Positions 1-56,561 of a stretch of 56,561 bases of DNA are shown piece after piece. This stretch comes from a virus (lineage: Duplodnaviria > Caudoviricetes): IMG/VR virus record IMGVR_UViG_3300033149_005620, positions 1-56,561 of that record. One strand, written 5' to 3'. The translations under genes were made by a program, and so were the position numbers. Positions within the stretch are counted from its first letter, which is position 1; each line of letters opens with the position of its first letter. The notes below the pieces were generated by a model, which was not told the DNA's origin, did not search any database, and was given only the letters and a program-made list of their open reading frames with translations.

Positions 1-114
1 CACGGCCTGAGGTTCGCGGTATATGTAGAAGAGATGAAATTCTTCCAGAACCTCCTCAAGCACGGGGAGGAAAAACTCTACTGAATGGTGAGATTTTACG
101 ATGTTAAGGACTGG
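1..114. repeat. Terminal direct repeat (assembly overlap), left copy
   Basis: 1-114 is identical to 56448-56561, and a reading frame runs unbroken across the junction, indicating a circular or permuted genome. Confidence 0.97.
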
Positions 115-330
115 CTCGCCTTTCATAGACATCAGAAACGAGAGCAGATTATCCGCCGCCCACCAATTTATTGGCTGGTCTATGTCCATGTTAATCCACG
201 GATATGAGACATATTGAAAACTGTCGGCTAGGGTGTTCATCAAAAAGTGTGTCCCTGACCGCTCATGACTGACCACTATGGCCTTTTTGATCCACTCCGG
301 GCCTAAAGATACTGAGATTGTATGTGGCAT
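1..330 (-). CDS. Sulfotransferase, 5' part (continues across the junction into 56094-56447; 227 aa in total)
   Basis: ATG at 330 after an AGGTGAGG RBS. Reads MPHTISVSLGPEWIKKAIVVSHERSGTHFLMNTL (PAPS-binding loop), then VKSH and YIYREP (3'-PB motif). In frame with ORF 56094..56510. Confidence 0.85.
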   Translation of the reverse strand, partial: MPHTISVSLGPEWIKKAIVVSHERSGTHFLMNTLADSFQYVSYPWINMDIDQPINWWAADNLLSFLMSMKGEPVLNIVKSHHSVEFFLPVLEEVLEEFHLFYIYREPQAV

Positions 331-339
331 GAGCCTCAC

Positions 340-1260
340 CTATTGCCAGACATCCTCTATGACCTTGTGGATTCTCCTGAAATTATCGAGGCTGTAGTGA
401 TCTTCCACCCATTTACGGTAACGTTCCGGCTCGTAATCGGAGTTGGTAATCATCTTAACCGCGTCATCTACCGTTTTGAATACCCACTCCGTAGCGAACT
501 GGTCCGTAGCCCCAGGCCACGCATGAATTACGGGCTTGATCCCCATTGCCATCGCCTCGATGACGTTGTTGGGGTTGCCTTCGTTGATAGACGTTGAAAG
601 AATAAAACCTTTGTCGCTCAACCAGTCATACACCTTGTCAGGCTCTACGCGGCCCTCAAAGCGAAACCTCTCTTGCAGACCCAAGACCTCCCGATAGGAG
701 AGAAGCTGGGGCACGAGTAGGGGATCACCGGAGAAGCAAATATTGTGTATGGTGTAATCCTCCGGCAAACTGAGCAGAATCTGGAACGCAAGCGGAAAGT
801 TCTTCACGTCCCTTACCGCGCAGACAAAGGCTATTTTCTTGCTCTTTGGGGTCTCTTGCCTGAAAGGAATTGCATTGACATCAACCCCGTTGTAGATGAC
901 GTATTGGCGACGTGGGGCGTTTTCCTTCAGCAAATCATTGAATGTGGAGCGGTAATATTCACTCACAAAAATCATGGCATCTACTGCATCAAAGTTGATC
1001 GAGCCTATCAAATTGGGGGTCCAGAGCTCATATCGCCGGAGGTAGCTGATAATTTTCTTGTCCGGGAAGTAGTGGCTCCAAAAATAGGTTGCCTCATTGC
1101 ACCACATGCTGATAAGGAGATCCGCATCTTGTGATTGGGCGCCGAGAGTTTCGCCATCAAGGGAGTCCGTTACAGTGAGGTCGTAGAAGCACCCGAGTTC
1201 CGTTTCAATGTACGGAGCCCAGCGATTCCCCCATTTAGGGTAGTGTAATAGCGCCTTCAT
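340..1260 (-). CDS. Glycosyltransferase, GT-B fold (GT4-like)
   Basis: VIYNGVD, DVKNF and STSINEGNPNNVIEAMAMG (EX7E motif). Confidence 0.9.
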   Translation of the reverse strand: MKALLHYPKWGNRWAPYIETELGCFYDLTVTDSLDGETLGAQSQDADLLISMWCNEATYFWSHYFPDKKIISYLRRYELWTPNLIGSINFDAVDAMIFVSEYYRSTFNDLLKENAPRRQYVIYNGVDVNAIPFRQETPKSKKIAFVCAVRDVKNFPLAFQILLSLPEDYTIHNICFSGDPLLVPQLLSYREVLGLQERFRFEGRVEPDKVYDWLSDKGFILSTSINEGNPNNVIEAMAMGIKPVIHAWPGATDQFATEWVFKTVDDAVKMITNSDYEPERYRKWVEDHYSLDNFRRIHKVIEDVWQ

Positions 1261-1266
1261 CGTCCC

Positions 1267-1890
1267 TTACCTCGCAAGCACCACGAATTGAGACAGCGCC
1301 CCAGGGGAGGACTCGTAAAGGTGCAGGTCCTTTATCAGCGCCCCAAGCGCATCGGCCATAAGGCCAATATCGGTTTGGGTAAATCCCCAATCAAAGGACC
1401 GGTGCCCGGAGTGCCCGCCGCAAGGGTTGTTGATAAATACATAGGCTTCACGAAGCTTGAGTACTCTGCCTATTTCCCTGTAGGCAACCTTCCTGATTGC
1501 AGGGTCCACGTGCTCGAGGACGTCGAAGAGAAGTATGTGATCAAAAAGCCCATCCCTAAAGGGCAGGCGATCTATCCGCGCCTGAAGGGTCGTCAGGCCA
1601 AAGGCCTTTTTTCCCCAGTCACAAAATCGGTGAGAAAGGTCCGTACCCACATAATTGAACTGCCAGCAGAGGTTCTTCAACGTCCCAGCGATAAGGGCTC
1701 GGCCTAGGCCAATTTCCAGTATCTTCAGGTTTTCCACAGAGTAGCGCAGCAGGTAATGCGAAATCGTGCGGGCCTTCTGAGAATTGAATGAGACATGAGA
1801 CGTGTCTCGATTGACGCATGTCTTCGCGAATAGGTCCCAGTAACAGACATCTCTTGGGGTACGTTTTGGCTGCAAGGGATGCTGCCCCAT
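1267..1890 (-). CDS. Class I SAM-dependent methyltransferase
   Basis: ILEIGLGRA motif I, GTDLS, LPFRDGLFD, DVLEHV, RVLK. Confidence 0.85.
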   Translation of the reverse strand: MGQHPLQPKRTPRDVCYWDLFAKTCVNRDTSHVSFNSQKARTISHYLLRYSVENLKILEIGLGRALIAGTLKNLCWQFNYVGTDLSHRFCDWGKKAFGLTTLQARIDRLPFRDGLFDHILLFDVLEHVDPAIRKVAYREIGRVLKLREAYVFINNPCGGHSGHRSFDWGFTQTDIGLMADALGALIKDLHLYESSPGALSQFVVLAR

Positions 1891-2930
1891 TAGACAAGCT
1901 CCCTGTAAAGCGCTTCGAGTTTGTCTATATGGCGTTCCATAGCCCAGTCTCTGGAGCGCCTAGCGATGTTCTTCCTAAAATCCCGGTGCTCCATCCAGCG
2001 CTCTTTCACCTGGCCCATGTTTTCTACCGCCATACCGAAACCGTGCTCTTCAATGAACTGGCCCGGGTGCTTCGCATTTAGGGCGATGACGGGTATGCCA
2101 GCGGCGAGGTATTCAAACAGCTTATTGGGCATAGCGGCCTGCCAGGCAGGGTGAGGCCTGATATTCCCGCACAACCCGTATTCATGCCGGCCTATCTGAC
2201 GAATTAGCCGATCAAATGGATACGATCCCTTCCAGGTTGCTGTCTGGCCGTATGTTTCCTGTATCTCCTTCGTCCCTCCAGGCGTGTAGAGATAGAACGG
2301 GATTCCTCGCTCATGGAATTGCCGCGCGGTCTCCGTATATTCGCAATACCAAAAGCACCAGTGTTCCCTGCCCTGCTCGATTTCCTGGGGGAGATCAACC
2401 CTTCCTTCCATGCAGACTCCTCCGAGCAGCTTCCAGGCGTCCACCCTGTAAAACTCCTCTGGAACATACGAAGGGAGGACTACATAAGGTTGCTCTAGCC
2501 AGTAGGTCTCCCGGACAATCTGCGCCATCGGCTCTGAGACGAAGACAAGTGCATCCGCAAGCTCCATATTGTCGCGCTCATCCTTGCTCCATTTAGGTCT
2601 GTCGGGGTCGTAAGGCGCATCCGGGTCTACCCTCAGAAGGAAGCTGTCGTGGCAATCAAGGACAACGGGCTTATCAGGGAAAATTGACTTGATGATCGTA
2701 ACGAACCACGAGGGCTCGTTATGCGCGTGGAAGATGTCGGCATCCTCGTGAAGCTTGATCGCCTCCTCCATCTGCGCCCTGTGCTGGTAGATGGTAAGCG
2801 TCTTATATCGGTCGCCAAACATTGGAGGCTTGTTTGCGATGCAATGAACCTCGTAACCCTTATCCATGAGCGGAATTGCTTGCTTTTGGACTCTGATGCA
2901 ACAGTGCCGCGCGATCTCGACGATTTTCAT
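1890..2930 (-). CDS. Glycosyltransferase, GT-B fold (GT4-like)
   Basis: DIFHAHN, PVVLDCHD, ADALVFVS, MPNKLFEYLAAGIPVI. Confidence 0.88.
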   Translation of the reverse strand: MKIVEIARHCCIRVQKQAIPLMDKGYEVHCIANKPPMFGDRYKTLTIYQHRAQMEEAIKLHEDADIFHAHNEPSWFVTIIKSIFPDKPVVLDCHDSFLLRVDPDAPYDPDRPKWSKDERDNMELADALVFVSEPMAQIVRETYWLEQPYVVLPSYVPEEFYRVDAWKLLGGVCMEGRVDLPQEIEQGREHWCFWYCEYTETARQFHERGIPFYLYTPGGTKEIQETYGQTATWKGSYPFDRLIRQIGRHEYGLCGNIRPHPAWQAAMPNKLFEYLAAGIPVIALNAKHPGQFIEEHGFGMAVENMGQVKERWMEHRDFRKNIARRSRDWAMERHIDKLEALYRELV

Positions 2931-2953
2931 ATTACAGAGAACTCCCTTTCAGA

Positions 2954-3346
2954 TCAGGTATCCCACTTCGAGCTGTATCTGCGCCTGTAATCAATGAAGC
3001 AAATTATGCTTCCGCTGGCAACGGTACCGGCGCTGTCGATGGTCAAATAGCTCCCTGCGTCCACATTCTTGTCAATGGACTTACTCGCAATGGTCCAGGG
3101 CGCCGAGTCCGTCGAAGCCACTACCGTTGCGAGCGTTGAAGAGTTGCGCTTTAAGTTGACCGTGACCTCGGTGCCACCTTGCGTTGCCCGGTGCTGGATC
3201 CCGAATTTCAAAATCTTGATTGGGCCTTTGGGATAGAACCTCTTCACCAGGGTGTTGTCACCGTTTATGAGGACCGAATCCTGATAGGCATGGAAGTGAA
3301 GGCGCTCAACAACGCCATACTGTGCATCACTATAAAATGAGGGCAT
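2954..3346 (-). CDS. Putative capsid decoration protein, paralog 2
   Basis: 130 aa, beta/Ser/Thr-rich, just downstream of the capsid gene; 109/130 identical to 3419..3811 by manual count. Confidence 0.55.
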   Translation of the reverse strand: MPSFYSDAQYGVVERLHFHAYQDSVLINGDNTLVKRFYPKGPIKILKFGIQHRATQGGTEVTVNLKRNSSTLATVVASTDSAPWTIASKSIDKNVDAGSYLTIDSAGTVASGSIICFIDYRRRYSSKWDT

Positions 3347-3418
3347 AAGTCACCCCTTTAAGTGAAGGGGGCTCCTGAAAGCCCCCATTCGTTTACGAAG
3401 TTTTAGAATATGGCGTCG

Positions 3419-3811
3419 CTAGACGTCCCACTTAGTGCTGTAGCGCCGCCTGTACTCGATGAAACAGATTATAGATCCTGTCGCAACGGTACCTGCGCTG
3501 TCCACGGTGAGATAGGAGCCCGCGTCGCAGTTCTTGTCGAGCGACTTGCTGGCTATGGTCCACGGTGCTGAATCCGTGGAGGCAACAACTGTAGCCAGCG
3601 TTGACGAATTCCTTTTGAGGTTAACTGTTACCTCGGTACCGCCCTGGGTCGCGATGTGCTGGATCCCAAACTTCAAGATCTTGATCGGACCCTTGGGGTA
3701 GAACCTCTTCACGAGAGTTTTATCCCCGGCCAGCGTCTTCTCCGCCTGGTGTGCGGTGAGATAAAGCCTCTCCCTCACGCCGTATTGTGCGTCGTCGTAG
3801 AAACTTGGCAT
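3419..3811 (-). CDS. Putative capsid decoration protein, paralog 1
   Basis: 130 aa directly after the major capsid gene; GGTGAGGA RBS. Confidence 0.55.
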   Translation of the reverse strand: MPSFYDDAQYGVRERLYLTAHQAEKTLAGDKTLVKRFYPKGPIKILKFGIQHIATQGGTEVTVNLKRNSSTLATVVASTDSAPWTIASKSLDKNCDAGSYLTVDSAGTVATGSIICFIEYRRRYSTKWDV

Positions 3812-3829
3812 ATTTCCTCACCCCCCTTC

Positions 3830-5070
3830 CTATGATGCCGAATCCCATTTGAGGATTCGACACTGGGCGGCCGCTGTGTGGACGATCCCGAAGCCCCCGA
3901 GGTAATACCACGCTACCCCCTTCGACCGGCCATAGTCTGTGGGGATTTTCCCGCGCATCTCCTCGGGAACCGCAATTGCCTCGGCGACCGTATCCTCCCC
4001 AAAGAAGAACGCCCAGTCGCTCTTGGCCTTGTTCCAGGCATCGGCCGTTTTCGTATCGGCGTCCCAGGTTGTGGAATCCGCCGCTCCGCCCTTCGGAATC
4101 TGGGTCTGCTCCACGAAACGGCAATTGTCGTACCGGCCAATCTCACCGTTCATGATGAGCTGGAAGCCCTGCGTCACATACTGATAGACGCCCTCAAGGT
4201 CCGTTTTGAGCTGCCGGAACGTGGACGGCCATGCGAGTACGTAGTAGTCGTCCTCAATGTAGGGCGGGATGTTCCGCTCCTTCATGGTGTCGACTACCAG
4301 CCCAATGTGCTGCTTCTTCAGGGCAACGTCGTTGGTCAGGGTCGCGGTTCCGTTCGTGGTCAGAGTAACCGCCGTGGTAGACGTCCCAGCCGTCGGAACG
4401 ACGCGAAGAACGCAGGCATTGAACTGGGCATGTGCCGCTATGTCAAAGGCCTTCTTTGCGTCATTCTTCAGGACCTTGTTGATGATCTCCGTGACCGGGT
4501 GCTCGGAAAGATTATCAAGCTTCCCGGAGTAGGGAACGCTATTGCCATACTCATCAATGGTCAAGGTTCCCTGGGTGATCGTGAATTGTGTTTCGGGCAT
4601 GGTTTTCGTTTCAGTGAGCTTCGTGCCCTGTGTCGAAACGTCACTGTATACATTCCAGTGGAACGTATCGCCTTTTTTCAGCCCCTGTTGCGTTGCATCT
4701 TTTACATCGCAAAACTGCAATCTGTTACTTTCATGACCGCATGGGCGGACGCCCTGTTGGGGTAGCCTCCCCGGTTTCTCTTGAGGCGTTATGCCGGGGT
4801 TCAGACTGTCGCATCACTGGATATTGGTATTTTCTCTCCAGTGCCCGCTCGCTCAGTCGTTCACGCTGCCCACACGCCCTCCTTTAGGGTGGCGTTGCTT
4901 GCGCCTTGTCGCCCGCGCCCGGGCTTCCAAGTCAATCAGAGCGGGTTTTACTTCCGCCATTCTTAACGGAACTTGATCAGAGGCTGAACAGCCATCCTGA
5001 GCTTTTTACTCAGGTTGAGTGAATACATGTACCCACCCAAGGTATTCACCGCCCATAACTGTCCAGGCAT
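3830..5070 (-). CDS. Major capsid protein (N4 gp56-like), split by an intron: exon 1 5070-4966, exon 2 4717-3830, 330 aa spliced
   Basis: AAAGGAG RBS, then MPGQLWAVNTLGGYMYSLNLSKKLRMAVQPLIKFR, joining in frame to QFCDVKDA... Capsid-like EYGNSV, GEIGRY and DYGRSKGVAWY; follows portal and scaffold. Confidence 0.9.
4718..4965 (-). ncRNA. Group I self-splicing intron, 248 nt, no homing endonuclease
   Basis: P1 UUCCGU|UA-AGAA-UGGCGGAA with a U.G pair at the 5' splice site; P3 CCCGCUC(4945-4939)/GAGCGGG(4850-4844); P7 GACUG(4858-4854)/CAGUC(4808-4804); P8 CACUGGA/UCCAGUG; terminal G at 4718. Removal restores the reading frame. Confidence 0.92.
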
Positions 5071-5085
5071 ACTTCTTACTCCTTT

Positions 5086-6225
5086 CTATCTGGTTTGCCC
5101 TCGGACCTTCATGATTTCTTGCACGGCCTCCGCGCGGGCCTGCTCTTCCGTTTTCTCCTGGTCCGAAGGGGTAGTGGTTTCTTGTTTTGCACTGACGGGT
5201 TTTGGCTCGTCAATGCCCTTCTTCTTCTCTTCTTTTTCTTTCATGTCCGCGACTTTAGGTTTAGGGGGGGGCTTGGGTTTGACGGCCTCTTCCCTGGCTT
5301 TTCTGACCTCTGCGCCCGCTGCGGCGTACGTTTCCCATACATTGGGTTCGCCGGCGGCCAGTTTCTCATTGACAATCCGGGTAACCTCCGCCATCAGGTA
5401 GGGGTTCTCCCCGAGGTCCTGGAAGCCTCCACTTTCCGCGGGTTGAAAGAACTTTTGACGAATCACTTCGGCAGCCTGCTCTTTAGCCTGCTCTTCTCGC
5501 TGCTCAAGGGCCTTCTGCACCTCTTCCTGAATCATCTCGGGCGTGATAGCGGGGGTAGTGCCGCGTCCGGCCGCGATGATCTCGTCTATGGCAGCGGCTG
5601 CCTCGTCTTCGTCTCCGTACTGGATAGCCTGTATCCAGGCGCGCTTCTTTTCATTGAACTCGGCATCGCGCTCTTCCGGGGTCTTGCCGTCGGGTGACCC
5701 ATCCGTCTTTGTGGGTGCCTCGGCGGCTTTTTTCGTCGCTTCCTCTAGCAACTCTTCGGCCTGCTTTTTGAGCCGTGATGCCTCTTCGAGGCGTTTATCC
5801 GCAGCTGACTCCTTCTGGAGCGTCCTTATCCCGGCCTCCTTCACCTTGCTCAATGGCACTTTTTGTTCGGTCCCGTCAATAACAAGGGTAACCTCTTCTT
5901 CGTACCGCTCTAGCTCCTGTTGCTCTTTCTCTTTCTTTGCAGCCTCAGCCTCGTCGATCGCGTGCTCCCCCGAAGTCTCCTCCCCCGCCTGGTCCGTTTC
6001 GTTCCCTTCTGGTTCCTCCTGGGCAGGCTCTTCAATGTCCAGTTTCATTCCGTCCTCTTCAACTCTTTGACGGTCGACATTGGCTGCAATCTGGTCAAGA
6101 GCGCTCAGACGCACGTCTGCGGCCTTCTCTCGGCCTTGACTCTCCAGCTGCTGCTTTTCTTCTTCTGTGAGATCCTCGTTGTCCGCGCCCTTGGGGGTAG
6201 CGTCCTGTTTTTCGGGATCTGCCAT
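5086..6225 (-). CDS. Capsid scaffolding protein
   Basis: Acidic coiled-coil protein with VTLVIDGTEQKVPL, located between portal and capsid genes. Confidence 0.75.
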   Translation of the reverse strand: MADPEKQDATPKGADNEDLTEEEKQQLESQGREKAADVRLSALDQIAANVDRQRVEEDGMKLDIEEPAQEEPEGNETDQAGEETSGEHAIDEAEAAKKEKEQQELERYEEEVTLVIDGTEQKVPLSKVKEAGIRTLQKESAADKRLEEASRLKKQAEELLEEATKKAAEAPTKTDGSPDGKTPEERDAEFNEKKRAWIQAIQYGDEDEAAAAIDEIIAAGRGTTPAITPEMIQEEVQKALEQREEQAKEQAAEVIRQKFFQPAESGGFQDLGENPYLMAEVTRIVNEKLAAGEPNVWETYAAAGAEVRKAREEAVKPKPPPKPKVADMKEKEEKKKGIDEPKPVSAKQETTTPSDQEKTEEQARAEAVQEIMKVRGQTR

Positions 6226-6230
6226 AGGGT

Positions 6231-6557
6231 TTATCCTCCTTCCTCTTTGTCTAGTTCTTTACGCTCCAAATACTCGTTGAGAGCATTTGCGCCTTCGCTC
6301 ACGGCCTCTTCGAGCCATTGGGGTACCGATAGGGCCGCCTTGAGCCGAATTTGCAATGCGATTACCGCCTTAGTGTCTGTGGGGTCAATGGACTGAAAGT
6401 CATCCACAACCGCGTCCACATCCTGCTGTGCTTTCTGCAATAAGTACTTGCCCACCCGTTCGCCAAGGAACCTGCGCGCCTCTTCGCCTATGCTGATCTT
6501 GGCGTGATAATACCCAAGTTCGTGATCAGTGAGCATTCGCGGGCACCGTCTCGCCAA
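6231..6557 (-). CDS. Hypothetical head-module protein
   Basis: Small helical ORF coupled to the portal gene; real start probably the MLTDH methionine. Confidence 0.6.
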   Translation of the reverse strand: MARRCPRMLTDHELGYYHAKISIGEEARRFLGERVGKYLLQKAQQDVDAVVDDFQSIDPTDTKAVIALQIRLKAALSVPQWLEEAVSEGANALNEYLERKELDKEEGG

Positions 6558-8571
6558 CGACCGGGTTCAGCAGGTCCATGGCTTTCATTTCGAGCTTTGC
6601 TCGGATGTCGGCAAGCTTGCGTCTGTCTTCACCCTGCTCTTTCATCTTCGCAGCTATAAGCTTCGTCTCATTGTCAACCATCTTGGAATCAAGCTGCTCC
6701 TGGAGTCGTTGGATTGCCAGCTGCAACTGCTGAATAATCATGCCCATCTGCATCTTCTCTGGATCGTCTCCCATCTGCTCGACAAAAAATCTCTCCCCGT
6801 CCTTGAAACCCAGATAGCCAAATACTTCTTTCGCTACCTCCATAACGTTGAGCGACCCGGGCGGCGTCTTTGTCACCACCTCAAGGATGATTCTAAGCCC
6901 AAAGGTAAAGTTCCGCAGCCGCATCAGGGGGTCAGTTGCGCCCATGCCAACGTTCACGGTCGTCGTTAGCTCCTGATTGAGCAACTCGTCGGTCACCTCG
7001 TCAATGCCGTACTTCTGGAAGATGTTGGCCTTTTCCGCGGCAATGGCCAAAATGGTGGTGTCCGTTTCATACTTCTGTTCGAGCTTAACGAGCTGTCGCA
7101 TAACAGGCTCAACCCACGTCTCTGAAAATGTGCGCAGCGCATATTCGGTCAGAGCATTTGTGTTGCCCTTGAGCAGGTTCATTCCGCCGACGGTCTCATT
7201 GAGCCGGCGGTTGGTCTGGATGGTGGACACTGAGAAGTTGCCCACCACTTCGTCGAAATCAACGTTCAGCCGATCCTGTTCCTGGTACGAGGATCGGGTT
7301 ACATCATTGAACTCCATCTCCTTTACGTCGCCATTGATATCATTGACCATCGTGATTGACCCTGCGGCGTTTCGCACGAGGGACTTGAGGTCCACCTGGG
7401 ATCCCCTTTTCACGAAGTAGCGCTTGTTTAGCACGAGCTTTACATTGTCAAGCCTTTGATTGGCGTTTTCGTTTATCTCCTTCTGAATACCTTCTCCCAG
7501 CTGACCCAACCCGCTTGGATATATTTTGTGGGCCTCGATCACGGAGATGCCCATTACGTAGGGCCTCTCGCCATGGAAATAGACCTGCTCCAGAGGTTTG
7601 GGGTCGGAGAGAAGATGTTCCGTGCCGAGCGTGTAATAGACCCAATCCTGGTGCTTAATTTTGATGATATTGCGATGGACCCACACAATGTCATAGAGGG
7701 CCAGCTCTTTGCTGGACGCCTGTGGCTCCATCCTGTCCGTCCGCTGCCCCTCACGGGCCTGGCGGGTAATGTCAAACCTTTGGCTTCTTGCTGTCTTCAG
7801 GACCTCGTCAGGCAATTCGCGCCATTTGGGCTGGCCTGTCTTCGGGTCCGAGGCGTTCATTCTGAACTTCACGTCCATGATATACATCGGCATCAGCTCA
7901 ATTACGTAGGGGCTCGAATTGATAGGGTCCGTCCAGTCAGCTGCGGGGTCTATGCGCAAATTTTCCACGGGTATGAGCCTGATTGCTGGTTGGTCCTTGA
8001 TCACCTTTTTTTCTTTGATAGTTGTATATTGAGGCTTACCGTCCCCATCCAGTACGGGGTTTCTATCAGCGTCAACAAGGGCTACTCGGTCAACCCTCTC
8101 AGCTTCTTCGTACTCCCAGCTCTGGTAGCTACAGACCACTCCGGGAACCATCGAGTCCTGATATGCGCCGATGCAAATCAAAAACCAGGGAATAGTTTTC
8201 GTCAACCTGTATTGGAGAAGTGCCTCCACGATGTCTGCGCTTGCTCTTTGCATCGGGTCATTCGTGTTCTGGCTTTGTATCGAGACCACATCCTGGTTTG
8301 AGAAGAACGCTGCAACGGCAGCCGCCTCATTGTTGCGGATAGCAGAACGGGTTTTCGGTCGGAAGATCCTCGAGCGGTAGAGGTAGGACGCCTTGTAGTA
8401 TTTTGAGCCAGCGTGGTGCCGGCTCATGAAGTGCCGATAATTGTTTTCCCACTGTTTTCGGTAATTATTGTCAACATAGGTCGTCGACTTTTGGTAGGCG
8501 TCTTGAGCAATCTGCACCCACACCCGCTCGTCGTCCCTTGCTTGCAATACGTGCGCTTGCGCTTCTAACAT
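6526..8571 (-). CDS. Portal protein (P22/N4-like)
   Basis: 681 aa; SRIFRPKTR, ENLRIDPAA, QKEINENANQRLDNV, NETVGGM, C-terminal Gln-rich coiled coil; upstream of scaffold. Confidence 0.88.
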   Translation of the reverse strand: MLEAQAHVLQARDDERVWVQIAQDAYQKSTTYVDNNYRKQWENNYRHFMSRHHAGSKYYKASYLYRSRIFRPKTRSAIRNNEAAAVAAFFSNQDVVSIQSQNTNDPMQRASADIVEALLQYRLTKTIPWFLICIGAYQDSMVPGVVCSYQSWEYEEAERVDRVALVDADRNPVLDGDGKPQYTTIKEKKVIKDQPAIRLIPVENLRIDPAADWTDPINSSPYVIELMPMYIMDVKFRMNASDPKTGQPKWRELPDEVLKTARSQRFDITRQAREGQRTDRMEPQASSKELALYDIVWVHRNIIKIKHQDWVYYTLGTEHLLSDPKPLEQVYFHGERPYVMGISVIEAHKIYPSGLGQLGEGIQKEINENANQRLDNVKLVLNKRYFVKRGSQVDLKSLVRNAAGSITMVNDINGDVKEMEFNDVTRSSYQEQDRLNVDFDEVVGNFSVSTIQTNRRLNETVGGMNLLKGNTNALTEYALRTFSETWVEPVMRQLVKLEQKYETDTTILAIAAEKANIFQKYGIDEVTDELLNQELTTTVNVGMGATDPLMRLRNFTFGLRIILEVVTKTPPGSLNVMEVAKEVFGYLGFKDGERFFVEQMGDDPEKMQMGMIIQQLQLAIQRLQEQLDSKMVDNETKLIAAKMKEQGEDRRKLADIRAKLEMKAMDLLNPVVGETVPANAH

Positions 8572-9110
8572 CAGTTCACTCTCCGTGGCTGGTGCTTATT
8601 GAGAACCCCGTCAACTGCAATAGGGGCTTCACCCCGATTTCGCCCTCGCACAAGACGCGCCCTCTCCAAGATTTCGCCGCCGGCCCGCATGACGCATTTC
8701 AGGTTCGGGTCGTCATAGGCCGTGCTGAGGAAAATCCTGTAGCCGTAGGGCGCCCCGGAGAAAAGCGCTGCGTTCACGTCCTGGTTATAGACATTCAGGC
8801 ATGCGACACTGGGCCTATCGTCCACCTCCACGATCCATGTGTAGCCCGGGTAGTGATCGACGAGGACTTTCATCGCCCTGGCGGCCAAGTCCGCGTTTCC
8901 GTCCGGTGCGTAGGGGTTGACTTCGATTCCTATCTCCTCTTTGGGCTTCACAATAATGCCGAATTTGGCCATGGCATTCTGCGTGCTTCGCTTATCAACG
9001 GAGTAGACGTTGCCGTCCTTGCGTGCCCTGATTGAGGTGGTACTCTTTGTTGTGGGGTCAATGATGACGTTACCCATTGTTCGTCTCCTGGATCTTGTGC
9101 TTGCAATCAA
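8571..9110 (-). CDS. Hypothetical protein
   Basis: ORF abutting the portal start; real start probably internal (MGNV). Confidence 0.6.
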   Translation of the reverse strand: MIASTRSRRRTMGNVIIDPTTKSTTSIRARKDGNVYSVDKRSTQNAMAKFGIIVKPKEEIGIEVNPYAPDGNADLAARAMKVLVDHYPGYTWIVEVDDRPSVACLNVYNQDVNAALFSGAPYGYRIFLSTAYDDPNLKCVMRAGGEILERARLVRGRNRGEAPIAVDGVLNKHQPRRVN

Positions 9111-9245
9111 GGGTGGCCCCTAAAACGCGACGAGGCACGAAGTATGCATAACGATAGCCTTTCTGTGGCTCGGAGGTGTACCTCAGGCAGTCGTGCCTGA
9201 TCCAGCACTCGTTGTTTGTGCAGAGGGTCTTGTCGGGGATCGCGG

Positions 9246-9842
9246 TCATAAGCCGTGTTTACTCGCCTGATCTTGCTTGACTGCCTTTTCGCGCTCAGCG
9301 TAATAACTCACAAGAGCCTGCATGTCTTCAGGGCTGGCTTCCCCTGGAACATTGCGTTGATAGATCCAGCACATTTCGCCTGGATCTGCGCCTATGTCCG
9401 TGTAATAAATTCCGATGGGGATAAATTCACCTTGGTGGAACCATGCAAAGAAGGCGTAGTGGCTATAATTGCTGAACTTGGCTCCCGGCTTTGTTGGATA
9501 CATAATTTGGTGAACTATGTCATCGGGATATTGATCTACGCCAGGACCAAAGGAAGTAAAGTCAGGCACCCCTTCCGGCAGCAGAATGGTTTTTTCGGTA
9601 ATCCCTTTGCGCAGAATGCCGTTTGATACTGTCCGCTGAATAAACTGTATGGTGCCGTAGTGGAAACGAGATCCCTCGAAAGATTGGGAAGTTGGGGCGG
9701 GCTGTTCGCTAGTCGTCACACACCCAGCCCCCGCCCATGCTAGCAGGAGCATGCTGGCAAGGACCAAAAACAGCCTAAAACTTTTTCTCATGCTTTTATC
9801 CTCCAAATTCATCCGGGTCGGGCATACATTCTCTTTCGACAA
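9246..9842 (-). CDS. Putative lipoprotein
   Basis: From MRKSFRLFLVLASMLLLAWAGAGC: basic N-terminus, hydrophobic core, lipobox-like AGC. Confidence 0.6.
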   Translation of the reverse strand: MSKENVCPTRMNLEDKSMRKSFRLFLVLASMLLLAWAGAGCVTTSEQPAPTSQSFEGSRFHYGTIQFIQRTVSNGILRKGITEKTILLPEGVPDFTSFGPGVDQYPDDIVHQIMYPTKPGAKFSNYSHYAFFAWFHQGEFIPIGIYYTDIGADPGEMCWIYQRNVPGEASPEDMQALVSYYAEREKAVKQDQASKHGL

Positions 9843-10098
9843 TGTGTGCCTTCTCCTCGTCGCTTAGCCAAGCGTACTCTTCGGGGCTGTACATGAACTT
9901 GATCGATTCTGGCAGTGCGTCGTAGCGCGGGTCGTGCTGGAACCGTGTCTCCTCTCTCTCTGGACCAGCGAGCCATTTTTCGAAGTCAAAGGCCATCTCC
10001 CCCAGTTTAGGCCTTAACCCAAAGATAGACGCCTTCCTTGGTCTGATATTCCCACTTGCCATGTAGGCCAAGGTATCCTGGTTTATTCCAAGGTGCAT
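9796..10098 (-). CDS. Small hypothetical protein (likely start MAFDFEKW)
   Basis: Acidic ORF in the late operon. Confidence 0.5.
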   Translation of the reverse strand: MHLGINQDTLAYMASGNIRPRKASIFGLRPKLGEMAFDFEKWLAGPEREETRFQHDPRYDALPESIKFMYSPEEYAWLSDEEKAHIVERECMPDPDEFGG

Positions 10099-10432
10099 AA
10101 TACCAAGCTATCGAAGAGGGCCTATAATAATCTGAAATGCTCCTCCTGATTTGAACTTTGCGTAGATACTTGGCTGGCACATGTTTTCGTAGGTTTTGGA
10201 GAAGGTGTTGTATAATAACGGTTTTATTTAATTCTTTTGTTTTGTCACCGTTCCAAGGCGTGTATAACAAAGAGCCATATTCATGGCCTGGATTAAACTT
10301 GTCATTTTTGAAGGCTTCTTCAACTGACCGGGCAATGGCCTCTATGGTCTCCAGGGGTAAAGAACCCGCACCGATAGCGACAGCCGAAACCTTCAGGAAC
10401 CCCCTTCTTGTTAGCTTCCTTGATTCCACCAA
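10007..10432 (-). CDS. Hypothetical protein with Tat-like signal
   Basis: N-terminal LTRRGFLK twin-arginine motif followed by a hydrophobic stretch. Confidence 0.55.
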   Translation of the reverse strand: MVESRKLTRRGFLKVSAVAIGAGSLPLETIEAIARSVEEAFKNDKFNPGHEYGSLLYTPWNGDKTKELNKTVIIQHLLQNLRKHVPAKYLRKVQIRRSISDYYRPSSIAWYYAPWNKPGYLGLHGKWEYQTKEGVYLWVKA

Positions 10433-10591
10433 CTAACTCCCATCATATATCCCATGGTCCGTCTTGTCGGTACTCTTGAGCTTACGGCCGTTGCTGAACT
10501 CGTAAACGTCCTCGGGCTCGTTGTGCTCCGGGTCCGCCTCAAGAACCTCAGAAAGCCAGGATTTGTCTGATGTCGTCGTCATGTGTGCCCC

Positions 10592-10885
10592 CTAGTCCGC
10601 TGGCCAAGGCACTTTCTTGTATCCTTGGGCGATATCCCGATCCGTGGCCGACGGGCTTGACTTGGTTGACTTTTTTGCGAGCTTTTTCTCCCTCATTGTC
10701 TCGAAGGCCTTGGCCAAGCCTGCCTGTTTTCGCGTCTCTGCGCTGGCACGATTCCCTTTCTTGAGCACTTTATCTGCATACTCACTCGTGCTCATGTGGG
10801 CACGTTTTGCCTTTGCGCTGAACGCCCCGGGACGCTTGATTACCTCCTCCCGAGGCCTACCAAACAATGTCCCCTTCTTTGCCAT
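10592..10885 (-). CDS. Small basic hypothetical protein
   Basis: Lys-rich, IKRPGAFSAKAKRA; GGAAGGAG RBS; follows TerL. Confidence 0.65.
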   Translation of the reverse strand: MAKKGTLFGRPREEVIKRPGAFSAKAKRAHMSTSEYADKVLKKGNRASAETRKQAGLAKAFETMREKKLAKKSTKSSPSATDRDIAQGYKKVPWPAD

Positions 10886-10905
10886 TATCTCGCACTCCTT
10901 CCAGC

Positions 10906-12660
10906 CTAATCGGTCTCTGGTTCCGGTAAAGTGTCTTGCTCCCTCACCACCTGGGGCGGCCGCATATCCAGGTCATAAATCCTGCTCATAGCGTCCAGGA
11001 AGTCTTTCCATGTGGTTGCGGGAAAAAACAGATACTCGTTTTTGATGACGCGCTCAACCACGTTGTAAAGCTCGCCGTTCTCGTCCTTACGCATGATCCT
11101 GGTTGCTACAAGATAGGGCTTCCCTCTTTTGATGGCATCGGCCTGGAGCTTGGTCGCCCGGGGCTTGAAATTAAACTGATCTGCAACCCGGTCATACTCC
11201 ACTTCGGGGTAGAAGAACTTCCAGTTCTGGTGGTCGGGAATGAGGCGGCGAATCCTGTCGTCCTTTGCGCCCTGGGTCCGATCGCGGGGCCATGAGACTT
11301 CAGTGATCGGAAATGCCGCCTTTTCGATTTGCATCATTTGCTCATAGTGTTCAATGTCGGACTGCATGCCGTACTTTTCATAGGCTACCATGACGGTCTG
11401 GACCCCTGGCTGCTTGATCCACTTGTTCCGCAGATACTTGAGCATCCTCCATCTGGCTGCCAGATCCATCTTGTGACACGCACCATCCAGCAGATACTTG
11501 TTCCAGGCTGCGTCAATGCCAATGACCGCAAAAGCGGAGTTGCAAGACTCTTTCTTCTTCGAGGACGCCGGGTCAACACAGATTGCCACGTTGAGGGTTT
11601 CAGGCCTGATTTCCCACCTGCGGATCCACTCAGGCTTGAGTTCCTGTTCTTCGCCGGCCAGTGGGTTGAGGAGCATCTGGCAGGCGATCGTCCGTGGCGA
11701 GCTGTCTCGCTTTTTCTTCTCCCACTCCTTCGGGCTCAGCAGCACCGGCGCCCCATCGGGGGTCCCGCTATCGGTCGCAGGGTAAATGCGGGGCGTTGCA
11801 GCTTCCCTCTCCAACATAACCCCATAGGTATCGGCAAAATTGTACCTCGTTCCCACGTACCACTTTCTGGGCGGAGTCTTCTCGTCTATACGGGACGACA
11901 GGAAGTCGGAGAGCTCCCACGCCTCTGTCGTCTTGAGGATCATATCGGGTGTCGTCACCGATTTCTCCGTGACGACGTCGTCATAGATCATGAGTTTGAA
12001 GTGCTTTGAGGTGGGAAGGCCGTCAACTAGGCCCCAGCCGGAAAGGGTTGCCTCGTTCGGGTTGGAAACTCTCTTGCAGATGAGCCCGTCGTCTCTCGAC
12101 CAGACCGGGGCTTGCTTCCTGGGCTGATCCCAGAACACCGTGGGGTAGAATCTCGGGAGGAGCGGATTGTTTTCCAGTTCGCGCTTCACGCGCACCACGA
12201 AGTCGCGCGCTATCTTTGTATTGTGGCTGAAGATGCCGATGGTTATCTCTTGCCCTGGACCCCGGAAGTAGGCGTCGGGTGGGTCGAAGACCTGGTAAAG
12301 CGGGCTGTCCTTGGCTATTTCCTGGATTGCACCTGCGAAGGTCATGATACTCGTCTTGAAATGCTCCCGTGCCCATAAGTCCAGGTGCCCGTCGGGATTA
12401 GCTTCAACTTCCCTGCACCGCTCGTACAGCCACTCGGGGCGCCACGTGCGATTTATGACTGACTGCAAGCGCAGCACTTGCGTGATGAGGAAAAAGCGGT
12501 CATACAGACCTACTATCGCCAGGACTTGCTCGTCGAGATGAGGGTCGTTGAGCATCTCCCTGTAGATCCGGAGTGCACCGCTATACGATGCAAAAGGCAG
12601 ATACTCGGAGGCCTGCCTTGCGTACTCAAGGTTGCTCGGTTTTCTTATCGCATTTTCCAT
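10906..12660 (-). CDS. terL: Terminase large subunit
   Basis: Walker A-like AREHFKTS, Walker B MIYDDVV, VGTRY coupling motif, RNase H-like ICVDPA and DFLDAMS. Confidence 0.93.
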   Translation of the reverse strand: MENAIRKPSNLEYARQASEYLPFASYSGALRIYREMLNDPHLDEQVLAIVGLYDRFFLITQVLRLQSVINRTWRPEWLYERCREVEANPDGHLDLWAREHFKTSIMTFAGAIQEIAKDSPLYQVFDPPDAYFRGPGQEITIGIFSHNTKIARDFVVRVKRELENNPLLPRFYPTVFWDQPRKQAPVWSRDDGLICKRVSNPNEATLSGWGLVDGLPTSKHFKLMIYDDVVTEKSVTTPDMILKTTEAWELSDFLSSRIDEKTPPRKWYVGTRYNFADTYGVMLEREAATPRIYPATDSGTPDGAPVLLSPKEWEKKKRDSSPRTIACQMLLNPLAGEEQELKPEWIRRWEIRPETLNVAICVDPASSKKKESCNSAFAVIGIDAAWNKYLLDGACHKMDLAARWRMLKYLRNKWIKQPGVQTVMVAYEKYGMQSDIEHYEQMMQIEKAAFPITEVSWPRDRTQGAKDDRIRRLIPDHQNWKFFYPEVEYDRVADQFNFKPRATKLQADAIKRGKPYLVATRIMRKDENGELYNVVERVIKNEYLFFPATTWKDFLDAMSRIYDLDMRPPQVVREQDTLPEPETD

Positions 12661-12775
12661 GATTGTTTACATGAAGCCGGGTTTCTACCAATTGCCCTGA
12701 AGACCCGGCGCTCAGGGTTTAGGAGGTCGCGTCGACCAGCGGGGAGTTGACCGCATTGGTAGCAACGGAGCGTTT

Positions 12776-13336
12776 TCAGTGGTTTTCCTGGTCTTTTTTG
12801 ATGGCTTCATTGAGTGCCTGGAGGTTCATTTCACCTCTTACGTCAACCTCAATGGGCTTGCCATCTTTACCGGTGTGTTCGTGCCTGTCCGGGGCGTATG
12901 TGCCTTTGATTTTGAAAGCCATATCCAGGGCTCTGCGCTGAGTCTCGAGTGCAACGACGTCGATCCCTATAAGCGAATCGCCGGGATCCTCGCCCGCTTC
13001 TGAGGCGACCACTAAGCGGTGGCCCTGGGGTAGTTCCTTCTCATTGATCACGCCTTTGAGTTTATGGAAGACGGTCTGCTTTGCCTCAATGAGATTGAGG
13101 AGTTTGAGTTTCAGGCGGTTATCGGAAAAGCCATGCTCATCGAGCCAGCTCTCAATTTCGGTGGCGAGCAGGTTTCGGTTCCGATACCCGATTTGCCCAA
13201 AGCTGTGTCGACTGGTGGCACGATAGCCAGCGGCAATTGCCGAGGCGGTGGCGTTCAGGAACGTGTGACTGCCTTCGTCGAGGTAAGCTTTAAGCCACGC
13301 TATTTGCTTTGGGTTCCTCGCTTTTTTCTTTGCCAT
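12776..13336 (-). CDS. terS: Terminase small subunit
   Basis: FLNATASAIAAGY HTH, RALDMAFKIKG, EHTGKDGKPI tail; directly upstream of TerL. Confidence 0.85.
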   Translation of the reverse strand: MAKKKARNPKQIAWLKAYLDEGSHTFLNATASAIAAGYRATSRHSFGQIGYRNRNLLATEIESWLDEHGFSDNRLKLKLLNLIEAKQTVFHKLKGVINEKELPQGHRLVVASEAGEDPGDSLIGIDVVALETQRRALDMAFKIKGTYAPDRHEHTGKDGKPIEVDVRGEMNLQALNEAIKKDQENH

Positions 13337-13531
13337 CTAAAAACAGCACGCCTTTATTGGTCGGTTATGAATTGTTGCCTTCCACACCAGTAGATCAATG
13401 ATGGGGACGCGCAGGGGTCCCGGTTCTGGCCAGGAGCAAGCTTCGCCGCGCTCTTTGTCGATGCCCGCAATAATCTTATCTTCTATCCTGTGGCGCTCCC
13501 TTTCCCTGTCATTTCCCTTTTTACCGGTCAT
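13337..13531 (-). CDS. Hypothetical protein
   Basis: Short ORF coupled between neighbours. Confidence 0.4.
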   Translation of the reverse strand: MTGKKGNDRERERHRIEDKIIAGIDKERGEACSWPEPGPLRVPIIDLLVWKATIHNRPIKACCF

Positions 13532-13991
13532 CTAATCCATGGTCCCTTGCCCACCGGAGGCTCACGCCCTGGTAGGACGACTCCCCTTTTAGCCACTTTG
13601 GCTTTCTCTGATTAAGGGGCCTCATCCTGACGTAATACCGCGCCCATGCAACCTTGAATTGGCGGCACATAGCGGGGGTCATATTGAGCTTTCCGGAGCC
13701 TTTCCAGGCGCAGTAGGAATCAAGTGCAGTGAAGTCGTTGTCGAACCAGCAGGCGATCTCTATGGATTTTAGGCGGGGTACGGCGTTAGGGTCGAATTCG
13801 CCAGGGGGAGCGTCTTTCTCCCACACACCCCCTTCACAATAAAAATCCAGGAGACCGGTGAATCTGGCGTCCTGGATTGGGCATAAAAACGTCTTTTTGT
13901 CTTGGCCTTTACATGCGAAACTCCCGTTAAAAGTGCATTTTGGCGCAAAAATCCGAAGTCTAGCGGAGTTTAACCTACCTCTTATCCCCAT
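13521..13991 (-). CDS. Hypothetical protein (start uncertain)
   Basis: Protein-like ORF; a TTGACA at 13996-13991 suggests a promoter overlapping the annotated start. Confidence 0.45.
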   Translation of the reverse strand: MGIRGRLNSARLRIFAPKCTFNGSFACKGQDKKTFLCPIQDARFTGLLDFYCEGGVWEKDAPPGEFDPNAVPRLKSIEIACWFDNDFTALDSYCAWKGSGKLNMTPAMCRQFKVAWARYYVRMRPLNQRKPKWLKGESSYQGVSLRWARDHGLDDR

Positions 13992-14102
13992 GTCAAGTGT
14001 CCGGGAGCTAAAAAAGGGGGGAAGAAAGGTGCTTTTTCGGGGTAAATCGCGGAAGAATGATACCCTTTCGGGGCAAATCGAGGCCTTGTCAATTTTGACC
14101 CC

Positions 14103-14312
14103 CTATTCGGTAGAGACGCATGGTTCTGAGGCAGGTTGAAGTGTGACGCCTTTCACTCTCTCCAAGAGGTCTTCCTCAAAAACCGCAATCCTGGGTCTAT
14201 AAGCCTGGAGGATGGGCGTGTCTGTTCGGCGCAGTATCTTCCGCGCGGTCCGCTTGCTTACCCCAAGCTTTTTCGCTATCTCCCCAAGCCCAACGATAAT
14301 GTTCGCACTCAT
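14103..14312 (-). CDS. Small HTH DNA-binding protein (possible late regulator)
   Basis: GLGEIAKKLGVSKRTARK HTH. Confidence 0.7.
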   Translation of the reverse strand: MSANIIVGLGEIAKKLGVSKRTARKILRRTDTPILQAYRPRIAVFEEDLLERVKGVTLQPASEPCVSTE

Positions 14313-14432
14313 TTGCGATCTCCCTTGGTCTTCCTAGCTAACCACTGGAAAATCATCACGATTGCGGCAAGCCCCAAGCCGATGATTGCGCCTATCAGGG
14401 CTGATTTCATCATTTACCCCACCTCCTCTGCT

Positions 14433-15185
14433 TCAACACTTATCAACGCTGTATACCGCCGATTCCGGGACCGTTTTAAGTTTCTGCTCGCGGATCCGGT
14501 TACCGGTGCGCAGGAATTCCTTTTCGTCGTTGATCAGGTTCATGACCAGTGCGTAGACCTTGTCGGTGTAAGGTATGGGCTCGTTGCACCTGTCCAGGAA
14601 GCAAAAGCTGGTTGATGGATAGTGGCCACGCCACCTCCGGACTCCATCGAGCCTCACAACATCGGGTTTAGCGAGGAATGGCTGTGATCTATGGTAATCA
14701 CCAAAAACGTTGCCGATAATCCAGCTGTGCTTACCTATGACAATCACCCGGTTCGTCCTCCGGTATACCTTCCACTGCTCAAATCCGATGAGATCCCTCA
14801 AAAGCAATTGTGCCTTACATTCGGATTTATACGGAGCCCGTTGCGCTTTCAGTTGCTGCCGTTTGTTCGGCCTTTTCGGTTTCTGAGGTATAGGTGCAAC
14901 GACCGGGCTTGCACAATTGGTCCCCGTATAGGGTGAGTGCACGAACTTGGAACGCTCTGACGGTAGGCCAGGGTAATAGACGCACCCTGCCGCAATAGCT
15001 AGAGCTGTACCAGGGCTGAAGTTAGGAGTTTGCCCCCCTTCAGAAAGTGCTATTGTGCTTCCCGGTAAAAGCCCCGCTCCTTGTGGGCGAGGAGCCTTAA
15101 TATGAGACATAGAATTCTCCGCCCATTTCCGAAATTTACTAGCCAGTACAGCGCTACTTAGTTCGTGGAATAAAAATTCCATCAC
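14433..15185 (-). CDS. Hypothetical protein
   Basis: 250-aa ORF whose GTG start overlaps the TGA stop of the upstream gene. Confidence 0.6.
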   Translation of the reverse strand: MMEFLFHELSSAVLASKFRKWAENSMSHIKAPRPQGAGLLPGSTIALSEGGQTPNFSPGTALAIAAGCVYYPGLPSERSKFVHSPYTGTNCASPVVAPIPQKPKRPNKRQQLKAQRAPYKSECKAQLLLRDLIGFEQWKVYRRTNRVIVIGKHSWIIGNVFGDYHRSQPFLAKPDVVRLDGVRRWRGHYPSTSFCFLDRCNEPIPYTDKVYALVMNLINDEKEFLRTGNRIREQKLKTVPESAVYSVDKC

Positions 15186-15583
15186 CTGTTCCTCCTCTCC
15201 TCGTAAAGTTTTAAGAACGCTCTAAAGCTTTTTACGACCGGGTAGATGTGACCCAGCCTTGAAAAATTCAGCTTCATGGCCTTCTGTGCGGGGGTCAACC
15301 TCCCCCTCTTGGACTTAAGCTCAAAGGCGAGCCACCGGCCGCCCCCAATGGCAATCATTCAATCCGGCCAACCAGGTGTCAGGATCCCCCGGACCCGAGC
15401 GCTCTGCCTGTTTCACTGGCAGGGGTACCCCCGGTCCTTCGCCCACTTCATTATCCTGCCTTGGAGACGCCCCTCCGGTCCGGGTTCCGCTTCCTGGTCT
15501 TCTCTCGTCTCAGCGAACCCCATCTTCCGGTTGTACTCGGCCATATACTCGCTTACCTGCTCCTCTGTCGCCCGCAACCTCAT
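15182..15583 (-). CDS. VRR-NUC (PD-(D/E)xK) nuclease with two in-frame TGA codons (candidate selenoprotein; alternatively a pseudogene)
   Basis: AAGGAGGTG RBS and ATGA overlap with the replication gene. Translation: ...EGRLQGRIMKWAKDRGYPCQ*NRQSARVRGILTPGWPD*MIAIGGGRWLAFELKSKRGRLTPAQK... TGA at 15415-15413 and 15361-15359; GxPD...ELK...LTxxQ motif intact. Absent from the ORF track. Confidence 0.8.
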
Positions 15584-16653
15584 GCGTAGGGCACCTCCTT
15601 TGATTTGAGCTGTTCGGATTGTTTTTTCAGCTGCTGCAATCGCTCCTCCTCGCTCATATCCATGCCTTTGGTCGCTTTATCCACCAGTCCAGCTAGATCC
15701 GGGGCGGCCACTGCCCTGAAGCATTTGGCGCACAATCCGGTTTCCAGATCGATCATCACGTTCGTAGCTCCGCAACCTTTACACCGTGAACTCTGTACTG
15801 GCTCCTGGAGGGGCGGACCGCTGGTCGGTTTATTGAACTCCACCCACTTGAGCACCCAGTTCCTCCACGCAGCGATCCAGTCGTTGAATTTACTTTCGAG
15901 CTTTTGGTGGTGAGCTTTAAACTTTTCGAATTGAAAGGGGACCTCCTCTTCGGGCATGTGATATCTTTTCGCATAAGCTTTCATCTCGCTGGTGGGATAG
16001 AAATTCTTTGGGAGTGGCACCTTGACTTTGAAGTGAAATTTCTCTCCCTCGGATTTTTTTGAATTTTTAGGGTGAGGAGGGTCCGCAGGTGCGGCCCTCA
16101 TATTCTCCTTCTCTATCTCCTTCTCCTTCTTTGTCTCTATCTCTATCTCCTTCTCTATCTCTGTCTCTGTCTCTTTTGTCTCCACACTTTGTGGACACTG
16201 TGTTGACACCATGGGGGACAAGGTGTGATACAAAGTGTCCACATCTTGTCTTTTAAGATGCTTCCCTCCGTACCTCCTGAGGGATTCCATCAGTGATTCC
16301 AGCAATGTAAAGGATGAGGGAATAATTTGTGAGACCATAGACAAGATTCCCTGGGCGTGACTTTCGTTTTTTGGAGGGTTCCATTTGAGGTATTTTTTGA
16401 TCAGCACAAATTTTGAGGTCTCGCAGTACTCCAAAAAACCTAATTTTTCAAGGTGTCGACATGATGTGGACACGATGTCCACACTATATCCCAGATCCTC
16501 CGCAATGTAGCTTCTTGGGAGCCGGAAGCAGCCTAAGGAGTTCCCGTGCTCACATGAAAGGAGGTATGCTCCTATCAGCTTGACCTGGTCCGTGAGGTTG
16601 TGGGCTTGAGCCCAGGACCAGTACCTTGTGTGGATTTTTCCGAATTCTCTCAT
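15580..16653 (-). CDS. Phage replication initiator (replisome organiser-like)
   Basis: N-terminal wHTH-like region (YIAEDLGYS), ETETEIEKE linker, C-terminal FEKFKAHH...DWIAAWRNW domain and a CxxC...CxxC motif. Confidence 0.8.
   Translation of the reverse strand: MREFGKIHTRYWSWAQAHNLTDQVKLIGAYLLSCEHGNSLGCFRLPRSYIAEDLGYSVDIVSTSCRHLEKLGFLEYCETSKFVLIKKYLKWNPPKNESHAQGILSMVSQIIPSSFTLLESLMESLRRYGGKHLKRQDVDTLYHTLSPMVSTQCPQSVETKETETEIEKEIEIETKKEKEIEKENMRAAPADPPHPKNSKKSEGEKFHFKVKVPLPKNFYPTSEMKAYAKRYHMPEEEVPFQFEKFKAHHQKLESKFNDWIAAWRNWVLKWVEFNKPTSGPPLQEPVQSSRCKGCGATNVMIDLETGLCAKCFRAVAAPDLAGLVDKATKGMDMSEEERLQQLKKQSEQLKSKEVPYA
16190..16482. repeat. Candidate iterons (replication origin) inside the initiator gene
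   Basis: TGT(G/T/C)GAC-type units about 11 bp apart at 16190 and 16201 and at 16454, 16465 and 16476; inverted GTGTCCAC at 16235; next to a pyrimidine tract at ~16103-16176. Confidence 0.55.
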
Positions 16654-16656
16654 GGT

Positions 16657-16929
16657 TTACCCCACTAACTCATAGGCTTTGCGGACGTCCTCTTCGGTTA
16701 GCTTTCCAGCGACTTTACCGGTAGACGCTTTCAAGTACTCTTGTGGCTTGAAACCTCTTATCTTCTTTGGCCAGGGAGAGCCAAAAGGGGCAAAATAAAT
16801 ATCAGCACCCCTCAATGATGTCTTTTTTTTGGTTCCACGTTTCCACGGTGGGTCTGTGAAAATTCCGTCAACGGAATTATCAGGAAGTGATTTCAAAAAC
16901 TCTATCCCGTCTCTCAGTTGATATACCAA
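16657..16929 (-). pseudogene. Internally deleted N6/N4 DNA methyltransferase remnant
   Basis: DGIEFLKSLPDNSVDGIFTDPPW (catalytic motif IV) followed almost at once by a degenerate motif I (FAPFGS); only 90 aa. Confidence 0.6.
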
Positions 16930-17162
16930 CCCTAACCTCTAACGGCTTGGTTTTTCGCTTGCATTTTATGCCCTGGGCATATTATTAAACTCTTCAAGAG
17001 CTTAACCTTCCCGCCAACCCTCAATACGGGGGCTTCAATGCTGACGTCTATTCAAAAATTCTCCTACTACGTCCACCTGTTTTTCCCTGTTGTTTTTAGT
17101 TCCGATATTATGGTATTCAGAGTTTAAACCCTTTAAACACCTTTAAAAGCAGGAGGCCGCTC

Positions 17163-17483
17163 ATGAAAAAGCTTATTGTTTTTGCTGCTTTACTTTTTGT
17201 TCTGTTCTGGCCATTGTATGCTGGAGCAGGCCAAACCTGGGTCAGAGGCTATTACCGTAGCGACGGAACCTATGTTCAAGGGCATTGGCGGACTACCCCT
17301 GACTCAACTCGGATGAATAACTACTCATACCCAGGGAACTACAACCCGAATACCGGGCGGGTAACGCCCTACTCAAACAACCCAAGAAGGCTATTCCCAT
17401 CAAACCCGAGCCCATATAATGATAGCTTATTAGGACTCCCTGGTTCGAGGCGTGGTTCAGGCTACCGTAATTATGGGCGCTGA
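17163..17483 (+). CDS. Secreted small protein (moron)
   Basis: Signal peptide, VRGYYRSDGTYVQGHWRT...GNYNPNTG; AGGAGG RBS; AT-rich flanks; opposite strand to neighbours. Confidence 0.8.
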   Translation: MKKLIVFAALLFVLFWPLYAGAGQTWVRGYYRSDGTYVQGHWRTTPDSTRMNNYSYPGNYNPNTGRVTPYSNNPRRLFPSNPSPYNDSLLGLPGSRRGSGYRNYGR

Positions 17484-17636
17484 TGCCCGTCAGATTATAT
17501 TGCAAGGTAGTACTCATTCACTGTCGTTTCATAGAATAGTCCATTGTTGCTGTTTCTGGCAGATTTCCCTTTGGTCAACTTTAATAACTTCATGTTATCC
17601 TTGATATTTTCTGTAAAATAATTTTTTCATTATTTT

Positions 17637-17843
17637 TTAATAAGACTCATCCTCAGGTTCCTGGCATACTTTTTCCCAAAAGTCCGGGGAGTCCATCGTG
17701 GCCAGGATGTGTTTGCGGATCGCCTCACAAACAAAATCGCTGCGAGACCTGAACACCTTGTTCCTGGCAGCATCAAGCTGCTCGATCAGCCATCCCGGCA
17801 TGCTGACGGAGATCGTCTCCCGGGCCTCATTGTTGTGAGCCAT
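17637..17843 (-). CDS. Ribbon-helix-helix (CopG-like) regulator
   Basis: TISVSMPGWLIEQLD...SRSDFVCEAIR; AGGAGG RBS. Confidence 0.85.
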   Translation of the reverse strand: MAHNNEARETISVSMPGWLIEQLDAARNKVFRSRSDFVCEAIRKHILATMDSPDFWEKVCQEPEDESY

Positions 17844-17969
17844 GAAAGGCCTCCTGTAGGGTTTTCATGGTGCGAGAGGCAGAGGATAGCGCAATAGGGG
17901 GTTGGGGGCCTACCGCTGCCTATTCCTCTGCCACCACACAGGGGGCTGCGCCCCCGCCTATTTCGTGCT

Positions 17970-18238
17970 TCATTCTGCCCAGGGGTTAAACCCGAGGGCA
18001 TCTCTAATCTTGTCTTTCACCCGGGCGGACACAGGCCTCCCCTTCAGTGCGCGAAGCACCGAGGTATGGCTCAACCCCAGGTCTGACGCGAAATTTCTTA
18101 TTGATTTCCATTGGAACCTGATGATAAGAGTAAGAATTGTTTCCAGTGGAACTTTAGGCGACTCCAGTGAGCGCAAGAACCTGAAAACCTTGAGGTTTTG
18201 GCTGTTTTTCTCTGTCATGGGACTTAGGTGGCGTTTCA
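17970..18238 (-). CDS. HTH DNA-binding protein
   Basis: SIRNFASDLGLSHTSVLRALKG; real start probably MKRH or MTEK rather than 18422. Confidence 0.65.
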
Positions 18239-18281
18239 TAGCAACCCTTCTCCAGGCCCGTAGCCAGCGAAGGAGGATGTC

Positions 18282-18575
18282 ATGAGCCACAAGCTCAAGA
18301 TATACACGGTTATTCTTGATGAACGCATCGCCCGGTATCCGTACCTTGCAAGTGATCTGGCTGAAAAGGCCACAGACGAAAGGGGCAATCCCGTTTACTA
18401 CATGACCTGCACTGAAATCCACGAAGGAGGGACCTACTTCTCGGCAACGGTTTCGAAGCCTCCCAGCGGAGAGCCGCGACGTGTCCTTCTAGATCACTCA
18501 TTCGTTGTTGCAGTGCTTGAAGCGGTGAACCTCCGTAACCAACCCGGGTTCGCCCCAGAGGAATCCCCCGCATGA
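18282..18575 (+). CDS. Hypothetical protein (moron)
   Basis: AAGGAGG RBS; protein-like composition ending in QPGF. Confidence 0.55.
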   Translation: MSHKLKIYTVILDERIARYPYLASDLAEKATDERGNPVYYMTCTEIHEGGTYFSATVSKPPSGEPRRVLLDHSFVVAVLEAVNLRNQPGFAPEESPA

Positions 18576-19024
18576 TTGTTATGCCGTTCATAGATGACCG
18601 AATAGGAGGCATGGCCATGTCCGAGACAAAATCGCACCTGAATCTTTGCCTTGTTGCCTGCTGGAGTTTGGTCTGGTCAGCGACGATCCTTTCAAGGGGA
18701 CCAAAAGACCTCAGCCTCCTCTACTACATTGTATATTCTCGCCAGTTGCCCCTCAGGCCATTGATTTCTATACCCGTATACGTTTTTGGCGTTTGGCTCC
18801 TGGGTTGTGGTTCAATACTTCTCATCAGCAAAGCTATGACAGCGTTAACGCCTGAAAGATGGAGAGAAAACCGCGTCACCATTATTACCTGCGTTTTATT
18901 GGCCCTGTGGGCTTTTTACGCCCTGATGATTCTTGAGGACTCCGAGTTATGGGCATTCGGCACTTTTTTTATTGGTGTCCCCTTTCTGCTCATCTACATG
19001 TTCATCAAGAGCAGGAAAAAGTAA
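18572..19024 (+). CDS. Four-helix membrane protein (possible superinfection exclusion)
   Basis: Four hydrophobic segments; AGGAGG RBS before the internal Met. Confidence 0.6.
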   Translation: MIVMPFIDDRIGGMAMSETKSHLNLCLVACWSLVWSATILSRGPKDLSLLYYIVYSRQLPLRPLISIPVYVFGVWLLGCGSILLISKAMTALTPERWRENRVTIITCVLLALWAFYALMILEDSELWAFGTFFIGVPFLLIYMFIKSRKK

Positions 19025-19198
19025 TTCCATGACCGTCACCTCGCCATTGGTGGCTTCCTGGATCTTAAGGGCAAGCTCAGGAGAGGGGCGACGGGCACCA
19101 CGCAGGATGAGGCTAACAGCAGATTTCGAAATCGATAGCTGTTTTGCAAAGCCTGCTTGACTAAGTTTATATTTCTCTAAATAGTCTTTTATCCGCAT
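18947..19198 (-). CDS. Cro-like HTH regulator
   Basis: LSQAGFAKQLSISKSAVSLILRGARRPSPELALKIQEATNGEVT; divergent from the CI-like gene. Confidence 0.88.
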   Translation of the reverse strand: MRIKDYLEKYKLSQAGFAKQLSISKSAVSLILRGARRPSPELALKIQEATNGEVTVMELLFPALDEHVDEQKGDTNKKSAECP

Positions 19199-19214
19199 AG
19201 GAAATGTATATCAA

Positions 19215-19778
19215 ATGATTTACGACCCGTCAACGGTTTTATTGCTCCCCGGTAAGGAGTTTACTTGCCTTTTGAAGTCGTTCATGAAGACAAAGAAAAT
19301 CTCTTATAACGAATTGGCGCAGAGAATGGGGAAAACAAAGTCAGCCGTCCATAATAATCTGAAAGGCAATCCCAAAACACCCACCCGCGAAAAACTCCTT
19401 CAGGCATTAGGCGAAAAGGATGTCTTGCAGTATTATTTTAATAGCGTCCCGTCTTCACCAAAAAATGGAATAGAGATTGAGGCCAGAGATCTTGCCGTTA
19501 TCCAGGCAATGGCTGACGTAAAAGAAATCATGGAGTCGCGAAATGAGATTATCATCGCTGCCTTGCGGGCAAACATAGCAGCCTTTAAGGCAGCCGTCCG
19601 AGCTGAGGCAAGGTTGAAACAGAGCGAAGAGAAATGGAAGCATACCGAAACGAACCTAAAGCAAGAGATAGATAGGCTAGAAAAAAAAGTGCGATATCTG
19701 GAGCAGTTGGCCGGCCCCCAGCAAGAGTCCTCTACCGGAAAGGCAGATGGCATCGGTACGCAGAAAAAGAGAGTGTAA
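19215..19778 (+). CDS. CI-like XRE repressor with C-terminal coiled coil (likely start 19284)
   Basis: ISYNELAQRMGKTKSAVHNNLKG HTH; no S24 peptidase domain visible. Confidence 0.78.
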   Translation: MIYDPSTVLLLPGKEFTCLLKSFMKTKKISYNELAQRMGKTKSAVHNNLKGNPKTPTREKLLQALGEKDVLQYYFNSVPSSPKNGIEIEARDLAVIQAMADVKEIMESRNEIIIAALRANIAAFKAAVRAEARLKQSEEKWKHTETNLKQEIDRLEKKVRYLEQLAGPQQESSTGKADGIGTQKKRV

Positions 19779-19784
19779 TATACT

Positions 19785-20162
19785 TTGAATTTAGTTGAAG
19801 AAAGAATTGATTTTGGCTTGCAAAACTTGATGAAACTAGGAGGGGCTATGGAAAACCATGAAAGCGGAATGATTTTCAATATCCTGATCAAAGAAGACGA
19901 TGGCATGTTTGTCGCTCACTGTCTGGAGCTCGATATCGTTGCCACCGCGGAGAGTGTCGAACAAGCCCAGAAAGACATAATTGCCCTCATATGCGCTCAG
20001 GTCGACTACGCATTCAGCAACGATAATCTTGAGAACCTTTACTGTCCCGCCCCCGCAGAAGTATGGCAAGAGTTTTGGAGTGCAGAAAACAGCGGGGGAA
20101 GAGATATAAGATTGAAAATACCTTCAAAGCCTGAGCCTGAAATTTCTCTTGATTTTTGTTAG
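19785..20162 (+). CDS. HicB-like antitoxin-fold protein (orphan)
   Basis: ILIKEDDGMFVAHCLELDIVATAESVEQA; GGAGGGG RBS before MENHES. Confidence 0.65.
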   Translation: MNLVEERIDFGLQNLMKLGGAMENHESGMIFNILIKEDDGMFVAHCLELDIVATAESVEQAQKDIIALICAQVDYAFSNDNLENLYCPAPAEVWQEFWSAENSGGRDIRLKIPSKPEPEISLDFC

Positions 20163-20205
20163 AAAATGACGATATTATTTACGTGTGTTAAAAGCTGCTT
20201 TGAGT

Positions 20206-20276
20206 AAAAAGTGCCCCTTGTGACGCTTCGGGAAATTAAGAAATAGCTCGGAGCCGACCAAGGGGCTTTGCTTTTT
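20206..20276 (+). ncRNA. Long RNA hairpin in the leader of the NYN gene
   Basis: AAAAAGT/GCTTTTT, GCCCCTTG(20213-20220)/CAAGGGGC(20259-20266) and GCTTCGGG/CTCGGAGC stems; T-rich 3' end; possible promoter TTGATT(20149)-N18-TATTAT(20173). Confidence 0.55.
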
Positions 20277-20287
20277 GTGGAGGAGTC

Positions 20288-20920
20288 ATGCGGAGAGTTG
20301 TATTCATGATTGATGGTTGGTTCATGCGTAAAAGGATATATAAGCTCAAAACATTTTACTATTCAGGCCCTGAGATCCGCAAATACTGCTTAAAGCATTT
20401 GCGGGAGAACGATTATCTATACCGTATCTTCTATTATGATACCGCCCCTTTAGAGAAAAAGGGGCATAACCCCATATCAAAAAAAGCCATCGATTTCAGT
20501 CAGACCGCCGTAGCCAAAGCCCAGAGTAAGTTATTCGAATCCATAAAAACCACGCCTAACTTTGCCCTTCGCCTTGGTAAGGCGGTTTGGAAAAACAATG
20601 AATGGATACTGGCTCCAGATAAACTCAAATCACTGATAAGCAAAAATCTATCTGTTGATGATCTTTCTGAGCACGATGTTCGCCCCCTTATTGAGCAAAA
20701 GGCCGTTGATATGAGGATCGGCCTTGATATAGCCCTCATAGCGATAAAAAGAATAGCTGATTTATTGATCATTATCACCGGGGATGCAGATATTGTCCCT
20801 GCTTTGAAGTTTGCGAGACGTGAAGGCATGCAGGTTTGCCTTGATCCGCTACGCAATCCTATTCAACCGGAGCTGGAAGAACACGTGGATTTCATAGATA
20901 CAAAGATTCCCAAATTATAG
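20288..20920 (+). CDS. NYN-domain (PIN-like, LabA/DUF88) ribonuclease
   Basis: VFMIDGWF, YRIFYYD, EQKAVDMRIGLD, ITGDADIVPALKFARREG. Confidence 0.92.
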   Translation: MRRVVFMIDGWFMRKRIYKLKTFYYSGPEIRKYCLKHLRENDYLYRIFYYDTAPLEKKGHNPISKKAIDFSQTAVAKAQSKLFESIKTTPNFALRLGKAVWKNNEWILAPDKLKSLISKNLSVDDLSEHDVRPLIEQKAVDMRIGLDIALIAIKRIADLLIIITGDADIVPALKFARREGMQVCLDPLRNPIQPELEEHVDFIDTKIPKL

Positions 20921-21045
20921 GCCATTCATTCCTCCCTCATAATACCCGCTAGAGCTTTCCACCGAGATAACTAACCCTTGCCAATCATCTCTCCACCAGT
21001 GGCACTTGAGTGTAGGTTTTTATTGCCGAATCATATCTTTTTTAG

Positions 21046-21074
21046 TTGACAAGTTGTAAATCTTTTAATATACT
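21046..21074 (+). promoter_or_regulatory. Sigma70 promoter for the rightward early operon
   Basis: TTGACA(21046-21051)-17 bp-TATACT(21069-21074). Confidence 0.8.
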
Positions 21075-21083
21075 TCCCCAATC

Positions 21084-21338
21084 ATGACCACCAAAATCGT
21101 CATAGTCAAGCAGCATCTCTACGAAACCATCAAGGCCGATTTTAGGCGCCAGGGCTGGGAGTTCTGCTCCGCGGTGTTTAAGGGAGGCCTGGTCACGCTT
21201 GAGTTTAGCCTAACCCCGCCACGCCCCGCCAAGCCACGGCATGCCCTGCCAAGCTGGGCCACGTTGGGCCAAGCCTCGCCATGCCATGGAAACCAAAAAA
21301 CCAGTAAGGAGGACAGCAGATGTATGAAATCGAAGTAA
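21084..21338 (+). CDS. Small hypothetical protein, nearly leaderless; its C-terminal half reads through array 1
   Basis: The first ~43 aa look protein-like; the rest is repeat-derived low complexity (PPRPAKPRHA). Confidence 0.45.
   Translation: MTTKIVIVKQHLYETIKADFRRQGWEFCSAVFKGGLVTLEFSLTPPRPAKPRHALPSWATLGQASPCHGNQKTSKEDSRCMKSK
21206..21285. repeat. Pentamer array 1: 16 x NN-RCC (GGY-NN on the minus strand), candidate guide RNA
   Basis: taGCC taACC ccGCC acGCC ccGCC aaGCC acGGC atGCC ctGCC aaGCT ggGCC acGTT ggGCC aaGCC tcGCC atGCC. Confidence 0.9.
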
Positions 21339-21919
21339 CGGTAAGAGGTTTGACGCCGATCCTGATGCACAGCGCAAGAGCGATGATGGCCCAGGCCAGC
21401 GTAAGGACGCGCAGCCAGTCAATCCCGCTCTCGGAAGACGAAGCGGAGCTATCGGCGTACAAGACCGAGGATGGATTTCTCTACATGCCAGGTGATGCAT
21501 TTCGCTCATCCATCGTCCAGGCCGCCGGGCCTTACAAGCAGGGTCGCACCTCGGTCAAGAGCGTGCTGAGCGGCGCGATCCTGGAGATGAAACCGGAAGA
21601 GCTGATCCTGGTGCGTGATGGCAAACGCATCACCGAATACGCAGTGGATGTCCGCAGGGTGGTAGTGCAGGGGAACGCGGTCCTGCGCTCCAGGGCCAGG
21701 ATAGACCTCCCCTGGGAGACAACGTGGGAGATGTGGATCGATGAGAACATGTTCAACGAAAGCTTCATCAAGGATACCCTGCCAGATATTATCAACCGCG
21801 CCGGACTGGTGATAGGCGTGGGGGACTTCCGGCCCGGATCTCCGAAGTGCAAGACGGGGAGATTCGGGCGATACGAGATTGCGAAGTATGAGTTCCCGGT
21901 TAAGAAGGGGGGCAAGTAA
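21320..21919 (+). CDS. Stand-alone RAMP/Cas7-like protein
   Basis: N-terminal beta strand plus TP (IEVTVRGLTPILMH), YMPGDAFRSSI (like RAMP iPGSslKG), thumb-like VDVRRVVVQGNAVLRSRARI, C-terminal Gly-rich loop GVGDFRPGSPKCKTGRFGRY; AAGGAGG RBS. Confidence 0.72.
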   Translation: MYEIEVTVRGLTPILMHSARAMMAQASVRTRSQSIPLSEDEAELSAYKTEDGFLYMPGDAFRSSIVQAAGPYKQGRTSVKSVLSGAILEMKPEELILVRDGKRITEYAVDVRRVVVQGNAVLRSRARIDLPWETTWEMWIDENMFNESFIKDTLPDIINRAGLVIGVGDFRPGSPKCKTGRFGRYEIAKYEFPVKKGGK

Positions 21920-21928
21920 TGCTTTTAC

Positions 21929-21993
21929 ACGCCTAGCCCGGCCATGCCGAGCCCGGCCGAGCCGGGTCCGGCCGCGCCAAGCCAAGCCAAGCT
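21929..21993. repeat. Pentamer array 2: 13 x NN-RCC (GGY-NN on the minus strand), candidate guide RNA
   Basis: acGCC taGCC cgGCC atGCC gaGCC cgGCC gaGCC ggGTC cgGCC gcGCC aaGCC aaGCC aaGCT; fully intergenic. Confidence 0.9.
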
Positions 21994-22019
21994 TATTATG
22001 ATCAAGGGAGCGACACAGC

Positions 22020-22805
22020 ATGAAGCATCTGGAGAGTAAAGAAGTCAACATCGCAGAGCTGGTGCTGGACTTCAACATCTACCCCCGGCACACGATAAGC
22101 GACAGCACCGCCAGGAAGTATCAGGAGGCCTACAGCCTGGGGGCCGAGTTCCCTCCCGTGAGGGTGGAGGCCAGGTCAATGCGGGTGGTGGACGGATTTC
22201 ACCGCGTCGCCGCCTGCACCAGGAATAAATCCGATACCATCAAAGCAGAGCTCTACGAATTTGAGGATGATAAGGATCTCCTGTTCTGGGCAATGGCCTG
22301 GAATTCCACGCACGGCCAGAACCTGTCAGAGGTTGACTACGCCAGATGCTACCTGATCGGCACAAAGGCCGGAATGAAGCCGGAGCTGATAGCCGAAGCC
22401 CTGAGTGTGAAAATTACCAAGCTAAAGCACGCGAGGCAGAAAGGCGTCGCGGATCCCAAGCTCAGACGCGCAATAACGCACGCAGACTCAGCAATATTCA
22501 AGAAGCCATCCCGCAGTGACCTTGTCCAGCCCAAAATCAAGGAAGATGAGGAGCAAAAGAAGGTCAACAGGATCTTCGAGAGCCCCACCAGGCAGGGGGC
22601 GGAAAGAAAACCCGATGAGCCAGTGATAGACTGGCGCGAGCGCTACGAGAGGGAGCTGGAGATCAGGCTCGCCCTCGAGAAGGAGAACGAGAAGCTGAAG
22701 GAGCAGGTAAGACGACTGAAGGAGACAGTGTTTCGCCTCAGCCGGGAAATCAACCCCGATGAGCCTGAATTCGTCCCCGACGAGGCGGAGGACGCCGTGC
22801 TCTAA
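22020..22805 (+). CDS. ParB/Srx-like N-terminal domain protein with coiled coil
   Basis: IYPR, FPPVRV...VVDGFHRVAA, NSTHGQNLS, HTH-like IAEALSV. Confidence 0.82.
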   Translation: MKHLESKEVNIAELVLDFNIYPRHTISDSTARKYQEAYSLGAEFPPVRVEARSMRVVDGFHRVAACTRNKSDTIKAELYEFEDDKDLLFWAMAWNSTHGQNLSEVDYARCYLIGTKAGMKPELIAEALSVKITKLKHARQKGVADPKLRRAITHADSAIFKKPSRSDLVQPKIKEDEEQKKVNRIFESPTRQGAERKPDEPVIDWRERYERELEIRLALEKENEKLKEQVRRLKETVFRLSREINPDEPEFVPDEAEDAVL

Positions 22806-22817
22806 AGGGAGGCACTG

Positions 22818-23045
22818 ATGATGTCGGACCTGGAGCTTTTCGAAATTCATGAGGGAAGACGCAAGAAGGTCGCCATTGTGAGCGAGGAGATCATCTCGCG
22901 CATGGGGCCTGAGGCCTTCTTCCCGATCCAGAAAGCTCTGGGACGCATGTGGGACCCTACCCCGGATTCGTCTGGGAATCCGTTTAGCGCCCGGTCGCCC
23001 CAACAAGGGTGGGGTTGGGACCGCAAGCGCGACGGTGACAGGTAG
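22818..23045 (+). CDS. Hypothetical protein
   Basis: GGGAGG RBS. Confidence 0.5.
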   Translation: MMSDLELFEIHEGRRKKVAIVSEEIISRMGPEAFFPIQKALGRMWDPTPDSSGNPFSARSPQQGWGWDRKRDGDR

Positions 23046-23200
23046 GGCCAAGAAAATAAAGCGTAGGAGGTTAGGCAGGGGCGCGTAACCGGGCAACCTA
23101 ACAGCATAACCTTTTGAGCCCGGGCGGGACCTAGTGGCCTGCGGAGCCAAAGCCGGGGTCTCCGCCAGGCCCATGGCCCCGCCCCAGAAGGGAGAGGTTC

Positions 23201-23473
23201 GTGCCCCGAAAGGACACAAGGCAGCAGCTACCGCTTTTCACTCCTCTTGGCCGTGCATTCTCAGAAGAGCGCGAAGCTGCCGACATGCGCATAATGGTTT
23301 TGGATTCCCTTGCGAAGCAATGGTACGGAGGCCTCCAGCGGGTCGAAGGTGAGAACTGTATCGAATGCGGAAAACCGCTCTACTTCCACTGGAATTACTT
23401 GAACTCCAAGTCGAAGGCGATTGTCTATTGCAGAGATTGCGGATGGCATACGGAGGTGCAGCTCAATGATTGA
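23201..23473 (+). CDS. Zinc-ribbon protein
   Basis: CIECG...YCRDCGW. Confidence 0.6.
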   Translation: MPRKDTRQQLPLFTPLGRAFSEEREAADMRIMVLDSLAKQWYGGLQRVEGENCIECGKPLYFHWNYLNSKSKAIVYCRDCGWHTEVQLND

Positions 23474-23625
23474 TAACCCAATCTATAGTGAACTTGACCG
23501 CCTCTACCAGCAGAACCTGGAATTGCGGCAGAGGCTCGGCAGTGTCCTTGCGGAAAACAGGCGACTCAGGAGGACGTTGGGGCTTATCGTGAAGGTTCTG
23601 AAATATAACTTACCGAGGAGGAAAA

Positions 23626-24747
23626 ATGAGCAAACACGATAGCGCATCAGCACAGGAACAAAAGGAGTTTTCCCTGGAGGAATACAGGGCAAGGTCGTTC
23701 AACGTGTTAGTCCCCACCCAAACCCTCAGGACCTATTCCGACATGCACGAGCCCGTCCTTGAGCAGGTGTTCCTATCACCCAACCCGGACGACGGCGACG
23801 TGTACGTCCAGGAGCAGGGGAATCAAAGGAAGCCCACCAAATACGCGCTTACTAAGCAGGCACTCATGAAGCTGAGCCTTTGCGCTGGCATCATGTGGCA
23901 CCCTGCCGAGACAAGGCGCACGGATGACAGAAGCGATAAGAATTATGTGAGCTATCAAGCAGTCGGCGGGGTGCGCAAGTCCGACGGCACCTGGGTGTTC
24001 TGGAAGGGGGAGTACGACCTCGACTTTGAGGTCATCGAGATGGAGCTGGAGGAGCAGTACCGCAACAAGGCCGAGAAATACGAGGCCGACGAGGACGCCA
24101 CCTGGTGGCAGAAGAAGACTGAGGATGAAAAGGAAGCTTACATTCAGCGCTGCATCCGGAGGGACCTGCTCCAGAAGCGGAAGCATAAACTGAAACTGGC
24201 CGAATCCGGCGCAATGAACAGGGTGATCCGCGCCGTCCTCGGGATGAAAAGCACCTACACCAAAAAGGAGCTGGAACAGCCCTTTGTTGTGGCCCGGGTT
24301 GTATTCCGTCCCGATTACTCGGACCCGGAGGTTAGGCGGCAGCTCACCGAGGCGTCCATAGACGCTATGACGAGCATCTACGGCCCCCCCAGGGGCGCAT
24401 ACAAAGCGGGGGCGCCGGCGCCGGGCTCTGACCCTGGTCCTGGGAAGCCGCCGGATCAACAACGGCCCCCTGGGTCTCACACCATCATCGACGTAGAACC
24501 CGAGGAACCCCCGGACCCTGAAAACGGAGAGGCAGAGGGAGGACCGCCCGAGGGGGACAGCAGGGAAGTTGATTTCATCAACAGCGGCGTGGATGACCAG
24601 ATAAAGACCCTGACTCTGCTTGCAGCGCGTAAGGGCTATGACATGACGCAGCTCAAGAGGCCCATACTACAGTGGGAGCCTGAACACCGCATAGGCTTCT
24701 TCCGGAAGCTTAATTCCATGCCCGACAAAGAGGAGAACCCGTACTAG
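23626..24747 (+). CDS. Putative recombination/ssDNA-annealing protein
   Basis: 373 aa with a Pro-rich linker, upstream of SbcCD; function inferred from context only. Confidence 0.45.
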   Translation: MSKHDSASAQEQKEFSLEEYRARSFNVLVPTQTLRTYSDMHEPVLEQVFLSPNPDDGDVYVQEQGNQRKPTKYALTKQALMKLSLCAGIMWHPAETRRTDDRSDKNYVSYQAVGGVRKSDGTWVFWKGEYDLDFEVIEMELEEQYRNKAEKYEADEDATWWQKKTEDEKEAYIQRCIRRDLLQKRKHKLKLAESGAMNRVIRAVLGMKSTYTKKELEQPFVVARVVFRPDYSDPEVRRQLTEASIDAMTSIYGPPRGAYKAGAPAPGSDPGPGKPPDQQRPPGSHTIIDVEPEEPPDPENGEAEGGPPEGDSREVDFINSGVDDQIKTLTLLAARKGYDMTQLKRPILQWEPEHRIGFFRKLNSMPDKEENPY

Positions 24748-24883
24748 GCTGATGAACTGGATAATAGGGATAGTTTTCGTGCTGGGCATGTCTCTGGCCA
24801 TGAACGAGGGCGACTATTTCCCCTGGGCGAACCTGCTTGGATTTCTGTTAATGCTTGGCATGCTGAGGCTGATGAGGCGATAA

Positions 24884-25180
24884 ATGCGGTTGTTTGCAAG
24901 CATATTCTTTCTGTTGGGCGTGATCACCGCTGTACTGGTTTTGGGGCTGTTTGCAGGCTGGGTGCTCAAACGATGGGAGAGGGAGATGACGAAGGAGTAC
25001 GTAATAAAGGACAGGAAGATGGGGCTGTATTTTGTAGGTCATGCAGATGGCGGTCGGTACGAGCTCGGCTCGAAGCGCAGGGCAAGGCGTTTCCACAGCG
25101 CGTCCTTTGCCGCCTACGTCGTGGAGGCCCTCAGCAAGGTGGCGGAAGGTCCCTTTGAGATCGAGAAAATAAGGAGATGA
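24884..25180 (+). CDS. Hypothetical protein with N-terminal membrane helix
   Basis: ORF in a coupled operon. Confidence 0.45.
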   Translation: MRLFASIFFLLGVITAVLVLGLFAGWVLKRWEREMTKEYVIKDRKMGLYFVGHADGGRYELGSKRRARRFHSASFAAYVVEALSKVAEGPFEIEKIRR

Positions 25181-25383
25181 GGGAGATGGGCAAAACCTAT
25201 GAGATCCAATACTCCATGGCCGTGCGGCGCTGGGTCGGCGTGGAGCAGAAGGGTCCGCTCTCGAAGGTCCTCTGCGTGGGCGAGACCCCGGCGGAGTGCT
25301 TCAGCCAGCTTGAGCGGGCGGACGGCGCGGACACGAAGACCGTGTTCGCGGTCGAAGTGGAAAGCGAGGAGGCAACGCCATGA
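25177..25383 (+). CDS. Hypothetical protein
   Basis: ATGA overlaps on both sides. Confidence 0.55.
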   Translation: MREMGKTYEIQYSMAVRRWVGVEQKGPLSKVLCVGETPAECFSQLERADGADTKTVFAVEVESEEATP

Positions 25384-25655
25384 GATTGAACCAAGAGGTG
25401 ATTCAAACGATTGAGGAGAGCGTAAGCAGGCTCTTGTCGGAATACAAGGATGAACTGAATGAAGCCTATCTCAAATGCGACGAGAGGAAATTCTCCATAG
25501 CGCTGGGAACAAAGATTGAGGAGACCGACAACGGCCGCTTCAAAGTAGAGACCTCGATCAGCTTCGTGAAGGATAAGGTCAAGGACTCGACCATCGACTA
25601 TGTCGATGCCGAGCAAGTCTCATTCAACTTCAAAAACTCGGAGGCAGGCTCGTGA
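25380..25655 (+). CDS. Hypothetical protein
   Basis: Coupled to the sbcD-like gene. Confidence 0.65.
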   Translation: MRLNQEVIQTIEESVSRLLSEYKDELNEAYLKCDERKFSIALGTKIEETDNGRFKVETSISFVKDKVKDSTIDYVDAEQVSFNFKNSEAGS

Positions 25656-26887
25656 AGATATTCCACTTGGCAGACCTGCATATTCGTGACCACGATATAG
25701 ATCAGTGCTGGCGTTGCCTGCATGCTGTAACAGAAAAGGCGCAGGTGGAGCGGCCCGACCTCGTGGTCGTGGCGGGAGATATTTTCGACAACCAGGCGGT
25801 CAAGCTCGGGTCGGATTCGGCAAGGCTCGCGGTGGGCTGGTTCTCCCAGATAGCAGCTATTGCGCCGGTGATATGTGTAACGGGAACGCCGTCGCACGAC
25901 GGCAAAGCGCCCGAAATACTGGCACACATCAATAACCCGGGCATCTGGGTATCTGCGGTGCCGGAGCAGATCGTAGTCGCGAAGGGGGAAATCTGGACAA
26001 TGCAGGATTTCTGGGACACCGCATCCCCTGACATAAGCGATTGCGACTTGATCGTAAGTCTTGTTCCCGCGCCGACAAAGCAGTTCTGGGACAGCCGCGG
26101 CGGGATCCTCGAGACGGACCAGGAAATCTCTCAGACCATGAGCGGCATCTTCGCAGGGTTCGGGGACATCGCTTCGCAGTTTAGCTGCCCCCACATTTTA
26201 GTGGGCCACTTCTCTGTCCGGGGCGCAGAGATATCTGAAAGCCAGGTCATGGTCGGGCGCGAGATTGAGATTGGCAAAGACCAGCTTTCACTGGCCAACG
26301 CCCACCTGGTTCTCCTCGGGCACATACACAAGCGCCAGAGTATCGAACCCAACATCTTCTATTCCGGGTCCCTTTACCCTCTCAATTATGGCGAGAAGGA
26401 AGATAAGGGCTATTACATACAGACAATTGATGGGACCGCAACGCTGTCCCAATTCATCAAAACACCCCACCGCAAACTCACAAGGCTCATATATGACTTC
26501 ACCCGCCATGAGGAGGATACGCTGCACGACCTAGACATCGTGCTGTATAGCCTGGCCCCTGAAGAGGTCCAGGGGGCTGCCCTGCGCGTGGAGCTGAGGG
26601 TGTGGCAGGATGAAGCGGAACAGTTGGACCCTGAGGGAATCAAGAAATTCTACCTTGACGGCGACTTTAGCGTTTACAGGGCAAGCTCGGTTGAGGTGCG
26701 GATCGTGCGAGTACCCAGGGAGAATGTGAGGTGCGAAACTATCCTGAAAGCGCAAAAGCTGAGAGAGAAAATTCTTGAGCGAGCCCGGGTGTCCGGAGAA
26801 AACGGGGTGCCGGAGAGCATTCTGGAAAAGGCCGATAGCCTCGAAGCCCTGCCAGCACAGGAGCTTGTCGAGCGGGTATCACGCTAA
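25652..26887 (+). CDS. sbcD: SbcD/Mre11-like metallophosphoesterase nuclease
   Basis: HLADLH, AGDIFD, GTPSHD, LVGHF, LGHIH, YSGSL. Confidence 0.9.
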   Translation: MKIFHLADLHIRDHDIDQCWRCLHAVTEKAQVERPDLVVVAGDIFDNQAVKLGSDSARLAVGWFSQIAAIAPVICVTGTPSHDGKAPEILAHINNPGIWVSAVPEQIVVAKGEIWTMQDFWDTASPDISDCDLIVSLVPAPTKQFWDSRGGILETDQEISQTMSGIFAGFGDIASQFSCPHILVGHFSVRGAEISESQVMVGREIEIGKDQLSLANAHLVLLGHIHKRQSIEPNIFYSGSLYPLNYGEKEDKGYYIQTIDGTATLSQFIKTPHRKLTRLIYDFTRHEEDTLHDLDIVLYSLAPEEVQGAALRVELRVWQDEAEQLDPEGIKKFYLDGDFSVYRASSVEVRIVRVPRENVRCETILKAQKLREKILERARVSGENGVPESILEKADSLEALPAQELVERVSR

Positions 26888-26913
26888 AAGATTAACCCCA
26901 GGGGTTAATAGCT

Positions 26914-27162
26914 TTGAAAGGAGGCGTAATGGAGAAGAAGATAGGCCCTACCGGCAGATTTCCGGAGGGCAAGATTAACGAGCATGATGAGGGCGAGCTC
27001 CGGATCGGCATCCCGACCGATGGGGAAAAGGTCGTGGTCAGTTTCGGCGTGCCCGTGTTGTGGCTCGCCATGACTGGAGATCAAGCGATAGAACTGGGCG
27101 ATGCGTTGACGAAGCATGGCCGCAAGGCCAACGGCTGGGACGGAGGAATAAATGAAAATTGA
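26914..27162 (+). CDS. Hypothetical protein
   Basis: GPTGRFPEGKINEHDEGELRIGI; GGAGG RBS before MEKK. Confidence 0.65.
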   Translation: MKGGVMEKKIGPTGRFPEGKINEHDEGELRIGIPTDGEKVVVSFGVPVLWLAMTGDQAIELGDALTKHGRKANGWDGGINEN

Positions 27163-29455
27163 GTCGATCAAACTGCGCGGATTCATCGGCATCAAGAAAG
27201 GGCTGGGGCTCGACGACCTCGCCCTTGATCTGTCCAGTCTTTCCGGTCTGGTTGCTATTGCCGGGCAAAACGGCAGGGGGAAGACCTCACTCCTTGAGAA
27301 CCTCCAACCGTTTCGCGCCTTCGCATCACGCAAGAGGGCGCTGCAGCACCACGTGTTCTTGAGGGATAGCTACAGGGAGCTTTCCTTCAGGTGGAATGGC
27401 GATGTCTACCGGACCCTCCTGAAGATTGATTGTGACAGCGAGCGCCAGGAAGGGTTTATCTGGAAGAACGGGGATCCCCAGGTGAACGGCAAGGTGCGGG
27501 ACTACGATCGCTATATTGAGGGGCTCTTCGGTAGTTCTCGGCTCTTTTTCAACAGCGTGTTCTGCGCCCAGGGCGCAGAAAAAATCACGGACATGACCCC
27601 GGGGCAGCTTAAATCGTTGTTTACCGAATTCCTCCGCCTGGACCGCTACGTTGAATGGGAGCAGACCGCGAAGCAAATTGGCCAGGTCCTGAGTGGAAAG
27701 GCAAACCAGTTGCAAAAAGAGGTCCAGCACCTTGAACGCATAGTGGGCGAGATCGAAGGGCTGAGGATAAAGCTGATCACGGAAAGGCAGCGGTATGAGC
27801 AACAGAATAAGCGAACCCAGGGGCTGGCAGGTGAGTTGGAGCGCGTAAAGAATGAGCTTGACATTGCCAGCGAGACTGAGAGCAAGAACAGGGTCCTGCG
27901 CGCTAAGCTCGATGCCTACAGCGAAAGCCATGAGGCCGCCCGGAGGGACCTTGCAGCCATTGAGGGGGATGCCCGGGAGGAGATTGAAAGGTTTGGCCGG
28001 GAAATAGCTAAGCTTGAGGGGGAAATTGCGCGCTATAAGGGCATCCTTGAGGAAGGCGACAGGATCACCAGTGCGGTGAGGGAATCAGAGGAGGCCGCTG
28101 CGAGGCTAGCAGGTCTCCTAAAGGATCTGGAGGATACGAGGGCAAAAAATGATGAAGCCCAAGGTTCTATTGGCAGAGTAAAGGAGGAGCTCGCCAAAGC
28201 GAAGGCTGAAAAAGCGAGCTTGAGCGAAGCTAAGGACCTCGCAGTCCTTGAGGCCAGGCTCAAGGCAGCGAAGGAGGATTTGAAGACTTTAAATCTCCGC
28301 GACCCTGCCTGCCGGTCCACTACCTGCTCATTTATCGCCAGGTCCATAGAATCCCAAAAAGCGATTCCGGGCCTCGAACGCCAGATAGGAGAATTAAAAG
28401 CCGAGCAGGAAAAGCGGCTTGAGGCGGTGGAAAAAGACATCCGCTCCGCTACCGAAAGGTTGCGCTCCCTTGAGGGTGAGCAGGGTAAACTCGGTGAGAG
28501 CATCGCGCGGGTCAAAAAAGCGATCACAGAGCAGCAACAGATAATCAGCCGGAACAAGGCATTCGGGGATAAGGCATCCCAACTTGAGACGGCGCGTGCA
28601 GCAGTTTCCTCTACAGACGACCGGCTGTTCGCTCTGGTGAAGGATCGCCATCTGGCCAAGGAGAAATGGGATAAGAAGGTACGCGCCAAGCAGGAGGAAA
28701 TCAGGGTACTCGCAAAGATGAAAGAGGAGGTCAAAGCGGGGATAGACGAGAAAGCGGAGTCAAGGGTCGCGGAGCTGAAAGGGAAGATTGAGGCTCTGCA
28801 AGGGGAGTTCGCCCAGGGTGAAAAGGCGTGCGCCGAAACCTCCAGGAACATCGCGGTGCTTGAAAATCAGCTTCAACAGGCGGAACGGGAGAAAGAAAAG
28901 CTTGCTGCGCTACAAGGAGAAATTGGGAGGGTGAAGAACGAGGTGTCTGAGTGGGCATACCTACAGACGGCGTGCGGGGCGAATGGCCTCAGGGCGCTGG
29001 AGATTGATAGCGTCGCGCCGGCCATCAGCGCATACGCGAACGAATTGCTCAGCCAGGCTTTTGGCCCTCTGTTCACGGTGCGCCTCCGGACCCAGGACGA
29101 GGAGGGCAGGGAAGTTCTGCAAGTCCTCGTCATGCGGGAGGACGGCAGCGAGCCGCTGCTTGAGAACCTCTCAGGCGGGGAGAAAATATGGATACTAAAG
29201 GCTCTGCGCCTGGCAATGACGCTGATCAGCAAAGAAAAGAGCGGCCACAATTTCCTCACGTGTTTGGCCGACGAGGAAGATGGGGCGCTGGACGTAGAAA
29301 ACGCCTTGAACTTCATTCGCCTGTATAGAGCGTTCATGGTCTCTGGCGGGTTTGAATCATGCTTTTTCATCAGCCATAAGCCAGAGTGCGTGGCCATGGC
29401 GGATCACCAGGTGCTGTTTCAGAGCGGCGGAGTTGAGGTGAACGCAGGCGCATAG
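27152..29455 (+). CDS. sbcC: SbcC/Rad50-like SMC ATPase
   Basis: Walker A GQNGRGKTS, long coiled coils, central CRSTTC hook, LSGGE signature, Walker B/D-loop LADEEDGALD, ISH. Confidence 0.92.
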   Translation: MKIESIKLRGFIGIKKGLGLDDLALDLSSLSGLVAIAGQNGRGKTSLLENLQPFRAFASRKRALQHHVFLRDSYRELSFRWNGDVYRTLLKIDCDSERQEGFIWKNGDPQVNGKVRDYDRYIEGLFGSSRLFFNSVFCAQGAEKITDMTPGQLKSLFTEFLRLDRYVEWEQTAKQIGQVLSGKANQLQKEVQHLERIVGEIEGLRIKLITERQRYEQQNKRTQGLAGELERVKNELDIASETESKNRVLRAKLDAYSESHEAARRDLAAIEGDAREEIERFGREIAKLEGEIARYKGILEEGDRITSAVRESEEAAARLAGLLKDLEDTRAKNDEAQGSIGRVKEELAKAKAEKASLSEAKDLAVLEARLKAAKEDLKTLNLRDPACRSTTCSFIARSIESQKAIPGLERQIGELKAEQEKRLEAVEKDIRSATERLRSLEGEQGKLGESIARVKKAITEQQQIISRNKAFGDKASQLETARAAVSSTDDRLFALVKDRHLAKEKWDKKVRAKQEEIRVLAKMKEEVKAGIDEKAESRVAELKGKIEALQGEFAQGEKACAETSRNIAVLENQLQQAEREKEKLAALQGEIGRVKNEVSEWAYLQTACGANGLRALEIDSVAPAISAYANELLSQAFGPLFTVRLRTQDEEGREVLQVLVMREDGSEPLLENLSGGEKIWILKALRLAMTLISKEKSGHNFLTCLADEEDGALDVENALNFIRLYRAFMVSGGFESCFFISHKPECVAMADHQVLFQSGGVEVNAGA

Positions 29456-29482
29456 GAGGCACGACAGGGAGTATATACACGG

Positions 29483-29878
29483 GTGGCAAGGACCTATAAA
29501 ACAAGCAAGGCTGATTTTGAGTTATTTAAGAAGCATGTCGGAAAGTGGGTTGATGTTTTTGGGCTCAAATGCTGGCAACTCCACTTTACCACAGAGACGC
29601 TCGCCAACGAGCGAGCGCAAATAAGATATAACCTCATTCATCGACAGGCAATATTTGCGTTGAACACAGAATTTCGGGAATATGAAGACATTTCAATAGA
29701 CAAGGCATTAATTGAGCGAACAGCTTTTCACGAAGTCATGGAACTATTTCTTGCCCCTTTGGTGGGAATGATCGAGCAAAGGTTTGCTCTTGGGGTAGAC
29801 GATATTACAGAAGCCACTCACATGATAATTAGAACACTTGAAAATGTTGTGTGGGAAGGAGGAACTCATGTCAAATAG
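29483..29878 (+). CDS. Hypothetical protein, possible zincin-like fold
   Basis: TAFHEVMEL (HExxE). Confidence 0.55.
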   Translation: MARTYKTSKADFELFKKHVGKWVDVFGLKCWQLHFTTETLANERAQIRYNLIHRQAIFALNTEFREYEDISIDKALIERTAFHEVMELFLAPLVGMIEQRFALGVDDITEATHMIIRTLENVVWEGGTHVK

Positions 29879-30770
29879 AATATTGTGCTTTTATCACTCC
29901 GCAGATCTTGACGGGCATTGTTCAGGTGCTCTCGTCAAGATGGCATATCCTGAATGTGAATTGCACCCTATTGACTATGGTGACAAATTCCCCTGGGACC
30001 TTGTAAGGCTTGATTCACTGGCCGAGATAGGCAGAATTTTCATGGTGGATTTCTCCCTTCAGCCTTTTGAAGAGATGGTCAAGCTGCAGCAATTAACGGA
30101 TAACAAGCTCATTTGGATAGATCACCACAAGTCAGCGATAGAGGCCCATAAGGAATGGAACAACAGGCATCCCGCATATCTTTCCATTTGTGGCATCAGG
30201 GAGGTTGGTGCTGGTGCATGCGAGCTTGTTTGGAGATATTTGAGGAAGCGCCTTCATCCTCTCCTTCAGGGCTTACCGGAAGGACCGCCCCTTTTCGTTC
30301 GGTTGCTTGCAGAATACGACGTTTGGGATCACTTCGACCCGCGAACCCTGCCTTTCCAATATGGGGTTCGCCTGCATGACACAGCACCTGAAAATCAGGA
30401 CTTCTGGCGTAGCCTTTTCTACCAAAGCATATGCGAAAGAATTATCAATGAGGGCGAGGTGGTGCTCAAATACATTGAACGGGACAACAAGAAGTATGCC
30501 CAAGCTACGTGGTTCCCTGTTTATTTCAACAACCTAAAGTGCATTGCGATTAATCGGGCATTCGGCAATACCAAGCTTTTCAACTCAGTAGATACAGGCC
30601 AATATGATGCCATGATCGCGTTTGCATACCAAAAGGATAAATGGGTAGTTTACCTGTACAGCGCCAAGCCGGAGGTTGATGTTTCCGAGATAGCAAAAGA
30701 ATATGGAGGCGGCGGACACAAGGCTGCTGCTGGTTTTGTCTGTCAGGAATTACCCTTTCCGCTGAAGTAG
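29838..30770 (+). CDS. DHH/DHHA1 phosphoesterase (oligoribonuclease-like)
   Basis: YHSADLDG, MVDFS, WIDHHKS, YGGGGHKAAAGF. Confidence 0.92.
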   Translation: MKMLCGKEELMSNRILCFYHSADLDGHCSGALVKMAYPECELHPIDYGDKFPWDLVRLDSLAEIGRIFMVDFSLQPFEEMVKLQQLTDNKLIWIDHHKSAIEAHKEWNNRHPAYLSICGIREVGAGACELVWRYLRKRLHPLLQGLPEGPPLFVRLLAEYDVWDHFDPRTLPFQYGVRLHDTAPENQDFWRSLFYQSICERIINEGEVVLKYIERDNKKYAQATWFPVYFNNLKCIAINRAFGNTKLFNSVDTGQYDAMIAFAYQKDKWVVYLYSAKPEVDVSEIAKEYGGGGHKAAAGFVCQELPFPLK

Positions 30771-30779
30771 GGAGGGGGT

Positions 30780-30971
30780 ATGCCCAAGGAGATGATTGTC
30801 ATTTATGATGGTCAGCTCTGTGATACCGGCAGGGCGCGGCTCTTTAGGTTTGGTGATGACGAAGCATGGATCCCCGAAAGCCAAATACTCTGGGAGGATC
30901 GGACAGCGAACGAGTTGCTGTTACCAGAATGGCTCGTCATTGAGAAGGGACTGGAGGGATATGCGAAATAA
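30780..30971 (+). CDS. Small hypothetical protein
   Basis: EAWIPESQI...LPEWLVIEKGL; GGGAGG RBS. Confidence 0.65.
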   Translation: MPKEMIVIYDGQLCDTGRARLFRFGDDEAWIPESQILWEDRTANELLLPEWLVIEKGLEGYAK

Positions 30972-31227
30972 GTTAGGTAGGTGGAAGCGAATGGAAGATG
31001 AGATCTATAGTGTCAAAGAGGTAGCAAAGTTCCTCCGGGTACATGAGCTCACGGTATATGCGCTGATCCATAGGGCTGCCCTTCCATCGCGGAGGTTGGG
31101 CGGCAAACATCTGATTTCCGGTAAGGCCCTAGCAAAATGGCTAGAGAACGGTGGAGAGATCTCCAAGGTCTCGTGTCTAAGAAGAAGTAGGTTTGGAGAT
31201 GATACTTGTAAGGGACGTAAAAATTGA
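30961..31227 (+). CDS. Excisionase-like HTH protein
   Basis: YSVKEVAKFLRVHELTVYALIHRAALPSRRLGG. Confidence 0.78.
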   Translation: MRNKLGRWKRMEDEIYSVKEVAKFLRVHELTVYALIHRAALPSRRLGGKHLISGKALAKWLENGGEISKVSCLRRSRFGDDTCKGRKN

Positions 31228-31567
31228 AAAGGTAAAACCTAATGATTTCCAGCCTATTGCTCGCTATGGCCCAGAATATTTGTTGGCACACGGTTTATTT
31301 GAACCGAATAAAGAGATTGTAATAACCAGAGAAATGGTTAAGGGGAAAAGGTTCCGTAATTTCTATGGCCTTGATGTGGTAATAGGGTGGGATCAAGCTA
31401 CCCAGACAGCGCTTGGCTTGCCCTTTGCAGTTTTCGAAGCCCAAGAGAAGAGGCGTGAAAGTGATTATCGCGAGAATGCTCGATTAAGAAAGAAGATCAG
31501 AGAACTGGAAAATATGACATTACTCCAGTTTATAAAGAAAAAGATAATAACTGCTTTAAGAGGTTAA
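31193..31567 (+). CDS. Hypothetical protein
   Basis: AT-rich ORF with a C-terminal coiled coil. Confidence 0.5.
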   Translation: MEMILVRDVKIEKVKPNDFQPIARYGPEYLLAHGLFEPNKEIVITREMVKGKRFRNFYGLDVVIGWDQATQTALGLPFAVFEAQEKRRESDYRENARLRKKIRELENMTLLQFIKKKIITALRG

Positions 31568-31745
31568 CCAACCAATGAAAGCAATAAGCTTATGGCACCC
31601 TATTCATCCAACGATGACAGGGATCCCTATGAGATCCTGGCGGAGCCTCCCAAGAATAGCTATGACTTGGCTAAAGACCAAGAACGTGAGCTGATAGAGG
31701 CCATAGGCATTGAATTGTACGAATACCTGGAGAAACTGACTGAGG

Positions 31746-33404
31746 ATGCAGAAGCGAAAGCACCAAGCAGAGTTTGATTGCGTGATGGAGCGCATTATTA
31801 GCGGGGATCCCATTCACACGATTACGCTTCATGTGGTCCCTGGGGGAGGGAAGTCGGCCATTCCAATCATTGCCGGTCGGCTGATCACCGCAGGGTTGGC
31901 CGATCGGCTCTGCTGGGTGGTGCCGCGCAAATCGCTCCAGGACCAGGGAGAACGCAATTTCCTTGATCCGTTCTTTCGCCGTATGTTTGACCACCAGTTG
32001 ACCATCCGATCGTCTACGAATGAAACGGATCCGTGCCGAGGGCAGAGCGGCTTTATCACCACATACCAAGCATTGGGGGTAGACCATGATCGGACGGTAT
32101 ACCGAGAGTTTCTCCGAAGGCGATATATCCTCATTCTCGATGAGTTCCACCACTGCGAGTACGGCGGTGCTTGGGCTGGCTGCCTACGTGATATTGTGCG
32201 ACTTGCCGAATACCGAATCCTTATGTCTGGTACCCTTGAGCGTGGAGATAATGCCCGCATTGCATTTATCCCCTACATTGAAGAAGAGCCAGGAATATTT
32301 CGACCCGCCCCTGCCCAGGGAGAGGAGTCCGCCTTTATTCGATATTCCCGGAGCGCCGCATTGATGGAGCAAGCAATCATTCCTTTGCGCTTTTACCTAT
32401 CGGACGGTTACGTGGAATGGGAAACGAAACAGGGCGTGCGGCGGTCCGGGAAACTGTCCAAGATGAACGAGGAGGCCTCGGCAGCCCTTTTTACCGCCTT
32501 GAGCACCCAATTTGCAGAGCAAATCCTGAAAAGAGGCCTCGAACATTGGTCCCGCCATAAAGAACGCAGCACAATATCAAAGCTTCTTGTCGTCACAGCC
32601 AACTACTCGCATGCCAAGCACTTTGCTGGGTTGCTCAAGGCGATGGGCTATAAGGCGAAAATAGCAACGTCTCATGACAGCCCGGTGGCCCTGAAGAACA
32701 TAAAGGAGTTTAGATTCGGGGGGCTGGATATTTTGGTGACCATAGCAATGGCCTATGAGGGGCTCGATGTCCCGCAGATCTCGCACATTATATGCCTCAC
32801 GCACATCCGGACGCTCCCCTGGATAGAGCAGATGATCTCCAGGGCGGTCCGCATTGATCCCAGCGCTGGACCCTATGAAAGCCAGGTTGCCTACGTTTTC
32901 GCGCCGGACGACCCCCTATTTTCCGAGGTGGTTGAGGCTATTCGTCAAGAGCAGGTGCCCATAGTCGGTGACGTAGAAAGGGCGCCCAACAAGGCTGCAG
33001 GAGATAGTCGGGAGCCAGAAAGAGAGCCCTGGATTACTCCTTTGGGCGGAGAAATTACCGGGTCGCGCGAGATCTCCATGTATGGGGCAGCCTCGGATGC
33101 AGGGAGGCCCTCGCAAACGATTACGGTAAAAGATATGGAGGAGGAGCTCCTTGCCCGGATAAGCCGCCACATTGCCAGGTTCAGCTTCGAGAATCGGTAC
33201 AAGCCCCAGAGGATAAACGCCGAGGTCAAGGCGCATTTCCGTAAGGCCAGACGGAATATGACGCTGCGTGAACTTGAGGAGTGCTTGAAATTCGTTCAAT
33301 ACGCCTATCCCCTAAACGGCAGGGAGGGGCGCTCTGCTACCAGCCCGCCGAGGGGCAAAAAGCGCAGGGTGCCGACACAGGTAAGATTATGGGGCATGGA
33401 TTGA
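31746..33404 (+). CDS. Superfamily 2 (DExH) helicase
   Basis: VPGGGKS Walker A, ILDEFHH, MSGT, YEGLDVP, EQMISRAVR. Confidence 0.92.
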   Translation: MQKRKHQAEFDCVMERIISGDPIHTITLHVVPGGGKSAIPIIAGRLITAGLADRLCWVVPRKSLQDQGERNFLDPFFRRMFDHQLTIRSSTNETDPCRGQSGFITTYQALGVDHDRTVYREFLRRRYILILDEFHHCEYGGAWAGCLRDIVRLAEYRILMSGTLERGDNARIAFIPYIEEEPGIFRPAPAQGEESAFIRYSRSAALMEQAIIPLRFYLSDGYVEWETKQGVRRSGKLSKMNEEASAALFTALSTQFAEQILKRGLEHWSRHKERSTISKLLVVTANYSHAKHFAGLLKAMGYKAKIATSHDSPVALKNIKEFRFGGLDILVTIAMAYEGLDVPQISHIICLTHIRTLPWIEQMISRAVRIDPSAGPYESQVAYVFAPDDPLFSEVVEAIRQEQVPIVGDVERAPNKAAGDSREPEREPWITPLGGEITGSREISMYGAASDAGRPSQTITVKDMEEELLARISRHIARFSFENRYKPQRINAEVKAHFRKARRNMTLRELEECLKFVQYAYPLNGREGRSATSPPRGKKRRVPTQVRLWGMD

Positions 33405-33472
33405 GCTGAGATATGACCTCGTGAGGGCAGCCCAAAAATACTTAGACGGTTGAGCTTAGAAGGGAGAAAGGA

Positions 33473-33715
33473 ATGAACGGCGAGATTAATGAGCAAGGGC
33501 ATCTTGTTATTTACAGGCCATCCAAGCACGGTTCCCGTGCGATGGAGCAACTATGCCCCCACCAAACAGAGCAATTGGTCCCATGTGGAGACTGGTGCCC
33601 GCTGTTTAGTGAGCCGGAGATTGGCACAGATCCGGATGGCAATTTGACCTCCGCCTCGATTCTCCTATGCGGTGGTCAGCGGTGGATATTCATGTCGTTC
33701 GCTGACGAACGATAA
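33473..33715 (+). CDS. Cys-rich hypothetical protein
   Basis: QLCPH...CGDWCPLF; GAAAGGA RBS. Confidence 0.55.
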   Translation: MNGEINEQGHLVIYRPSKHGSRAMEQLCPHQTEQLVPCGDWCPLFSEPEIGTDPDGNLTSASILLCGGQRWIFMSFADER

Positions 33716-33945
33716 TCGGGGCATTGGAGCGGGCAAGGGCCGGAAGCCCTATAAGGCGGTCACTGAATGCCCAAGCACAAGTTGTCCCTTGCACCGATAT
33801 CGCATTGGGAAAGACCCTGGTCGAAAGAAAAAGGGTGGCAACCCGAAAGTAATTCAGGATTCCGTCTCGGCCTATCTTAGGTAGGCCAAAATTACCCCAA
33901 CTCAGTTGGCAATTTTTGAACGAGACTTGATTTTCTATGGCCTCC

Positions 33946-33974
33946 TTGACATCTACCCCTTACCAACGTAAGAT
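33946..33974 (+). promoter_or_regulatory. Sigma70 promoter of the integrase
   Basis: TTGACA(33946)-17 bp-TAAGAT(33969); implies the true start is the ATG at 34015. Confidence 0.7.
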
Positions 33975-34014
33975 CGGCCCCGTATCAGCCAAATCTGGGG
34001 TTGGGGGCGATTGC

Positions 34015-35157
34015 ATGAAAGGGGGAATCTATTCTGATGAAAAGTGCCCCTTATGCGGGGGCAGGTTTAAAGATGATGGTCGGAGGGGACTCTTCTGCCC
34101 GAACCATCCAGAGCAAAGGGCCAGCAGGCGGTTTCGGATCTACTTCAGGGGGGTCACACGGCGTTTCAGGAGCTACGAGGCCGCTCAAAAATGCCTCACT
34201 GGCCTCAGGTTCAAGGAGGATGAGGGAACGTTCGACCCCAGGGAATATCGGGCTGATAATCCCCTTGGGTTTGAAAATCTAGCCAATGAGTGGCTCCGCC
34301 TCCGAGAGGCGGAGATCAGGCCGGACGGCATCAGCCCAAACACCTATCGGGCCCTTGAAGACCATATTTGGAAGGCGATTCGAGTTTTTGGCCCTGTCAG
34401 CGTAAAACGCCTGCGCCTGAAAGACTTCCAGTTTTTTCTCACCCAGTATAACGTCAGCAATAAGAGCAAATTCAATTATATTCAGACACTTAAGCAGTTC
34501 TTCAAGTGGCTTTACGATAATGATGAGATCTCGGTAATGCCCAAGTTCCCGAAGGTCCAGTTTGAGCTTCGCCGGCGAAAGACTGTTACGAAGGCAGACC
34601 AATTCGGTATCTTGGATACGCTGAAGGGGTGGGCCCCCTACAAGACCTGGCTGGGCATCAAATGGATGACCACCTACTTTAACGTGCGGCCCGAGGAATG
34701 GCGCAATATCCGGGAAGGGGACATCAACCTGAAGGCAAGAGAGATCCTGATACGGCACCCCAAGGAGAATAGGTCCAAAATCGTGTATCTCATTGACGAA
34801 GACGTGGAGATCTTGGGGGCCCTACCCCCTTGCATAGATCCTGACGCCTATTTCTTCCGCCATAAGAATGGGAGGCAATTCGGCGAGAAACATTTTTACA
34901 AGTGGTGGAAGCGGGCCTGTGCCAAGCTCGGAATCCAGGGAGTGGACCTCTACGGGGGCACTACCCACTCAACCACCAGGGCTCTCAGAAAATACCGCAC
35001 CCCGGAGGAGATCCGCTATGGCTCGATGAGGAGCACTACCAAGGCATTTGACCGCTACTACTGGGAGGAAGGAGACGACCTCAGGGCCATCTATTCCGAT
35101 GCTAGGGGTGGCAAAAAAGTGGCAAAGAAATTTAGGCACTCCGAAAGCGATAACTAA
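34015..35157 (+). CDS. int: Tyrosine integrase with N-terminal Zn ribbon
   Basis: CPLCGG...CPNH; core-binding helices; VRPEE, HPKE, LYGGTTHS, FDRYY; adjacent attP. Confidence 0.88.
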   Translation: MKGGIYSDEKCPLCGGRFKDDGRRGLFCPNHPEQRASRRFRIYFRGVTRRFRSYEAAQKCLTGLRFKEDEGTFDPREYRADNPLGFENLANEWLRLREAEIRPDGISPNTYRALEDHIWKAIRVFGPVSVKRLRLKDFQFFLTQYNVSNKSKFNYIQTLKQFFKWLYDNDEISVMPKFPKVQFELRRRKTVTKADQFGILDTLKGWAPYKTWLGIKWMTTYFNVRPEEWRNIREGDINLKAREILIRHPKENRSKIVYLIDEDVEILGALPPCIDPDAYFFRHKNGRQFGEKHFYKWWKRACAKLGIQGVDLYGGTTHSTTRALRKYRTPEEIRYGSMRSTTKAFDRYYWEEGDDLRAIYSDARGGKKVAKKFRHSESDN

Positions 35158-35177
35158 CCGATATTATTGCAAATCGC

Positions 35178-35206
35178 TGGTCGGGACGACTGGATTTGAA
35201 CCAGCG
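35178..35206 (-). other. attP core matching the 3' end of a tRNA (probably tRNA-Pro)
   Basis: Minus strand CGCTGGTTCAAATCCAGTCGTCCCGACCA is a T-arm, acceptor strand and CCA with no 5' half. Paired 11-bp-spaced arm-like sites flank it: GTGGCAAA at 35108/35119 and GCGGCAAA/ATGGTAAA at 35241/35252. Confidence 0.85.
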
Positions 35207-35457
35207 GACTGAGTAATACTTTCAGGACCTTACCCACCTAGCGGCAAAAAGATGGTAAAACATAGCCCAACTTAATGAGGTTAAAAATCTTCCCATGAAT
35301 CTCTTTGGCGAATGGTAGACGAAAGCGCTCTGGGAAGAATGTCTTTGCTACCATCTCCGTACTAATAGAACATGATGATAGAATTTGTTCAGTTACACCA
35401 TCCATTGGGTATGCTCATCCGCTTCCATAACTGTCTTGTTTGAGTACGGTAATCGGT

Positions 35458-38025
35458 TTATTTCCTATATTTCCAAGCAAAATCCAGATTTGATGCACCA
35501 GGGTCATTCTCACAGTTTACCGTAAAAGTTGTATCGCCAATACTATCTACCCAGATTGCCCCTGGGGTATTTGTAGGATTTTCTATTAGAGTAATGGTTA
35601 TATCTTGTGGGTCGGGGGTAAATCCTAATCCATGAGTAATAACCTTGCTTGTTGTTCCACTGGCAATTGTCCCCGTCCCTGATGCATACGGCTTTTCCCA
35701 TTCTACAACGTAGATTTTATTCCCCGCTGAGACCTCCGTTGTTGCTCCAAGTGCACCTGTAATGTCTATAGTATCAGCATCGACAATCGTTGCGATTGTA
35801 GTACTATGAACATAAGGACTAGACTCATCTGTATCTTTGAAAATGTGAATTACGTCTCCAACTGCCATATTAGATGTTGATCCATTTATAGTAATCGTAT
35901 CAGTGTCGTCCACTGAGGCAATTGTATCTTCTATACGCTTTCTAAGAACCAACCCCCCAGTGTCAACTTTATCAGTAGCAGTATAATAACGCATCTTCGC
36001 GCCTAAATAGGTAACGGGATTAGCCCAAGCATTACCATTCCAATAGCCTACATCACAAAATGGCAGAGGGCCTTTGTTTCCAGTGGCTCCAAAATTGTAA
36101 GGTGTGGTAAAACCGTAAAAGTTATTCTTTTCAACTACTGCATCTATAAAATTTGAACCTGTTACCCGAATAGCATAATCCATATTGCCTGATTCATCGG
36201 CAATTGTATTGCCAACAACTGTAACACCGTAACATAGATCAAGGTTATACAGACGAATTCCCTGATTCATAGGACCTGTTTCGCCTGATTTAGCTGTGAT
36301 AGTGTTTCCTGAAATTGTCCCAGAAACCGTCGCACCAACTAATACAATCCCAGCACCATGAGTCCAATTATCTTCCAAGCCGTAAATCACATTTCCTGTA
36401 AGCGAGAAATTTCTGATATATTGAGCAAAAATCCCTGCATTTCCAGCGGATGTTGTGTGCTTATTGAAGCCAGTAATGATATTGTCTGACACTACTACAT
36501 CTGAAATAGCATCAAAATCTGTCCAATCGCCTGCCACAGGTTGACCAGAGATTTGAATGCCGGAATTATTAGCACCTGTGCCAGACCAAGTATCCGTTGA
36601 GGTGCCTTCAAGATAATTTCCAATGATCCTTACATTCTTAACTATATTTGTGCTGCCTGCCAGCCCAACATCAATCCCCTGGCGAACATCTTTTATGACA
36701 TTGCCTATAATCTCAAGATCGTCACAGTCATGAGACATAATGCCATCCCAGGCCCGAGGACCTGTTATCTTGTTAAAATTGATTGAGGAATATTCAAGCG
36801 GGCTGCCGCCATCATTATCACCTGTTGCTTGGATAGCATAACAATTCTGCTTCCCTGTTTCCTGATTGTCGTAAATAGTATTTTTATCAAAATGAAATTT
36901 TGTATTGCTCGTGCCATTCAGTGCAACACGCTGGTAGTTATGCAGCTCGTTTCTCTCTACCCATACACGATCCGAATTAGCAATCCAAACCAAATCAAAG
37001 CCGGTCATTACCTCAAGATCAGTTACTCTGACATCTGTGCAACCATCAAAATGGATTAATCCTCTGTCTGTAAGCTGCTCTGTAACCAATCTGCCAACCA
37101 GTTTTCCGCCTCGGCCATCAATGGTGATATTATTTTTTGAAGAAGCATAAAAAGTATTTTTATCTGTGCCGGTCTGAGTTAGTACCACACCTGGGAGAAA
37201 GTCAATCCACTGACCATCTTGTATTGTAATTTTATCTGTAAGGCTGACATCATGAGTGCAGGTGATATGGCAATTTGCGTTGCCAAAAGCATCTTGATAA
37301 GCATCAGTGTCAGACCCGTACCAGCCGGTATATATGTGCCCTGGAACAGAATAGGCGATTGATCCATCACCATCAAAAATCTGTTGTGTTGCCGGCGCAT
37401 TAATATTCTCCGGCGAATAAATCGTTACCGTCACTCCAGCAGCAGGAGAGAGGAGGGCACCGTTTTCGAATTGAAACGTTACGTTGGTGTAGGAAGAAAT
37501 GTCGTAGGTGGTGTTGACCGTGTAGGTGGTGGTGTTCGAGGAGCCGTTATGGGTGAACGCCACGGTCGCTTTTTTGCTGGTGCCTAGTGCCGTAAGGAGG
37601 TCGTAAAGTGACGATCCGTTTCCAGCAGCGCCATGGTCACTTTCCGAGGGGTTAGGATAGAGATTGTAAGATCCCCCTCCCCCCACGAATTCCACGTTAT
37701 CCATGGTCCAGATAGTGACATCGGACGAATCTTTAAGGACAAGCTTGTAAAGCCCGGACCCATAGATCGTCGCCTCACCGCGACTATCCAAAATGACAGG
37801 ATTGGTGTTGGGCGTCGAAAGGTTGCGGTCAGAGTATGTAGCCTTGCTTGTCGTGGTACCCGGGAGATAGCTGTAGAGCTTTCCTCCGGCAAGGGGTACA
37901 CCGGAAGAGTCGAACGCTTGAAACTTGGGATTGGACATGAGGGTTCCCGCCCAAGAAAGGTGGGCGAGAAGCATAAAGATAATCAGAAGCGCCTGAAAAA
38001 CGATTTTTAAGTGCCTGGATTTCAT
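35458..38025 (-). CDS. Tailspike/receptor-binding protein with parallel beta-helix
   Basis: Head-binding domain PKFQAFDSSGVPLAGGKLYSY...NTNPVILDSRG; many pectin-lyase-like IxGNxI repeats; AT-rich C-terminal part. Confidence 0.85.
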   Translation of the reverse strand: MKSRHLKIVFQALLIIFMLLAHLSWAGTLMSNPKFQAFDSSGVPLAGGKLYSYLPGTTTSKATYSDRNLSTPNTNPVILDSRGEATIYGSGLYKLVLKDSSDVTIWTMDNVEFVGGGGSYNLYPNPSESDHGAAGNGSSLYDLLTALGTSKKATVAFTHNGSSNTTTYTVNTTYDISSYTNVTFQFENGALLSPAAGVTVTIYSPENINAPATQQIFDGDGSIAYSVPGHIYTGWYGSDTDAYQDAFGNANCHITCTHDVSLTDKITIQDGQWIDFLPGVVLTQTGTDKNTFYASSKNNITIDGRGGKLVGRLVTEQLTDRGLIHFDGCTDVRVTDLEVMTGFDLVWIANSDRVWVERNELHNYQRVALNGTSNTKFHFDKNTIYDNQETGKQNCYAIQATGDNDGGSPLEYSSINFNKITGPRAWDGIMSHDCDDLEIIGNVIKDVRQGIDVGLAGSTNIVKNVRIIGNYLEGTSTDTWSGTGANNSGIQISGQPVAGDWTDFDAISDVVVSDNIITGFNKHTTSAGNAGIFAQYIRNFSLTGNVIYGLEDNWTHGAGIVLVGATVSGTISGNTITAKSGETGPMNQGIRLYNLDLCYGVTVVGNTIADESGNMDYAIRVTGSNFIDAVVEKNNFYGFTTPYNFGATGNKGPLPFCDVGYWNGNAWANPVTYLGAKMRYYTATDKVDTGGLVLRKRIEDTIASVDDTDTITINGSTSNMAVGDVIHIFKDTDESSPYVHSTTIATIVDADTIDITGALGATTEVSAGNKIYVVEWEKPYASGTGTIASGTTSKVITHGLGFTPDPQDITITLIENPTNTPGAIWVDSIGDTTFTVNCENDPGASNLDFAWKYRK

Positions 38026-38044
38026 GACAAATCTCCTTTTTGGT

Positions 38045-38074
38045 AAAAAAACAGGCGGCGCTGAAGCGCCGCCT
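38045..38074 (-). terminator. Intrinsic terminator after the giant gene
   Basis: AGGCGGCGC-TTCA-GCGCCGCCT followed by GTTTTTTT on the minus strand. Confidence 0.8.
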
Positions 38075-38085
38075 CGGTCATCGCA

Positions 38086-38135
38086 AAGTATGGCAAGTCG
38101 TGGCAGTTTATGGCGTTTTATGGCATCTTATGGCA
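38086..38135. repeat. Five 10-bp tandem units NNNNNTGGCR
   Basis: aagtatggca agtcgtggca gtttatggcg ttttatggca tcttatggca. Confidence 0.75.
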
Positions 38136-41100
38136 TCGCCTGCCTTAGGCGTTCCCTTTTTGGGGGCCGGAATGCCCGCCTGATATTGTTTCGTATGGAT
38201 TTCCGGGTGATGAGGGGTGCGAGGCGCTCAAGCCCGTGCGCCCTTACCGCTTCGTTGTAATCTTGAATTTCAGCGATGATATCCAACCAATCCGCCTTGG
38301 ACCGTTCAGATAGGGGACGCAGGTAAAAGCGCTTGATCTTGGCGTAGATATCCGTCCTCATTTCTCGATATTTCTGTTCAATGCGCCTCTCCTTCCATTG
38401 CTTCTCCCTAATCCCCGCGATCCTTGCGGGATTAAAGGAGAGAGCTCTGTAAAGTGCATCAATCGTCTCCGGGAGGAGCGGTTCATTGCCCCAGAAGACG
38501 GGTGCATTGTTTCTGGTGGTCACCCCCTCTGTGGTCTCTCTATATGCCTTTACTATTCCGGCCATGAAGAGCGGTAGTTCATTTTCGATGCCCTTTAGGA
38601 CGTCGCCACGCAAAATGCTTTGTGGACCGCGGTAGAATGTTTCAGATATGACGCTTCCAGGAGCGCCAAGGATTTCGGGTATCGTCGTTGGGATGTCGGT
38701 AATTCCGATCTGAAGCGAACCCTTAAGGGATACGCCTGCGAGACCGAAAGCGCCGAACCTGCCGAATCGCTCAGCGTATTCGCCAAAATTCCGGTTCAAC
38801 CAGTCGTAAAATTTTTCCTCTGGGTCTTCTCCGCCTATGCCCAGGGCTTGAGCGATTGCCGTTATGATAGGCGTAGAGACAGTCGCCCCAGTCCCGGCCA
38901 GCACGGCTGGACTCAGGAGCATCCACGAAAAAGCCTTTGCGTGCTCGGGCTTCCAGCCGGGACCCCACACTCGCTTCATGGTCAGAAGGTAGTTGTGCGA
39001 AAAGGTCCGGAATACGTAAAACATTCTGGCAATTTGCGCGGCAGGATTGGCGCCCCTAGCGAGGTATGGGATATTCGCCTTTCCGTAAACTCCGTGAGCC
39101 TTGTCTGAGACCTCCTTTGCAATGCGCAGGGCTTCGTCGTGGTTAAAGCTCCCTTGGGGTGTTTGGAGCTTCAATCCAAGGTAAGTGCCTGCAATTGTCG
39201 AAACCCTGTTGAGTTGCTCGGTAGCCCCGAAGCCGAGCATGGCCCATTCGATTGCCCTGTTCCACCCTCGGCCTAGCTTGCTCTCAAGAACTGACAGCGC
39301 TTCGCGATTGTATTGCGACTTGTGCCAGCCTTTCTGTTCGATCTCCTCAAAAAGGTCCTTGACGTGCTGCGGTAATTTATCCTTGTCACCGAATTTATAG
39401 TGGCCGTAAAGCCTGGAGGCGTTGCCGATGAGACGGAAGGTCTTGTGTATCGGGATCCCAGCGATACCTTCCATAGCTGCCGGGACTGACGTTACCATGG
39501 CAGTGAGGTTCACCAAGGGGGCGCTGATGCGGCCGCCTAGATATTTCAGCACCGCCACGCCCTTGACTGTGCCCACGAACCGGTCAATCCACTCTTCGTT
39601 CCTGAGCACGTCCTGCAGGTACGCTTTGCCTTCCCTGAAGGCATTGGGCTGTTTCGTGGGGTTGACCCGCCGGTCCTCCACCATGTTGAGCCACTCCTCA
39701 TACGTGGCGTCCTCGCCCTCAAGGGTCTTGTACTGCTGCCAGGTAATGTCTGTGCCAGTGAACGCTCGAACCATGTCAAGCGCTGCGATCCTTTTAGCCT
39801 CCCCTGCGGCCAACCCCGACGCATATTTCGCCGCGGCAATAGCCGGGTCCTCCTCATAACCGATCCAGACATCCTTGCCCTTGGCCATTTGGCGCTGGAT
39901 CATGTGGGCACGGTGCCCACGACCCTTTATGATGTTGGCCACTTGCTCGGCCATGGCTTTTGCGAACAGTACCTGCACCTCTTGGTCAACTATGCCAACT
40001 GAGTTGGCCAGCGCCTTTGCGACCTTTTTGTCGAAATTCGGGCCAGGGTTGTAGAAATGCCAGGCCCTCGGCTCCCCTTCATACGCTGAATAGAACTTTC
40101 CGCCCAGCTCCTTAAAGACCCGTGTCATCCTCTTGGATGTCGGTCCGGTGATAACGAAGTCCCTGAGCCCTGGCCTTACCATCCTGTCGGTCCACTGGAG
40201 GTTAAAGTCCTCTAAAGATAGTCCGCGCGCATGTATACGCTCAAGGGCCTGATTGATCTGCGCCTGCATGGCAATGACCTGGCCTGCCATTTCGAAGACG
40301 TCTTCCGGCATCTTGGGGGAGAGATCCTTCGTGACGGTGTACCCTTTCCTTTGGAGTTCTGTGTGCCGCTTGGCAAGAAGCGTTTTGGTGTCAAAGAATT
40401 CCATGATCGGGTTTTCGCCCTTCTTTTCGGCGTACAGCACGAATCGCCCGGGCCTTCTTATGCGCGGGAAGTAGTAACCTCGCATATCCCCCATCATGGC
40501 TAGGGCGGTTTTGAGGTCAACTTCTACCCTTTTGTTGTCCAGCCTGACCGCTACTGAGGGTAGTGCCGTACCCGACTCCTCATATTGGCTGATAATTTCG
40601 CGCATCGAAGCTGACAGGATATTAAAGCCTTTATGCATGATTAGCCGGAAGGACACCACCGCGTCAACGGCTTGGTCGGGAAAGCCGCGCTTTCTAAGGT
40701 CCTGAGCCTCCATTTGAACGGCAGCGCCCCATGCCTTGGCCTCAGAGTCATAACTGCCCACTAACTGGCCGTTTGGTTTCCTGAGCTTCCATAGGTCGCT
40801 ACCCTCGTCTTTCTCAACCCTGTACCCTATTTGGTTGCGGTCGCGGTTGACTAGGTACGCCTTGACCTTAGCGTAGTCCTGTTTGTGGCGCTTTCTGAAG
40901 TCCTCCAGCTTTTTGGTAAGGTATTCACCTTTACTGTTCTTGGTTAGGAGATTCAGGTACTCATAGTAGGTGTCGGGCCTGGCAAGAGCCGCCTCGTACA
41001 TTCTCCTTAAAGCGGGGACCTTCTCAAAGTGATGTGCCGGCACTGATATGAGGCGGTCGAGGACCGTGGTATCTGGCTTTTGAGCTTTCCACCCAGCTTT

Positions 41101-44100
41101 GCGGTTCTTCCATATTTCCCCAAGCGTGCGGAGGGGGCCTAAGGACCCCCTTGAAAAACCCTGTTCGTATTTCTTCTCTTCAGCCTGAAAAGTGCCTTTG
41201 CGTCCGCCGTATTTTTCCCAGGTCTCGATCACGTGCCTGTTCCAGTCATCAAATGTGCCTGAGAAATGCTTGGTCGGAACTATGCGGGGCTCGACTTCTG
41301 CTTCTTTCCCCGGGGGCTCCGCCAAAGAGAAAGCCGTCGTAGTCTCTTCGATCTCTGGTGCGCCAAAATGCGGGACATACTGCCCGGTGACCATTTTGCC
41401 CCAGATATCCTCGGGACGGGTAAAACCCTGTCCCTTGAGCCCGTTCCTAATGATTTGCAGGTAGCGGCGCAACCTCATCATGATTGCGCGGATCATGTTG
41501 GGCTTATCTTTGAGCGATGAGCGATTCACCATGAATTCCGCAAAGGCATCCGCAGCGGCCTCCTCGCTACCAAAATATTTTATCAAGTGCTCCGCATCGG
41601 ATTTTGTCAGTAGCCATCTCTGGGCCACGTGCATGTATTCGTGATAGGTGGTGCGTTCCAGCCCTTTCAAATTCTGAAGCGACAGGGCAAGTTCCATAAT
41701 CGCGCGATAATCGTCAAAGGTGGTAGCACCAAAAATCTGGCGTATCCCCATGCCCTGTTCCTGCCACTCCTTCACTGACTTGGCAATATTTTTTCCGCTC
41801 AAGGAGATTATGGGCTTTAGCTCTACATCAATGCGCTCAAGCACTTCGGGAGGTGCTCCGGCTTTTTCGAGCCAGGAGTGAACCAGCTTGGCGGTCCTTT
41901 TGATATTTCGGAATTGGCGCGGGGATAGGCGGTATGGTTGTTCGCCGCGGAGAGCTAGTTTGGTTTCGGAAAGAAGCGTGGCATATTTTGTGGGACCTTT
42001 GCCACGCCCTTGTCGCGAAGCCCACGATTGGGCTTCCCAAAATACGTCTACTATCGTCAAACCTTCAATTCCGTTCCACAGGGCATTGACGTAGTCCGAG
42101 CGCGCCTGGGTTAGCACGCTGTTGTTGACGATCATTCCGCTGGCGTTGGTGGCTTCGGCGATCCTTAGAACGTCGGCGGTGGTCTGCTTCATGCTTCTGC
42201 CTTTGATAAAGGGCACAAAGGCAAGCACCCTGTTTTTGCGGTCAAGGAGCATAACGCCATCGTCATTATTGAATTGCTCCTTCAGGGCTTTGAGCGCGTC
42301 CTCCGAATCGACGATTCTAGTCTGTGGGGCGCCGCCGAGAAGCAGGCTGCGCTCTTTCACCGGAAGGCTAATTTTGCGAATTCTGGGGCGGATCTTCCTT
42401 GTTGTCTCTGCCACTTCCCCTGGGCGCATCTCAACGTATTCGGTTCCACCAAGAATAAGTGATGTCAGTTCCACATCGCCAGCCTCAAGAAGGCTCCTGA
42501 CGCTTGAAGTTATCTGGTAATCTTCTTTGCCTGGTTTCGGGTCACCTGTGGGATGGTTGTGGACGAGATAAGCTTCAGATGCCCCAGGTATGTTCAGTAT
42601 CCGCCCAGCAAGTTCAACGGGGTTGGCTATGGCACCGGCGCTGTGACCCTTGGCGTACTTGTGGATCTCAAGGATTCCACCTTCTTTATCAGTCGTTACC
42701 GTGTAAAGGAATTCTTGTGGCGATTTTCTGAGGAAGGCGAGGAGGGCTGCAACATCCTCTGGGCCTGATACGAGTTCTCCCGCCGCTCTAATTCGTCCGG
42801 TTGTGGAAACTCGCACACGTCTACGGGGAGGTACTTTACGATCCTCTTGCCGTTCGGCAGGCTTGAAATCAAATAGTGAATATTGCTCTTGGGGCGTGGT
42901 AGGTGCATAAATGTATTGTGCCCCGCTTTCACCTATCTTGTCAACACCTCTCTCAAAAATATCAAGCGTTTCCCCCTTCTCCGGGGCAAGCAGACTCTTC
43001 TGTTTGCCGGTGGTAGGGGGTTTAACCTTTTCTTTGGGGATAGCGGCTTTAGGCTTGAGGTATTGCTGAAAGACTCGGGCGGCCTTTGCCTGGTCAATCG
43101 TAAAGGTTTCCGGGTCAAAGCCCAGTTCTTTGAGGCCCTCCCAGGAGCCTTCGACTTCGTAGTAGATCCGGCCTTCACTGTCCCTGCCTCTTATGAGCTT
43201 GCGGCCATCGGGGAGTTTAATGATTTCTCGATCCCCTTCCCGATATGCCTTGATGGGCTTTTCAATCTCGCCTTTTGCCCTCAGTAATTCGACCCTCTCT
43301 TGAGGCGTTGGCTCGGTCGGTTTGAGTTCAAGGGCTGGTCTTGCAGCCTTCTCCCTTGGCTGTGCTTTCTCGACTTCTTTGGGTTTCTGCGCAGCCTCCA
43401 GCTTACTCAGTGTAACGGAATCGTATATCTTATACCAGTCTTTCGCGTCCATGCCCGGCTTTAAGCCAGTCTTTCTAATCCAGTGGCTCCAGGATTCCTG
43501 CCTACCAACACCCTTGGCTTTAAGTTCCGCTGCGAACTCTTCGGGGTTTAGCGGTACTACCTTAATTTTCAGCCTTGCTCCCAAAAGTTCCTTGTGCGCT
43601 TCATCCAGTGTTATTAGGCCGCGCTTCAACCGATCAATCGTCCCGTAAAAACCTTTGGCTTCAAGTTGCTTCACGATGTCTTCATAGGATTTTTTGGACG
43701 CGGATGGGGGAATCCTGCGACTTGTCCAAGTGGTCCGCCCATTTGGTTCCCTCTGAAGGACGTAGACAAGGCCCTTTTCGTCGTCATAGAGCTTCCAGGT
43801 CTCAGCGCTTTCCCTTCCCGTACCGGGCAGGCGTTCGACCCGAGCCCCGGCTTTCTTGGCTTTTTCAATAGCCCTGATAATCTTTTCACGCGGGGTGTAA
43901 TGCCATTTCTTTTCCGTGGGATCCCACACGCTTTGCTGCACAGCGTGAACCCATCCAATGGCATCGTCTATAGATTTGCTCTCAGGAGGGCTCTTTCTGG
44001 CGGGGGGTCTTTCTGCCTGCTTCTCTTCGGCGGGTTTCAGGCCGAGCTCTTTATCAAGCCAGTCCTGGTCTTCTTGGGAAATCTCCTTCCATGCTTCGTC

Positions 44101-47088
44101 TAGGGCTTGTTCAACAACTGGGGGTTCTGGCTTTACTGCTTCGTCGAAAAGACGCCAGATTTCCTCAAGTTCTTCAATACTCGCAGCTTTAATCTCGTCA
44201 CGTTCATTCGCCGCAAGGTAGGCTTCAAGCTCTCGCGCAGCTCCTTCGAGATCGGCGGGTGTGTATTCTTGTCCTCCGGCATCCCATTCCTCCTTGATTT
44301 TAACCTTAAGGCGGGCCAGCTCCCTCTCGTACTCTTGCTCTAACTTATCTTCCTCTTCTTTTACGACGGTGTCAACATCTTCCTGGGCACCAGCCTTTGT
44401 TATTTTGGTCGTAATGTTTTGCTCTAGGGCCTGCATGAAGTCGTCTTCTGTAGCCGCTGTGGGAAGCCACCCGGCCTCAATAGCGTCATGGGTCCGCTCA
44501 TCCACGCCTCTTGCCTTGCGATTCCAAATGCCAACTGGCCAGCCCGGCGCTGGAACTTTTTTGCCGGCGGCATTCATTGTATAGCGCATGTCTCGGATTT
44601 CGCCACGCCAGGTCTTGTCCTGGGGATTAATGCCCCCTGTGAGGGCGACCCATTGCCGAAAGGTCTTGGCTTTAGCTGCGCGCTGCGCCCTCTTTTTCTG
44701 CTGCTCCCGCTTCCTCTGCTCTCGGACAGCTGCGGCGACTTCTTCAGTTAGCGGCTTGATCTCTTTGCTGCCGGCCCACATCTCTTTCCCGGTTTTATCA
44801 ATCAAGCCAGTGTCAATAACATCTTCTGGCTTTACGCCAAATTCGCCGAGCATCAGGGCGTGAACGGGTTGCCTGGATTCGTAGATCGTCTGATCTGAGG
44901 TCTTTATAAGCAGGTTGCCGGCAGCCCCCCGTGTAGCGTCCTTTGCTACCTTGCGCTTTTCTTTAAGACCCAGGGGCGCCGACGAGTCTCCCGTCCTAAT
45001 CCAATCTTTGAATTGATTGACGGTCATTTCCGTGATCGCCCCCAGGCCCTTCCAATCCTTGGTGTAGCTGCGGAGGTAGGCCGTCTTGGCCATCTTCTTC
45101 GTAGGGAAACCGACCATCGCTTTGTGTTCGTCAAACAGGCCGGTCTCTGGGTCAACCTGGTCTATCACGAATACCCTGTTGGTTTCAGGGCGCGGGCCGA
45201 TAAAGACATCTACCTGATCGCCGTCTTTGCCCTCTGTGCGCCTGATGTAGCCATAGTGGGCCGCGACCTTTGATTTCCACTTTTTCCCTTGCTTGTCTAC
45301 GCCCTCCCTTATCGAACCTTTTGGATTCTCAATGGAGATATCCATCCCCTGTATATTGATATGACCCTTCTTGTAATTGCCAGCTTCCTTCTGCGCCTCG
45401 GTAGGGGCAGGCTCGGCTTCCTGTGCCGCCTCGTCGACTTCCTCCGGTGGGGGGGACGGCTTTTCCACCTTCTCTTCGGCGGGAGAGACCTCGACAGTTT
45501 CTCCCTCGTCCAGCTTCACTGTCAGCTTTTCCTCCCCAGATGTTTCCGCTGGCGCGACCCTGAGGACCTCGCCGGCGCCCTCCGGCGTTTCTACTCTGTC
45601 TCCTTTCTGATATTCCTCCTCGACGCGGACCGCTTCTTCCGTTGGGCGTGTCGGCTGCGGGCCTTGAAATACTCCACCTGCTCCAGCCTCTCCTCGGCCT
45701 CTTCCCTCGTGGGGTACGGGCCGCCGAGCCTCCTCCTCTTTCCGTCCTTGCCTTTGTGCTCGCTCACGACGTAATATCCTTTCTTCCTCTTTACGATCAC
45801 GGGGCACCTCCTGTTGCAAGATTTCGGTATACTCTTTTTCAGCCTCTTCTATGAGCTCGCTCAGGTCTTTCGGGGCCTCTAGGGGCTTGGTTGCCTTCTC
45901 AGGTTTAAGGCGCTTTTGAAGCCTGGTTTCCGCCACCGATGCAGCACCACCGAAGACGGCCCCCATCATGGAGCCGACTTTCAGTGACTTTTCAGCTTTG
46001 GCAAGTGCTTTGTCCCACCACTGCTTTTGGCTGACTCGATCGAGAAATTCTCTGACATCTTTGCTCGCCGCATATTCGGACGATAGCTCGCCGACGACTT
46101 CCTGCATTCCCTCTGTGAGACCTTCGCCACCTGTACTGGCCATTAGGCGGACTGCAGCACCTACCAGGCGGTGCTTCACGCTCTTCACTGGCCCGCGAAG
46201 GAATGGCATTTTCCCAGCAATCGCCTCCAGGCCAAGGACATCAAGTGCAGAGTTGACGGTGCCGCCTATCCAGGAAATCCTCTCCGCTGTTTTTTCGTCG
46301 GCACCCTTTGCTAGCGCAAGGTCCTTCACCTCGTCTTTATTCAGGTGCCAGAAATAAGAGGCTGCGAGTGGAAACCCCACATAGGGGATGAATCTCATGC
46401 CCAGAGCCATGGCTGTCGGGCCAGCGGAACCCAGTGCCTCAGTCCATATACTTTCCCGCCCTTGCTCGGACGCCTTCTTGAATTCCCGGATATCCGGATC
46501 CGCTTCAGCCCGCTTATCGTAGAACTCAGCCACATTGCGGGCGGTCTCTCCCATGCCTATGGTGCGCGGCAGCGCAGAAAGCCCAGACAGCGCGTCATAG
46601 ACTGTCATCTTGGCGGCACCCCACGGATGATACTCGGTTTCCGTGCCTTGCAATGTGGCTTGGGCCTCTTCTGCTGCCTGCGCAATGAGGGCATTGATCG
46701 CCTCTTTTTTCGGCGGTACAGGGTGTCCGGGAAGCTTGAATTGGTCGGGCCACATGTAATGACCAGAGTAAAACTGGATTGCTTCTTCTCTCGACATGGG
46801 GCGGCCAGTCCGTTCCCCTGTAATTGCTTGTTGGATATCCTCCTCTTTAACCTCTTTGGGTAGATCGTCCCACATAATCGGTTTCACGCCAGCCCTGTAG
46901 GCAGAGCGATAGTCGTAATGGTGGGCAGGATTTTCAGGGTTTGTTACTGCGTATTGAAGGAGGTAATTTTGGTAGTCTTTTTCTTCGGTTGAGGGGCTAG
47001 CTGCAGTAGTAAGGGCGTTGGCTTTTACGCCCGTAACGGCTTGTGCTTCCCGTTCGGCGCTTTGAATGAGGGCATTGAGGTTGGGCAA
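38128..47088 (-). CDS. Giant polyvalent virion/ejection protein (~2,990 aa)
   Basis: Inorganic-pyrophosphatase-like domain (AGNYKKGHI...HYGYIRRTEGKDGDQVDVF...FDEHK), JAB/RadC domain (LVHNHPTGDPKPGKED), zincin YHEYMH, helical C-terminal region. Likely TTG start at 47088 after GAGGAG. Confidence 0.85.
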   Translation of the reverse strand: MPNLNALIQSAEREAQAVTGVKANALTTAASPSTEEKDYQNYLLQYAVTNPENPAHHYDYRSAYRAGVKPIMWDDLPKEVKEEDIQQAITGERTGRPMSREEAIQFYSGHYMWPDQFKLPGHPVPPKKEAINALIAQAAEEAQATLQGTETEYHPWGAAKMTVYDALSGLSALPRTIGMGETARNVAEFYDKRAEADPDIREFKKASEQGRESIWTEALGSAGPTAMALGMRFIPYVGFPLAASYFWHLNKDEVKDLALAKGADEKTAERISWIGGTVNSALDVLGLEAIAGKMPFLRGPVKSVKHRLVGAAVRLMASTGGEGLTEGMQEVVGELSSEYAASKDVREFLDRVSQKQWWDKALAKAEKSLKVGSMMGAVFGGAASVAETRLQKRLKPEKATKPLEAPKDLSELIEEAEKEYTEILQQEVPRDRKEEERILRRERAQRQGRKEEEARRPVPHEGRGRGEAGAGGVFQGPQPTRPTEEAVRVEEEYQKGDRVETPEGAGEVLRVAPAETSGEEKLTVKLDEGETVEVSPAEEKVEKPSPPPEEVDEAAQEAEPAPTEAQKEAGNYKKGHINIQGMDISIENPKGSIREGVDKQGKKWKSKVAAHYGYIRRTEGKDGDQVDVFIGPRPETNRVFVIDQVDPETGLFDEHKAMVGFPTKKMAKTAYLRSYTKDWKGLGAITEMTVNQFKDWIRTGDSSAPLGLKEKRKVAKDATRGAAGNLLIKTSDQTIYESRQPVHALMLGEFGVKPEDVIDTGLIDKTGKEMWAGSKEIKPLTEEVAAAVREQRKREQQKKRAQRAAKAKTFRQWVALTGGINPQDKTWRGEIRDMRYTMNAAGKKVPAPGWPVGIWNRKARGVDERTHDAIEAGWLPTAATEDDFMQALEQNITTKITKAGAQEDVDTVVKEEEDKLEQEYERELARLKVKIKEEWDAGGQEYTPADLEGAARELEAYLAANERDEIKAASIEELEEIWRLFDEAVKPEPPVVEQALDEAWKEISQEDQDWLDKELGLKPAEEKQAERPPARKSPPESKSIDDAIGWVHAVQQSVWDPTEKKWHYTPREKIIRAIEKAKKAGARVERLPGTGRESAETWKLYDDEKGLVYVLQREPNGRTTWTSRRIPPSASKKSYEDIVKQLEAKGFYGTIDRLKRGLITLDEAHKELLGARLKIKVVPLNPEEFAAELKAKGVGRQESWSHWIRKTGLKPGMDAKDWYKIYDSVTLSKLEAAQKPKEVEKAQPREKAARPALELKPTEPTPQERVELLRAKGEIEKPIKAYREGDREIIKLPDGRKLIRGRDSEGRIYYEVEGSWEGLKELGFDPETFTIDQAKAARVFQQYLKPKAAIPKEKVKPPTTGKQKSLLAPEKGETLDIFERGVDKIGESGAQYIYAPTTPQEQYSLFDFKPAERQEDRKVPPRRRVRVSTTGRIRAAGELVSGPEDVAALLAFLRKSPQEFLYTVTTDKEGGILEIHKYAKGHSAGAIANPVELAGRILNIPGASEAYLVHNHPTGDPKPGKEDYQITSSVRSLLEAGDVELTSLILGGTEYVEMRPGEVAETTRKIRPRIRKISLPVKERSLLLGGAPQTRIVDSEDALKALKEQFNNDDGVMLLDRKNRVLAFVPFIKGRSMKQTTADVLRIAEATNASGMIVNNSVLTQARSDYVNALWNGIEGLTIVDVFWEAQSWASRQGRGKGPTKYATLLSETKLALRGEQPYRLSPRQFRNIKRTAKLVHSWLEKAGAPPEVLERIDVELKPIISLSGKNIAKSVKEWQEQGMGIRQIFGATTFDDYRAIMELALSLQNLKGLERTTYHEYMHVAQRWLLTKSDAEHLIKYFGSEEAAADAFAEFMVNRSSLKDKPNMIRAIMMRLRRYLQIIRNGLKGQGFTRPEDIWGKMVTGQYVPHFGAPEIEETTTAFSLAEPPGKEAEVEPRIVPTKHFSGTFDDWNRHVIETWEKYGGRKGTFQAEEKKYEQGFSRGSLGPLRTLGEIWKNRKAGWKAQKPDTTVLDRLISVPAHHFEKVPALRRMYEAALARPDTYYEYLNLLTKNSKGEYLTKKLEDFRKRHKQDYAKVKAYLVNRDRNQIGYRVEKDEGSDLWKLRKPNGQLVGSYDSEAKAWGAAVQMEAQDLRKRGFPDQAVDAVVSFRLIMHKGFNILSASMREIISQYEESGTALPSVAVRLDNKRVEVDLKTALAMMGDMRGYYFPRIRRPGRFVLYAEKKGENPIMEFFDTKTLLAKRHTELQRKGYTVTKDLSPKMPEDVFEMAGQVIAMQAQINQALERIHARGLSLEDFNLQWTDRMVRPGLRDFVITGPTSKRMTRVFKELGGKFYSAYEGEPRAWHFYNPGPNFDKKVAKALANSVGIVDQEVQVLFAKAMAEQVANIIKGRGHRAHMIQRQMAKGKDVWIGYEEDPAIAAAKYASGLAAGEAKRIAALDMVRAFTGTDITWQQYKTLEGEDATYEEWLNMVEDRRVNPTKQPNAFREGKAYLQDVLRNEEWIDRFVGTVKGVAVLKYLGGRISAPLVNLTAMVTSVPAAMEGIAGIPIHKTFRLIGNASRLYGHYKFGDKDKLPQHVKDLFEEIEQKGWHKSQYNREALSVLESKLGRGWNRAIEWAMLGFGATEQLNRVSTIAGTYLGLKLQTPQGSFNHDEALRIAKEVSDKAHGVYGKANIPYLARGANPAAQIARMFYVFRTFSHNYLLTMKRVWGPGWKPEHAKAFSWMLLSPAVLAGTGATVSTPIITAIAQALGIGGEDPEEKFYDWLNRNFGEYAERFGRFGAFGLAGVSLKGSLQIGITDIPTTIPEILGAPGSVISETFYRGPQSILRGDVLKGIENELPLFMAGIVKAYRETTEGVTTRNNAPVFWGNEPLLPETIDALYRALSFNPARIAGIREKQWKERRIEQKYREMRTDIYAKIKRFYLRPLSERSKADWLDIIAEIQDYNEAVRAHGLERLAPLITRKSIRNNIRRAFRPPKRERLRQAMP
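45591..45800 (-). CDS. Nested out-of-frame small gene inside the giant gene
   Basis: CAGGAGGTG RBS just upstream of GTG; MIVKRKKGYYVVSEHKGKDGKRRRLGGPYPTREEAEERLEQVEYFK. Confidence 0.55.
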   Translation of the reverse strand: MIVKRKKGYYVVSEHKGKDGKRRRLGGPYPTREEAEERLEQVEYFKARSRHAQRKKRSASRRNIRKETE

Positions 47089-47090
47089 TT

Positions 47091-48623
47091 TTACTTCTCC
47101 TCGCTTCTGAGTCCGGCTGTTCCAGGAATCCTTATGCCCAAGAGGGCATTGCCAGCCCAATTCAAGCCTTTCCAATAGGTCTTGAAGGCCTCCCGGAGGT
47201 ATTGCTCAGTCCACTTATCCGCCTTCCGCACCTTCTTGAAGAACTTCTTGAATGAGTCGAAGTCCACCACCTTTTCATCTTCCGGTAAAAGTGGGAGGTA
47301 CTCTGCCGCTACTGCGCCAGCGCGCTCGGGACTCATGCCCGATACAAGCCGTTTCCCAATCTCTTTTGCCGCCTCAGCAATTGTCAGGTTCTGGGTTGCC
47401 TCCTTGCGCAGTTCCTGGCGTATGGCGTTGACTTCTGGCGAAACCGGAGGGGGACCCTCAATCTGCTGGGCATTAAGGGCATCCCTAAAACGCTCTTGCG
47501 CTTCCGGGTTCTGCTTGAAGTAAGCTTCTGTTGCAGCCCGAACCTTGGGAAGACTCATAGGGTCAACGCCCTGTTTGAGTAGCTCGGCATGGATAGCGAC
47601 AAGCTTGGAAAACAATGAGCCAGCAGTCGGTTGGGTCGGCGCCGCAGGTGCCGTTGCTCTTGGAGCCTCCGGTAATGCTGATGGCGTTATAGGCGCTCCA
47701 CGAGGGGCTATTCCTGTAGGTTGAGCTAAAGCGTTGGTTGGTCTTTGGCCGCGGATTTGGTCTATCTGTTTCATGGTTTCTTCGAGGCGTCGAGTTGCGG
47801 CCGCTGCCTGTTCTGGAGGCACAACAGGGTTGCCCTGAAGATCCTTTTCTCCCATGCGGTACGCCTGTATTATTTCAATCTCTGCTTTTGCCTTCTCTTC
47901 GAGCAAGTTCAGCCTGCTCTTTTGCGCCGGGGTCAATCCAGGCTGCTCGTATTTTGCCCTGATTCTCTGCTTGGCTTCCTCAAGGTCAAGCAACTCTTCC
48001 TTGGTGGAGGGCTCCCACTTCTTCCTCTTTCCAATTCGTTCATCATAGGTCTGGTACCGCACCGGATCTTCTGCTTTCTTCGCCCGAGCCTCCGCCTTGG
48101 GAAGGTTATAAACCCTCCGCTCAGCCGTGTCGTATAAGGGCTCAATTTCCCCAGCTTTACCGAACTTGATACCGACATTATGTGCAGCTGCGAAATCAAA
48201 GAATCTGGCTTGGTATTCCGGGTTCTGGTGAATTTGGGGCAAATACTGCCTGAGTTCCTCCATCACGGTCTTGACGTCTTGGGGGTCCCCAATTACCTCG
48301 GTGCCATCAGCAAAGGTGTAGTGGCGGTCGTTTTTATCTATACGCCACGTTTCAGCTGGAGGGTCTGAATCTGGCTCCAAAGCCTTGAAGGCCTTGTCAG
48401 CAAGGTCCTTGTTCCCGGTTTTCTCATAGGTGTCAATGTAAGCGTTAAAGGCATCCAGACTTCGTTTCGCCTTCTCGTATTCCTCTGCTCTGCCTACGTC
48501 CCTCAAATCTCGCTCCGCCAATGCCTGCCTCGTCTGGAGGTATTTCAGGCTTAAAGCGTTTTGCATTGACTTGCCTATTGAGGGGACAGGCGGCGGATTC
48601 ACTAAAAAATTAGCCATTTTCAT
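47091..48623 (-). CDS. Putative DNA ejection/internal virion protein
   Basis: Helical Ala/Gln/Pro-rich protein between the pilot gene and the giant gene. Confidence 0.6.
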   Translation of the reverse strand: MKMANFLVNPPPVPSIGKSMQNALSLKYLQTRQALAERDLRDVGRAEEYEKAKRSLDAFNAYIDTYEKTGNKDLADKAFKALEPDSDPPAETWRIDKNDRHYTFADGTEVIGDPQDVKTVMEELRQYLPQIHQNPEYQARFFDFAAAHNVGIKFGKAGEIEPLYDTAERRVYNLPKAEARAKKAEDPVRYQTYDERIGKRKKWEPSTKEELLDLEEAKQRIRAKYEQPGLTPAQKSRLNLLEEKAKAEIEIIQAYRMGEKDLQGNPVVPPEQAAAATRRLEETMKQIDQIRGQRPTNALAQPTGIAPRGAPITPSALPEAPRATAPAAPTQPTAGSLFSKLVAIHAELLKQGVDPMSLPKVRAATEAYFKQNPEAQERFRDALNAQQIEGPPPVSPEVNAIRQELRKEATQNLTIAEAAKEIGKRLVSGMSPERAGAVAAEYLPLLPEDEKVVDFDSFKKFFKKVRKADKWTEQYLREAFKTYWKGLNWAGNALLGIRIPGTAGLRSEEK

Positions 48624-48630
48624 TCCCCCG

Positions 48631-49272
48631 TCAATTTAGTATTCCCGCTTTCTTTAGAATCGCGTAATCAAGAAGGTTTTGCCCTATGCCAGCTGCGGTT
48701 CCTCCCCAGATATTGGCTTGATTAGCGTAGCCGGAAGCCCTTGCCTGGCCGCCTGTGATCAGGGCGTTTCCAATGTTCCCGCCAGCGACTAGAGCGTTCT
48801 CGCCCATTTGAGCAGCCGATGTCTGACCGACACCAGCAAGGCTCTGATATGGGGTAAGGCTTTTGTACCAGCGGTTGAGGAAATTGTCGTACCGAGTGGA
48901 GGCGTAGTCTTCTGCGTAACGAGTGAGCTCCTTGAGGGTCCTGCCACTATCAACACCGCCTCGCGCCGAGGCTCGCCTCATAAGCGGCTTTTCGACGAAC
49001 TCCCTGTAGCCGAACTTGAATCCGGGTTCCTCCTCCGGCACAAATTCACCCGGGCCAGCCTCAATTCTTCCTTCGAGAGCACTCAGGGCTCGTTTCCCGG
49101 CTTCGCGCCAGGGAGCCAGGTCCTCCCTGCTGGTGTAAAACATTTCGCGTTGTACTTCTGCGGCGCGGTCTGTGGCGGCAGCCGCCGTACTGGCAGCCTT
49201 AGATGCCCCACCGGAGCTGATTAAGGCTCCGCCCAATGTGGCCGCAGCTACTCCTAAAATTGCACCTAACAT
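48631..49272 (-). CDS. DNA transfer/pilot protein (P22 gp7-like)
   Basis: Gly/Ala-rich hydrophobic N-terminus, DLAPWREAG, PGFKF, SGRTLKELTRYAEDYAS, GQARASGY. Confidence 0.75.
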   Translation of the reverse strand: MLGAILGVAAATLGGALISSGGASKAASTAAAATDRAAEVQREMFYTSREDLAPWREAGKRALSALEGRIEAGPGEFVPEEEPGFKFGYREFVEKPLMRRASARGGVDSGRTLKELTRYAEDYASTRYDNFLNRWYKSLTPYQSLAGVGQTSAAQMGENALVAGGNIGNALITGGQARASGYANQANIWGGTAAGIGQNLLDYAILKKAGILN

Positions 49273-49302
49273 TTTTTCGTCTCCTCTCTATGTCTCTCCA
49301 GG

Positions 49303-49899
49303 TTAGATGAGTTTGGAGATTGCGTTCATCAAGGGGTTATCCGGCCTGTTCTCACCTTTCTTGTCCCACGCGGACCTCACGACCGAGTAGCCGAGATATG
49401 CGGAACCAAAGGTGGAAAAAAGAAACCCACCTATCCATTTCAAGAAGCCCGCAAATTCGGCGATCGCCGCCATCCCAGCCACGTTAGCGGCTAGGAGGGC
49501 GAGTGGGGCAAAAAGCACGTATCCAGCTGTGAGCTTGAACAGGTCTCTCAGTATCTTCGGTCGGGTCTCCGCTCGAAATTTATTGGTGCTTGCCGCATCT
49601 TGGGCCTCAATCTGGGCATAGGTCTCCCATTTTTTCTGCTCGTGCTGGTAATCGAGCTCCCTCTCTTTGAGCGTGTATTCCCTGATCTTCTCCTCGTGCT
49701 GATACATGATTGTCTTCAGCTGTATCTGCCGCTCTATGGGAACAGCGCCCTTGGAGATAGCCCCCAAGATGTCTCCCGCGAGCTTCCCCGCCTCCTCCAC
49801 TGAATCGGGGGCTTTCTTGCCGAACAGGCTCGCGACTGAGCTCCATATCTCTGGCAGCTTGGGCAGGAGTGAGAGCCCTGCCGCTATCAATGGTGTCAT
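49303..49899 (-). CDS. Putative holin
   Basis: Amphipathic N-terminus, RP motif, two transmembrane segments and YLGYSVVRSAWDK; next to the lysin. Confidence 0.65.
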   Translation of the reverse strand: MTPLIAAGLSLLPKLPEIWSSVASLFGKKAPDSVEEAGKLAGDILGAISKGAVPIERQIQLKTIMYQHEEKIREYTLKERELDYQHEQKKWETYAQIEAQDAASTNKFRAETRPKILRDLFKLTAGYVLFAPLALLAANVAGMAAIAEFAGFLKWIGGFLFSTFGSAYLGYSVVRSAWDKKGENRPDNPLMNAISKLI

Positions 49900-50522
49900 T
49901 TGAAACCCCCTTCCTTTGCTTTCAGAAACGGGTCCAGGTAACCCTTCAGGCTATGGCTATCGCGGATCGGGCGTACCTTGATGTACGCGTTCTGTTTGAT
50001 GGCGTCCGCACCCGTGAGCGTGTGACTTCCGCCACCGCTAGATCCGATGGTGAGGCCGTTGCCGATGCAGATTTCCACATGGGTTACTCTGCCCTTTTCA
50101 TTTTTCCAAAATACGAGGCAGCCTGGTTCGACGTCCTGGACTTTGCAATCCTCAAATCGATCCCAGAGCCCCTGCGCTGTCCAATCACCCACGCGCGGAA
50201 GGACACCCGCGGATTTCAAACATTCAATGACGAAACCAGAACAGTCAAATCCCTGCAATGGGTCGTCACCGCCCCAAATGTATGGTCGTCCAAGGAAGCT
50301 CCAAGCGACCCGCAGGGCTACCCGACGCAAAGCGATTACCTTGCTCGCAGAGTCATTCCGGTAGCACGTTTTACATGCCCCCTCTATCCGCTTGAGGGAC
50401 GCCAGAATGAGAGCCCAATCCTGATCCTCAATCGCCCTCTGCCTCCGGTAGGCCTTCAAAGTGCGATAAATTGTCATGGTGCCATTGAGGATGTCGTGGC
50501 TTTCAGCATTCACTGCTGTCAC
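49896..50522 (-). CDS. NlpC/P60 peptidase (endolysin)
   Basis: FLGRPYIWGGDDPLQGFDCSGFV...GCLVFW...THVEI. Confidence 0.88.
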   Translation of the reverse strand: MTAVNAESHDILNGTMTIYRTLKAYRRQRAIEDQDWALILASLKRIEGACKTCYRNDSASKVIALRRVALRVAWSFLGRPYIWGGDDPLQGFDCSGFVIECLKSAGVLPRVGDWTAQGLWDRFEDCKVQDVEPGCLVFWKNEKGRVTHVEICIGNGLTIGSSGGGSHTLTGADAIKQNAYIKVRPIRDSHSLKGYLDPFLKAKEGGFK

Positions 50523-50833
50523 TCCTCTTGGAAGCGAACTATTTTCGCGCCGCTCAATTTGCCCCTCATAAAGGCTACATCTTCTGAGATCTTCTTTGTT
50601 GTTTCAAAGAGCTTCGAGATTTGGTCATCGTGGGTCCTGACCCTCTCTGCTGTGCTGATGACCGTCGCCTTGCAGCTGTCCTCAGGGCAGTGAGCGCGGT
50701 TAGCGGTGTTCTGCCTTGAATTGGCGCCTGAACTACTCGACCTCGACCGAAAGAAATTTATTACTCGCAAAGCTGCATAACCTCCCAATAGTAGCCCTCC
50801 GCACACATTTGCAATTGACTGGGCGTCCATCAC
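50519..50833 (-). CDS. Small membrane protein (lysis cassette)
   Basis: From (V)MDAQSIANVCGGLLLGGYAALRVINFF: one membrane helix plus coiled coil. Confidence 0.55.
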   Translation of the reverse strand: MMDAQSIANVCGGLLLGGYAALRVINFFRSRSSSSGANSRQNTANRAHCPEDSCKATVISTAERVRTHDDQISKLFETTKKISEDVAFMRGKLSGAKIVRFQEE

Positions 50834-51165
50834 ACGTTTTCCATTACGTCCAGCATTACGGACAGTTGATCGGCGACAGAGGGATGGAAGTAAATCTTGT
50901 CTCCTGCATCCAGGACCTGGCCCGTAACTTCTGGGCACTCGTAGGTCTCTTTGCTCCCCAGTGCCTTGTCGTTAAGGATAAGGTACTCATCACCTACGCT
51001 TTGCCCGGACGGCACCTTGTACGCCTTGAAAGTGATCGCGCTTGTTGTGTCATTGCAGGCTGTGCACTTGACGATTCTGGCCTGGGTATTTGCTGGGCAT
51101 GCATAGAGCTCGGTTGCGGCCGCCCCGGGCTGCCCTGCATAGGCGTTTTTAAATACGAGCGACAT
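50830..51165 (-). CDS. Small virion protein
   Basis: Beta-rich, ELYACPANT...QVLDAGDKI; GAGGAGG RBS. Confidence 0.65.
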   Translation of the reverse strand: MSLVFKNAYAGQPGAAATELYACPANTQARIVKCTACNDTTSAITFKAYKVPSGQSVGDEYLILNDKALGSKETYECPEVTGQVLDAGDKIYFHPSVADQLSVMLDVMENV

Positions 51166-51179
51166 GACTAGGTCCTCCT

Positions 51180-51719
51180 CTATGCGGTACGTTTAAATAG
51201 ATAGATTGTGCCTACGACAGTGATTTCGCTTGTTGTGGCATCAATCGTTACCAGCTCCATGCTTTCACCAAAGGCCTCCCAAGTTCCGTACCCAAGGCTA
51301 TCTTTCGGGTCGGCATTGACTGTACTGACAAACACGGAGCCGACTGGCCAAGGGTCCGGCCGCTGGGCTTGGGGTTGATACAACCCAAGGGCGGCTGCCA
51401 GCCTAGCGTCGTCTATCTCCGCCTGAAAGTCTCTGTTTGCGGTTGGGTTTTCGGAGGCTTTATATAGATCAAGCGCTGCAGCTAGTGTGGCTTCGTTAAT
51501 AGATTTCTGGTAACCCTTGGCGTGAAGCAGCTCTAACTTTAGCTCAACTTCCTTAAGCCTCTTGTCGTAGTCCTTGTAGGGCTGATAAGTTGCCCCGACC
51601 TCCGAAATTGCGTCAACCTTGTCAACGCTGTCTGCCAGCTCCAGCGCCCAGTTGAAAATCGGTCTTCCTAGTTGCGCGAGGGCTCGTTCTACCGCCTTGG
51701 TTAGACGCCTAGCTCCCAT
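51180..51719 (-). CDS. Tail-associated protein
   Basis: C-terminal WPVGSVFVST...PKDSLGYGTWEAF...YLFKRTA, typical of tail/baseplate domains. Confidence 0.6.
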   Translation of the reverse strand: MGARRLTKAVERALAQLGRPIFNWALELADSVDKVDAISEVGATYQPYKDYDKRLKEVELKLELLHAKGYQKSINEATLAAALDLYKASENPTANRDFQAEIDDARLAAALGLYQPQAQRPDPWPVGSVFVSTVNADPKDSLGYGTWEAFGESMELVTIDATTSEITVVGTIYLFKRTA

Positions 51720-51722
51720 GAA

Positions 51723-53117
51723 TCAGTATCCACCAACATTGAGGTCCAAGACGGCGGGGTTATAGATGACCCTCTCAACAGGATCTGTTATCGTGAGGCG
51801 GTAGTTCCTGCGCCTCGCCATACCCAAGCGGTGCCAGGTGACGCGCCGGGTATACTCGCCGATCTTTCCGATACTGCGCCAGAGCTCGTTGGACCAGGAC
51901 CTCATGCCATTGTCGGACCAATCCAGCACAGCTTTGGGATCACTGCCTTGCCCGGTAGCGAGCCCGACGCCTGCCTTGAATTCTACCTCAAGCCGGTTGT
52001 GGTAAATCTGCCTACCATCTCTCGTGACGGTGGGCAAGATCACCTGGGATTTTATGGCATTTCCATAGTCAGTGTAGCTGGACGGATCCACCTCATAGAT
52101 TCTGCCGTTATCATAGTCTCCAATGAGGTGGTTTCCCGCATGGTAGCAGTAACAGTTCGCTCGATGACGAATATTGGTATCTCCGGTGATAGGATAGCTT
52201 GCCCATTGATGCCAGCGCTTGGTGGCAGTATTGTAGGCCCAGGTGACGTTTTCGGTTGGAAAGGCAAGCACATACCAAGTGCCGCCGACCGTATCGAGGC
52301 AGAAGCCGAAGGCGTCGGAGACGGTATTGTAAGCTGCAAATTTCTTGTCAAGCTGCCGGGTAGACACGATCTCGGGTGCAGACCCCAGGCCAGTTGACCT
52401 CAAAACCTGCCGGTGATTGGATAGCCAAAAGAGGGTGTTGTCGCCTGCAGTTAACGATTTTGCGGCAGCAATCCCTTTTGTTTGATAGCCGCCGGAAATT
52501 CGCTCGAAGGGAAAATCCGCGTTACCGGAATTGTAGTAGGGCTCGATGCTTTCTTCGCCAAACACCCAGAGCTCCCGGTGATCGGAAATAACCGCCAATG
52601 CATCATCAGGCTCTCCGTCTGCGGTGGAATAATCCAGGGCGTCCCACGTGGAAAAGTCATTGAGGGCTGATATATAGATTCGTCCGGTCCCATCCTGCGT
52701 GACGACGCCGTAACCGTCCTGGAAGGCAAGGGATGAAGGTGTGGGGAAGTCGGCATCTGTAATTTGGGTAACTGTGGTTCCGGTAACATAGTAGCCATAG
52801 GTGCCGTCGATGATCATCAGCTGTGTCCCGTTGTCCACCATTGAGACCCGGCCACTTGAGGTTAGCAGCGACCCGGTGCATGTTGTCAGCGTGCCGTCTA
52901 TGTACCGGTATACGGAGGACTTGCAGACGATATAGAGGTACCCGTCCATATCCCACATGCCGCGGATCTCTCCGCCCCCGCTGTCGATCACTCTAAAGAG
53001 CGTGAGGCCCGGGGTCCCCATCAGTCCGGGACGTCCGTCGTCAAGTTCTGGCATCCAGAACAGATTGATGGGATAAACGCCTTCGCCTGGCAGTTCGTGT
53101 AAAAGTGGCAAGTTCAT
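51723..53117 (-). CDS. Packaged-DNA stabilisation protein/tail hub (P22 gp10-like)
   Basis: GTPGL, VSMVDNGTQL, DGEPD, LWVFGEESIE, FPFERI, TWAYNTATKRWH, GKIGEY...WHRLG. Confidence 0.85.
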   Translation of the reverse strand: MNLPLLHELPGEGVYPINLFWMPELDDGRPGLMGTPGLTLFRVIDSGGGEIRGMWDMDGYLYIVCKSSVYRYIDGTLTTCTGSLLTSSGRVSMVDNGTQLMIIDGTYGYYVTGTTVTQITDADFPTPSSLAFQDGYGVVTQDGTGRIYISALNDFSTWDALDYSTADGEPDDALAVISDHRELWVFGEESIEPYYNSGNADFPFERISGGYQTKGIAAAKSLTAGDNTLFWLSNHRQVLRSTGLGSAPEIVSTRQLDKKFAAYNTVSDAFGFCLDTVGGTWYVLAFPTENVTWAYNTATKRWHQWASYPITGDTNIRHRANCYCYHAGNHLIGDYDNGRIYEVDPSSYTDYGNAIKSQVILPTVTRDGRQIYHNRLEVEFKAGVGLATGQGSDPKAVLDWSDNGMRSWSNELWRSIGKIGEYTRRVTWHRLGMARRRNYRLTITDPVERVIYNPAVLDLNVGGY

Positions 53118-54055
53118 AAGTCTTTGTCCGGCTCAAAGTAGACGTCCGAGTTCTCCGGTTCAAACATATTGGCTATACCCAAGGATTCGTTGGCGTGCGC
53201 AATGATTACTGCGGCCCTGTCCTTGCTACTCGGGAACTTTGCGAGTAGCTCCTTGGCCAGGTTCCACTTCAGCGTTCTGTGCCATTCACGTGTAAAGTCA
53301 GGATTGTCCTTAGTGCTATCAAAATCCTCTATCGGAAGTAGAGCCACGAACACAATGCTGTCTGTAGTGACGCTCGGAGTGGCGTTGAGATAGATCCTCA
53401 GCTCGTCAATCCTTTTTTCGTAGTAAATCTTAGTCGGGGTGCCGCTTGCGTCCTTATCGCCAATTCCCATGTATTCAGCTTGGGATATGATATCCATGGG
53501 AGTATCTTCGCCATCAGAGGTACGCCTTAGGGGGTCCATGATTTCCGTTGGTGGCCCGTACTGTTCGCTGTTCCCGGATATTGTCGCAAGGTTGGAGCTT
53601 GCTCCAACGTTCAGATTTTCTGATTGAAAGGTCCCGGATTGGCCCTCAATTATGAGCTCGCCGGCCGCATCGCCACCAGCCCAGCTGCCAGATGTCACCT
53701 CTACCGCCATGACTTTTGCAGTTGCGCTGGAGGTTGCACCAGCAATGGTGTCCCCTACCGCAATGGCCGTCGTGCCCCCCGAGGTGAAGGCTAGGCGTCG
53801 AATTTGCAGGGCATACTTGTCGGTAGATGTTAGGTCCAAAGTGAGTTGCCGCCGTTTCCACATTTTGAGACCCGGCGTGACAGGGCTCCCGGGACCCATC
53901 CACTGCTTGACAAGGAGATTCAGGGCGCGCAACGCAGTTGCCGAGTCTTCCGCCGATACGGTTTGCCCTGCACCAACCACCCCGAGCTCTTCAAGCGCGT
54001 CTTGGATAAGTTGACTGGCGGTTACCGTATAATCTGCAGAGCCGGACGATGCCAT
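53114..54055 (-). CDS. Head-tail adaptor with inserted beta domain
   Basis: TASQLIQDALEELGV...ALRALNLLVKQW and LKWNLAKEL flanking a Gly/Thr/Ser-rich insert. Confidence 0.72.
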   Translation of the reverse strand: MASSGSADYTVTASQLIQDALEELGVVGAGQTVSAEDSATALRALNLLVKQWMGPGSPVTPGLKMWKRRQLTLDLTSTDKYALQIRRLAFTSGGTTAIAVGDTIAGATSSATAKVMAVEVTSGSWAGGDAAGELIIEGQSGTFQSENLNVGASSNLATISGNSEQYGPPTEIMDPLRRTSDGEDTPMDIISQAEYMGIGDKDASGTPTKIYYEKRIDELRIYLNATPSVTTDSIVFVALLPIEDFDSTKDNPDFTREWHRTLKWNLAKELLAKFPSSKDRAAVIIAHANESLGIANMFEPENSDVYFEPDKDL

Positions 54056-55509
54056 TTAAAGCTCCTTTCAATTGCGTCCCACACGGCTTCCGGGGTGATC
54101 TTCGCTTGGCACTCTGCGACGCCTGTCTCCTCATCCCTTGAGCAGTGGGTAAAGCCGTGCTGCATTCTGTGGCAGGGGTAACAAGTACATCCCTCCGGGG
54201 TTAAACTTATCGTGTTGACCCAGTCTCTCGTGAGGTTTTCGACTGAGCTGTGACTCAGGCAAATGATTTTCGGTATGTCAAGCATGCTAACTGCGTTGAG
54301 CACTCCGGTTTCCGGTCCGATGACCAGATCGGCGGCGTGGCATCCAAAGGCCATAGTCTGCCTCATAGACCATTTGCCAGAGGTCTTTATCACCCTCGGC
54401 TCGTTTTCCCAGCCAGTTTCCAGCATTTGGGATAGCTCGTCGCCTGAGAGGACTATGGCCACGTCGTTTCGCTCAATCAGGAGCCTTGCAATGATCTGGT
54501 CCATGTAGGGCCAGGCTTTGTGAACCGAGCTGCCAGATAAAACCCACAGTAGATTATAGGGCATTTTGCGCTGCCTCTTTGCCCACTTTATTTCCTGCTT
54601 CGTTGCGTAGAACCTTGTGTGAATTTGGAAGGGCACTTCAGCAATGTCGTGCATGATTTCAAGGTAGTTGAAGTTGAGGACCTTATGCCGGGCTCCGTGT
54701 GGCCACGCAAATATGGTCCTTCCCTCCATAGCCAGGAGGGAGCCCTCCACGGACTCGCTGAGGTTTACGAATTTCGTATATTTGCCTTTGAGCACGCCCC
54801 AGTATTCGCCAAGCTCCCTATTCGGCACCTGCTCCCTTTGCTGGACCACGAACTCGTCAACGTGAGGGTCCGCTTTTATGACCTCGTATCCCCCCTCTGA
54901 GGTGTAAAGTGTAACGTGGTATCCCTGTTTCTTGAGCTCTGGCAGAACGCTTGATGTCTGGATCATGTCCCCGGCGCCACCGTAGCGTACCACTGCGCAC
55001 ATTTTCTCGGGCTTTAGATCCCGGTAGGGGTAGCGCTTGGCCTTATCGCTTCGCTTCCTGTAGACCTGCAGGAACGAGTTATGGTCTGGCTTGACTTCGT
55101 TGACAACCAGATCCCATCCCCCAGGGATAGCTTCCATGCTATGGACAACGCCCTTCTCGCTGAGGTCGCCATAAGGCAAGTAGAGAACGAGATGTCCTCC
55201 CGGCTTTATCACCCTCCACCACTCCTTGAGCACGGCAGCCCGGTCATCCAACTCATTGAGGAGGTGAGACGAAAAAACTGCATCCACAGACTGGCCAGCG
55301 AACATGGAAAGGCTTCTGCAGTCGGCCACAATATCCGGCCTCCACGGAATATGAGGAGGCCAGTTCTGACATAGGTCTATGCCTATGAAGTGGGGATAGG
55401 TCTTCCAGGGGCCGCAGCCAAGGTCAAGGACCACGCCTTTGGTATAGGGCACGAGCTCATACTTGACCTCAAGGGCTCTTACGTTCTGGGGCTTAAAGAT
55501 ATCAAGCAT
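54022..55509 (-). CDS. Methyltransferase-GT9 (heptosyltransferase-like) fusion
   Basis: N-terminal LDLGCG...WWRVIKPGG; C-terminal VVRYGGAGDMI, HKAWP, ADLVIGPETG, CYPCH. Confidence 0.85.
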   Translation of the reverse strand: MLDIFKPQNVRALEVKYELVPYTKGVVLDLGCGPWKTYPHFIGIDLCQNWPPHIPWRPDIVADCRSLSMFAGQSVDAVFSSHLLNELDDRAAVLKEWWRVIKPGGHLVLYLPYGDLSEKGVVHSMEAIPGGWDLVVNEVKPDHNSFLQVYRKRSDKAKRYPYRDLKPEKMCAVVRYGGAGDMIQTSSVLPELKKQGYHVTLYTSEGGYEVIKADPHVDEFVVQQREQVPNRELGEYWGVLKGKYTKFVNLSESVEGSLLAMEGRTIFAWPHGARHKVLNFNYLEIMHDIAEVPFQIHTRFYATKQEIKWAKRQRKMPYNLLWVLSGSSVHKAWPYMDQIIARLLIERNDVAIVLSGDELSQMLETGWENEPRVIKTSGKWSMRQTMAFGCHAADLVIGPETGVLNAVSMLDIPKIICLSHSSVENLTRDWVNTISLTPEGCTCYPCHRMQHGFTHCSRDEETGVAECQAKITPEAVWDAIERSFKWHRPALQIIR

Positions 55510-55890
55510 CTATGCTTCCTTGAATTGATCTGCCTCAGCCTCAAGTAGTTTGCGAAGGAGGACCGACCTCCTGGCCCGCCTGTCGTAAGCGATGTCAAGA
55601 GCATCAAGCTTTTCCATGATCTCTTTACGAGTGAGCTCGTGTGCCGGCACCTGAGCATTGGCCTCCTCAATGACGGCATCCAATTCGTTGAGCTGTGGTT
55701 CCTCAGGCGCAGGCGCTACCGCCTCATTGGCCGGTTCTCGCTGCTCAACCACCGGCCCGGGAGATCCAACCGGTGTCGGGCCGCCTATTTCGTTCCCATG
55801 ATGGTCAAAGAGTTTGCCGTCCTGTTCATAGGCGTGCCCCGCTTGGCCGTAAACCGTCGCGTATGGCCTTGATTTGTTTAACGTTCCCAT
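55510..55890 (-). CDS. Hypothetical protein
   Basis: YEQDGKLFD; C-terminal HeH/Rho-N-like LTRKEIMEKLDALDIAY. Confidence 0.6.
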   Translation of the reverse strand: MGTLNKSRPYATVYGQAGHAYEQDGKLFDHHGNEIGGPTPVGSPGPVVEQREPANEAVAPAPEEPQLNELDAVIEEANAQVPAHELTRKEIMEKLDALDIAYDRRARRSVLLRKLLEAEADQFKEA

Positions 55891-56075
55891 CCTTTAGCCC
55901 TCCCCAAAAAGCCTTCTGCTGGCATTTCTTCCGGGTCCTCCCCGACATAGCCTCCAGGGTAGACGCGCCGGCCCTGCTCCTCGTCTGTGACCAACGCATC
56001 CGTGAACCCTCTGTCAAGATCCCGCTGACTGACTCCAGAGTTCTCGACATGCTTGAAGCTGTCTTTATCTGCCAT
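55878..56075 (-). CDS. Small hypothetical protein
   Basis: AAAGGAG RBS; in operon. Confidence 0.55.
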   Translation of the reverse strand: MADKDSFKHVENSGVSQRDLDRGFTDALVTDEEQGRRVYPGGYVGEDPEEMPAEGFLGRAKGWER

Positions 56076-56093
56076 GATTCGTCTCCTTTCTTC

Positions 56094-56447
56094 TTATTGA
56101 AGCCAGACGCCGTCCGGAGTAACGACCCTGTCCTCCCGGCTTGGCTTGATTATTACTTTGGGCACGGCCCTTTTTAACTGTCGCCCGATGAAACGCACCG
56201 TTGCCTCAAAGCGGTCCCGCAGGTCCTCGAATGACACATAGATTATCTGTCCTCTCAGGTGCTCGGGAATACCCTCTTTCCAGCCTTTTTGATGCGCTAA
56301 GAGGCGCTCCCGCATATTCGGGTACTGCCGTGCCTGGTATCTCAAAAGGGAACCAGAGGGCTCAGTAGCAGCCAAAGCAGCGCCGCTCTCCACTTTCGGT
56401 CCTGCGTTCCACGGGATGGCATTGAGGTGCCTGCACAAACTTTCCAT
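56094..56447 (-). CDS. Sulfotransferase, 3' part (5' part at 1-330)
   Basis: Contains VSFEDL, typical of sulfotransferases; in frame across the junction. Confidence 0.85.
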   Translation of the reverse strand: MESLCRHLNAIPWNAGPKVESGAALAATEPSGSLLRYQARQYPNMRERLLAHQKGWKEGIPEHLRGQIIYVSFEDLRDRFEATVRFIGRQLKRAVPKVIIKPSREDRVVTPDGVWLQ

Positions 56448-56561
56448 CACGGCCTGAGGTTCGCGGTATATGTAGAAGAGATGAAATTCTTCCAGAACCT
56501 CCTCAAGCACGGGGAGGAAAAACTCTACTGAATGGTGAGATTTTACGATGTTAAGGACTGG
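56448..56561. repeat. Terminal direct repeat, right copy
   Basis: Identical to 1-114. Confidence 0.97.

Follow-up and report, generated by a model that had tools for sequence, protein, structure and literature searches.

A predicted ORF-less group I intron interrupting the capsid gene of a complete phage genome

Introduction

The major capsid gene of the phage genome considered here was called mechanically as an open reading frame that lacks the beginning of the protein, and the question raised by this locus is whether the missing residues are encoded upstream, beyond a stretch of RNA that would have to be removed before they could be read together with the remainder. The window, by which is meant the whole 56,561-nucleotide stretch of DNA analyzed, corresponds to a genome record listed as complete (56.5 kb, direct terminal repeats, CheckV completeness 100). 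The evidence presented below makes it likely, at a probability of about 0.88, that positions 4965–4718 of the minus strand constitute a functional, ORF-less group I intron that interrupts the gene for its major capsid protein.

The interrupted capsid gene

The host gene is a major capsid gene of the N4-gp56 type, carried on the minus strand. Its mechanical call (4720–3830) yields a 296-residue product from a TTG start, which matches Pfam PF13252 with 32.4 bits and phrog_1357 (“major head protein”) with an E-value of 1.3e-22; the product of exon 2, as delimited below, has 6058 homologs at E ≤ 0.001. Because the two profile matches begin only at profile positions 48 (PF13252) and 62 (phrog_1357), the N-terminus is missing from this call. 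The first-pass annotation of the window had reached the same view, and had placed the lost residues in a 35-codon exon with a strong ribosome-binding site, 248 nt upstream, that runs immediately into a stop codon. The sequence bears out this arrangement, including the exact limits of the insert:

5079..5085, minus strand: ribosome-binding site AAAGGAG, with an 8-nt spacer to the ATG of exon 1
4966..5070, minus strand: capsid exon 1, 35 codons from the ATG at 5070 to a final ...KFR, aligning with the N-terminus of 330-residue homologs
4966, minus strand: predicted 5′ splice site at U4966, the final base of exon 1, whose last codon is CGU (4968–4966)
4718..4965, minus strand: predicted group I intron, 248 nt, ORF-less, recognized as an insert between the capsid exons and from the structure of its family
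4963..4965, minus strand: in-frame UAA formed by intron bases 1–3, directly after CGU
3830..4717, minus strand: capsid exon 2, 295 codons and a stop, beginning with CAG (Q36)

The ribosome-binding site of exon 1 sits just past the stop codon (5088–5086) of an upstream 379-residue ORF. At the other end of the insert, the G of the mechanically called TTG start (4718) is the final base of the insert itself, and exon 2 proper begins with the CAG at 4717. The reading frames within the insert span only 28–61 codons and have no family matches, and a search of the 60 ORFs of the complete genome found no HNH, LAGLIDADG or GIY-YIG domain, in line with the first description of an ORF-less intron and no homing endonuclease seen in the genome.

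Uninterrupted homologs and the splice junction

In 76 of 80 capsid loci of viral contigs compared by tblastn, the homologs of exon 1 and exon 2 abut with no gap at all. The most frequent uninterrupted allele, TTCCGT|CAGTT, is identical to the flanks of the insert in the window, and TTCCGT occurs in 36 of the 76 contiguous loci. Among 16 fetched protein homologs, ten carry the N-terminal extension, which reads KFRQF across the junction in nine and KWRQF in one; the nearest, P0006 (330 residues, 83% identical), matches exon 1 residue for residue. Excision of the insert joins ...KFR|QF... and restores the host reading frame exactly, as it stands in the contiguous homologs. The first-pass annotation had named this alignment both as a check on its proposed ...LIKFR|QFCDV... 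junction and as a possible source of refutation, and the junction agrees with the intronless homologs.

The remaining six fetched homologs begin with M/L-QF, like the shortened call in the window, and such products of gene callers lend some color to a reading without any splicing, in which a 35-residue peptide would assemble with a 296-residue protein started at the TTG (4720), or in which the N-terminal arm would be dispensable. This reading is very improbable. Nothing resembling a Shine-Dalgarno sequence lies in the 10 nt upstream of the TTG, whose G is the conserved terminal base of the intron, and the 296-residue calls in other phages coincide with introns at the same capsid site. Moreover, the conserved and covarying 248-nt RNA structure described below would be left unexplained.

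Database searches

Infernal with a group I covariance model had been proposed as a check, and here the expectation failed, as RF00028 misses the window copy. A scan of the whole window against Rfam at the gathering score gave no RF00028 match, and a scan of 4600–5100 at E ≤ 10 gave neither a group I nor a group II match; the sole Rfam match in that interval, to sRNA P26 (16.6 bits, E 0.62), was rejected as due to chance. RF00028 likewise matched none of 12 sister introns at E ≤ 1, and a blastn search of GenBank phages with the intron returned just two partial matches of 61 nt each. Because RF00028 does not match this copy, its assignment to group I rests on comparative structure.

The gap might in principle be crossed by other means, either as a group II intron or through ribosomal bypassing of the kind known from T4 gene 60, in which a stop codon directly follows the take-off position. 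A stop does lie right after the corresponding position here; however, the 248-nt gap is five times that of gene 60, and no landing codon matching the CGU before the gap precedes CAG. For a group II intron the ends are wrong (UAAGA...UUG rather than GUGYG...AY), the length of 248 nt falls short of the usual >400 nt, and the model search was negative as noted above. Both possibilities are confronted with group I pairings that covary, and together they are considered extremely improbable. An intein was also considered for the gap and was rejected.

Secondary structure and covariation

The helices were taken from the window copy, with P3 and P7 represented as a pseudoknot, and were scored over the alignment rows of relatives drawn from viral and from metagenome contigs. 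The alignments were built by a family model, R1, seeded with the window intron itself. The resulting structure is as follows, with paired percentages given for the viral and metagenome sets in that order:

4952..4971, minus strand: P1, in which exon bases UUCCGU (4971–4966) pair with the internal guide GCGGAA (4957–4952), leaving the wobble U4966·G4957 at the predicted cleavage site
4939..4951, minus strand: J1/3, GUAAAA (4951–4946), followed directly by the P3 5′ strand (4945–4939), with no P2
4905..4931, minus strand: P4, 4931–4928 with 4908–4905, enclosing P5 (99.4% and 98.9% paired)
4911..4924, minus strand: P5, 4924–4920 with 4915–4911, loop 4919–4916 (84.1% and 83.4%; 5/5 pairs covary)
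4863..4904, minus strand: P6, 4904–4901 with 4866–4863 (98.4% and 99.1%; 4/4 pairs covary)
4867..4900, minus strand: lineage-specific P6 extension, its fold predicted from the minimum-energy structure only
4854..4860, minus strand: P7 5′ strand, comprising A4860, bulged C4859 and G4858–G4854
4844..4850, minus strand: P3 3′ strand, pairing with 4945–4939 and crossing P7 as a pseudoknot
4815..4843, minus strand: P8 hairpin, 4843–4837 with 4821–4815 (89.8% and 90.8%; 7/7 pairs covary)
4803..4814, minus strand: J8/7 (4814–4809), then the P7 3′ strand (4808–4804 and U4803)
4769..4799, minus strand: P9 hairpin, 4799–4794 with 4774–4769 (95.0% and 95.6%; 6/6 and 5/6 pairs covary)
4718..4768, minus strand: 3′ peripheral region, with two small hairpins predicted from the minimum-energy fold only and a conserved tail
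4718, minus strand: terminal G4718 of the tail ...GUAACAGAUUG, the predicted 3′ splice site, directly before the CAG of exon 2

Across 81 distinct relatives in the viral set, 94.0% of 3159 cells pair, as against 68.6% for shuffled alignments (0 of 500 reaching the observed value) and 38–42.5% for slid partners, and changes on both sides are seen at 43 of the 45 pairs. The metagenome set, with 90 distinct rows, gives closely similar figures (94.3% paired versus 68.2% shuffled and 39–43% slid; both-side changes at 41 of 45 pairs). P1 is paired in 98.8% of cases in relatives, with both-side changes at all six pairs that track the differing exons, and the U·G at the splice site is found in 66 of 73 rows of the viral set and 74 of 83 of the metagenome set. 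The UAAAA of J1/3 is 95–100% conserved, although conservation from J1/3 through P3 and J3/4 to P4 is partly a matter of ascertainment, the loci having been chosen by a 25-nt motif that contains UAAAA.

The pseudoknot provides an independent line of support. Because R1 mis-nested both P3 and P7, plain brackets being unable to hold a pseudoknot, the alignments were not fitted to either helix; both nonetheless pair, P3 at 95.1% and 96.1% in the two sets with all seven pairs changed on both sides, and P7 at 91.2% and 92.5%, with a G-C in place of its A-U closing pair in 28 and 32 rows. The core therefore shows the order P3-P4-P5-P6-P7-P3′-P8-P7′-P9 with a P3/P7 pseudoknot, backed by covariation. 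The G4858-C4804 pair beside bulged C4859, which is G-C in 67 of 77 viral and 74 of 84 metagenome rows, is presumed, as in group I introns of solved structure, to be the guanosine-binding pair, and a guanosine site is accordingly predicted from the sequence by this P7 pair next to a bulge and by a J8/7 at 4814–4809, of the expected 6–7 nt. In alignments with those introns of the same site that Rfam detects, J8/7 and the P7 3′ strand fall opposite the classical S element. The tail and the terminal G recur in L028, L034, L104 and L116, the form ...AACAGAUUG being common to L028, L104 and L116. Each of the elements that had been picked out at first reading (P1 with its U·G, P3, P7, P8 and the terminal G) is present in its place.

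The minimum-energy fold (−96.5 kcal/mol, z −2.6, with three of 200 shuffles as good) contains P3, P4, P5, P8 and P9 as drawn. As a seed of R1, the intron scores 254 bits against that model. Within the window R1 detects the capsid copy alone; its runner-up match there, at 21272–21355, was dismissed (E 0.27).

That the insert is not recognized by Rfam would also suit a decayed and inactive remnant, or an insertion of some other kind, in which case the capsid gene would be a pseudogene and the genome defective or dependent on a helper. Such decay is very improbable. The window copy, itself a seed of the model, has the family base at all 44 columns conserved at 90% or more, and all nine helices drawn for it are perfectly paired. 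In the close relatives L119, L104 and L116 the same intron shows compensatory changes, a sign of selection on its structure. In addition, the complete genome has terminal repeats, and the 295-codon frame of exon 2 is unbroken.

The intron family and its relatives at the same capsid site

The group I intron of the window belongs to a family whose 25-nt signature occurs in at least 118 viral and at least 121 metagenome contigs, a lower bound on its size. Its members are compact (about 200–250 nt), lack P2, mostly open with TAA, TAG, TGA or an A-rich triplet, and are placed mainly in major-head-protein and ribonucleotide-reductase genes. A cultured representative exists in Roseobacter phage CRP-118, in which the 5′ two-thirds of the family model lies within a split ribonucleotide reductase gene; a term search of the CRP-118 paper (PMC11092137) for the word “intron” gave no occurrences.

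At the KFR|QF capsid site itself, other phages carry introns of 233–768 nt, some of which are Rfam-positive. The L090 intron matches RF00028 with 70.8 bits, as does the L005 insert over its 3′ part with 36.2 bits (E 4.6e-6); these two have P1, J1/3, P7–P9 and the 3′ tail in common with the window intron. R1 in turn links same-site introns to the window type, with 45.2 bits for L028 and 32–35 bits for L090, L097 and L106. Short and long introns at the site differ in the P4–P6 domain as well, and thus by more than deletion of a reading frame. The P1 of the L014 intron draws on exon bases lying some 5 nt upstream of the site used in the window.

The window intron carries no homing-endonuclease frame, whereas same-site relatives have frames of 178–220 codons of the LAGLIDADG type, in which a WLAGxxDGEG motif was seen by eye in eight of eight; Pfam LAGLIDADG_1 matched one of the eight above its cut-off and three weakly. 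The window copy most probably either descends from a homing lineage or is a passenger of one, in both cases without an endonuclease, a homing origin that we infer. Such a copy may persist by destroying the target of LAGLIDADG endonucleases encoded by related phages, and one occupying the KFR|QF site would guard its phage against cleavage during co-infection. Introns with an endonuclease, introns without one and structurally divergent introns all occur at this one capsid site, which offers a favorable natural setting in which to study homing, endonuclease loss and intron replacement.

Proposed splicing pathway

Catalysis and splicing in vivo are predicted for the window intron from its sequence. 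In the pre-mRNA, the last six bases of exon 1 would pair with the internal guide, placing the U·G wobble at the cleavage site, and the P3–P8 and P4–P6 domains, including the P3/P7 pseudoknot, would form the catalytic core. A free guanosine bound in P7 would attack after U4966; G4718 would then replace it, and the freed 3′-OH of exon 1 would attack after G4718. The exons would be joined as ...AAG UUC CGU + CAG UUU UGC..., encoding the full 330-residue capsid protein, while on unspliced RNA the intronic UAA would halt ribosomes. From this arrangement we infer, on sound grounds, that capsid synthesis would depend on splicing, and it would follow that dependence of this kind can be tolerated by the late gene with the highest expression.

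Whether the RNA would act unaided is a separate matter. It is unlikely that this is a genuine group I intron that is not autonomous and needs a chaperone or maturase protein from host or phage, or ongoing translation of exon 1, for splicing at the speed required by the most abundant late protein; such a reading shares part of its ground with the main explanation. The intron is small, without P2 or large peripheral domains and with a P4 of only 4 bp and a P5 of 5 bp, and it has no maturase-like frame, while its same-site relatives have those of LAGLIDADG type. One account of phage introns that were unspliced in vitro suggests missing factors (PMC11878797). There is, however, no sign of a protein-binding platform in the sequence of the intron. 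Furthermore, self-splicing group I introns of about 200–250 nt are well known, such as the Azoarcus and Anabaena tRNA introns.

Comparison with known phage introns

In the current view, phage introns are found essentially only in nucleotide-metabolism, polymerase and terminase genes. The classical examples (T4 td, nrdB and nrdD; Twort nrdE and orf142; SPO1 pol) resemble the window intron in the P1–P9 core, the P3/P7 pseudoknot, the U·G at the splice site and the terminal G, as well as in an early intron stop, a highly conserved coding site and a sporadic distribution among relatives. They differ in being matched by RF00028, which the window copy is not. The latter also lacks P2, P7.1 and P7.2, and its P4 and J3/4 differ from the P and Q elements. 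Its host gene encodes the capsid rather than an enzyme of nucleotide metabolism, although its family occurs in ribonucleotide reductase genes too.

The novelty of a group I intron in a capsid gene was nevertheless overstated at first, as published accounts already describe several. Pope et al. 2013 (PMC3706429) report a spliced intron in the major capsid gene of mycobacteriophage LittleE, with splicing shown by RT-PCR and by sequencing the protein from its N-terminus through the junction, and the same source cites a capsid-gene intron in lactococcal phage Tuc2009. As in the window, exon 1 of LittleE ends in U, the intron ends in G, and close relatives lack it. The LittleE intron is, however, 819 bp long, its opposite strand carries a putative homing-endonuclease frame, and it interrupts a different capsid family (HK97-like, from a T=13 siphovirus). 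It was typed there as “most likely group I” without a structure, whereas the window intron has a covariation-backed structure and predicted splicing.

Group I introns are also described by Yutin et al. 2021 (PMC7886860) in the major capsid protein genes of crAss-like phages belonging to the Delta and Zeta groups. These phages differ from that of the window in lineage and capsid family. By that description their introns occupy core late genes including the capsid gene, with several per capsid gene in some genomes, a pattern that L014, L116, L141 and L208 resemble; the crAss-like introns were recognized through endonuclease domains, in contrast to the window intron, which has no protein domain. 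A parallel of another kind is offered by the lysin intron of Streptococcus thermophilus phages, for which ORF-less deletion derivatives are cited (Foley et al. 2000, cited in PMC8541194). There, as at the capsid site, full-length and shortened ORF-less forms share one position, but the gene is that of a lysin, not a capsid protein, and the capsid-site forms differ additionally in P4–P6. To the few phage capsid-gene introns documented so far, the present locus adds a structurally well-supported case together with a whole family.

A broader proposition is advanced tentatively, and is judged rather less probable than even odds when its parts are taken jointly: that there is a large family of compact, P2-less and ORF-less introns unseen by RF00028, that unrelated capsid families form a niche for it equal to ribonucleotide reductase, and that the window copy shields the KFR|QF site. 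If true, the capsid niche of the family would run counter to the view of phage intron hosts given at the head of this section.

Consequences for annotation

The capsid gene here, and in many environmental phages, is mis-called as a shortened 296-residue protein. Public records are split in a similar manner, as with the “P22 coat protein” of MW202674.1, annotated as two pieces, and the ribonucleotide reductase of CRP-118. A covariance model of the family would recover hundreds of introns that are missed by the model of Rfam.

Insert in the major capsid gene

The minus strand is the coding strand of all genes in the capsid part of the window, and the features that bear on the insert are as follows.

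Capsid gene features
5085-5079, minus: AAAGGAG upstream of the exon 1 ATG (read from sequence)
5070-4966, minus: exon 1 frame, 35 codons from ATG 5070, ending ...LIKFR with CGU at 4968-4966 (read from sequence)
4965-4963, minus: UAA directly after this CGU (read from sequence)
4720-3830, minus: mechanically called capsid ORF, 296 aa, starting TTG then QFCDV... (ORF call)

The end of the exon 1 frame and the start of QFCDV... lie 248 nt apart. In profile searches, the 296-aa product matches Pfam PF13252 only from profile position 48 onward and phrog_1357 ("major head protein") only from position 62, and the N-terminus is therefore missing from the call, as the first-pass annotation had stated. 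The exon proposed there, 35 codons with a ribosome-binding site and an immediate UAA if unspliced, is likewise confirmed at 5070-4966. A large protein collection contains 6058 relatives of this capsid at E ≤ 0.001, and many among the best 120 are 326-337 aa. Of 16 fetched for comparison of the junction, ten possess an N-terminal extension aligning with the 35-codon exon, with KFRQF at the junction in nine and KWRQF in one; the other six start M/L-QF, as does the shortened call of the window. On viral contigs, too, homologues of the two exons directly adjoin each other, without any gap, at 76 of 80 related capsid loci, so that KFR and QF are contiguous in intronless homologues as predicted. The commonest uninterrupted junction is TTCCGT/CAGTT (TTCCGT in 36/76 loci), which is exactly what the two flanks in the window give when joined. 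This comparison confirms the insert and its limits, 4965-4718; its removal would restore the capsid gene.

Group I architecture

The structure drawn here is based on the window sequence, aligned with the related loci L104 and L119.

Drawn elements of the intron
4971-4966 with 4957-4952, minus: P1 (U4966.G4957)
4951-4946, minus: J1/3, no P2
4945-4939 with 4850-4844, minus: P3
4931-4928 with 4908-4905, minus: P4
4924-4920 with 4915-4911, minus: P5
4904-4901 with 4866-4863, minus: P6
A4860, bulged C4859 and 4858-4854, with 4808-4803, minus: P7
4843-4837 with 4821-4815, minus: P8
4814-4809, minus: J8/7
4799-4794 with 4774-4769, minus: P9
4718, minus: terminal G

The minimum-energy fold of the intron (-96.5 kcal/mol, z -2.6; 3/200 shuffles as good) includes P3, P4, P5, P8 and P9 of this structure. 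Rfam models returned no match to the intron at gathering score across the whole window, and none except a chance sRNA match at E ≤ 10 over 4600-5100; RF00028, the Rfam group I intron model, found 0/12 introns of the window's type at E ≤ 1. The covariance-model scan suggested in the first-pass annotation was thus negative, with RF00028 giving no match at gathering score or E ≤ 10. As Rfam does not recognize the insert, its identification rests on comparison.

Loci were collected with a motif of 25 positions, running from J1/3 into P4 and found on at least 118 viral and at least 121 metagenome contigs; conservation of J1/3-P4 among them is accordingly due in part to selection. A covariance model that had the window itself among its seeds, along with L104 and L119, yielded 101 viral matches (84 sources) at E ≤ 0.001 and 96 metagenome matches (81 sources). 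P3 and P7 cross as a pseudoknot, and pair counts were written with P3 in square brackets.

Pairing across the family (viral set; metagenome set)
Distinct rows: 81; 90
Cells paired: 94.0% of 3159; 94.3% of 3519
Paired after shuffling: 68.6%, 0/500 reaching the observed value; 68.2%
Paired with partners slid 1-3 columns: 38-42.5%; 39-43%
Pairs changed on both sides: 43/45; 41/45

By helix, viral-set pairing is 98.8% in P1, 95.1% in P3, 99.4% in P4, 84.1% in P5, 98.4% in P6, 91.2% in P7, 89.8% in P8 and 95.0% in P9, and metagenome-set pairing is 96.1% in P3 and 92.5% in P7. Because the search model carried other pairs for P3 and P7 and the alignments were fitted to neither, their 91-96% pairing constitutes an independent check. 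P1 covaries with differing exon contexts, and the U.G at the cleavage site is kept in 66/73 and 74/83 rows. Conservation reaches 90% or more in the other 80 distinct rows at 44 columns, and the window copy has the family base at 44/44 of them, including J5/4, J6/7, P7, J7/3 and J8/7 outside the motif; it looks intact. Judged by its sequence, then, the insert at 4718-4965 has the architecture that defines group I introns: P1 with its U.G, P3, P7, P8 and the terminal G are present as first described, and the helices covary. The original observation and its interpretation are correct, splicing itself being the predicted step.

Introns at the same capsid site

Four of the 80 capsid loci (L005, L028, L034 and L014) carry an insert at the window's site. 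Those of L005, L028 and L034 (721, 768 and 751 nt) all follow the same TTCCGT, end ...AACAG(A)(A)UUG/CAG and each contain a frame of 178-218 codons with a WLAGxxDGEG motif; RF00028 matches the L005 insert in its 3' portion (36.2 bits, E 4.6e-6). In L014, intron 1 (2119-2444; RF00028 84.5 bits) lies at or within a few bases of the site, and intron 2 (3253-3530; 58.6 bits) deeper in the same gene. The P1 of L014 intron 1 uses exon bases that lie ~5 nt upstream of the splice position in the window.

A search of viral contigs with the pattern of shared P1 and J1/3 bases gave 50 further contigs, 19 with both capsid exons recognizable. Their inserts, 12 distinct sequences of 233, 245, 288, 393 and 638-751 nt, occupy exactly the window's site. 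Same-site inserts take two forms, which share P1, J1/3 bases, P7-P9 and the 3' tail but differ in the P4-P6 domain. The classical form, with P/Q/R/S elements, comprises the long frame-bearing inserts and L090 (288 nt, no reading frame, RF00028 70.8 bits), whereas the window-type form comprises the window, L104, L119 and L116.

The L116 intron (1207-1599, 393 nt, same site) is enlarged by an insert of ~150 nt in the P6 loop, which holds a 73-codon Cys-rich frame with no Pfam match; a second intron (L116:1769-2053, RF00028 75.2 bits) follows within exon 2, ~170 nt downstream. In L104, a segment shortly upstream of the window-type intron (1346-1574, minus strand of the locus) matches RF00028 at 49.3 bits (gathering score 50), and exon 1 homology spans residues 13-35 only; two introns may therefore interrupt the first 35 codons of this gene.

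Proposed splicing and origin

The group I pathway is a textbook mechanism. At the capsid intron, guanosine at the P7 G-C pair (G4858-C4804, beside bulged C4859) would attack after U4966, G4718 would take its place in the binding site, and the 3'-OH of exon 1 would attack after G4718, ligating the exons. In unspliced RNA, the UAA of the first three intron bases would stop translation; early in-frame stops are usual among members of the family, the small introns resembling the window's copy.

Because same-site relatives carry endonuclease frames, the data point to a homing lineage whose endonuclease was lost or never gained in the window's branch. A LAGLIDADG-type motif is visible by eye in 8/8 same-site frames. 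Pfam LAGLIDADG_1 matches the L034 frame above cut-off (27.5 bits) and those of L102, L105 and L125 weakly, with no match at E ≤ 0.01 in L005, L028, L091 and L096. A site occupied by the intron is uncuttable by such an endonuclease, and one may speculate that this immunity favours retention. As first noted, the genome appears to lack a homing endonuclease: a Pfam scan of its 60 ORFs found no HNH, LAGLIDADG or GIY-YIG domain.

Host genes of the family

Open frames flanking family members were translated and scanned against PHROGs.

Host-gene matches (viral set; metagenome set)
Pieces scanned: the 50 longer of 92; all 44 with 80 aa or more
Major head protein: 17 (phrog_1357, 283, 14242, 1328); 10
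Portal: 2; 0
Ribonucleotide reductase: 16; 21
Queuine tRNA-ribosyltransferase: 1; 0
HNH endonuclease: 1; 0
No PHROG match: 13; 13

Matches to phrog_1357 begin and end at differing profile positions, so several capsid sites are occupied. A moderately interesting extension is that the window's intron belongs to a large family invisible to Rfam, for which capsid genes are a major niche. MW202674.1 (L372, 16872-17088) contains a full-length family match (110.7 bits) between two "P22 coat protein" CDSs, and the cultured Roseobacter phage CRP-118 (L371, OR420741.1, 35056-35455) matches the 5' two-thirds of the model (82.9 bits) between two "ribonucleotide reductase" CDSs, gp44 and gp45. In both records the intron lies unannotated between the two CDSs, and a term search of the CRP-118 description (PMC11092137) gave "intron" 0 times.

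Two or three family copies occur per locus in L141, L158, L182, L183 and L208. Two lie almost back to back at L147:665-889 and L147:890-1065, as also in L155, L157 and L168, separated by an apparent micro-exon of ~16 nt on alignment-derived boundaries.

Comparison with published phage introns

The best-documented hosts of phage group I introns are genes for nucleotide metabolism, polymerases, terminases and lysins. The first-pass annotation named the same hosts, but capsid cases are published. A 2025 Bastillevirinae study asks why "only" genes of these kinds are colonised by introns, and gives Twort orf142 as encoding a tail tube protein (PMC11878797); splicing of the LittleE capsid intron was shown by RT-PCR and N-terminal sequencing, and a capsid-gene intron in lactococcal phage Tuc2009 is cited (PMC3706429); group I introns also interrupt MCP genes of crAss-like phages in the Delta and Zeta groups (PMC7886860); and gut jumbo phages are rich in small introns, averaging ~206 nt (PMC12363816). 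Capsid genes are thus not new ground for phage introns. No description of this family or capsid site was found in the open-access literature, and the family may already be catalogued in subgroup models of GISSD or PMC11835236.

Genome context

The 56,561-nt record is a complete virus genome (direct terminal repeats; CheckV completeness 100), in which the family model has a single match. The nearest named capsids, from 50-52-kb Vibrio phages, are 51% identical. Capsid neighbours include an SU10-type portal (PF23899, 109.6 bits) and a 379-aa acidic ORF with no family match, probably the scaffold; glycosyltransferases and methyltransferases are further neighbours. Two glycosyltransferases and one methyltransferase cluster directly downstream of the capsid module (340-2930, minus), and another ORF with a methyltransferase domain lies at 54022-55509. 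A 3015-aa ORF (38128-47175, minus) combines inorganic-pyrophosphatase (InPase; PF18823, 200.7 bits) and RadC-like JAB (PF04002, 57.1 bits) domains; as it adjoins a P22 gp7-like ejection protein (weak match), it may encode a giant virion protein that is internal or ejected. A 406-aa ORF (33937-35157, plus) has a weak, sub-threshold match to Phage_integrase (23 bits; cut-off 27.1), which may hint that the phage is temperate.

Follow-up and report, generated by a model that had tools for sequence, protein, structure and literature searches.

Bacterial selenoprotein genes such as fdhA/fdhF and selD keep an in-frame UGA in diverged orthologs, have Cys at that position in other homologs and place a hairpin loop about 20 nt after the UGA. 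Selenocysteine (Sec) is also encoded by viruses of eukaryotes, as in the glutathione peroxidase homologs of poxviruses. A natural diselenide exists in SelL. In phage Q-beta, UGA read-through yields the A1 protein; termination gives the functional coat protein, and read-through appends a domain to it. Trp is the usual product when bacteria misread UGA. VRR-NUC nucleases, for which we know of no redox chemistry, are described by Pfam PF08774, by the structures 4qbl, 4qbn and 4qbo and by the nuclease domain of FAN1. A broad query of the open-access literature found no VRR-NUC paired with read-through, in-frame stops or selenocysteine, and in the same literature we found no phage-encoded selenoprotein.

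Here we analysed a 56,561-nt stretch of a Caudoviricetes genome (IMG/VR record IMGVR_UViG_3300033149_005620, positions 1 to 56,561; hereafter the window), in which a predicted nuclease gene contains UGA at codons 57 and 75. Judging from the sequence, we consider it probable that both codons specify selenocysteine and are decoded by the host. The gene and its surroundings comprise the following features.

15580..16653, minus strand: upstream gene, DnaD-like replication organiser or helicase loader (phrog_1701 at 4.2e-28)
15593..15600, minus strand: Shine-Dalgarno-like AAGGAGGT, 9 nt upstream of the nuclease ATG, read from the sequence
15182..15583, minus strand: VRR-NUC-like nuclease gene, 133 codons plus stop, with two in-frame TGAs read through
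15413..15415, minus strand: in-frame TGA at codon 57, candidate Sec codon
15382..15396, minus strand: hairpin 3' of UGA-57, 6-bp stem and 3-nt loop (-6.5 kcal/mol, P = 0.29 against synonymous permutations)
15362..15367, minus strand: P73-D74 of the PD motif, D74 being invariant in 95 homologs
15359..15361, minus strand: in-frame TGA at codon 75, candidate Sec codon, directly 3' of the D74 codon
15326..15352, minus strand: hairpin zone 3' of UGA-75, with a bulged hairpin at 15326-15343 (loop 15336-15334) and an overlapping 8-bp hairpin at 15331-15352
15314..15322, minus strand: E88-L89-K90, the (D/E)xK motif, E88 and K90 being invariant in 95 homologs
14433..15185, minus strand: downstream ORF of 250 aa, no family match

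The nuclease gene sits in the replication module of a temperate phage and runs from an ATG (15583-15581) to a terminal TGA (15184-15182). The ATG shares bases with the TGA stop of the upstream gene (ATGA), and the terminal TGA shares bases with the GTG start of the downstream ORF (GTGA). The sequence confirmed what the initial annotation had described here: 133 codons in one frame without a frameshift, TGA as codons 57 and 75, a strong ribosome-binding site, start and stop shared with the two neighbours, and intact PD and ELK motifs. Positions 16657..16929 hold a 90-aa DNA methyltransferase fragment; the phage thus has at least one truncated gene.

The read-through product matches the phrog_93 endonuclease (1.8e-13, residues 5-131), and a full HMMER search returned 334 homologs, after a word-indexed protein search in which nothing scored; blastn of window positions 13000-18000 against INPHARED phages gave no match. 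D74, E88, K90 and Q100 are invariant across 95 aligned homologs, and all four are present in the window. The window product itself scores below the PF08774 cut-off (E 0.076, 13.5 bits; gathering score 23.8), whereas 57 of the 95 aligned homologs match PF08774 at E <= 0.01 (best 1.9e-8) and the family profile matches the VRR-NUC structure 4qbo at 2.3e-7; we therefore regard the window copy as a divergent PF08774 member, reached via its homologs. An AF2 model (pLDDT 90.3) has the alpha-beta-beta-beta-alpha-beta order of solved VRR-NUC structures, and its top Foldseek matches were 4qbl, 4qbn and 4qbo (probability 1.00), with archaeal Hjc resolvases next; the best matches, to VRR-NUC structures, had target-normalised TM-scores of 0.60-0.78. 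The gene is thus predicted to encode a small VRR-NUC (PD-(D/E)xK) structure-specific nuclease, and the VRR-NUC membership that had been proposed initially is supported by the family profile and by the AF2/Foldseek fold.

We examined the genetic code of the phage. Among 56 hand-listed window genes, stops are TGA (20), TAA (20) and TAG (16), and the 16,835 codons of these genes, including a 3015-codon ORF, contain no in-frame TGA, as follows from all of them being open frames under table 11. The earlier view that this is not genome-wide recoding therefore holds. Beyond the two TGAs themselves, nothing favours reassignment of TGA (codes 4 and 25), a suppressor tRNA carried by the phage or a misassembly, and we give these explanations practically no weight: the stop usage just described argues against the first, ARAGORN found no tRNA genes in the window, and assemblies made independently, from four sources, share this TGA.

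In-frame TGA recurs in the family. At codon 75 it was verified in DNA from nine lineages (the window, L001, L021, L079, L082, L083, L085, L121 and L125), which are 40-73% identical in pairwise comparison (median 52%), and at codon 57 in the window and L124. All 11 DNA-verified in-frame stops are TGA (nine at codon 75, two at codon 57), with no TAA or TAG, and in each of the nine UGA-75 lineages the same frame carries on past the TGA, encoding ELK, Q, GH and RS[FY] before it closes at a normal stop. Standard gene callers cut the gene short or break it in two: among the 150 best protein representatives, seven end exactly at residue 74 and one, the 56-aa P0068, directly before codon 57, and the C-terminal 58-aa piece of the window's nuclease is a separate gene in the source annotation (P0002). 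The family is therefore invisible to routine annotation. The stop-ending representatives (residue 74 or 56) each form a single-member cluster; their assemblies come from JGI, Logan, ENA and NCBI. Closest to the window is P0068, with 31 identical residues out of 56; an IMG/VR search with it returned only an already known contig.

Selection was measured over 21 pairs of seven lineages. Synonymous sites are saturated (pS 0.71-1.08), and pN is 0.23-0.47 (mean 0.381) 3' of the TGA, with a mean of 0.246 on the 5' side. Purifying selection acts on the region 3' of the TGA, and the gene is no pseudogene; where the initial annotation had named dN/dS near 1 as the sign of one, the downstream protein is conserved while synonymous sites are saturated. 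A narrower version of decay, in which UGA-75 is truly recoded in the family and the codon-57 TGA is a recent inactivating nonsense mutation in a decaying window copy, strikes us as improbable. It would fit a window that alone among the DNA sequences carries both TGAs and is the most divergent UGA-75 lineage (downstream pN 0.40-0.47 against the others), whose UGA-57 hairpin is not significant and whose phage carries the truncated methyltransferase. Yet the gene has no frameshift or other stop, keeps D74, E88, K90 and Q100, and retains intact start and stop overlaps with both neighbours; P0068 likewise ends at residue 56 (at the protein level), L124 has TGA-57 in an otherwise intact gene, and TGA-57 replaces a Cys codon at the partner of residue 75.

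Translation might instead stop at each UGA and restart just 3' of it, the fragments assembling into an active nuclease. An ATG does follow UGA-75 in the window, where the 58-aa C-terminal piece is annotated as its own gene. However, the next codon in the other eight UGA-75 lineages is CTA, ACT, ACG, GTC, ATT, ACA, ACT or ATT, never ATG, GTG or TTG; no start codon follows UGA-57 in the window; and the cut would part the catalytic D74 from the strand that it begins. We hold such a split gene to be very improbable. Genome-wide recoding, a suppressor tRNA, assembly error, a frameshift and a split gene were all rejected for the reasons given.

We then compared residues at the two sites. The nearest sense-codon relatives carry Cys (TGC or TGT) in place of UGA (L086, L002 and L124; also P0004, P0007 and P0064), codon 57 is likewise TGC or TGT in relatives, and the UGA lineage L083 is sister to L086/P0004, which have TGC (SH-aLRT 96). 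All four Cys/UGA states of the 57/75 pair exist: C,C in L086/P0004, P0007 and P0064; C,UGA in eight DNA lineages; UGA,C in L124, to which the C,UGA sequence L082 is closest (65% identical); and UGA,UGA in the window. Across 149 representatives, position 57 is most often H (52), followed by S (30), I (13) and C (10), and position 75 is F (38), L (37), I (19), C (13) or V (13). Both are therefore variable core positions in the wider family, and Cys is not a conserved catalytic residue at either. The check proposed initially, whether homologs show Cys or TGA here, came out in favour of the selenoprotein interpretation, with the caveat that the wider family is mostly not Cys at these sites. PMC1976440 gives, as a criterion for selenoproteins, at least two Cys homologs and TGA/Cys pairs in more than 50% of homologs. 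Here, both sites have at least two Cys homologs (13/149 at codon 75 and 10/149 at codon 57); codon 75 is a stop or Cys in 12 of the 18 known-state rows of the 19-row stop-holding clade, and in far less than 50% over the 149 representatives. Given that the UGAs recur at the same two sites in distant relatives, with Cys in others, a phage selenoprotein is most likely, and not a broken gene.

The two positions also appear to be coupled. By mutual information (MI with APC), the pair 57-75 ranks 24th of 3580 and the pair 56-76 ranks 44th; residue 41 of helix alpha-1 is coupled to both sites, and residue 57 has a further partner in residue 45. In the AF2 model, residues 55-57 and 75-79 lie in strands. 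Only a single phylogenetically independent contrast on well-supported branches bears on the 57/75 coupling. From coevolution and strand assignment, we infer that residue 57 (the end of beta-1) and residue 75 (the first of beta-2) adjoin and pack against helix alpha-1.

In the mechanism that we propose, host SelB and tRNA-Sec would read both UGAs as selenocysteine, with a hairpin about 20 nt 3' of each UGA directing insertion. The 57/75 pair would then be Cys/Cys, Cys/Sec or Sec/Cys in the clade and Sec/Sec in the window, and because of this composition it would probably form a buried disulfide-like link (a selenylsulfide, or a diselenide in the window) or a redox-sensitive pair. Without Sec insertion, only fragments of 56 or 74 residues that lack ExK would be made, so that active nuclease would depend on the selenium machinery of the host.

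The main rival to Sec insertion is leaky termination without selenium, in which a near-cognate tRNA (Trp, possibly Cys) misreads UGA-57 and UGA-75 at a low rate, perhaps aided by the hairpins, a potentially toxic nuclease is kept at very low levels and UGA is retained as the leakiest stop. We think this unlikely. Recurrence and purifying selection fit any read-through mechanism, and positions 57 and 75 tolerate many residues, which one would expect where the identity of the inserted residue matters little. PMC7918605 describes in-frame stops as frequent in mobile-element genes and reports that E. coli and Salmonella decode TGA as Trp at low frequency. The base 3' of the recoded TGA is A at 8 of the 11 DNA-verified sites (C, G and T once each, T in L124), against 5 of the window's 20 true TGA stops (T 7, C 4, G 4). 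This preference, however, follows from a Thr or Ile at residue 76, found in sense-codon relatives as well. Moreover, the stop falls inside a single globular domain, between D74 and ExK, so that termination would leave a useless fragment, unlike in known read-through genes. The strong ribosome-binding site of the window gene is ill-suited to low expression, and TGG would give the same protein and more of it, yet Trp occupies position 75 in 1 of 149 representatives and Cys in 13. In the window, the additional UGA has taken the place of the Cys codon at the coevolving partner residue; in relatives, 8-23 codons are one step from TGA, and 2-4 of these are Cys. Two Trp residues at the clade's Cys/Cys pair would also imply a large change in volume.

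Returning to selenocysteine insertion, we asked what follows each UGA. The initial annotation had placed a hairpin loop exactly 22 nt after each; both hairpins exist with loops starting at 22 nt, but taken singly neither is better than chance. In the window, the best simple hairpin after UGA-75 reaches -12.2 kcal/mol (P = 0.053, synonymous permutations), and the minimum-energy fold there is a different hairpin, overlapping the bulged one proposed earlier. Compared with dinucleotide shuffles, the window hairpins give no signal at either TGA (z +0.67 and 0.00 over 60 nt, +1.19 over 131 nt), and minimum-energy folds of the relatives are no more stable than their shuffles. Using 1000 permutations of synonymous codons as the reference, we scored the best simple hairpin whose loop begins 14-30 nt 3' of the codon, a statistic picked after the first seven sequences had been seen, with validation on two UGA-75 sequences and with phylogenetic non-independence ignored. 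On this measure, the nine UGA-75 sequences all have negative z (Fisher p = 1.2e-4), whereas 15 sense-codon relatives give Fisher p = 0.975 (Mann-Whitney p = 4e-4 between the groups). The two UGA-75 sequences obtained after the statistic was fixed gave P = 0.011 and 0.012, and six new sense-codon sequences gave Fisher p = 0.85. For L124, the hairpin comes after UGA-57 (P = 0.095) instead of after the Cys-75 codon (P = 0.71). A hairpin class is thus associated with UGA-75 and absent where codon 75 is sense; the comparison supports this class but not the window's UGA-57 hairpin, and hairpins just as good occur at that site in several Cys-57 relatives (z -1.87 and -1.89).

The hairpins vary in strength and position. 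They are weak in four of the nine UGA-75 sequences (-2.6 to -5.0 kcal/mol), their register differs by 1-3 nt between lineages, and RNAalifold found no consensus structure in seven or in nine UGA-75 sequences. Codon 82 is GGC in 7 of 7 UGA-75 sequences, and synonymous-codon identity over codons 76-90 is 74/158 in UGA-75 sequences versus 64/218 in sense-codon relatives. The same statistic applied to five true selenoprotein genes (three fdhA and two selD) of the metagenome-assembled genomes (MAGs) G001 and G002 gave energies between -0.9 and -9.7 kcal/mol and z between +0.35 and -1.27; their loops lay at +18 to +30, four of the five starting at +18 to +20; the nuclease hairpins fall in the range of real SECIS elements. 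A permissive Rfam search of 14800-16000 returned no matches, which says little, since to our knowledge Rfam has no bacterial SECIS model.

Candidate hosts offer a lead. Relatives of the window terminase occur in 4 of 401 sampled genomes of the phylum of G001 (best 64% identity), a phylum that includes a Desulfobacteraceae MAG; in the phylum of G002, there was one weak match in 401 genomes. These relatives came from a genome search made after a terminase back-translation scan of genome contigs in which none was confirmed. selB scored above the curated cut-off in all four terminase-relative genomes and in G001 and G002, hence in 6 of 6 linked genomes, which we treat as a lead only. G001 and G002 carry Val-75 relatives of the nuclease together with Sec-type selD and fdhA. 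A nuclease homolog was found in 4 of the 401 sampled genomes of G001's phylum, with an internal stop in none, and the four terminase-relative genomes contained no subfamily nuclease with stops. The initial suggestion of a Sec-using host fits the distribution of selB, selD and fdhA in these genomes, as candidate hosts.

More tentatively, this could be the first bacteriophage selenoprotein family, in which Cys and Sec alternate on either of two contacting core partners (C,U; U,C; U,U) to make a selenylsulfide, or here a diselenide, and nuclease production is gated by the selenium supply of the host. Such a link would not be opened by the reducing cytoplasm of an anaerobic host. If confirmed, phages would join the users of the 21st amino acid, and Sec would acquire a new role as one member of a structural or regulatory pair within a DNA nuclease, not in a redox enzyme. 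The finding would serve as a host-range marker, for Sec-competent hosts, in a clade of uncultured phages. Under leaky termination, the genes would be a rare case of conserved, programmed UGA read-through in a double-stranded-DNA phage.

Compared with described VRR-NUC nucleases, the window nuclease has the same D...ExK...Q motif and fold order, but carries an N-terminal extension of about 35 residues and an in-frame UGA that none of them is known to have. The retention of UGA in diverged orthologs with Cys in other homologs, and the candidate hairpin with its loop about 20 nt downstream, are as in bacterial selenoprotein genes, and the candidate host lineages carry selB; here, however, the gene belongs to a phage and encodes a nuclease instead of an oxidoreductase, the proposed Sec site is a variable buried core position and not a conserved catalytic Cys, and two UGAs lie 18 codons apart at positions that probably contact each other. 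Relative to the fdhA hairpins, those of the nuclease are not strictly conserved in register and several are weaker. As with Q-beta A1, this phage gene can give its full product only when UGA is decoded as sense, but both UGAs lie inside a single catalytic domain, before ExK, and relatives have Cys at the UGA-75 site. With the poxvirus selenoproteins the proposed window nuclease would share virus-encoded Sec, and with SelL a Sec-Sec pair; those proteins are redox enzymes that use a eukaryotic SECIS in the 3' UTR, whereas here a bacterial virus would combine a coding-region hairpin with a nuclease fold.

Spanning 56,561 bases, the window is an entire phage-type contig whose two ends (1-114 and 56448-56561) form a direct terminal repeat of 114 bases; it is a complete phage genome, either circularly closed or terminally redundant. 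Its genes include an integrase, SbcCD-like proteins, a helicase, a ParB-like protein, a terminase, a portal and head proteins; searching the window for tRNA genes returned none. Given the integrase gene (33937-35157 (+); phrog_1 at 6e-19), the phage is probably temperate. The nuclease locus is arranged as follows.

15583..15182 (-), nuclease frame of 133 codons, final stop TGA
15415-15413 (-), in-frame TGA at codon 57 of the nuclease frame
15361-15359 (-), in-frame TGA at codon 75 of the nuclease frame
9 nt 5' of the nuclease ATG (-), the sequence AAGGAGGT
15580..16653 (-), DnaD-like replication organiser (phrog_1701 at 4.2e-28), its stop overlapping the nuclease ATG

The following ORF has a start codon that overlaps the final TGA of the nuclease. 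The initial annotation had described this locus correctly in all particulars: the frame, the TGAs at codons 57 and 75, the overlaps and both hairpins, with loops 22 nt 3' of each TGA. A 90-aa ORF (16657-16929 (-)) lies immediately upstream of the replication organiser. It has a DPPW motif, aligns with phage DNA methyltransferase families over their N-terminal portion only (phrog_6025, 1e-7) and looks like a truncated methyltransferase. Elsewhere, a single 3015-codon ORF (38128-47175 (-)) matches many giant virion/DarB-like phage proteins at residues ~580-740 (best 9.2e-52), with a second short match at residues 1476-1580. The frame of the helicase gene (31746-33404, ending in TGA) continues for about 160 codons (33404-33884 (+)) with three further TGAs and no TAA or TAG, which may be due to chance, and the head-closure gene (51723-53117, TGA end) is in frame with the next gene (51180-51719; together 51180-53117 (-)), with only the TGA and one codon between them.

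Over residues 5-131, a stretch that spans both TGAs, the read-through product hits the endonuclease family phrog_93 (1.8e-13); its Pfam VRR_NUC score, E 0.076, falls short of the family cut-off. A HMMER search of 1.84 billion representatives yielded 334 homologs, mostly of 120-140 residues and covering both sites; PF08774 was matched by 57 of 95 aligned homologs, among which D74, E88, K90 and Q100 are invariant. Against solved structures, the homolog profile matched VRR-NUC 4qbo (2.3e-7), then FAN1 and Hjc. Foldseek with the AF2 model (pLDDT 90.3; helices 37-50 and 98-109; strands 55-57, 75-79 and 83-89) gave VRR_NUC structures as best matches. On the basis of the profile, the invariant residues and the model, the product is a predicted VRR-NUC-type nuclease.

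Mobile-element genes often carry in-frame stops, according to PMC7918605. Among the best 150 representatives, seven stop exactly at residue 74 and one protein, P0068, at residue 56, all of them singleton clusters, from four different sources. TGA directly follows the D74 codon in the nuclease loci L001 and L021 (IMG/VR), L079, L082, L083 and L085 (metagenome contigs), and L121 and L125. Seven of nine metagenome loci carried this TGA (two being the L001 and L021 contigs and one near-identical to L001), and the other two had GTA and TGC at codon 75. Including the window, nine lineages (40-73% identity) have UGA-75, all with an in-phase frame through the catalytic half and a normal stop at the end; in a further locus, L124, codon 57 is TGA and codon 75 is TGT. 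All 11 verified in-frame stops are TGA. Across seven lineages, pS is saturated (0.71-1.08) and non-synonymous differences 3' of the TGA are 0.23-0.47, indicating that the post-stop part is translated and under selection. The gene is thus neither a pseudogene, the outcome that would have undone the initial proposal, nor an artefact. Decay of the window's copy alone, the copy with UGA at both codons, is improbable. A split gene would suit the start codon directly 3' of the TGA, a feature of the window only among UGA-75 lineages, and we give it very little credence. Genome-wide recoding was excluded, as first argued, because 20 of 56 window genes end in TGA and their 16,835 codons contain none; whole-genome recoding or error retains almost no weight. 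An unbiased pattern found TGA at codon 75 in 1 of 76 wider-family matches, which confines the in-frame TGA to one subfamily. Stops that recur, are exclusively UGA, are selected and fall midway through a catalytic domain point to recoding.

Whether Cys or TGA occupies both positions in homologs was the check first proposed. In the wider family (149 representatives), position 57 (H52, S30, I13, C10) and position 75 (F38, L37, I19, C13, V13, W1) are variable. In the clade with stops, every UGA-75 relative has Cys at codon 57, and the sense-codon relatives closest to the UGA lineages have Cys at 75; one of these, L086/P0004, is sister to L083 (support 96). All four combinations at 57 and 75 occur: C,C (L086/P0004, P0007 and P0064), C,UGA (eight DNA lineages), UGA,C (L124, whose nearest relative, the 65% identical L082, is C,UGA) and UGA,UGA (the window). 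By mutual information with APC, pair 57-75 ranks 24th of 3580 and 56-76 44th, with only one independent contrast on supported branches bearing on the 57/75 coupling. Both residues also couple with residue 41 in helix alpha-1, and 57 with residue 45. The coupling agrees with the model, in which 57 and 75 are predicted antiparallel neighbours at the beta-1/beta-2 loop ends.

Single hairpins gave no signal against dinucleotide shuffles, and RNAalifold found no consensus structure for the UGA-75 sequences. A narrower test compared the best simple hairpin, with its loop starting 14-30 nt 3' of the codon, with within-gene synonymous-codon permutations. In the discovery set, seven UGA-75 sequences gave Fisher p 0.0058, whereas nine sense-codon relatives gave 0.94, for a statistic designed with data already in view and ignoring kinship. 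In validation sequences obtained once the statistic was fixed, two new UGA-75 genes gave P 0.011 and 0.012 (8-bp stems, loops at +22 and +20) and six new sense-codon genes Fisher p 0.85. L124 has an 8-bp hairpin after UGA-57 (P 0.095) and lacks one after Cys-75 (P 0.71). GGC occupies codon 82, where the 5' arm of the hairpin reaches its top, in 7/7 UGA-75 sequences, and synonymous identity over codons 76-90 is 74/158 in these versus 64/218 in sense-codon relatives. Four UGA-75 hairpins are weak. Five true selenoprotein genes from two MAGs, run as positive controls, scored -0.9 to -9.7 kcal/mol (z +0.35 to -1.27); as a test this is weak, and real SECIS elements span a range that includes the nuclease hairpins. 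Of the proposed SECIS-like hairpins, the UGA-75 class is supported by comparison with sense-codon relatives; the window's UGA-57 hairpin is not significant (P 0.29), and hairpins as good as it occur in some Cys-57 relatives. The Cys-57 loci L021, L086 and L088 have hairpins about 20 nt 3' of codon 57 (codons 58-70; z -1.87, -1.89 and -1.48) that are unusually stable given the protein sequence; these could be relics of an earlier UGA-57 state or by-products of Lys/Ala/Gly/Phe codons.

Near-cognate read-through would account for the recurrence of UGA, but it leaves unexplained the Cys alternation, the partner-site UGAs, the position swap and the UGA-tracking hairpin, and we consider it unlikely. 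We favour selenocysteine at both window UGAs, a reading we hold to be probable, because UGA alternates with Cys rather than Trp, the two UGAs occupy coevolving partner positions, the Sec position switches between partners in close relatives and the hairpin tracks UGA. Insertion would proceed through the known bacterial SelB/SECIS mechanism.

Nuclease relatives with Val-75 lie on a Desulfobacteraceae MAG contig and on a short contig binned as Anaerolinea. Both MAGs have selB over the cut-off and a Sec-type selD, and the former also has three Sec-type fdhA. Among 401 genomes sampled from the Desulfobacteraceae MAG's phylum, four contain relatives of the window's terminase (best 64% identity), and each of the four has selB; the terminase gave one weak match in 401 genomes of the other MAG's phylum. 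These data are compatible with a Sec-using host.

The Sec/Cys and SECIS criteria applied here for selenoprotein membership come from PMC1976440. In the open-access literature, we found no precedent for phage selenoproteins or for VRR-NUC recoding. The nuclease gene would share its mechanism with bacterial SelB/SECIS selenoproteins, and would differ from those known in its phage carrier, in encoding a nuclease and in the role of the site, a buried pair instead of a catalytic Cys.

Follow-up and report, generated by a model that had tools for sequence, protein, structure and literature searches.

What does a single RAMP-like gene do between two arrays of five-nucleotide units in a phage genome, and which strand of those arrays would serve as its guide? 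Systems of this kind, named VIPR (Viral Interference Programmable Repeat), were described in 2026 (10.64898/2026.04.26.720920, 10.64898/2026.04.26.720927) and as such are already known; new here is a fixed triplet that reads GCC-NN instead of GGY-NN on the vipr strand. We read the locus as a VIPR system whose array 2 is directed against a rival terminase and whose guides come from the vipr-sense strand with its GCC triplet, and we give this reading as a whole a probability of roughly 0.5. The DNA analysed is IMG/VR record IMGVR_UViG_3300033149_005620 over its 56,561 nucleotides (hereafter the window), a complete virus that has terminal repeats and encodes an integrase and a repressor. The virus is a temperate phage that carries the VIPR module in its early region, and its host is probably a sulfate-reducing member of the Desulfobacterales. 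The module comprises the following features:

21046 to 21074, plus strand: putative sigma-70-like promoter, TTGACA-17-TATACT, 11 of 12 consensus positions.
21084 to 21338, plus strand: open reading frame of 84 aa that starts just past the promoter and runs through array 1; its status as a gene is uncertain.
21208 to 21290, plus strand: array 1, 16 phased GCC-NN units (12 of 16 with exact GCC) and a terminal GGA; the minus strand reads GGC-NN.
21320 to 21919, plus strand: vipr, a 199-aa minimal RAMP of the Vipr family, assigned by profile, fold and PHROG.
21931 to 21995, plus strand: array 2, 13 phased GCC-NN units (11 of 13 with exact GCC).
22020 to 22805, plus strand: vap-like gene of 261 aa, its product combining an N-terminal ParB-like domain with a C-terminus that resembles a coiled coil; assigned by phrog_1033.

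The 199-aa reading frame carries the motifs PGDAFRSS and GVGDFRP...GRFGR. When a family profile built from the window protein and six homologs was compared with the PDB, its sole match was 36pp_D, ‘SUSP1 Vipr protein’ (E=1.6e-16); the single-sequence comparison with SUSP1 Vipr was weak (E=0.34). PHROG gave phrog_4652 (E=1.3e-14), Pfam assigned no family, and the Vipr family as a whole counts 6034 representatives at E<=1e-3. An AF2 model (pLDDT 75.6) was searched with Foldseek, and the top matches were all Csm3, Cmr4 or type VII Cas7 (best E=5e-5, TM 0.43–0.53). We thus identify the predicted product as a Vipr homolog. The preliminary description of this DNA, made from its letters, had proposed a structural comparison and a search for arrays beside homologous genes: the first returned only Cas7-family proteins at the top, and the second found adjoining period-5 GG-type arrays at 77 of 91 homolog loci.

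The arrays themselves are highly regular. Array 1 units span 21208–21287 and use 8 distinct dinucleotides; a partial GGA unit follows, and the array ends 30 nt before the vipr ATG. Array 2, with 7 distinct dinucleotides, starts 12 nt past the vipr stop, and 24 nt separate its end from the vap ATG. Across the 56.5-kb window, a threshold of 8 phased NNGCC units in 12 is reached in the two arrays and nowhere else (maximum 11/12). All 200 first-order Markov surrogates stayed below it (highest value 5), as did all 50 local-composition surrogates (highest value 6). The complete genome holds no further pentamer array. Neither strand showed a conserved 3′ tail downstream of the arrays or matched a known RNA family, Rfam giving a single sub-threshold snoRNA match. 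In RNA folding, sense array 1 had less structure than shuffled copies of it (z +1.7), and nothing stood out in the three remaining regions. The roughly 50 nt preceding arrays 1 and 2 match each other at about half of the aligned positions. Searches for the same guide elsewhere gave 0 matches, both for the window's own array form on either strand and for a GGY-scaffold version in coding-sense order.

Could the gene be left over from a CRISPR-type Cas7, or encode an unrelated protein beside slippage-type repeats? The missing Pfam family and the weak single-sequence match to SUSP1 Vipr would fit such an origin. Against it, Vipr was the only profile match in the PDB, most homolog loci carry period-5 arrays, and the variety of dinucleotides is unlike slippage. 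Furthermore, Cas1 and Cas2 had no match in the genome under searches whose positive controls did match, and the complete genome contains no CRISPR-like tandem array; the cas gene search covered Cas1 and Cas2. We regard a non-VIPR origin as highly improbable.

Downstream of array 2, the 22020–22805 product matches phrog_1033, ‘ParB-like partition protein’ (E=2.1e-7). Pfam gave nothing above cut-off, with coiled-coil families at sub-threshold level only, and a sequence search of the PDB gave no match. Homologs of this gene lie directly downstream of vipr in the metagenomic loci L012, L013 and L015. The supplement text of the founding paper (10.64898/2026.04.26.720920) does not mention ParB, vap5, vap6 or antisense arrays.

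The promoter at 21046..21074 is the only plus-strand site in a scan of 20800–23300, which gave no terminator-like site on either strand. Neighbouring genes from 19215 to about 35000 all lie on the plus strand. Array 1 encodes the last ~42 residues of the 84-aa reading frame, whose product had no match in Pfam or PHROG searches. The preliminary description was borne out: it had named a RAMP/Cas7-like gene, arrays of 16 and 13 strictly phased 5-nt units that simple slippage could not yield, a ParB-like gene behind the RAMP gene, a consensus sigma70 promoter ahead of the module, and a genome without cas1, cas2 or a CRISPR array. Its proposal of a non-CRISPR, RNA-guided system, in which RAMP subunits polymerise along RNA with a 5-nt period, each bound to one constant triplet and displaying the dinucleotide, is likewise supported. 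It had also pointed to a resemblance to viral VIPR, and rightly, the protein being a Vipr homolog and the architecture that of close relatives.

Taken together, the locus is very probably a VIPR system. How would it work? From the promoter at 21046, one plus-strand transcript would cover the two arrays together with vipr and the ParB-like gene. If the system works as SUSP1 VIPR does, protomers of Vipr would polymerise along the array RNA, one per 5-nt unit, each sequestering the constant triplet and exposing the two variable bases. The exposed bases may then pair with double-stranded DNA matching NN-x-NN-x, where the filament would silence transcription.

What is the target? We read targets by the published 1-nt-skip rule (NNxNNx), under which units 1–10 of array 2 (full series TA CG AT GA CG GA GG CG GC AA AA AA TA) specify 20 bases. 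This 10-unit pattern had 5 exact matches among viral contigs and 1 in prokaryotic genomes totalling 596 Gb, and all six fall on one 29-nt site in a terminase large-subunit gene (phrog_2, E=1.8e-28), in codon phase 1. The site encodes the peptide YRMERDGRAN, the skipped base is the wobble position, and the six sites differ among themselves at these skipped wobble bases. The last two AA units of array 2 are the units that do not match the terminase target. The prokaryotic match lies in a MAG, and the site is found in Desulfobacterales genomes; among 209 genomes of the MAG's order, 4 places matched with at most one mismatch, versus about 0.1 expected by chance on our own estimate. At 3 mismatches the same genomes gave 38 matches versus 25 for a backward-pattern control, which we counted as noise. 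With up to 3 mismatches allowed, array 2 has no target within the window itself, and the terminase that the phage encodes is of a different family, phrog_38. Array 2 is thus likely, as predicted from these matches, to aim at the gene for the large terminase subunit in another phage lineage, one resident in Desulfobacterales genomes; therefore, the most likely effect of the system is to keep a competing phage or prophage from packaging its DNA.

For array 1, whose coding-sense reading is Y-P-T-P-K/N-T-I/M-L-K/N-G-T-G-K/N-S, we scanned the 10-unit pattern and an 8-unit half other than units 1–8. The 10-unit pattern had no match in viral contigs. The 8-unit half had 47, mostly in generic NGTGKSI peptides, and the best of them extended to 11 of 18 units. 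The array 1 pattern is absent from the MAG that holds the terminase target, and across the 209 genomes it gave one 3-mismatch match, out of coding phase, versus one control match. The preliminary description had proposed a discontinuous target, possibly serving repression of rival phages or host genes; array 2, with its wobble-phased site in a rival terminase, supports this, and for array 1 no target was found.

A genuine Vipr could also stand beside arrays that are not working guides. The arrays might be decayed or ‘switched-off’, or be plus-strand RNA elements with another role, for example as decoys or in controlling the translation of vipr and vap, with any real guides supplied in trans. 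Such a role would suit the mismatch between the scaffold of the transcribed strand and the binding expected of the conserved contact residues, as well as the lack of a detectable array 1 target and the reading frame that passes through array 1. Both orphan arrays and solo vrRNAs that act in trans have been documented (10.64898/2026.10.15.759431), and in our scan 18 of 80 loci with GCC/GGC arrays had no vipr within 1.5 kb. However, 23 of the 29 units are exact, a regularity that decay would erode; the target of array 2 is specific and wobble-phased and lies in a gene essential to other phages; and the complete genome has no other pentamer array. We therefore consider non-guide arrays improbable.

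Which strand, then, is the guide? On the minus strand the arrays read as a perfect canonical scaffold, with GGC in 12 of 16 units of array 1 and 11 of 13 of array 2. The preliminary description had correctly seen GGY on the minus strand and had missed how exceptional that strand is: across about 150 related vipr loci the repeats are GGY-NN on the vipr strand, and besides the window the sole GCC-NN exception is L142. Two readings compete. In the one that we prefer, as an evenly balanced call, the guide RNA is the vipr-sense strand with the scaffold triplet G-C-C, a further non-canonical VIPR repeat code. In the other, which is possible and less probable, the system is the same and canonical GGC-NN vrRNAs are read from the minus strand and are antisense to vipr as well as to both ribosome-binding sites, that of vipr and that of vap; the 3′ tail following each array would in this case overlap the 84-aa reading frame or the vipr 3′ end.

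Position and transcription point to the sense strand. The arrays fill the same intergenic slots as the sense GGC arrays of L013, L015 and L047, and array 1 has the position of the upstream array in L015 and L013. The promoter on the plus strand is strong, and the scan showed no minus-strand promoter-like site upstream of either array. Antisense guides would have to be made without such a site and without a terminator, amid neighbours that all lie on the plus strand; a weak minus-strand −10-like CATAAT, read from the sequence 7 nt before array 2 and below the scan threshold, speaks for them. Their origin would require two arrays to be inverted in place within 70–85-nt slots, with junctions undisturbed. 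No inverted repeats bracket the arrays, and the idea of an invertible segment was dropped for this reason.

The ends and composition of the arrays agree with the sense strand. The sense strand of array 2 has a 3′-terminal AA-AA-AA run; among 334 canonical arrays, at least three AA units stand at the 3′ end in 22 and at least three TT units at the 5′ end in 0, whereas array 2 read as antisense would start TT-TT-TT. GGA follows array 1 on the sense strand, GGA/GGG being the commonest slot after canonical arrays (93 of 332), and the minus strand of both arrays lacks a terminal partial GGA/GGG unit. Within canonical arrays GCY is the commonest non-GGY unit (109 of 2697 units). A test of NN composition favoured the sense strand (LLR +3.44), a value confounded by the coding-strand bias of the window (0.087 per dinucleotide versus 0.123 in the arrays). 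Homology of the flanks to those of the ParB-clade relatives did not reach significance (z no higher than 1.6).

The triplet and the protein argue the other way. GCC is the exact reverse complement of canonical GGC, as would result from an inverted canonical array. SUSP1 Vipr contacts G1 through H17 and D177, G2 through R138 and W178, and Y3 through R179 (10.64898/2026.04.26.720927). By alignment the window protein has H17, R125 and D169-F170-R171 at the equivalent places, the equivalence of H17 being positional, as the HMM alignment begins only at residue 36–49. Every reported G1, G2 and Y3 contact is kept, as in the GGC-using relatives, with W>F at the W178 equivalent common to the window protein and canonical relatives. 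The alternative repeats NNNGG, YNNNG and NNNNG given in the Methods of 10.64898/2026.04.26.720920 retain the second G, and G2 and C3 are kept in L001 and L004, the closest viral relatives. The long G-loop insertion of the window protein also occurs in the canonical loci L095, L125, L168 and L171. Because the contact residues are kept as in the GGC relatives and this insertion is shared with canonical loci, no feature of the predicted protein marks an altered triplet specificity. A sense-guided Vipr would hence read G-C-C with all SUSP1 G-G-Y contact residues in place, its code, natural and possibly orthogonal, being set by other determinants; we rate this slightly below even.

L142 offers a natural precedent for arrays opposite to the vipr strand. 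Its arrays look canonical on the GGC strand, where 4 of 5 end in a partial GGG/GGA, and a spacer classifier scored +8.9; thus, arrays antisense to vipr do occur.

If the sense G-C-C reading is true, the switch would be recent, since the nearest relatives still use GGC, and could be dissected by a few residue swaps; a GCC-reading Vipr beside GGC-reading relatives would also open a way towards VIPR tools that are orthogonal and multiplexable. Should the arrays be canonical antisense guides, the locus is a new VIPR member whose gene layout is unusual, and its importance falls accordingly. Either a new GCC scaffold or antisense-encoded guides would add to what is known of how vrRNAs are made and recognised. 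The predicted rival-terminase target would extend the reported “inter-phage warfare” role to DNA packaging. Judged from its sequence, the locus is a clean, complete example of VIPR that has a ParB-like accessory gene and for which a natural target is predicted.

How does the locus compare with known systems? With the class 1 CRISPR backbone subunits Csm3, Cmr4 and Cas7 the protein shares an RRM/RAMP fold, a thumb and a glycine-rich loop. Identity to them is only ~10–15%, the window has no other cas genes found and no repeat-spacer array, and its period is 5 nt versus 6 nt.

SUSP1 VIPR is the founding example (Escherichia phage, type II). In it as in the window, the minimal RAMP has a size of ~20 kDa, a thumb arginine and a G-loop of the form GVGD[WF]RP...FGR, the gene is flanked by arrays of 9–16 pentamers with a fixed triplet and variable NN, and there is one accessory gene of DNA-binding type; both systems are phage-encoded and without cas genes or a CRISPR array. 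The predicted target likewise follows the 1-nt-skip rule with the wobble base skipped, in a gene of a competing mobile element. The rules of VIPR rest so far on a few E. coli and Pseudomonas systems. The window differs from SUSP1 in its fixed triplet on the vipr strand (GCC, not GGY), in lacking an evident long conserved 3′ tail or pseudoknot, its arrays abutting the next ribosome-binding site, in its ParB-like accessory gene, and in a protein whose identity to SUSP1 Vipr is detectable by profile only. In place of a satellite recombinase or a lysogeny regulator, the target predicted here is a terminase gene.

Non-canonical VIPR arrays (GAC/NN, CAC/NN, WGT/NN and TGH/NN) share with the window a period of 5 and a non-GGY triplet beside Vipr-like folds. 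In the main text of 10.64898/2026.10.21.760802 these scaffolds make up 21 of 99 period-5 clusters; therefore, as far as that text goes, the scaffold can change, which favours the sense reading. Array strand was assigned there by embedding consistency, RNA data not being the basis. GCC, GCY and RCC are absent from this main text, the full motif list being in Fig. S10A, outside our search.

L142 (IMGVR_UViG_3300027908_000040) shares GCC-NN on the vipr-sense strand. Its Vipr is 21% identical to that of the window, its accessory gene is a different one of 145 aa, and its 4–5 tandem arrays come after the operon, adjoining a convergent portal-like gene; a search for relatives of this Vipr returned only itself.

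The closest proteins, at 33–36% identity, belong to a clade with ParB-like vap genes (metagenomic L012, L013, L015 and probably L047); a genome-contig search with the single protein found no closer relatives. This clade shares with the window the order array, vipr, array, ParB-like gene, similar array lengths and start-codon distances, and arrays that terminate in AA units, with only short A/T-rich tails after them. The difference lies in the triplet: on the vipr strand all members of the clade read GGC-NN, whereas the window reads GCC-NN.

Vipr proteins of VIPR (Viral Interference Programmable Repeat) systems, first reported in 2026, are described as ~20 kDa polypeptides that polymerise, one protomer per pentamer, on a guide RNA (vrRNA) made of 9–16 YNNGG units and a 3′ tail after them. 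The protein holds the flipped-out GGY (G1 by H17 and D177, G2 by R138 and W178, Y3 by R179 and a narrow pocket), and it is the NN bases that pair with double-stranded DNA, in the form NN-x-NN-x. Natural targets lie in competing phages and satellites, the skipped base being the wobble position, and each locus carries one accessory vap gene (10.64898/2026.04.26.720920; 10.64898/2026.04.26.720927; 10.64898/2026.10.15.759431). We found that the window locus belongs to this kind, with a probability of about 0.93.

The preliminary description had proposed an RNA-guided, VIPR-like module built on a lone RAMP/Cas7-like gene, and the protein bears this out. The RAMP-like motifs it quoted are present in the 199-aa ORF. 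A Pfam search of the protein returned nothing and phmmer against PDB sequences gave weak matches ("SUSP1 Vipr protein" third, E=0.34). A profile built from the protein and six homologs (33–36% identity) had a single PDB match, 36pp_D, "SUSP1 Vipr protein" (E=1.6e-16, profile positions 38–187), which places the module in a class already known. The AlphaFold2 model (pLDDT 75.6, pTM 0.75) gave 47 Foldseek matches at E<=1e-3 (best E=5e-5, TM 0.43–0.53); nearly all of those listed, including every top one, are Csm3, Cmr4 or type VII Cas7 backbone subunits, as expected of the suggested RAMP fold. In the family alignment, H17, R125 and D169-F170-R171 are retained, as is every strongly conserved position.

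The family counts 6034 representatives at E<=1e-3 and matches PHROG 4652, "unknown function". By tblastn it occurs in 158 phage records, including 77 Escherichia and 29 Mycobacterium phages, the best match being Saal (33% identity). Mycobacterium phage Saal (NC_023580) carries ~250 nt of canonical GGC-NN arrays (36582–36835) 5′ of its Vipr homolog. Its gene 51 ("hypothetical protein") is annotated from ~150 nt ahead of the Vipr homology, where the array region ends; this start is therefore probably mis-called. Such mycobacteriophage genes are Vipr genes that lack annotation.

Features of the window locus
21046–21074, + strand: promoter-like TTGACA-17-TATACT, 11/12 positions matched, 5′ of the arrays and vipr
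21208–21287, + strand: array 1, 16 phased pentamers, 12/16 exact GCC, 8 distinct dinucleotides
21320–21919, + strand: vipr, 199 aa
21931–21995, + strand: array 2, 13 phased pentamers, 11/13 exact GCC, 7 distinct dinucleotides
22020–22805, + strand: vap-like accessory gene, ParB-like (phrog_1033, E=2.1e-7)

The two bracketing arrays, the sigma70 promoter and the ParB-like gene had all been noticed from the sequence alone, and each held up. In the window, arrays 1 and 2 alone reach at least 8/12 phased NNGCC units (maximum 11), a level attained by 0/200 Markov (maximum 5) and 0/50 local-composition surrogates (maximum 6); Tandem Repeats Finder reported merely weak period-10 and period-15 repeats there. 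An 84-aa ORF (21084–21338, +) starts 10 nt past the promoter −10 box, spans all of array 1 and ends within the beginning of vipr. It looks like a small folded domain (first ~42 residues) with an array-encoded remainder, and had no match in Pfam or PHROG; unlike this read-through ORF, the upstream gene in relatives ends just 5′ of the array.

As a virus record the window is complete, bounded by direct terminal repeats and encoding integrase, repressor, portal protein, major head protein and terminase. Across this genome we found no match to Cas1 or Cas2 and no CRISPR-like array, as first stated. The phage is temperate, and its VIPR locus lies in the early region, adjoining the repressor. Directly 5′ of its promoter lies a gene for an NYN-domain protein (20288–20920, +; PF01936, E=2.1e-6; phrog_5783, E=1.8e-58), a predicted RNase that could have a role in RNA processing. 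Elsewhere, TCTCTA-type tandem repeats (16103–16174, period 6/18/24/30) within a DnaD-like replication-initiator gene (15580–16653) look like origin iterons, and a single 3015-aa ORF (38128–47175, −) sits among the structural genes.

Which strand carries the guide? We compared 91 loci (11 viral and the best 80 of 346 confirmed metagenomic ones). At a threshold of at least 7/8 phased units within 1.2 kb of vipr, GGYNN arrays were vipr-sense in 56/91, absent in 35/91 and antisense in 0/91. A motif-agnostic period-5 scan found sense-strand GG-type pentamers in 77/91, so homologs do carry the flanking arrays that the preliminary description had proposed to look for, and GCCnn in the window alone. 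Two loci (L001 and L004) have sense-strand NGC-NN arrays followed by a terminator hairpin. The window arrays line up exactly with the arrays of ParB-clade relatives. That they are not guides of the window Vipr appears improbable.

We put at about even odds that the guide is the vipr-sense strand, with a GCC-NN scaffold. Besides colinearity, several features count for it: the strong + strand promoter, a scan that detected no minus-strand promoter-like site 5′ of either array and no terminator, and a search for inverted repeats able to flip the arrays that found none. Array 2 closes with AA-AA-AA; in a set of 334 distinct canonical arrays (127 loci), 22 have a run of at least three AA units 3′-terminally and 0 have a run of at least three TT units 5′-terminally (57 and 3 for runs of at least two). 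A partial GGA unit directly follows array 1, and in 93/332 canonical arrays the next slot reads GGA or GGG. GCY is the commonest non-GGY unit within canonical arrays (109/2697). Published non-canonical triplets, GAC, CAC, WGT and TGH in 21/99 period-5 clusters adjoining Vipr-like folds, also count for a GCC scaffold; the main text of that report does not contain GCC, GCY or RCC as triplets (10.64898/2026.10.21.760802).

Alternatively, and somewhat less probably, the guide is a canonical GGC-NN RNA from the antisense strand. GCC and GGC are exact reverse complements, the window protein retains all reported G-contact residues, and its long G-loop insertion is also present in canonical loci L095, L125, L168 and L171. 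Moreover, L142 (IMGVR_UViG_3300027908_000040; Vipr 21% identical) shows that arrays opposite vipr are possible. Four to five tandem pentamer arrays (1396–1770) lie there on the strand opposite vipr-vap, adjoining a convergent portal-like gene, with GAC in place of GGC in 9/46 units; on the GGC strand, 4/5 arrays close with a partial GGG or GGA unit. Its internal spacers (n=3) scored +8.9 with an orientation classifier that was right for 45/57 loci (12/13 with at least three spacers).

Dinucleotide composition is asymmetric in canonical arrays (e.g., AA 303 vs TT 154) and favoured the sense strand in the window (LLR +3.44); among 30 similar-size loci, 23 had the right sign, 11 reached +3.4 or more and 0 fell to −3.4 or less. 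We gave this little weight because the window's coding strand shares the bias (0.087 per dinucleotide vs 0.123 in the arrays). At L142 the same statistic (+5.3, toward the sense strand) contradicts the spacer and end signatures, making the test unreliable alone. Flank homology, folding and Rfam did not help in choosing the strand of the window arrays.

What might array 2 target? The matches are identical for the sense and antisense patterns, which are reverse complements. A pattern of the first ten array 2 dinucleotides with a single wildcard between neighbours (20 specified bases) matched exactly five times in viral contigs. Among prokaryotic genomes (596 Gb) it matched exactly once, in a Desulfobacterales MAG; for that collection ~1 match is expected by chance (uniform composition). 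All six fall at one site, encoding (E/P)VYRMER(D/E)GRA(N/K)VV, of a single protein family, identified as the terminase large subunit (phrog_2, E=1.8e-28). Matching starts on codon position 1, and the skipped wobble bases vary between sites; because of their homology, the six are taken as a single independent event. No match extends to the final two AA units of array 2 or to the unit ahead of its first GCC.

In 209 genomes of the MAG's order, four places had at most one mismatch (G001 twice, G097, G192; by our estimate ~0.1 expected by chance), the G097 site likewise inside terminase; three-mismatch matches (38) were near the backward-pattern control (25). G001, a Desulfobacterales MAG, has the exact target and a one-mismatch copy on different contigs (C21 and C49), suggesting two related prophages. 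By our estimate, a wobble-phased match of this kind would arise by chance within a phage gene a few percent of the time; it is therefore good, non-conclusive support. The query had no self-match in the window at up to three mismatches, and the window's own terminase (phrog_38) is of another family with no detectable similarity to the target. We consider it very probable that the window system silences terminase in a rival phage lineage that occurs in Desulfobacterales. Array 1, read likewise as Y-P-T-P-K/N-T-I/M-L-K/N-G-T-G-K/N-S-I/M-I/M, had no convincing target in viral contigs, that MAG or the 209 genomes.

How does the locus compare with known systems? A two-strand scan of viral contigs for (GCCNN)6GCC gave at least 80 loci, of which 80 were fetched. 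Among the matches listed, vipr lay within 1.5 kb in 62/80, 61 of them canonical and L142 the sole one whose vipr strand reads GCC. The remaining 18 (at least seven consecutive GCC/GGC pentamers; among the matches listed, L093–L172) had no vipr within 1.5 kb and may represent orphan (solo) vrRNA arrays like those reported in SUSP1-like phages. The window arrangement is thus one of two in the ~150 loci examined. The closest loci (L012, L013, L015 and L047, the last cut at the contig end) share its order, [array]-vipr-[array]-ParB-like gene, with arrays ending 13–30 nt 5′ of the next start codon. Relative to known VIPR systems, the novelty of the window locus is its repeat orientation or scaffold, together with its ParB-like accessory clade and predicted packaging-gene target.

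Follow-up and report, generated by a model that had tools for sequence, protein, structure and literature searches.

The question raised by this locus is on which strand its guides are read. VIPR, a relative of CRISPR, is a discovery of 2026, and its rules have been derived mainly from two systems studied in detail. It consists of a Vipr protein and of vrRNAs of 9-16 YNNGG repeats, whose NN bases recognize double-stranded DNA with one skipped base per unit, usually the codon wobble, and its targets are competing phages and satellites; NNNGG, YNNNG and NNNNG repeats are also named (bioRxiv 10.64898/2026.04.26.720920). The window, meaning the whole stretch of 56,561 nucleotides analyzed here, is a complete virus record with terminal repeats, and the phage is temperate, with integrase, terminase and portal genes. 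A first-pass annotation had described a repeat at 21206-21285 as a decodable message with an orientation puzzle, its GGY-type strand lying opposite to the strand that the operon promoter would transcribe. Because the decoding rule of VIPR has been published, the rule sought by that annotation is already known, and the repeat does carry a message of the guide type in the sense of the published system. Since the 2026 preprints, Array 1 is thus an ordinary kind of guide array; what is unusual is the polarity of its scaffold relative to about 100 comparison loci. Guide polarity and scaffold in this locus, within a large ParB-linked clade, disagree with the VIPR rules, which makes the locus an inexpensive system for asking how strictly GGY is required and whether guide genes can lie antisense to vipr.

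Array 1 (21206-21290, + strand), the upstream guide (vrRNA) array for which + is favored as the RNA strand, consists of 16 units of two variable bases plus GCC, spanning the 80 bases of 21206-21285, and of an in-phase 17th, terminal unit, AT-GGA, at 21286-21290. Array 2 (21929-21993, + strand), the downstream guide array, has 13 such units, with GCC in 11 of them, GTC in one and GCT in one. In register from 21206, the + strand triplets of Array 1 are GCC (12 units), ACC, GGC, GCT and GTT. Re-reading this strand gave the same variable dinucleotides as had been listed before (TA TA CC AC CC AA AC AT CT AA GG AC GG AA TC AT). The three imperfect triplets noted at first pass, GGC, GCT and GTT, are present, but their count has to be raised by ACC in unit 2, which is still R-CC. 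The claim that the phase is never lost holds across all 80 bases, and no insertion or deletion occurs in the 16 units of Array 1 or the 13 of array 2. Read on the minus strand, the 29 units of both arrays have GGC 23 times and GGT once. Matches to GCCNNGCCNNGCCNNGCC with one mismatch allowed number 18 in the window against 0.55 expected, with a shuffle maximum of 3 and none of 100 shuffles reaching 18; all 18 are on the + strand and inside one of the two arrays. A period-5 scan of the whole window that used no motif likewise returned only the two array regions. Vipr is therefore flanked by five-base units of three fixed and two hypervariable bases, 16 (plus one) on one side and 13 on the other, which is the make-up of VIPR arrays.

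The order of the locus is promoter (21046), leader, Array 1, vipr, array 2 and a ParB-like accessory gene. The vipr gene (21320-21919, + strand) encodes a RAMP-type RNA-binding protein of 199 aa (phrog_4652, E 1.3e-14), for which a Pfam search gave no family. The profile of its family (31 members) matches the PDB entry 36pp, "SUSP1 Vipr protein", over its full length (positions 1-184, E 2.2e-16), and hhalign of the family against the SUSP1 gene product gave 98.7%. With tblastn, the window Vipr also finds Pseudomonas phage LESphi2 (E 4e-8), whose protein is 37.6% identical to that of SUSP1. The family has 1215 representatives at E up to 0.001, the best being 44% identical; related loci of the window Vipr sought in viral contigs were not found. 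The frame is open and all family motifs are present. According to the text of bioRxiv 10.64898/2026.04.26.720927, SUSP1 Vipr contacts G1 of the triplet through H17 and D177, G2 through R138 and W178, and Y3 through R179 and a narrow pocket; in the alignment columns, H17, R125, D169, F170 and R171 of the window correspond to SUSP1 H17, R138, D177, W178 and R179. Downstream, the ParB-like gene (22020-22805, + strand; phrog_1033, E 2.1e-07) likely encodes an accessory (vap-type) DNA-binding partner, and it has tblastn matches in 40 related loci, mostly directly 3' of vipr and its array. Because of the match to the SUSP1 Vipr profile and of a downstream ParB-like gene placed as in these 40 loci, 21206-21285 and its sister array are, on sequence grounds, the predicted guide-RNA arrays of a phage VIPR locus. 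Vipr homology, flanking arrays, the ParB-like gene, the temperate phage and the lack of a self-target above shuffles all count for this identity.

Compared with canonical GGY/NN VIPR (Escherichia phage SUSP1 and a Pseudomonas fulva prophage; 10.64898/2026.04.26.720920, 10.64898/2026.04.26.720927), the window shares a Vipr of about 20 kDa with its G-loop and guanine contacts, 9-16 five-base units up- and downstream of vipr, a DNA-binding accessory gene, the phage context, the lack of a self-target and a candidate target with the skip on the codon wobble. The validated vrRNA1 of SUSP1 is likewise located upstream of vipr, on the vipr strand. However, GGY lies opposite vipr in the window and the sense strand reads GCC, which places the locus outside the canonical type with its GGY scaffold on the vipr strand; moreover, the accessory gene is ParB-like and the window Vipr is only about 21% identical to that of SUSP1. 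A conserved structured 3' tail or pseudoknot, a trait of VIPR type II (the SUSP1 clade), was not found after the window arrays, and relatives in the ParB-linked clade are likewise without a long tail. Non-canonical cores (GAC/NN, CAC/NN, WGT/NN and TGH/NN) are reported in the text of bioRxiv 10.64898/2026.10.21.760802; such VIPR-like arrays resemble those of the window in having a period of 5, about 10 or more units, a Vipr-like fold beside them and a triplet other than GGY. A GCC core is not named in the passages of that text that were covered. Arrays were oriented there by assuming the strand of neighboring genes, according to the same text, so the guide strand is not settled by it. Read cyclically, YNNNG can be written G-Y-N-N-N, a form that could include G-C-C-N-N. 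A likeness to Class 1 CRISPR Cas7-crRNA is also drawn in the texts of the two April preprints (10.64898/2026.04.26.720920, 10.64898/2026.04.26.720927), in that RAMP protomers assemble into a polymer along a guide RNA, whose pairing is interrupted at regular steps by a thumb; unlike Class 1 CRISPR, the window locus has no repeat-spacer array, adaptation genes or nuclease, and its guide information is non-contiguous.

A predicted sigma-70-like promoter of the VIPR operon lies at 21046-21074 on the + strand (TTGACA, 17 nt, TATACT; 11/12 in a consensus scan). It is the best of eight sites in 16000-31000, is located 130 nt upstream of Array 1 and, as had been proposed, would transcribe the RCC strand, with the GGY strand antisense to it. 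On the minus strand, no promoter-like site was found upstream of Array 1 or array 2 at the default scan threshold. A relaxed scan gave none for Array 1 and one weak site for array 2 (TTCATG-18-CATAAT, 8/12), which ends beside that array. These scans report consensus matches only, and within that scope the earlier remark that no clear antisense promoter is visible can be upheld. The leader between promoter and Array 1 (21081-21205, + strand) folds no better than shuffles on either strand (z -0.68 and -0.07), nor do the array flanks on both strands (z -0.69 to +1.17). A shared tail in the left flanks of Array 1 and array 2 was also considered and was dropped, the flank alignment being weak.

The polarity of other loci was established in two sets. 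Scanning viral contigs with a strand-neutral pattern yielded 139 loci, of which 63 lacked a Vipr match in the examined DNA, while the remaining 76 reduced to 67 distinct Vipr frames; GGY was on the vipr strand in 65 of these 67 and opposite in two (L037 and L068). The second set was seeded by protein and comprised 54 metagenome loci from the clade nearest the window: 39 had sense arrays only, two had both orientations, none had opposite arrays only and in 13 no array was detected. With GGY on the vipr strand in 65/67 and 39/41 informative loci and on the opposite strand here, the orientation puzzle is a genuine one. None of the 54 nearest-clade loci combined a GCC scaffold on the vipr strand with an absence of GGY arrays. 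GGY arrays are also on the vipr strand in SUSP1, LESphi2, Saal and DSL-LC04. The gene order of the window (vipr, array, ParB-like gene) recurs in L020 and in many of the 54 loci, but with GGY in sense. A third guide array follows the ParB-like gene in many relatives. In the window, an ORF-free, G+C-rich stretch of about 155 nt (23046-23200) lies after the small gene that follows the ParB-like gene, and it has no Rfam match and no period-5 signal.

Three comparison loci carry arrays whose G-rich strand is opposite vipr, as in the window. In L238, the strand opposite vipr carries a canonical GGY array (403-560) upstream of the region with the vipr promoter; a TTGAAT-17-TATGGT site, recognized by eye, points into the array, and the array's 3' end is the clade-typical GGCACGGCACGGT. 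L238 appears to be a clean example of a divergently transcribed guide gene. Unlike those of the window, this array ends in canonical units and has a promoter-like site of its own, and the locus also contains a sense array. In the texts of the three VIPR preprints, no statement on guide genes antisense to vipr was found. L037 and L068 differ from the window in encoding two distant Vipr-like proteins and in having arrays of G-Y-C units on the vipr strand, with T in about one third of the middle positions. A search for relatives of the L068 Vipr returned only the protein itself. The arrays of L068 are separated by spacers of about 25 nt with AATCTTGTCC; in L020, these ten bases recur between the sense GGY arrays and have the same direction with respect to vipr. 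In L276 (Gordonia phage MakoManhole), copies of an element of about 45 nt (1375-1420, 2710-2755 and 2830-2875) separate GGC arrays around a vipr homologue; with a T-loop-like core, GGTTCGACTCC, inside a stem, the element resembles a tRNA-like minihelix, by which guides could be directed to processing by RNase P/Z. Hammerhead-interspersed arrays, not elements of this type, are mentioned in bioRxiv 10.64898/2026.04.26.720920.

Evidence on the guide strand was also sought in the variable bases of 385 canonical arrays (loci L005-L255). Their 4578 dinucleotides are asymmetric, with AA 512 versus TT 283 and GA 510 versus TC 194. The last unit is AA in 101, GA in 65 and TA in 9 of the 385 arrays, AA and GA predominate in the final one to three units, and an in-phase GGA follows the end in 69/385. 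This suggests that guides are mostly in the sense of target codons and that the end units are a fixed cap and not guide; neither point was found stated in the portions of the VIPR preprints that were covered. On the + reading, the window arrays end in AT-GCC-AT-GGA (Array 1) and AA-GCC-AA-GCC-AA-GCT (array 2), while on the minus reading both would end in TA units. An orientation classifier trained on the dinucleotides of 322 canonical arrays was correct for 267/322 (83%) in cross-validation. It scored the + direction at +1.09 bits for Array 1, which is weak, and at +9.36 bits for array 2; if array 2 ran on the minus strand, its misfit would be equalled by only 0.3% of canonical arrays. The inverted array of L238 was called correctly (+2.52 for its GGY strand), and all four arrays of L068 scored for the sense strand. 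Since the RNA strand equals the gene strand in the training loci, the classifier signal could partly reflect sense-strand base composition. The imperfect triplets bear on the strand as well. If the window arrays are read on the minus strand, four of the five non-GGY units are pure G-to-A changes, which become C/T exchanges on the + strand; canonical arrays have pure G-to-A in 14 of 133 non-GGY units (1547 units), a difference with p of about 6e-4 by our own arithmetic. GGT makes up 1 of the 24 GGY units of the window on the minus strand versus 407/1414 in the clade.

Since the skip is symmetric, a search of double-stranded DNA cannot distinguish the guide strands, but it can be used to look for targets. 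In the phage's own genome, the best scores of Array 1 were 19, 21 and 20 of 32 at gaps 0, 1 and 2, reached by 192, 24 and 101 of 200 shuffles, and at gap 3 the array itself was the only match, which leaves no self-target above shuffles. In viral contigs, seeds of units 1-8 gave 14 loci and seeds of units 9-16 gave 42, the best full score being 24/32. Decoding units 9-16 gives L-(N/K)-G-T-G-(N/K)-S-(I/M), which resembles a P-loop and accounts for the many seed matches. No match was obtained with units 5-13 (9-unit seed) in viral contigs or with units 4-14 (11-unit seed) in either genome contigs or metagenome contigs, and five terminase-bearing contigs gave nothing above shuffles. The contig-wide scans use exact seeds, with gaps 0, 2 and 3 tested only locally, so that a target with scattered mismatches would be missed. 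The expectation of a gapped match for Array 1 was accordingly not borne out, neither in its own genome at gaps 0-3 nor among the contig seeds, of which none exceeded 24/32.

For array 2, a 9-unit seed with a one-base skip matched eight distinct viral contigs. All eight matches keep the codon register, the skipped base being the wobble position, and spell Y-R-M-E-R-D-G-R-A, and in five of the eight the tenth unit (N/K) matches as well, for a total of 20-21 of 26 bases. Read on +, array 2 is matched from its first to its tenth unit, and only the AA-type end units fall outside. The matched gene, which comes after a small-subunit gene (phrog_309), encodes a terminase large subunit (phrog_2, E 6.9e-25) and is unrelated to the window's own terminase (best E 3.6). 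When the order of the nine dinucleotides was shuffled, no match was found. The chance of a 20-base match was estimated from 16-base seeds at about 0.05-0.2 events, a rough figure and not a test, so the terminase large subunit of other phages is a candidate and not a proven target of array 2.

Two readings of the strand have to be weighed against each other. The first, which we prefer at slightly less than even confidence, is that the array RNA is the sense strand with a non-canonical G-C-Y (GCC) scaffold. It draws support from the sense promoter and the missing antisense promoter, from the dinucleotide polarity (mostly of array 2) and from the transition spectrum of the imperfect triplets, as well as from the G-Y-C units on the vipr strand in L037 and L068 and the non-canonical cores reported in the text of 10.64898/2026.10.21.760802. 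The other, possible and held with distinctly less than even confidence, is that the minus strand encodes the arrays as canonical GGY/NN vrRNA genes, which would lie within the vipr operon, antisense to vipr, and depend on weak or unrecognized promoters. GCC is the exact reverse complement of canonical GGC, as expected of ordinary arrays on the other strand, and the minus strand reads GGC or GGT in nearly all units. The residues that hold G1 and G2 in SUSP1 are all kept in the aligned window Vipr, and GAY, AGY or GGA in place of GGY abolished silencing in SUSP1 (figure legend, 10.64898/2026.04.26.720920). The absence of GCC-only loci in the nearest clade also speaks against the sense reading, and the canonical array of L238 with its own promoter-like site is a precedent for guides opposite vipr. 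The weak site beside array 2 is another point for antisense guides, as is the direction of unwinding in SUSP1, which the text of 10.64898/2026.04.26.720927 gives as 3' to 5' on the guide; on the minus reading, the 5' end is where the array 2 target has its two unmatched units. The case for the sense strand is further weakened by the low classifier score of Array 1, by promoter scans limited to consensus and by the lack of an Array 1 target in the searches. However, Array 1 has no minus-strand promoter-like site; no single inversion converts the order of the window to the canonical order, so antisense canonical guides would need two separate in-place inversions; dinucleotide polarity and end units fit the + strand; and both the G-to-A spectrum and the rarity of GGT are unlike canonical arrays. 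GCC differs from GGC in the middle base only, so the look of an inverted array may be the coincidence of a one-base change in the scaffold.

The remaining explanations deny the arrays a present role as guides. That they are inactive relics, once functional guides left without usable expression and decaying by transitions, seems improbable. Five of 29 units are off GGY on the minus reading, nearly all by transitions, and the target searches with Array 1 were negative; however, neither the 16 nor the 13 units have lost phase, the vipr frame remains open and keeps all family motifs, and array 2 keeps 10 consecutive units that match a conserved terminase motif. Sites of TRAP have a triplet plus two-base spacing that resembles the arrays. 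The triplets could in the same way be mRNA or DNA binding sites of a multimeric regulator controlling vipr and the ParB-like gene and holding no guide information, with the arrays in the 5' leaders of these two genes. This is very improbable, since the adjoining protein is a homologue of Vipr, whose family has been shown to use such arrays as guides, and since the variable bases of array 2 match a foreign gene in codon register; the idea was set aside on the clear Vipr homology. Hardly credible is the last explanation, that Array 1 is the coding 3' half of a real small protein. The frame spanning the array, ORF 21084-21338, is indeed open, with 84 aa and an ATG a few bases past the second hexamer of the promoter, and its first half is the leader. 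However, it has no Pfam or PHROG match, its residues 1-42 are without a homologue, and no Shine-Dalgarno-like sequence was seen on inspection by eye. Its sole tblastn match over the comparison loci is between the array-encoded part and another array, and the view that the module had been inserted into the end of a small gene was therefore abandoned. Because G+C-rich five-base repeats contain no stop codons, arrays of other loci are crossed by open frames too. A likeness of the 84-aa frame to the C-terminus of Vipr was also tried, and no alignment was found at E up to 100.

On the preferred sense reading, a + strand RNA would be made together with vipr, its G-C-Y scaffold changed from GGY in the middle base alone, and the array would only resemble an inverted canonical one. 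By analogy with the published systems, one Vipr protomer would hold the fixed triplet of each five-base unit, Vipr presumably binding GCC units here, and would present the two variable bases to double-stranded DNA, in which one base is skipped for every unit. The outcome, by the same analogy, may be the silencing of a gene of a competing phage. More tentatively, and rather doubtfully, the window together with L037 and L068 might represent a second scaffold class of VIPR guides, G-Y-Y/C in sense, used by a Vipr that keeps all known guanine contacts. If so, the first G and the last pyrimidine of each triplet would be enough for filament assembly. Because a changed middle base would be orthogonal to GGY guides, decoy GGY guides of rival phages or satellites could not hijack the window Vipr. 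A real GCC scaffold would enlarge the range of designs for programmable DNA binding and point to orthogonal sets of guides, whereas antisense guides would be a new way of expressing guides. The match of array 2 adds the terminase of other phages as a candidate class of natural target for an uncultured temperate phage.

Further observations concern the rest of the window. A tRNA scan gave none, an Rfam search of 20000-24000 gave only two chance-level snoRNA matches (E 0.22 and 0.34), and the window terminase, searched in genome contigs for host inference, had no relative there. A gene for an NYN-domain protein (PIN-like nuclease; phrog_5783) is located at 20288-20920 (+), directly upstream of the VIPR promoter; no such gene was found beside vipr in other comparison loci. 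The early operon shared with the VIPR locus also contains SbcD-like and SbcC-like nuclease genes and a DHH phosphoesterase gene (25652-29455, + strand). On the minus strand, 38128-47175 is a single open frame of 3015 aa in this phage genome of 56.5 kb.

Follow-up and report, generated by a model that had tools for sequence, protein, structure and literature searches.

Introduction

VIPR systems were first described in 2026, and almost all of the functional work in the available preprints was done on one Escherichia coli phage. Escherichia phage SUSP1 and a prophage of Pseudomonas fulva serve as the type examples (10.64898/2026.04.26.720920, 10.64898/2026.04.26.720927, 10.64898/2026.10.15.759431). 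As described, these systems are phage-borne and pair a minimal RAMP protein, Vipr, with vrRNAs made up of 9–16 YNNGG units followed by an invariable tail (10.64898/2026.04.26.720920). The NN bases of the vrRNA pair with double-stranded DNA, one target base being skipped per unit, and binding represses transcription. The natural targets given in the same preprint are competing phages and satellites, with no self-targets among them, and the non-canonical scaffold variants that it names are NNNGG, YNNNG and NNNNG (10.64898/2026.04.26.720920). The cryo-EM preprint reports one Vipr protomer per repeat and an R-loop that grows 3′ to 5′ along the vrRNA (10.64898/2026.04.26.720927). In the SUSP1 model drawn in the VIPR preprints, the GGY triplet is held in protein pockets, the two free bases pair with the DNA, and the R-loop triplex blocks transcription. 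A later preprint shows that it is the wobble base of the codon that is skipped, so that synonymous mutations offer no escape, and that solo vrRNAs exist (10.64898/2026.10.15.759431); another describes 21 clusters with non-canonical triplets, for example GAC/NN and CAC/NN (10.64898/2026.10.21.760802). According to the 2026 VIPR work, the GGY guide RNAs of rivals can also hijack or redirect a phage’s Vipr.

The locus described here has several traits in common with these systems. It is carried by a phage and encodes a minimal RAMP homologous to SUSP1 Vipr. Its arrays, of 12 and 16 five-base units in which a constant triplet alternates with two variable bases, stand on either side of vipr. Under the one-skip rule, array 2 matches a coding motif conserved in a competing phage; the wobble base is the one skipped, and there is no self-target. 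The two-gene core is accompanied by a candidate accessory gene predicted to be DNA-binding. Other features set the locus apart. The GGY strand lies opposite vipr, as in 0 of 82 array-bearing relatives, or else the scaffold is GCC. There is no recognisable structured 3′ tail or pseudoknot, whereas the SUSP1 clade has a pseudoknot. The candidate accessory gene is ParB-like, and the word ‘ParB’ is absent from those main texts of the VIPR preprints that were searched; the supplements may cover it. The predicted target is the terminase large subunit, in contrast to the satellite recombinase or lysis–lysogeny regulator of the published examples. Finally, the host probably belongs to the order of a Desulfobacterales metagenome-assembled genome (MAG), rather than to Enterobacteria or Pseudomonas.

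The backbones of class 1 CRISPR-Cas systems, formed by Cas7, Csm3 or Cmr4 on crRNA, have in common with the protein studied here a RAMP fold with a G-loop and a thumb (as judged by Foldseek) and, to go by the VIPR preprints, one protomer per short RNA segment with periodically flipped bases. They differ in that the period here is 5 instead of 6, the guide is non-contiguous and the system is phage-encoded.

In the trp RNA-binding attenuation protein, TRAP, an oligomer with one subunit per triplet recognises (G/U)AG-NN repeats with a period of about 5; the spacers carry no information, and the fold is unrelated to RAMP. The array that is our subject resembles a TRAP site in its fixed triplet and two-base spacer, but its spacers carry specificity. 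A TRAP-like reading, with information-free spacers, was dropped because of the RAMP fold of the neighbouring gene product, the VIPR literature and the terminase target found.

The DNA analysed, referred to below as the window, spans the whole of IMG/VR virus record IMGVR_UViG_3300033149_005620 (Duplodnaviria, Caudoviricetes), which is complete at 56,561 bases and carries direct terminal repeats. An initial annotation had singled out a short array of dinucleotides between a RAMP gene and a ParB-like gene. We show how this array, array 2, compares with VIPR guide arrays and which gene it probably targets.

Results

Two period-5 arrays flank a RAMP gene

Array 2 consists of 12 triplets at an exact period of 5, separating 13 dinucleotides, just as the initial annotation had listed them. 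On the plus strand it reads AC GCC TA GCC CG GCC AT GCC GA GCC CG GCC GA GCC GG GTC CG GCC GC GCC AA GCC AA GCC AA GC, with 11 GCC triplets and one GTC. The plus strand is thus an array of GCC/NN units and the minus strand one of 12 GGC/NN units, one of them GAC; both arrays of the locus fit the published GGY + NN unit only when read on the minus strand. As had been noticed earlier, array 2 begins directly behind the RAMP gene: 9 bases intervene between the stop codon (21917–21919) and the array, and 26 bases separate its end from the ATG (22020) of the next ORF. The description of the array as intergenic is reasonable, because the two mechanically called ORFs that overlap it (21879–22001, plus strand, 40 aa; 21506–22078, minus strand, 190 aa) have no match in Pfam. 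An Rfam search of 19000–24000 returned two chance-level snoRNA matches and nothing else.

To place the array against the background of the genome, the window was scanned with a five-triplet period-5 pattern, allowing up to 2 mismatches, alongside 100 dinucleotide-preserving shuffles. The pattern matched 20 times, against a mean of 0.22 and a largest value of 2 in the shuffles, and all 20 matches fell in 21208–21290 or 21926–21993. A run of six GGY triplets at the same spacing was found at 11 places in the whole virus record, every one of them on the reverse strand and within the two arrays; this pattern revealed no third array in the complete 56,561-base record. The coordinates of the features discussed here are collected in Table 1.

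The sister array, array 1, ends about 30 bases before the start of the vipr ORF and is less regular, 3 of its 16 minus-strand triplets departing from GGY (AAC, AGC and GCC). The dinucleotides of the two arrays are distinct, as the initial annotation had it, the first TA being the sole item in common, and no copy of array 2 identical to that in the window was found elsewhere. For the orphan ORF spanning array 1, a search of the protein collection found no homologue; its status as a gene is doubtful, and it could be a leader.

Table 1 Features of the window discussed in the text
Feature	Coordinates	Strand	Description
Phage’s own terminase large subunit	10906–12660	minus	phrog_38, E 7e-29
Sigma-70-like promoter	21046–21074	plus	TTGACA, 17 bp, TATACT; 11/12, near-consensus
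Orphan ORF, 84 aa	21084–21338	plus	Reads through array 1; no Pfam or PHROG family
Array 1	21208–21290	minus	Looser 16-unit sister of array 2, with the same triplet
vipr	21320–21919	plus	199-aa minimal RAMP (Cas7-like), G-loop GVGDFRP...GRFGRY
Array 2	21929–21993	minus (strand inferred)	Candidate vrRNA guide gene; repeat scans and target matches
CATAAT, −10-like hexamer	21995–22000	minus	Would place the RNA start on the first array 2 unit, given a minus-strand RNA
ParB-like gene	22020–22805	plus	phrog_1033 ‘ParB-like partition protein’, E 2.1e-7; candidate vipr-accessory (vap) gene
Integrase	33937–35157		Phage gene

The gene between the arrays encodes a Vipr homologue

The vipr product matches phrog_4652, a family of unknown function (E 1.3e-14), and no Pfam, NCBIfam or PADLOC family. 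An AlphaFold2 model built from seven sequences reached a mean pLDDT of 75.6 and a pTM of 0.75. Compared with the PDB by Foldseek, the model placed Csm3/Cas7 chains of type III and type VII CRISPR complexes at the top (E from 5e-5, probability 1.00, TM 0.43–0.53). We then combined the window protein with its 6 nearest homologues in a profile (A1). Searched against the PDB, this profile retrieved one distinct sequence, 36pp_D ‘SUSP1 Vipr protein’, with an E value of 1.6e-16. The window protein by itself reached the SUSP1 Vipr chain with E 0.34 only, and membership in the Vipr family therefore rests on the profile. Both searches bear out the earlier suggestion that the neighbouring gene encodes a RAMP, and since its product is a RAMP and a profile-level homologue of SUSP1 Vipr, we consider the locus a VIPR system and array 2 very probably one of its guide arrays.

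The family is large, with 6034 cluster representatives at E <= 1e-3. The best homologue of the window protein shares 36% identity with it, and a single-protein search of genome contigs and viral contigs found no close relatives. In SUSP1 Vipr, the contacts to G1, G2 and Y3 are made by D177, W178 and R179 of the G-loop and R138 of the thumb (10.64898/2026.04.26.720927). D169, F170, R171 and R125 align with these residues in the window protein and are the same as in GGY-using relatives; in the HMMER alignment to the SUSP1 Vipr chain, GVGDWRP stands opposite the family’s GVGDFRP, and SYRP opposite RSRP. The ORF is intact and keeps the conserved residues. Over residues 171–199 (21830–21919), the window protein differs from its six nearest homologues in two ways: the G-loop carries an insertion of 4 residues directly behind D-F-R-P, and the protein’s C-terminus is longer. 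Of 37 columns conserved in the family, it deviates from the consensus in 10. Beyond array 2 on the minus strand, the sequence would open with the antisense of this C-terminal extension.

A tandem-repeat scan of the whole window found no CRISPR repeat-spacer array (period of about 60–80 bp), and no other cas genes were seen near vipr, the neighbours being a NYN-domain gene, the ParB-like gene and orphans; PADLOC gave no match for the RAMP. The NYN-domain protein, encoded just upstream of the VIPR locus (20288–20920; Pfam NYN E 2e-6, phrog_5783 E 2e-58), shows weak matches to HEC-09 and NYN in PADLOC and is a possible RNase.

Most related loci carry arrays on the vipr strand

A blastn search with 20900–22900 found no nucleotide relatives among phages. 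At the protein level, tblastn with the window Vipr identified 34 phage records, 25 from Mycobacterium phages, 7 from Gordonia phages, one from a Pseudomonas phage and one unclassified. Three of these records, all from cultured and deposited phages (Saal, LESphi2 and DSL-LC04), were inspected, and in each of them long GGC/NN or GGT/NN arrays occupy the space ahead of the vipr homologue (L001:2065-2290 in Mycobacterium phage Saal, L002:2084-2386 in Pseudomonas phage LESphi2 and L003:2137-2387 in phage DSL-LC04). The vipr homologues of these cultured phages are annotated as hypothetical proteins and, in DSL-LC04, as a helix-turn-helix regulator. The annotated ORF of Saal begins well upstream of the part homologous to Vipr.

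We extended the comparison to 94 related loci, comprising the 3 cultured phages, 11 loci from IMG/VR and 80 metagenome loci, and counted arrays of at least 7 units. GGY/NN arrays were present on the vipr strand in 82 loci, on the opposite strand in none, and were absent from 12. The window is therefore the sole case among 83 array-bearing loci (the 82 relatives and itself) in which the scaffold strand opposes vipr. In the canonical arrays, the commonest departures from GGY are GCT (62) and GCC (53), which makes the middle position of the triplet the most tolerant.

The ParB-like gene downstream of array 2 passed no Pfam, NCBIfam or PADLOC family. Its homologues lie directly downstream of vipr in 3 of the 94 loci (L023, L024 and L026), which are also the three closest to the window. 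All three preserve the order of array, vipr, array and ParB-like gene, a single strand carrying all of it, and the gene order of L026 is that of the window. By analogy with the published loci, the ParB-like gene is a likely candidate for the accessory protein gene of this VIPR locus.

Some canonical arrays of the collection have one-skip matches in other loci of the same set (L055:1760-1822 against L052 and L080; L034:1159-1216 against L089; L080:1784-1861 against L052). These matches fall within 2 kb of vipr in the other loci, so that VIPR loci target other VIPR neighbourhoods. Guide–target mismatches among the metagenome vipr loci cluster at the 5′ end of the guide.

Array 2 matches a conserved motif in the terminase of foreign phages

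The gapped search proposed in the initial annotation was run with ten of the dinucleotides, TA CG AT GA CG GA GG CG GC AA in plus-strand sense, with one skipped base between neighbours. It led to one conserved terminase motif in foreign phages and prophages. Exact matches were found in 5 viral contigs of IMG/VR, 5 of 5 in the terminase motif, where the reversed control gave 1 match, and in a single genome contig, from an uncultured Desulfobacterales MAG, again in the terminase motif (1 of 1). With up to 2 mismatches allowed, 209 genomes of that MAG’s order yielded 4 places in 3 genomes, against 0 for the reversed control. All 9 distinct sites fall on the same place of one protein, a terminase large subunit of about 535 aa (phrog_2, E 4.9e-30; weak Terminase_6C), where the motif reads YRMERDGRAN apart from single E, K and Q variants.

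All 9 sites are in frame, and the skipped base is codon position 3 throughout. Pairwise identity over the sites is 0.98 at the positions that are read and 0.46 at those that are skipped. The ten units match 20 of 20 bases at 7 sites and 19 of 20 at the other 2. Outside this match are the leading AC and the last two AA of array 2; taken over all 13 dinucleotides the score is 19–21 of 26, around the 80% line of the VIPR preprint.

No self-target of array 2 exists in the window, the best match (16/26) being at the level of shuffled dinucleotide orders. The phage’s own terminase (phrog_38) is of another family than the targeted terminase, and the guide does not match it; a tblastn search for a homologue of the targeted terminase in the window returned nothing below E 1.5.

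That array 2 is a second guide with a specificity of its own, as had been proposed, agrees with its RAMP neighbour, with dinucleotides that differ from those of array 1 and with the match of 10 of its 13 dinucleotides to the foreign terminase motif. These comparisons of sequence provide strong evidence for array 2 as a working, or recently working, guide against rival phages, and by analogy with the SUSP1 system it would bind DNA and silence its target.

For array 1, four sub-patterns were searched in the viral contigs and the 9-unit pattern alone gave matches. These were three identical sequences in a short ORF of WhiB-like appearance, each scoring 22/34 with codon position 1 as the skipped base; being out of wobble register, they were rejected as chance. 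The array had no site in the five contigs targeted by array 2 (0 places) or in G006 (0), and in the 209 genomes of the one order it gave 0 places and its control 2. Array 1 may have its target outside the sequences searched, or it may be decaying.

Which strand is the guide RNA

The GGC strand of the arrays opposes vipr, unlike in every relative examined, and therefore either the guide is antisense or a sense RNA uses a GCC/NN scaffold. We consider the first probable: array 2 would be a VIPR vrRNA gene whose RNA is the minus strand, antisense to the vipr operon and directed at the terminase motif. The canonical GGC triplet occurs only on the minus strand, and this reading needs no new biochemistry. 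The two array 2 units without a partner in the target (AA AA) stand at the 5′ end of a minus-strand RNA and at the 3′ end of a plus-strand RNA; the cryo-EM preprint puts the start of the R-loop at the 3′ end of the vrRNA and the last pairing steps at its 5′ end (10.64898/2026.04.26.720927). When 140 canonical guides were compared with 397 kb of related loci, 3 independent guides had targets. In each of these three pairs the unmatched units were at the 5′ end of the guide; two of the pairs were complete at the 3′ end.

Under this reading, a minus-strand RNA of 12 canonical GGC/NN units would start beside a weak CATAAT (22000–21995), and Vipr protomers would polymerise on it, one per 5-nt unit, following the SUSP1 model, with the ParB-like gene downstream supplying the likely accessory protein. 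The ten 3′-proximal dinucleotides of the RNA would specify YRMERDGRAN codons in the terminase large subunit of unrelated phages and prophages. Because the skipped base falls on the wobble position, synonymous variation would give no escape, and a rival sharing the host would, with its terminase gene silenced, be unable to package its DNA.

The CATAAT had been pointed out in the initial annotation and is present. Its best −35 partner is TTCATG at 18 bp, a score of 8/12 that is under the threshold of the promoter scan; no minus-strand promoter passed that scan, and for array 1 no candidate was seen. It also counts against this reading that an RNA made from the minus strand of array 2 would extend into the vipr coding sequence. 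In minus-strand sense, both arrays close with GGGY-TA-GGC, and TAAA follows. The minus-strand flanks have fold z-scores of +0.42 and −1.27, and their similarity to canonical tails reached shuffle level in 43 of 100 and 85 of 100 shuffles. Taken together, the four candidate flanks span z-scores from −1.27 to +1.07, no stabler than shuffles, and neither strand shows a tail likeness to 156 canonical arrays beyond the shuffle level. One plus-strand comparison of array heads with the canonical arrays was matched by 2 of 100 shuffles and is not relied on. The arrays of the close relatives have short tails only.

The same VIPR system, guide and target could also be read with the plus strand as the RNA, co-transcribed with vipr on a non-canonical GCC/NN scaffold whose middle base is C, not G, and bound by a Vipr of altered or relaxed specificity. 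This is a possible but tentative alternative. It draws first on layout: the position and spacing of the arrays match the closest canonical loci, especially L026, where all is on one strand, and the near-consensus promoter lies directly upstream of the orphan ORF, from where transcription through both arrays, vipr and the ParB-like gene would yield RNA of the GCC sense. The unmatched AA AA at the 3′ end would recall the arrays of the ParB-like subclade, which end AA GGC AA GGG or AG GGC AG GGT, constant within a locus. The last dinucleotide is AA in 39 of 156 canonical arrays, and the plus strand of array 2 ends AA AA AA. An end-dinucleotide profile of the 156 arrays favours the plus strand for array 2 (+2.6 versus −2.5 nats) and is neutral for array 1, which is not decisive. 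Nor is dinucleotide composition, where the AA run of array 2 brings its plus strand about 3.4 nats and array 1 comes out at about 0. Further points in its favour are GCT and GCC as the commonest departures from GGY, at the most tolerant position of the triplet, the G-loop insertion and the off-consensus columns of the window Vipr, and the non-canonical triplet clusters already on record.

Set against this, the residues aligned with the G1, G2 and Y3 contacts are unchanged from those of GGY-using relatives, and a near-uniform GCC (24 of 29 triplets over both arrays) would need a strong new preference, beyond tolerance. The unmatched units would sit at the 3′ end, where the cryo-EM preprint has the R-loop begin. 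‘GCC’ has 0 occurrences in the main text of 10.64898/2026.10.21.760802, and GCC is not among the variants NNNGG, YNNNG and NNNNG that 10.64898/2026.04.26.720920 names. The minus strand as guide RNA is the reading we prefer.

The phage and its probable host

The phage is probably temperate. The 34 bases just beyond the integrase gene (35173–35206) are attP-like and match the 3′ end of a tRNA-Pro(CGG) gene (97%, E 3e-7; L117:1453-1534) in G102, a genome of the same order as the Desulfobacterales MAG. G102 also contains a perfect array 2 target in a terminase gene 28 kb from the tRNA-Pro. With the tRNA match and the target in one genome, it is plausible that the phage infects the same hosts of that order as its predicted rivals. 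We also considered whether the targeted prophage of G102 is integrated at the same tRNA-Pro gene and rejected this, as the terminase is 28 kb away on the 5′ side of the tRNA. No ORF over 250 aa lies within 1.5 kb of this tRNA gene.

Several further features of the genome were noted in passing. A lower-GC region near divergent HTH genes holds about 11 copies of a TCTCTA-like hexamer repeat (16103–16174), also seen at periods of 18, 24 and 30. A single ORF of 3015 aa occupies 38128–47175 on the minus strand, and a 10-bp repeat, TGGCATTTTA, is present in 3.6 copies just upstream of it (38101–38136). The early region encodes an SbcD-like/SbcC-like nuclease pair (25652–26887 and 27152–29455; phrog_100 and phrog_77).

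Discussion

The identification of array 2 as a guide has to be weighed against the arrays being decaying, unexpressed remnants, or the terminase match fortuitous. Array 1 has no target that we could find and 3 irregular triplets, and the canonical strand offers no good promoter and no tail, all of which would fit decay. Array 2, on the other hand, keeps 11 of 12 triplets intact; its full matches at seven terminase sites and near-full matches at two, all in frame and wobble-tolerant, stand against 1 and 0 control matches; and vipr is an intact ORF with its conserved residues. We therefore regard decay or coincidence as improbable.

Least credible of all is that the arrays act as DNA, as a centromere-like or operator site for the ParB-like protein with no RNA guide. 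In its favour, array 2 adjoins the ParB-like gene, and a strand-symmetric duplex repeat would account for the indifferent orientation. Against it, the repeat lacks the palindromic form usual in partition sites, and the dinucleotides differ between the arrays, for which a shared binding site would have no use. Read by the published rule, moreover, the dinucleotides of array 2 give the motif of a foreign terminase, and the controls came close to zero. Period-5 arrays accompany vipr in 82 of 94 loci, while a ParB-like homologue is present in 3 of 94; this distribution largely disposes of the binding-site idea that the initial annotation had kept in reserve.

With VIPR already in print in three 2026 preprints, the locus is not categorically new. 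What may be new is the reversed relation between the scaffold strand and vipr, or else a GCC scaffold, together with the ParB-like candidate accessory gene and a well-supported terminase target, although the supplements of the preprints may cover some of this. The locus adds to VIPR a complete, probably temperate phage with a predicted host, and a putative ParB-like accessory gene common to the window and three relatives.

The predicted target is concrete and checkable, and it is a natural one. A single guide covers a conserved terminase motif across divergent rivals because the skipped positions fall on wobble bases. The escape-proof design that the preprints report for a satellite recombinase would here be aimed at the packaging motor.

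The strand exception means either that vrRNA genes are workable as independent antisense units inside a vipr operon or that a scaffold may switch to another triplet. Should the vrRNAs come from the minus strand, they would be exact complements of two parts of the vipr mRNA, its leader and its intercistronic region, and this complementarity could couple guide production to vipr expression. If the scaffold is GCC/NN, a private orthogonal triplet would insulate the system from the GGY guide RNAs of rivals and would add a second programmable DNA-binding module that is orthogonal by nature. The answer, whichever it is, matters for the production of VIPR guides, for their movement and for ways of rendering them orthogonal.
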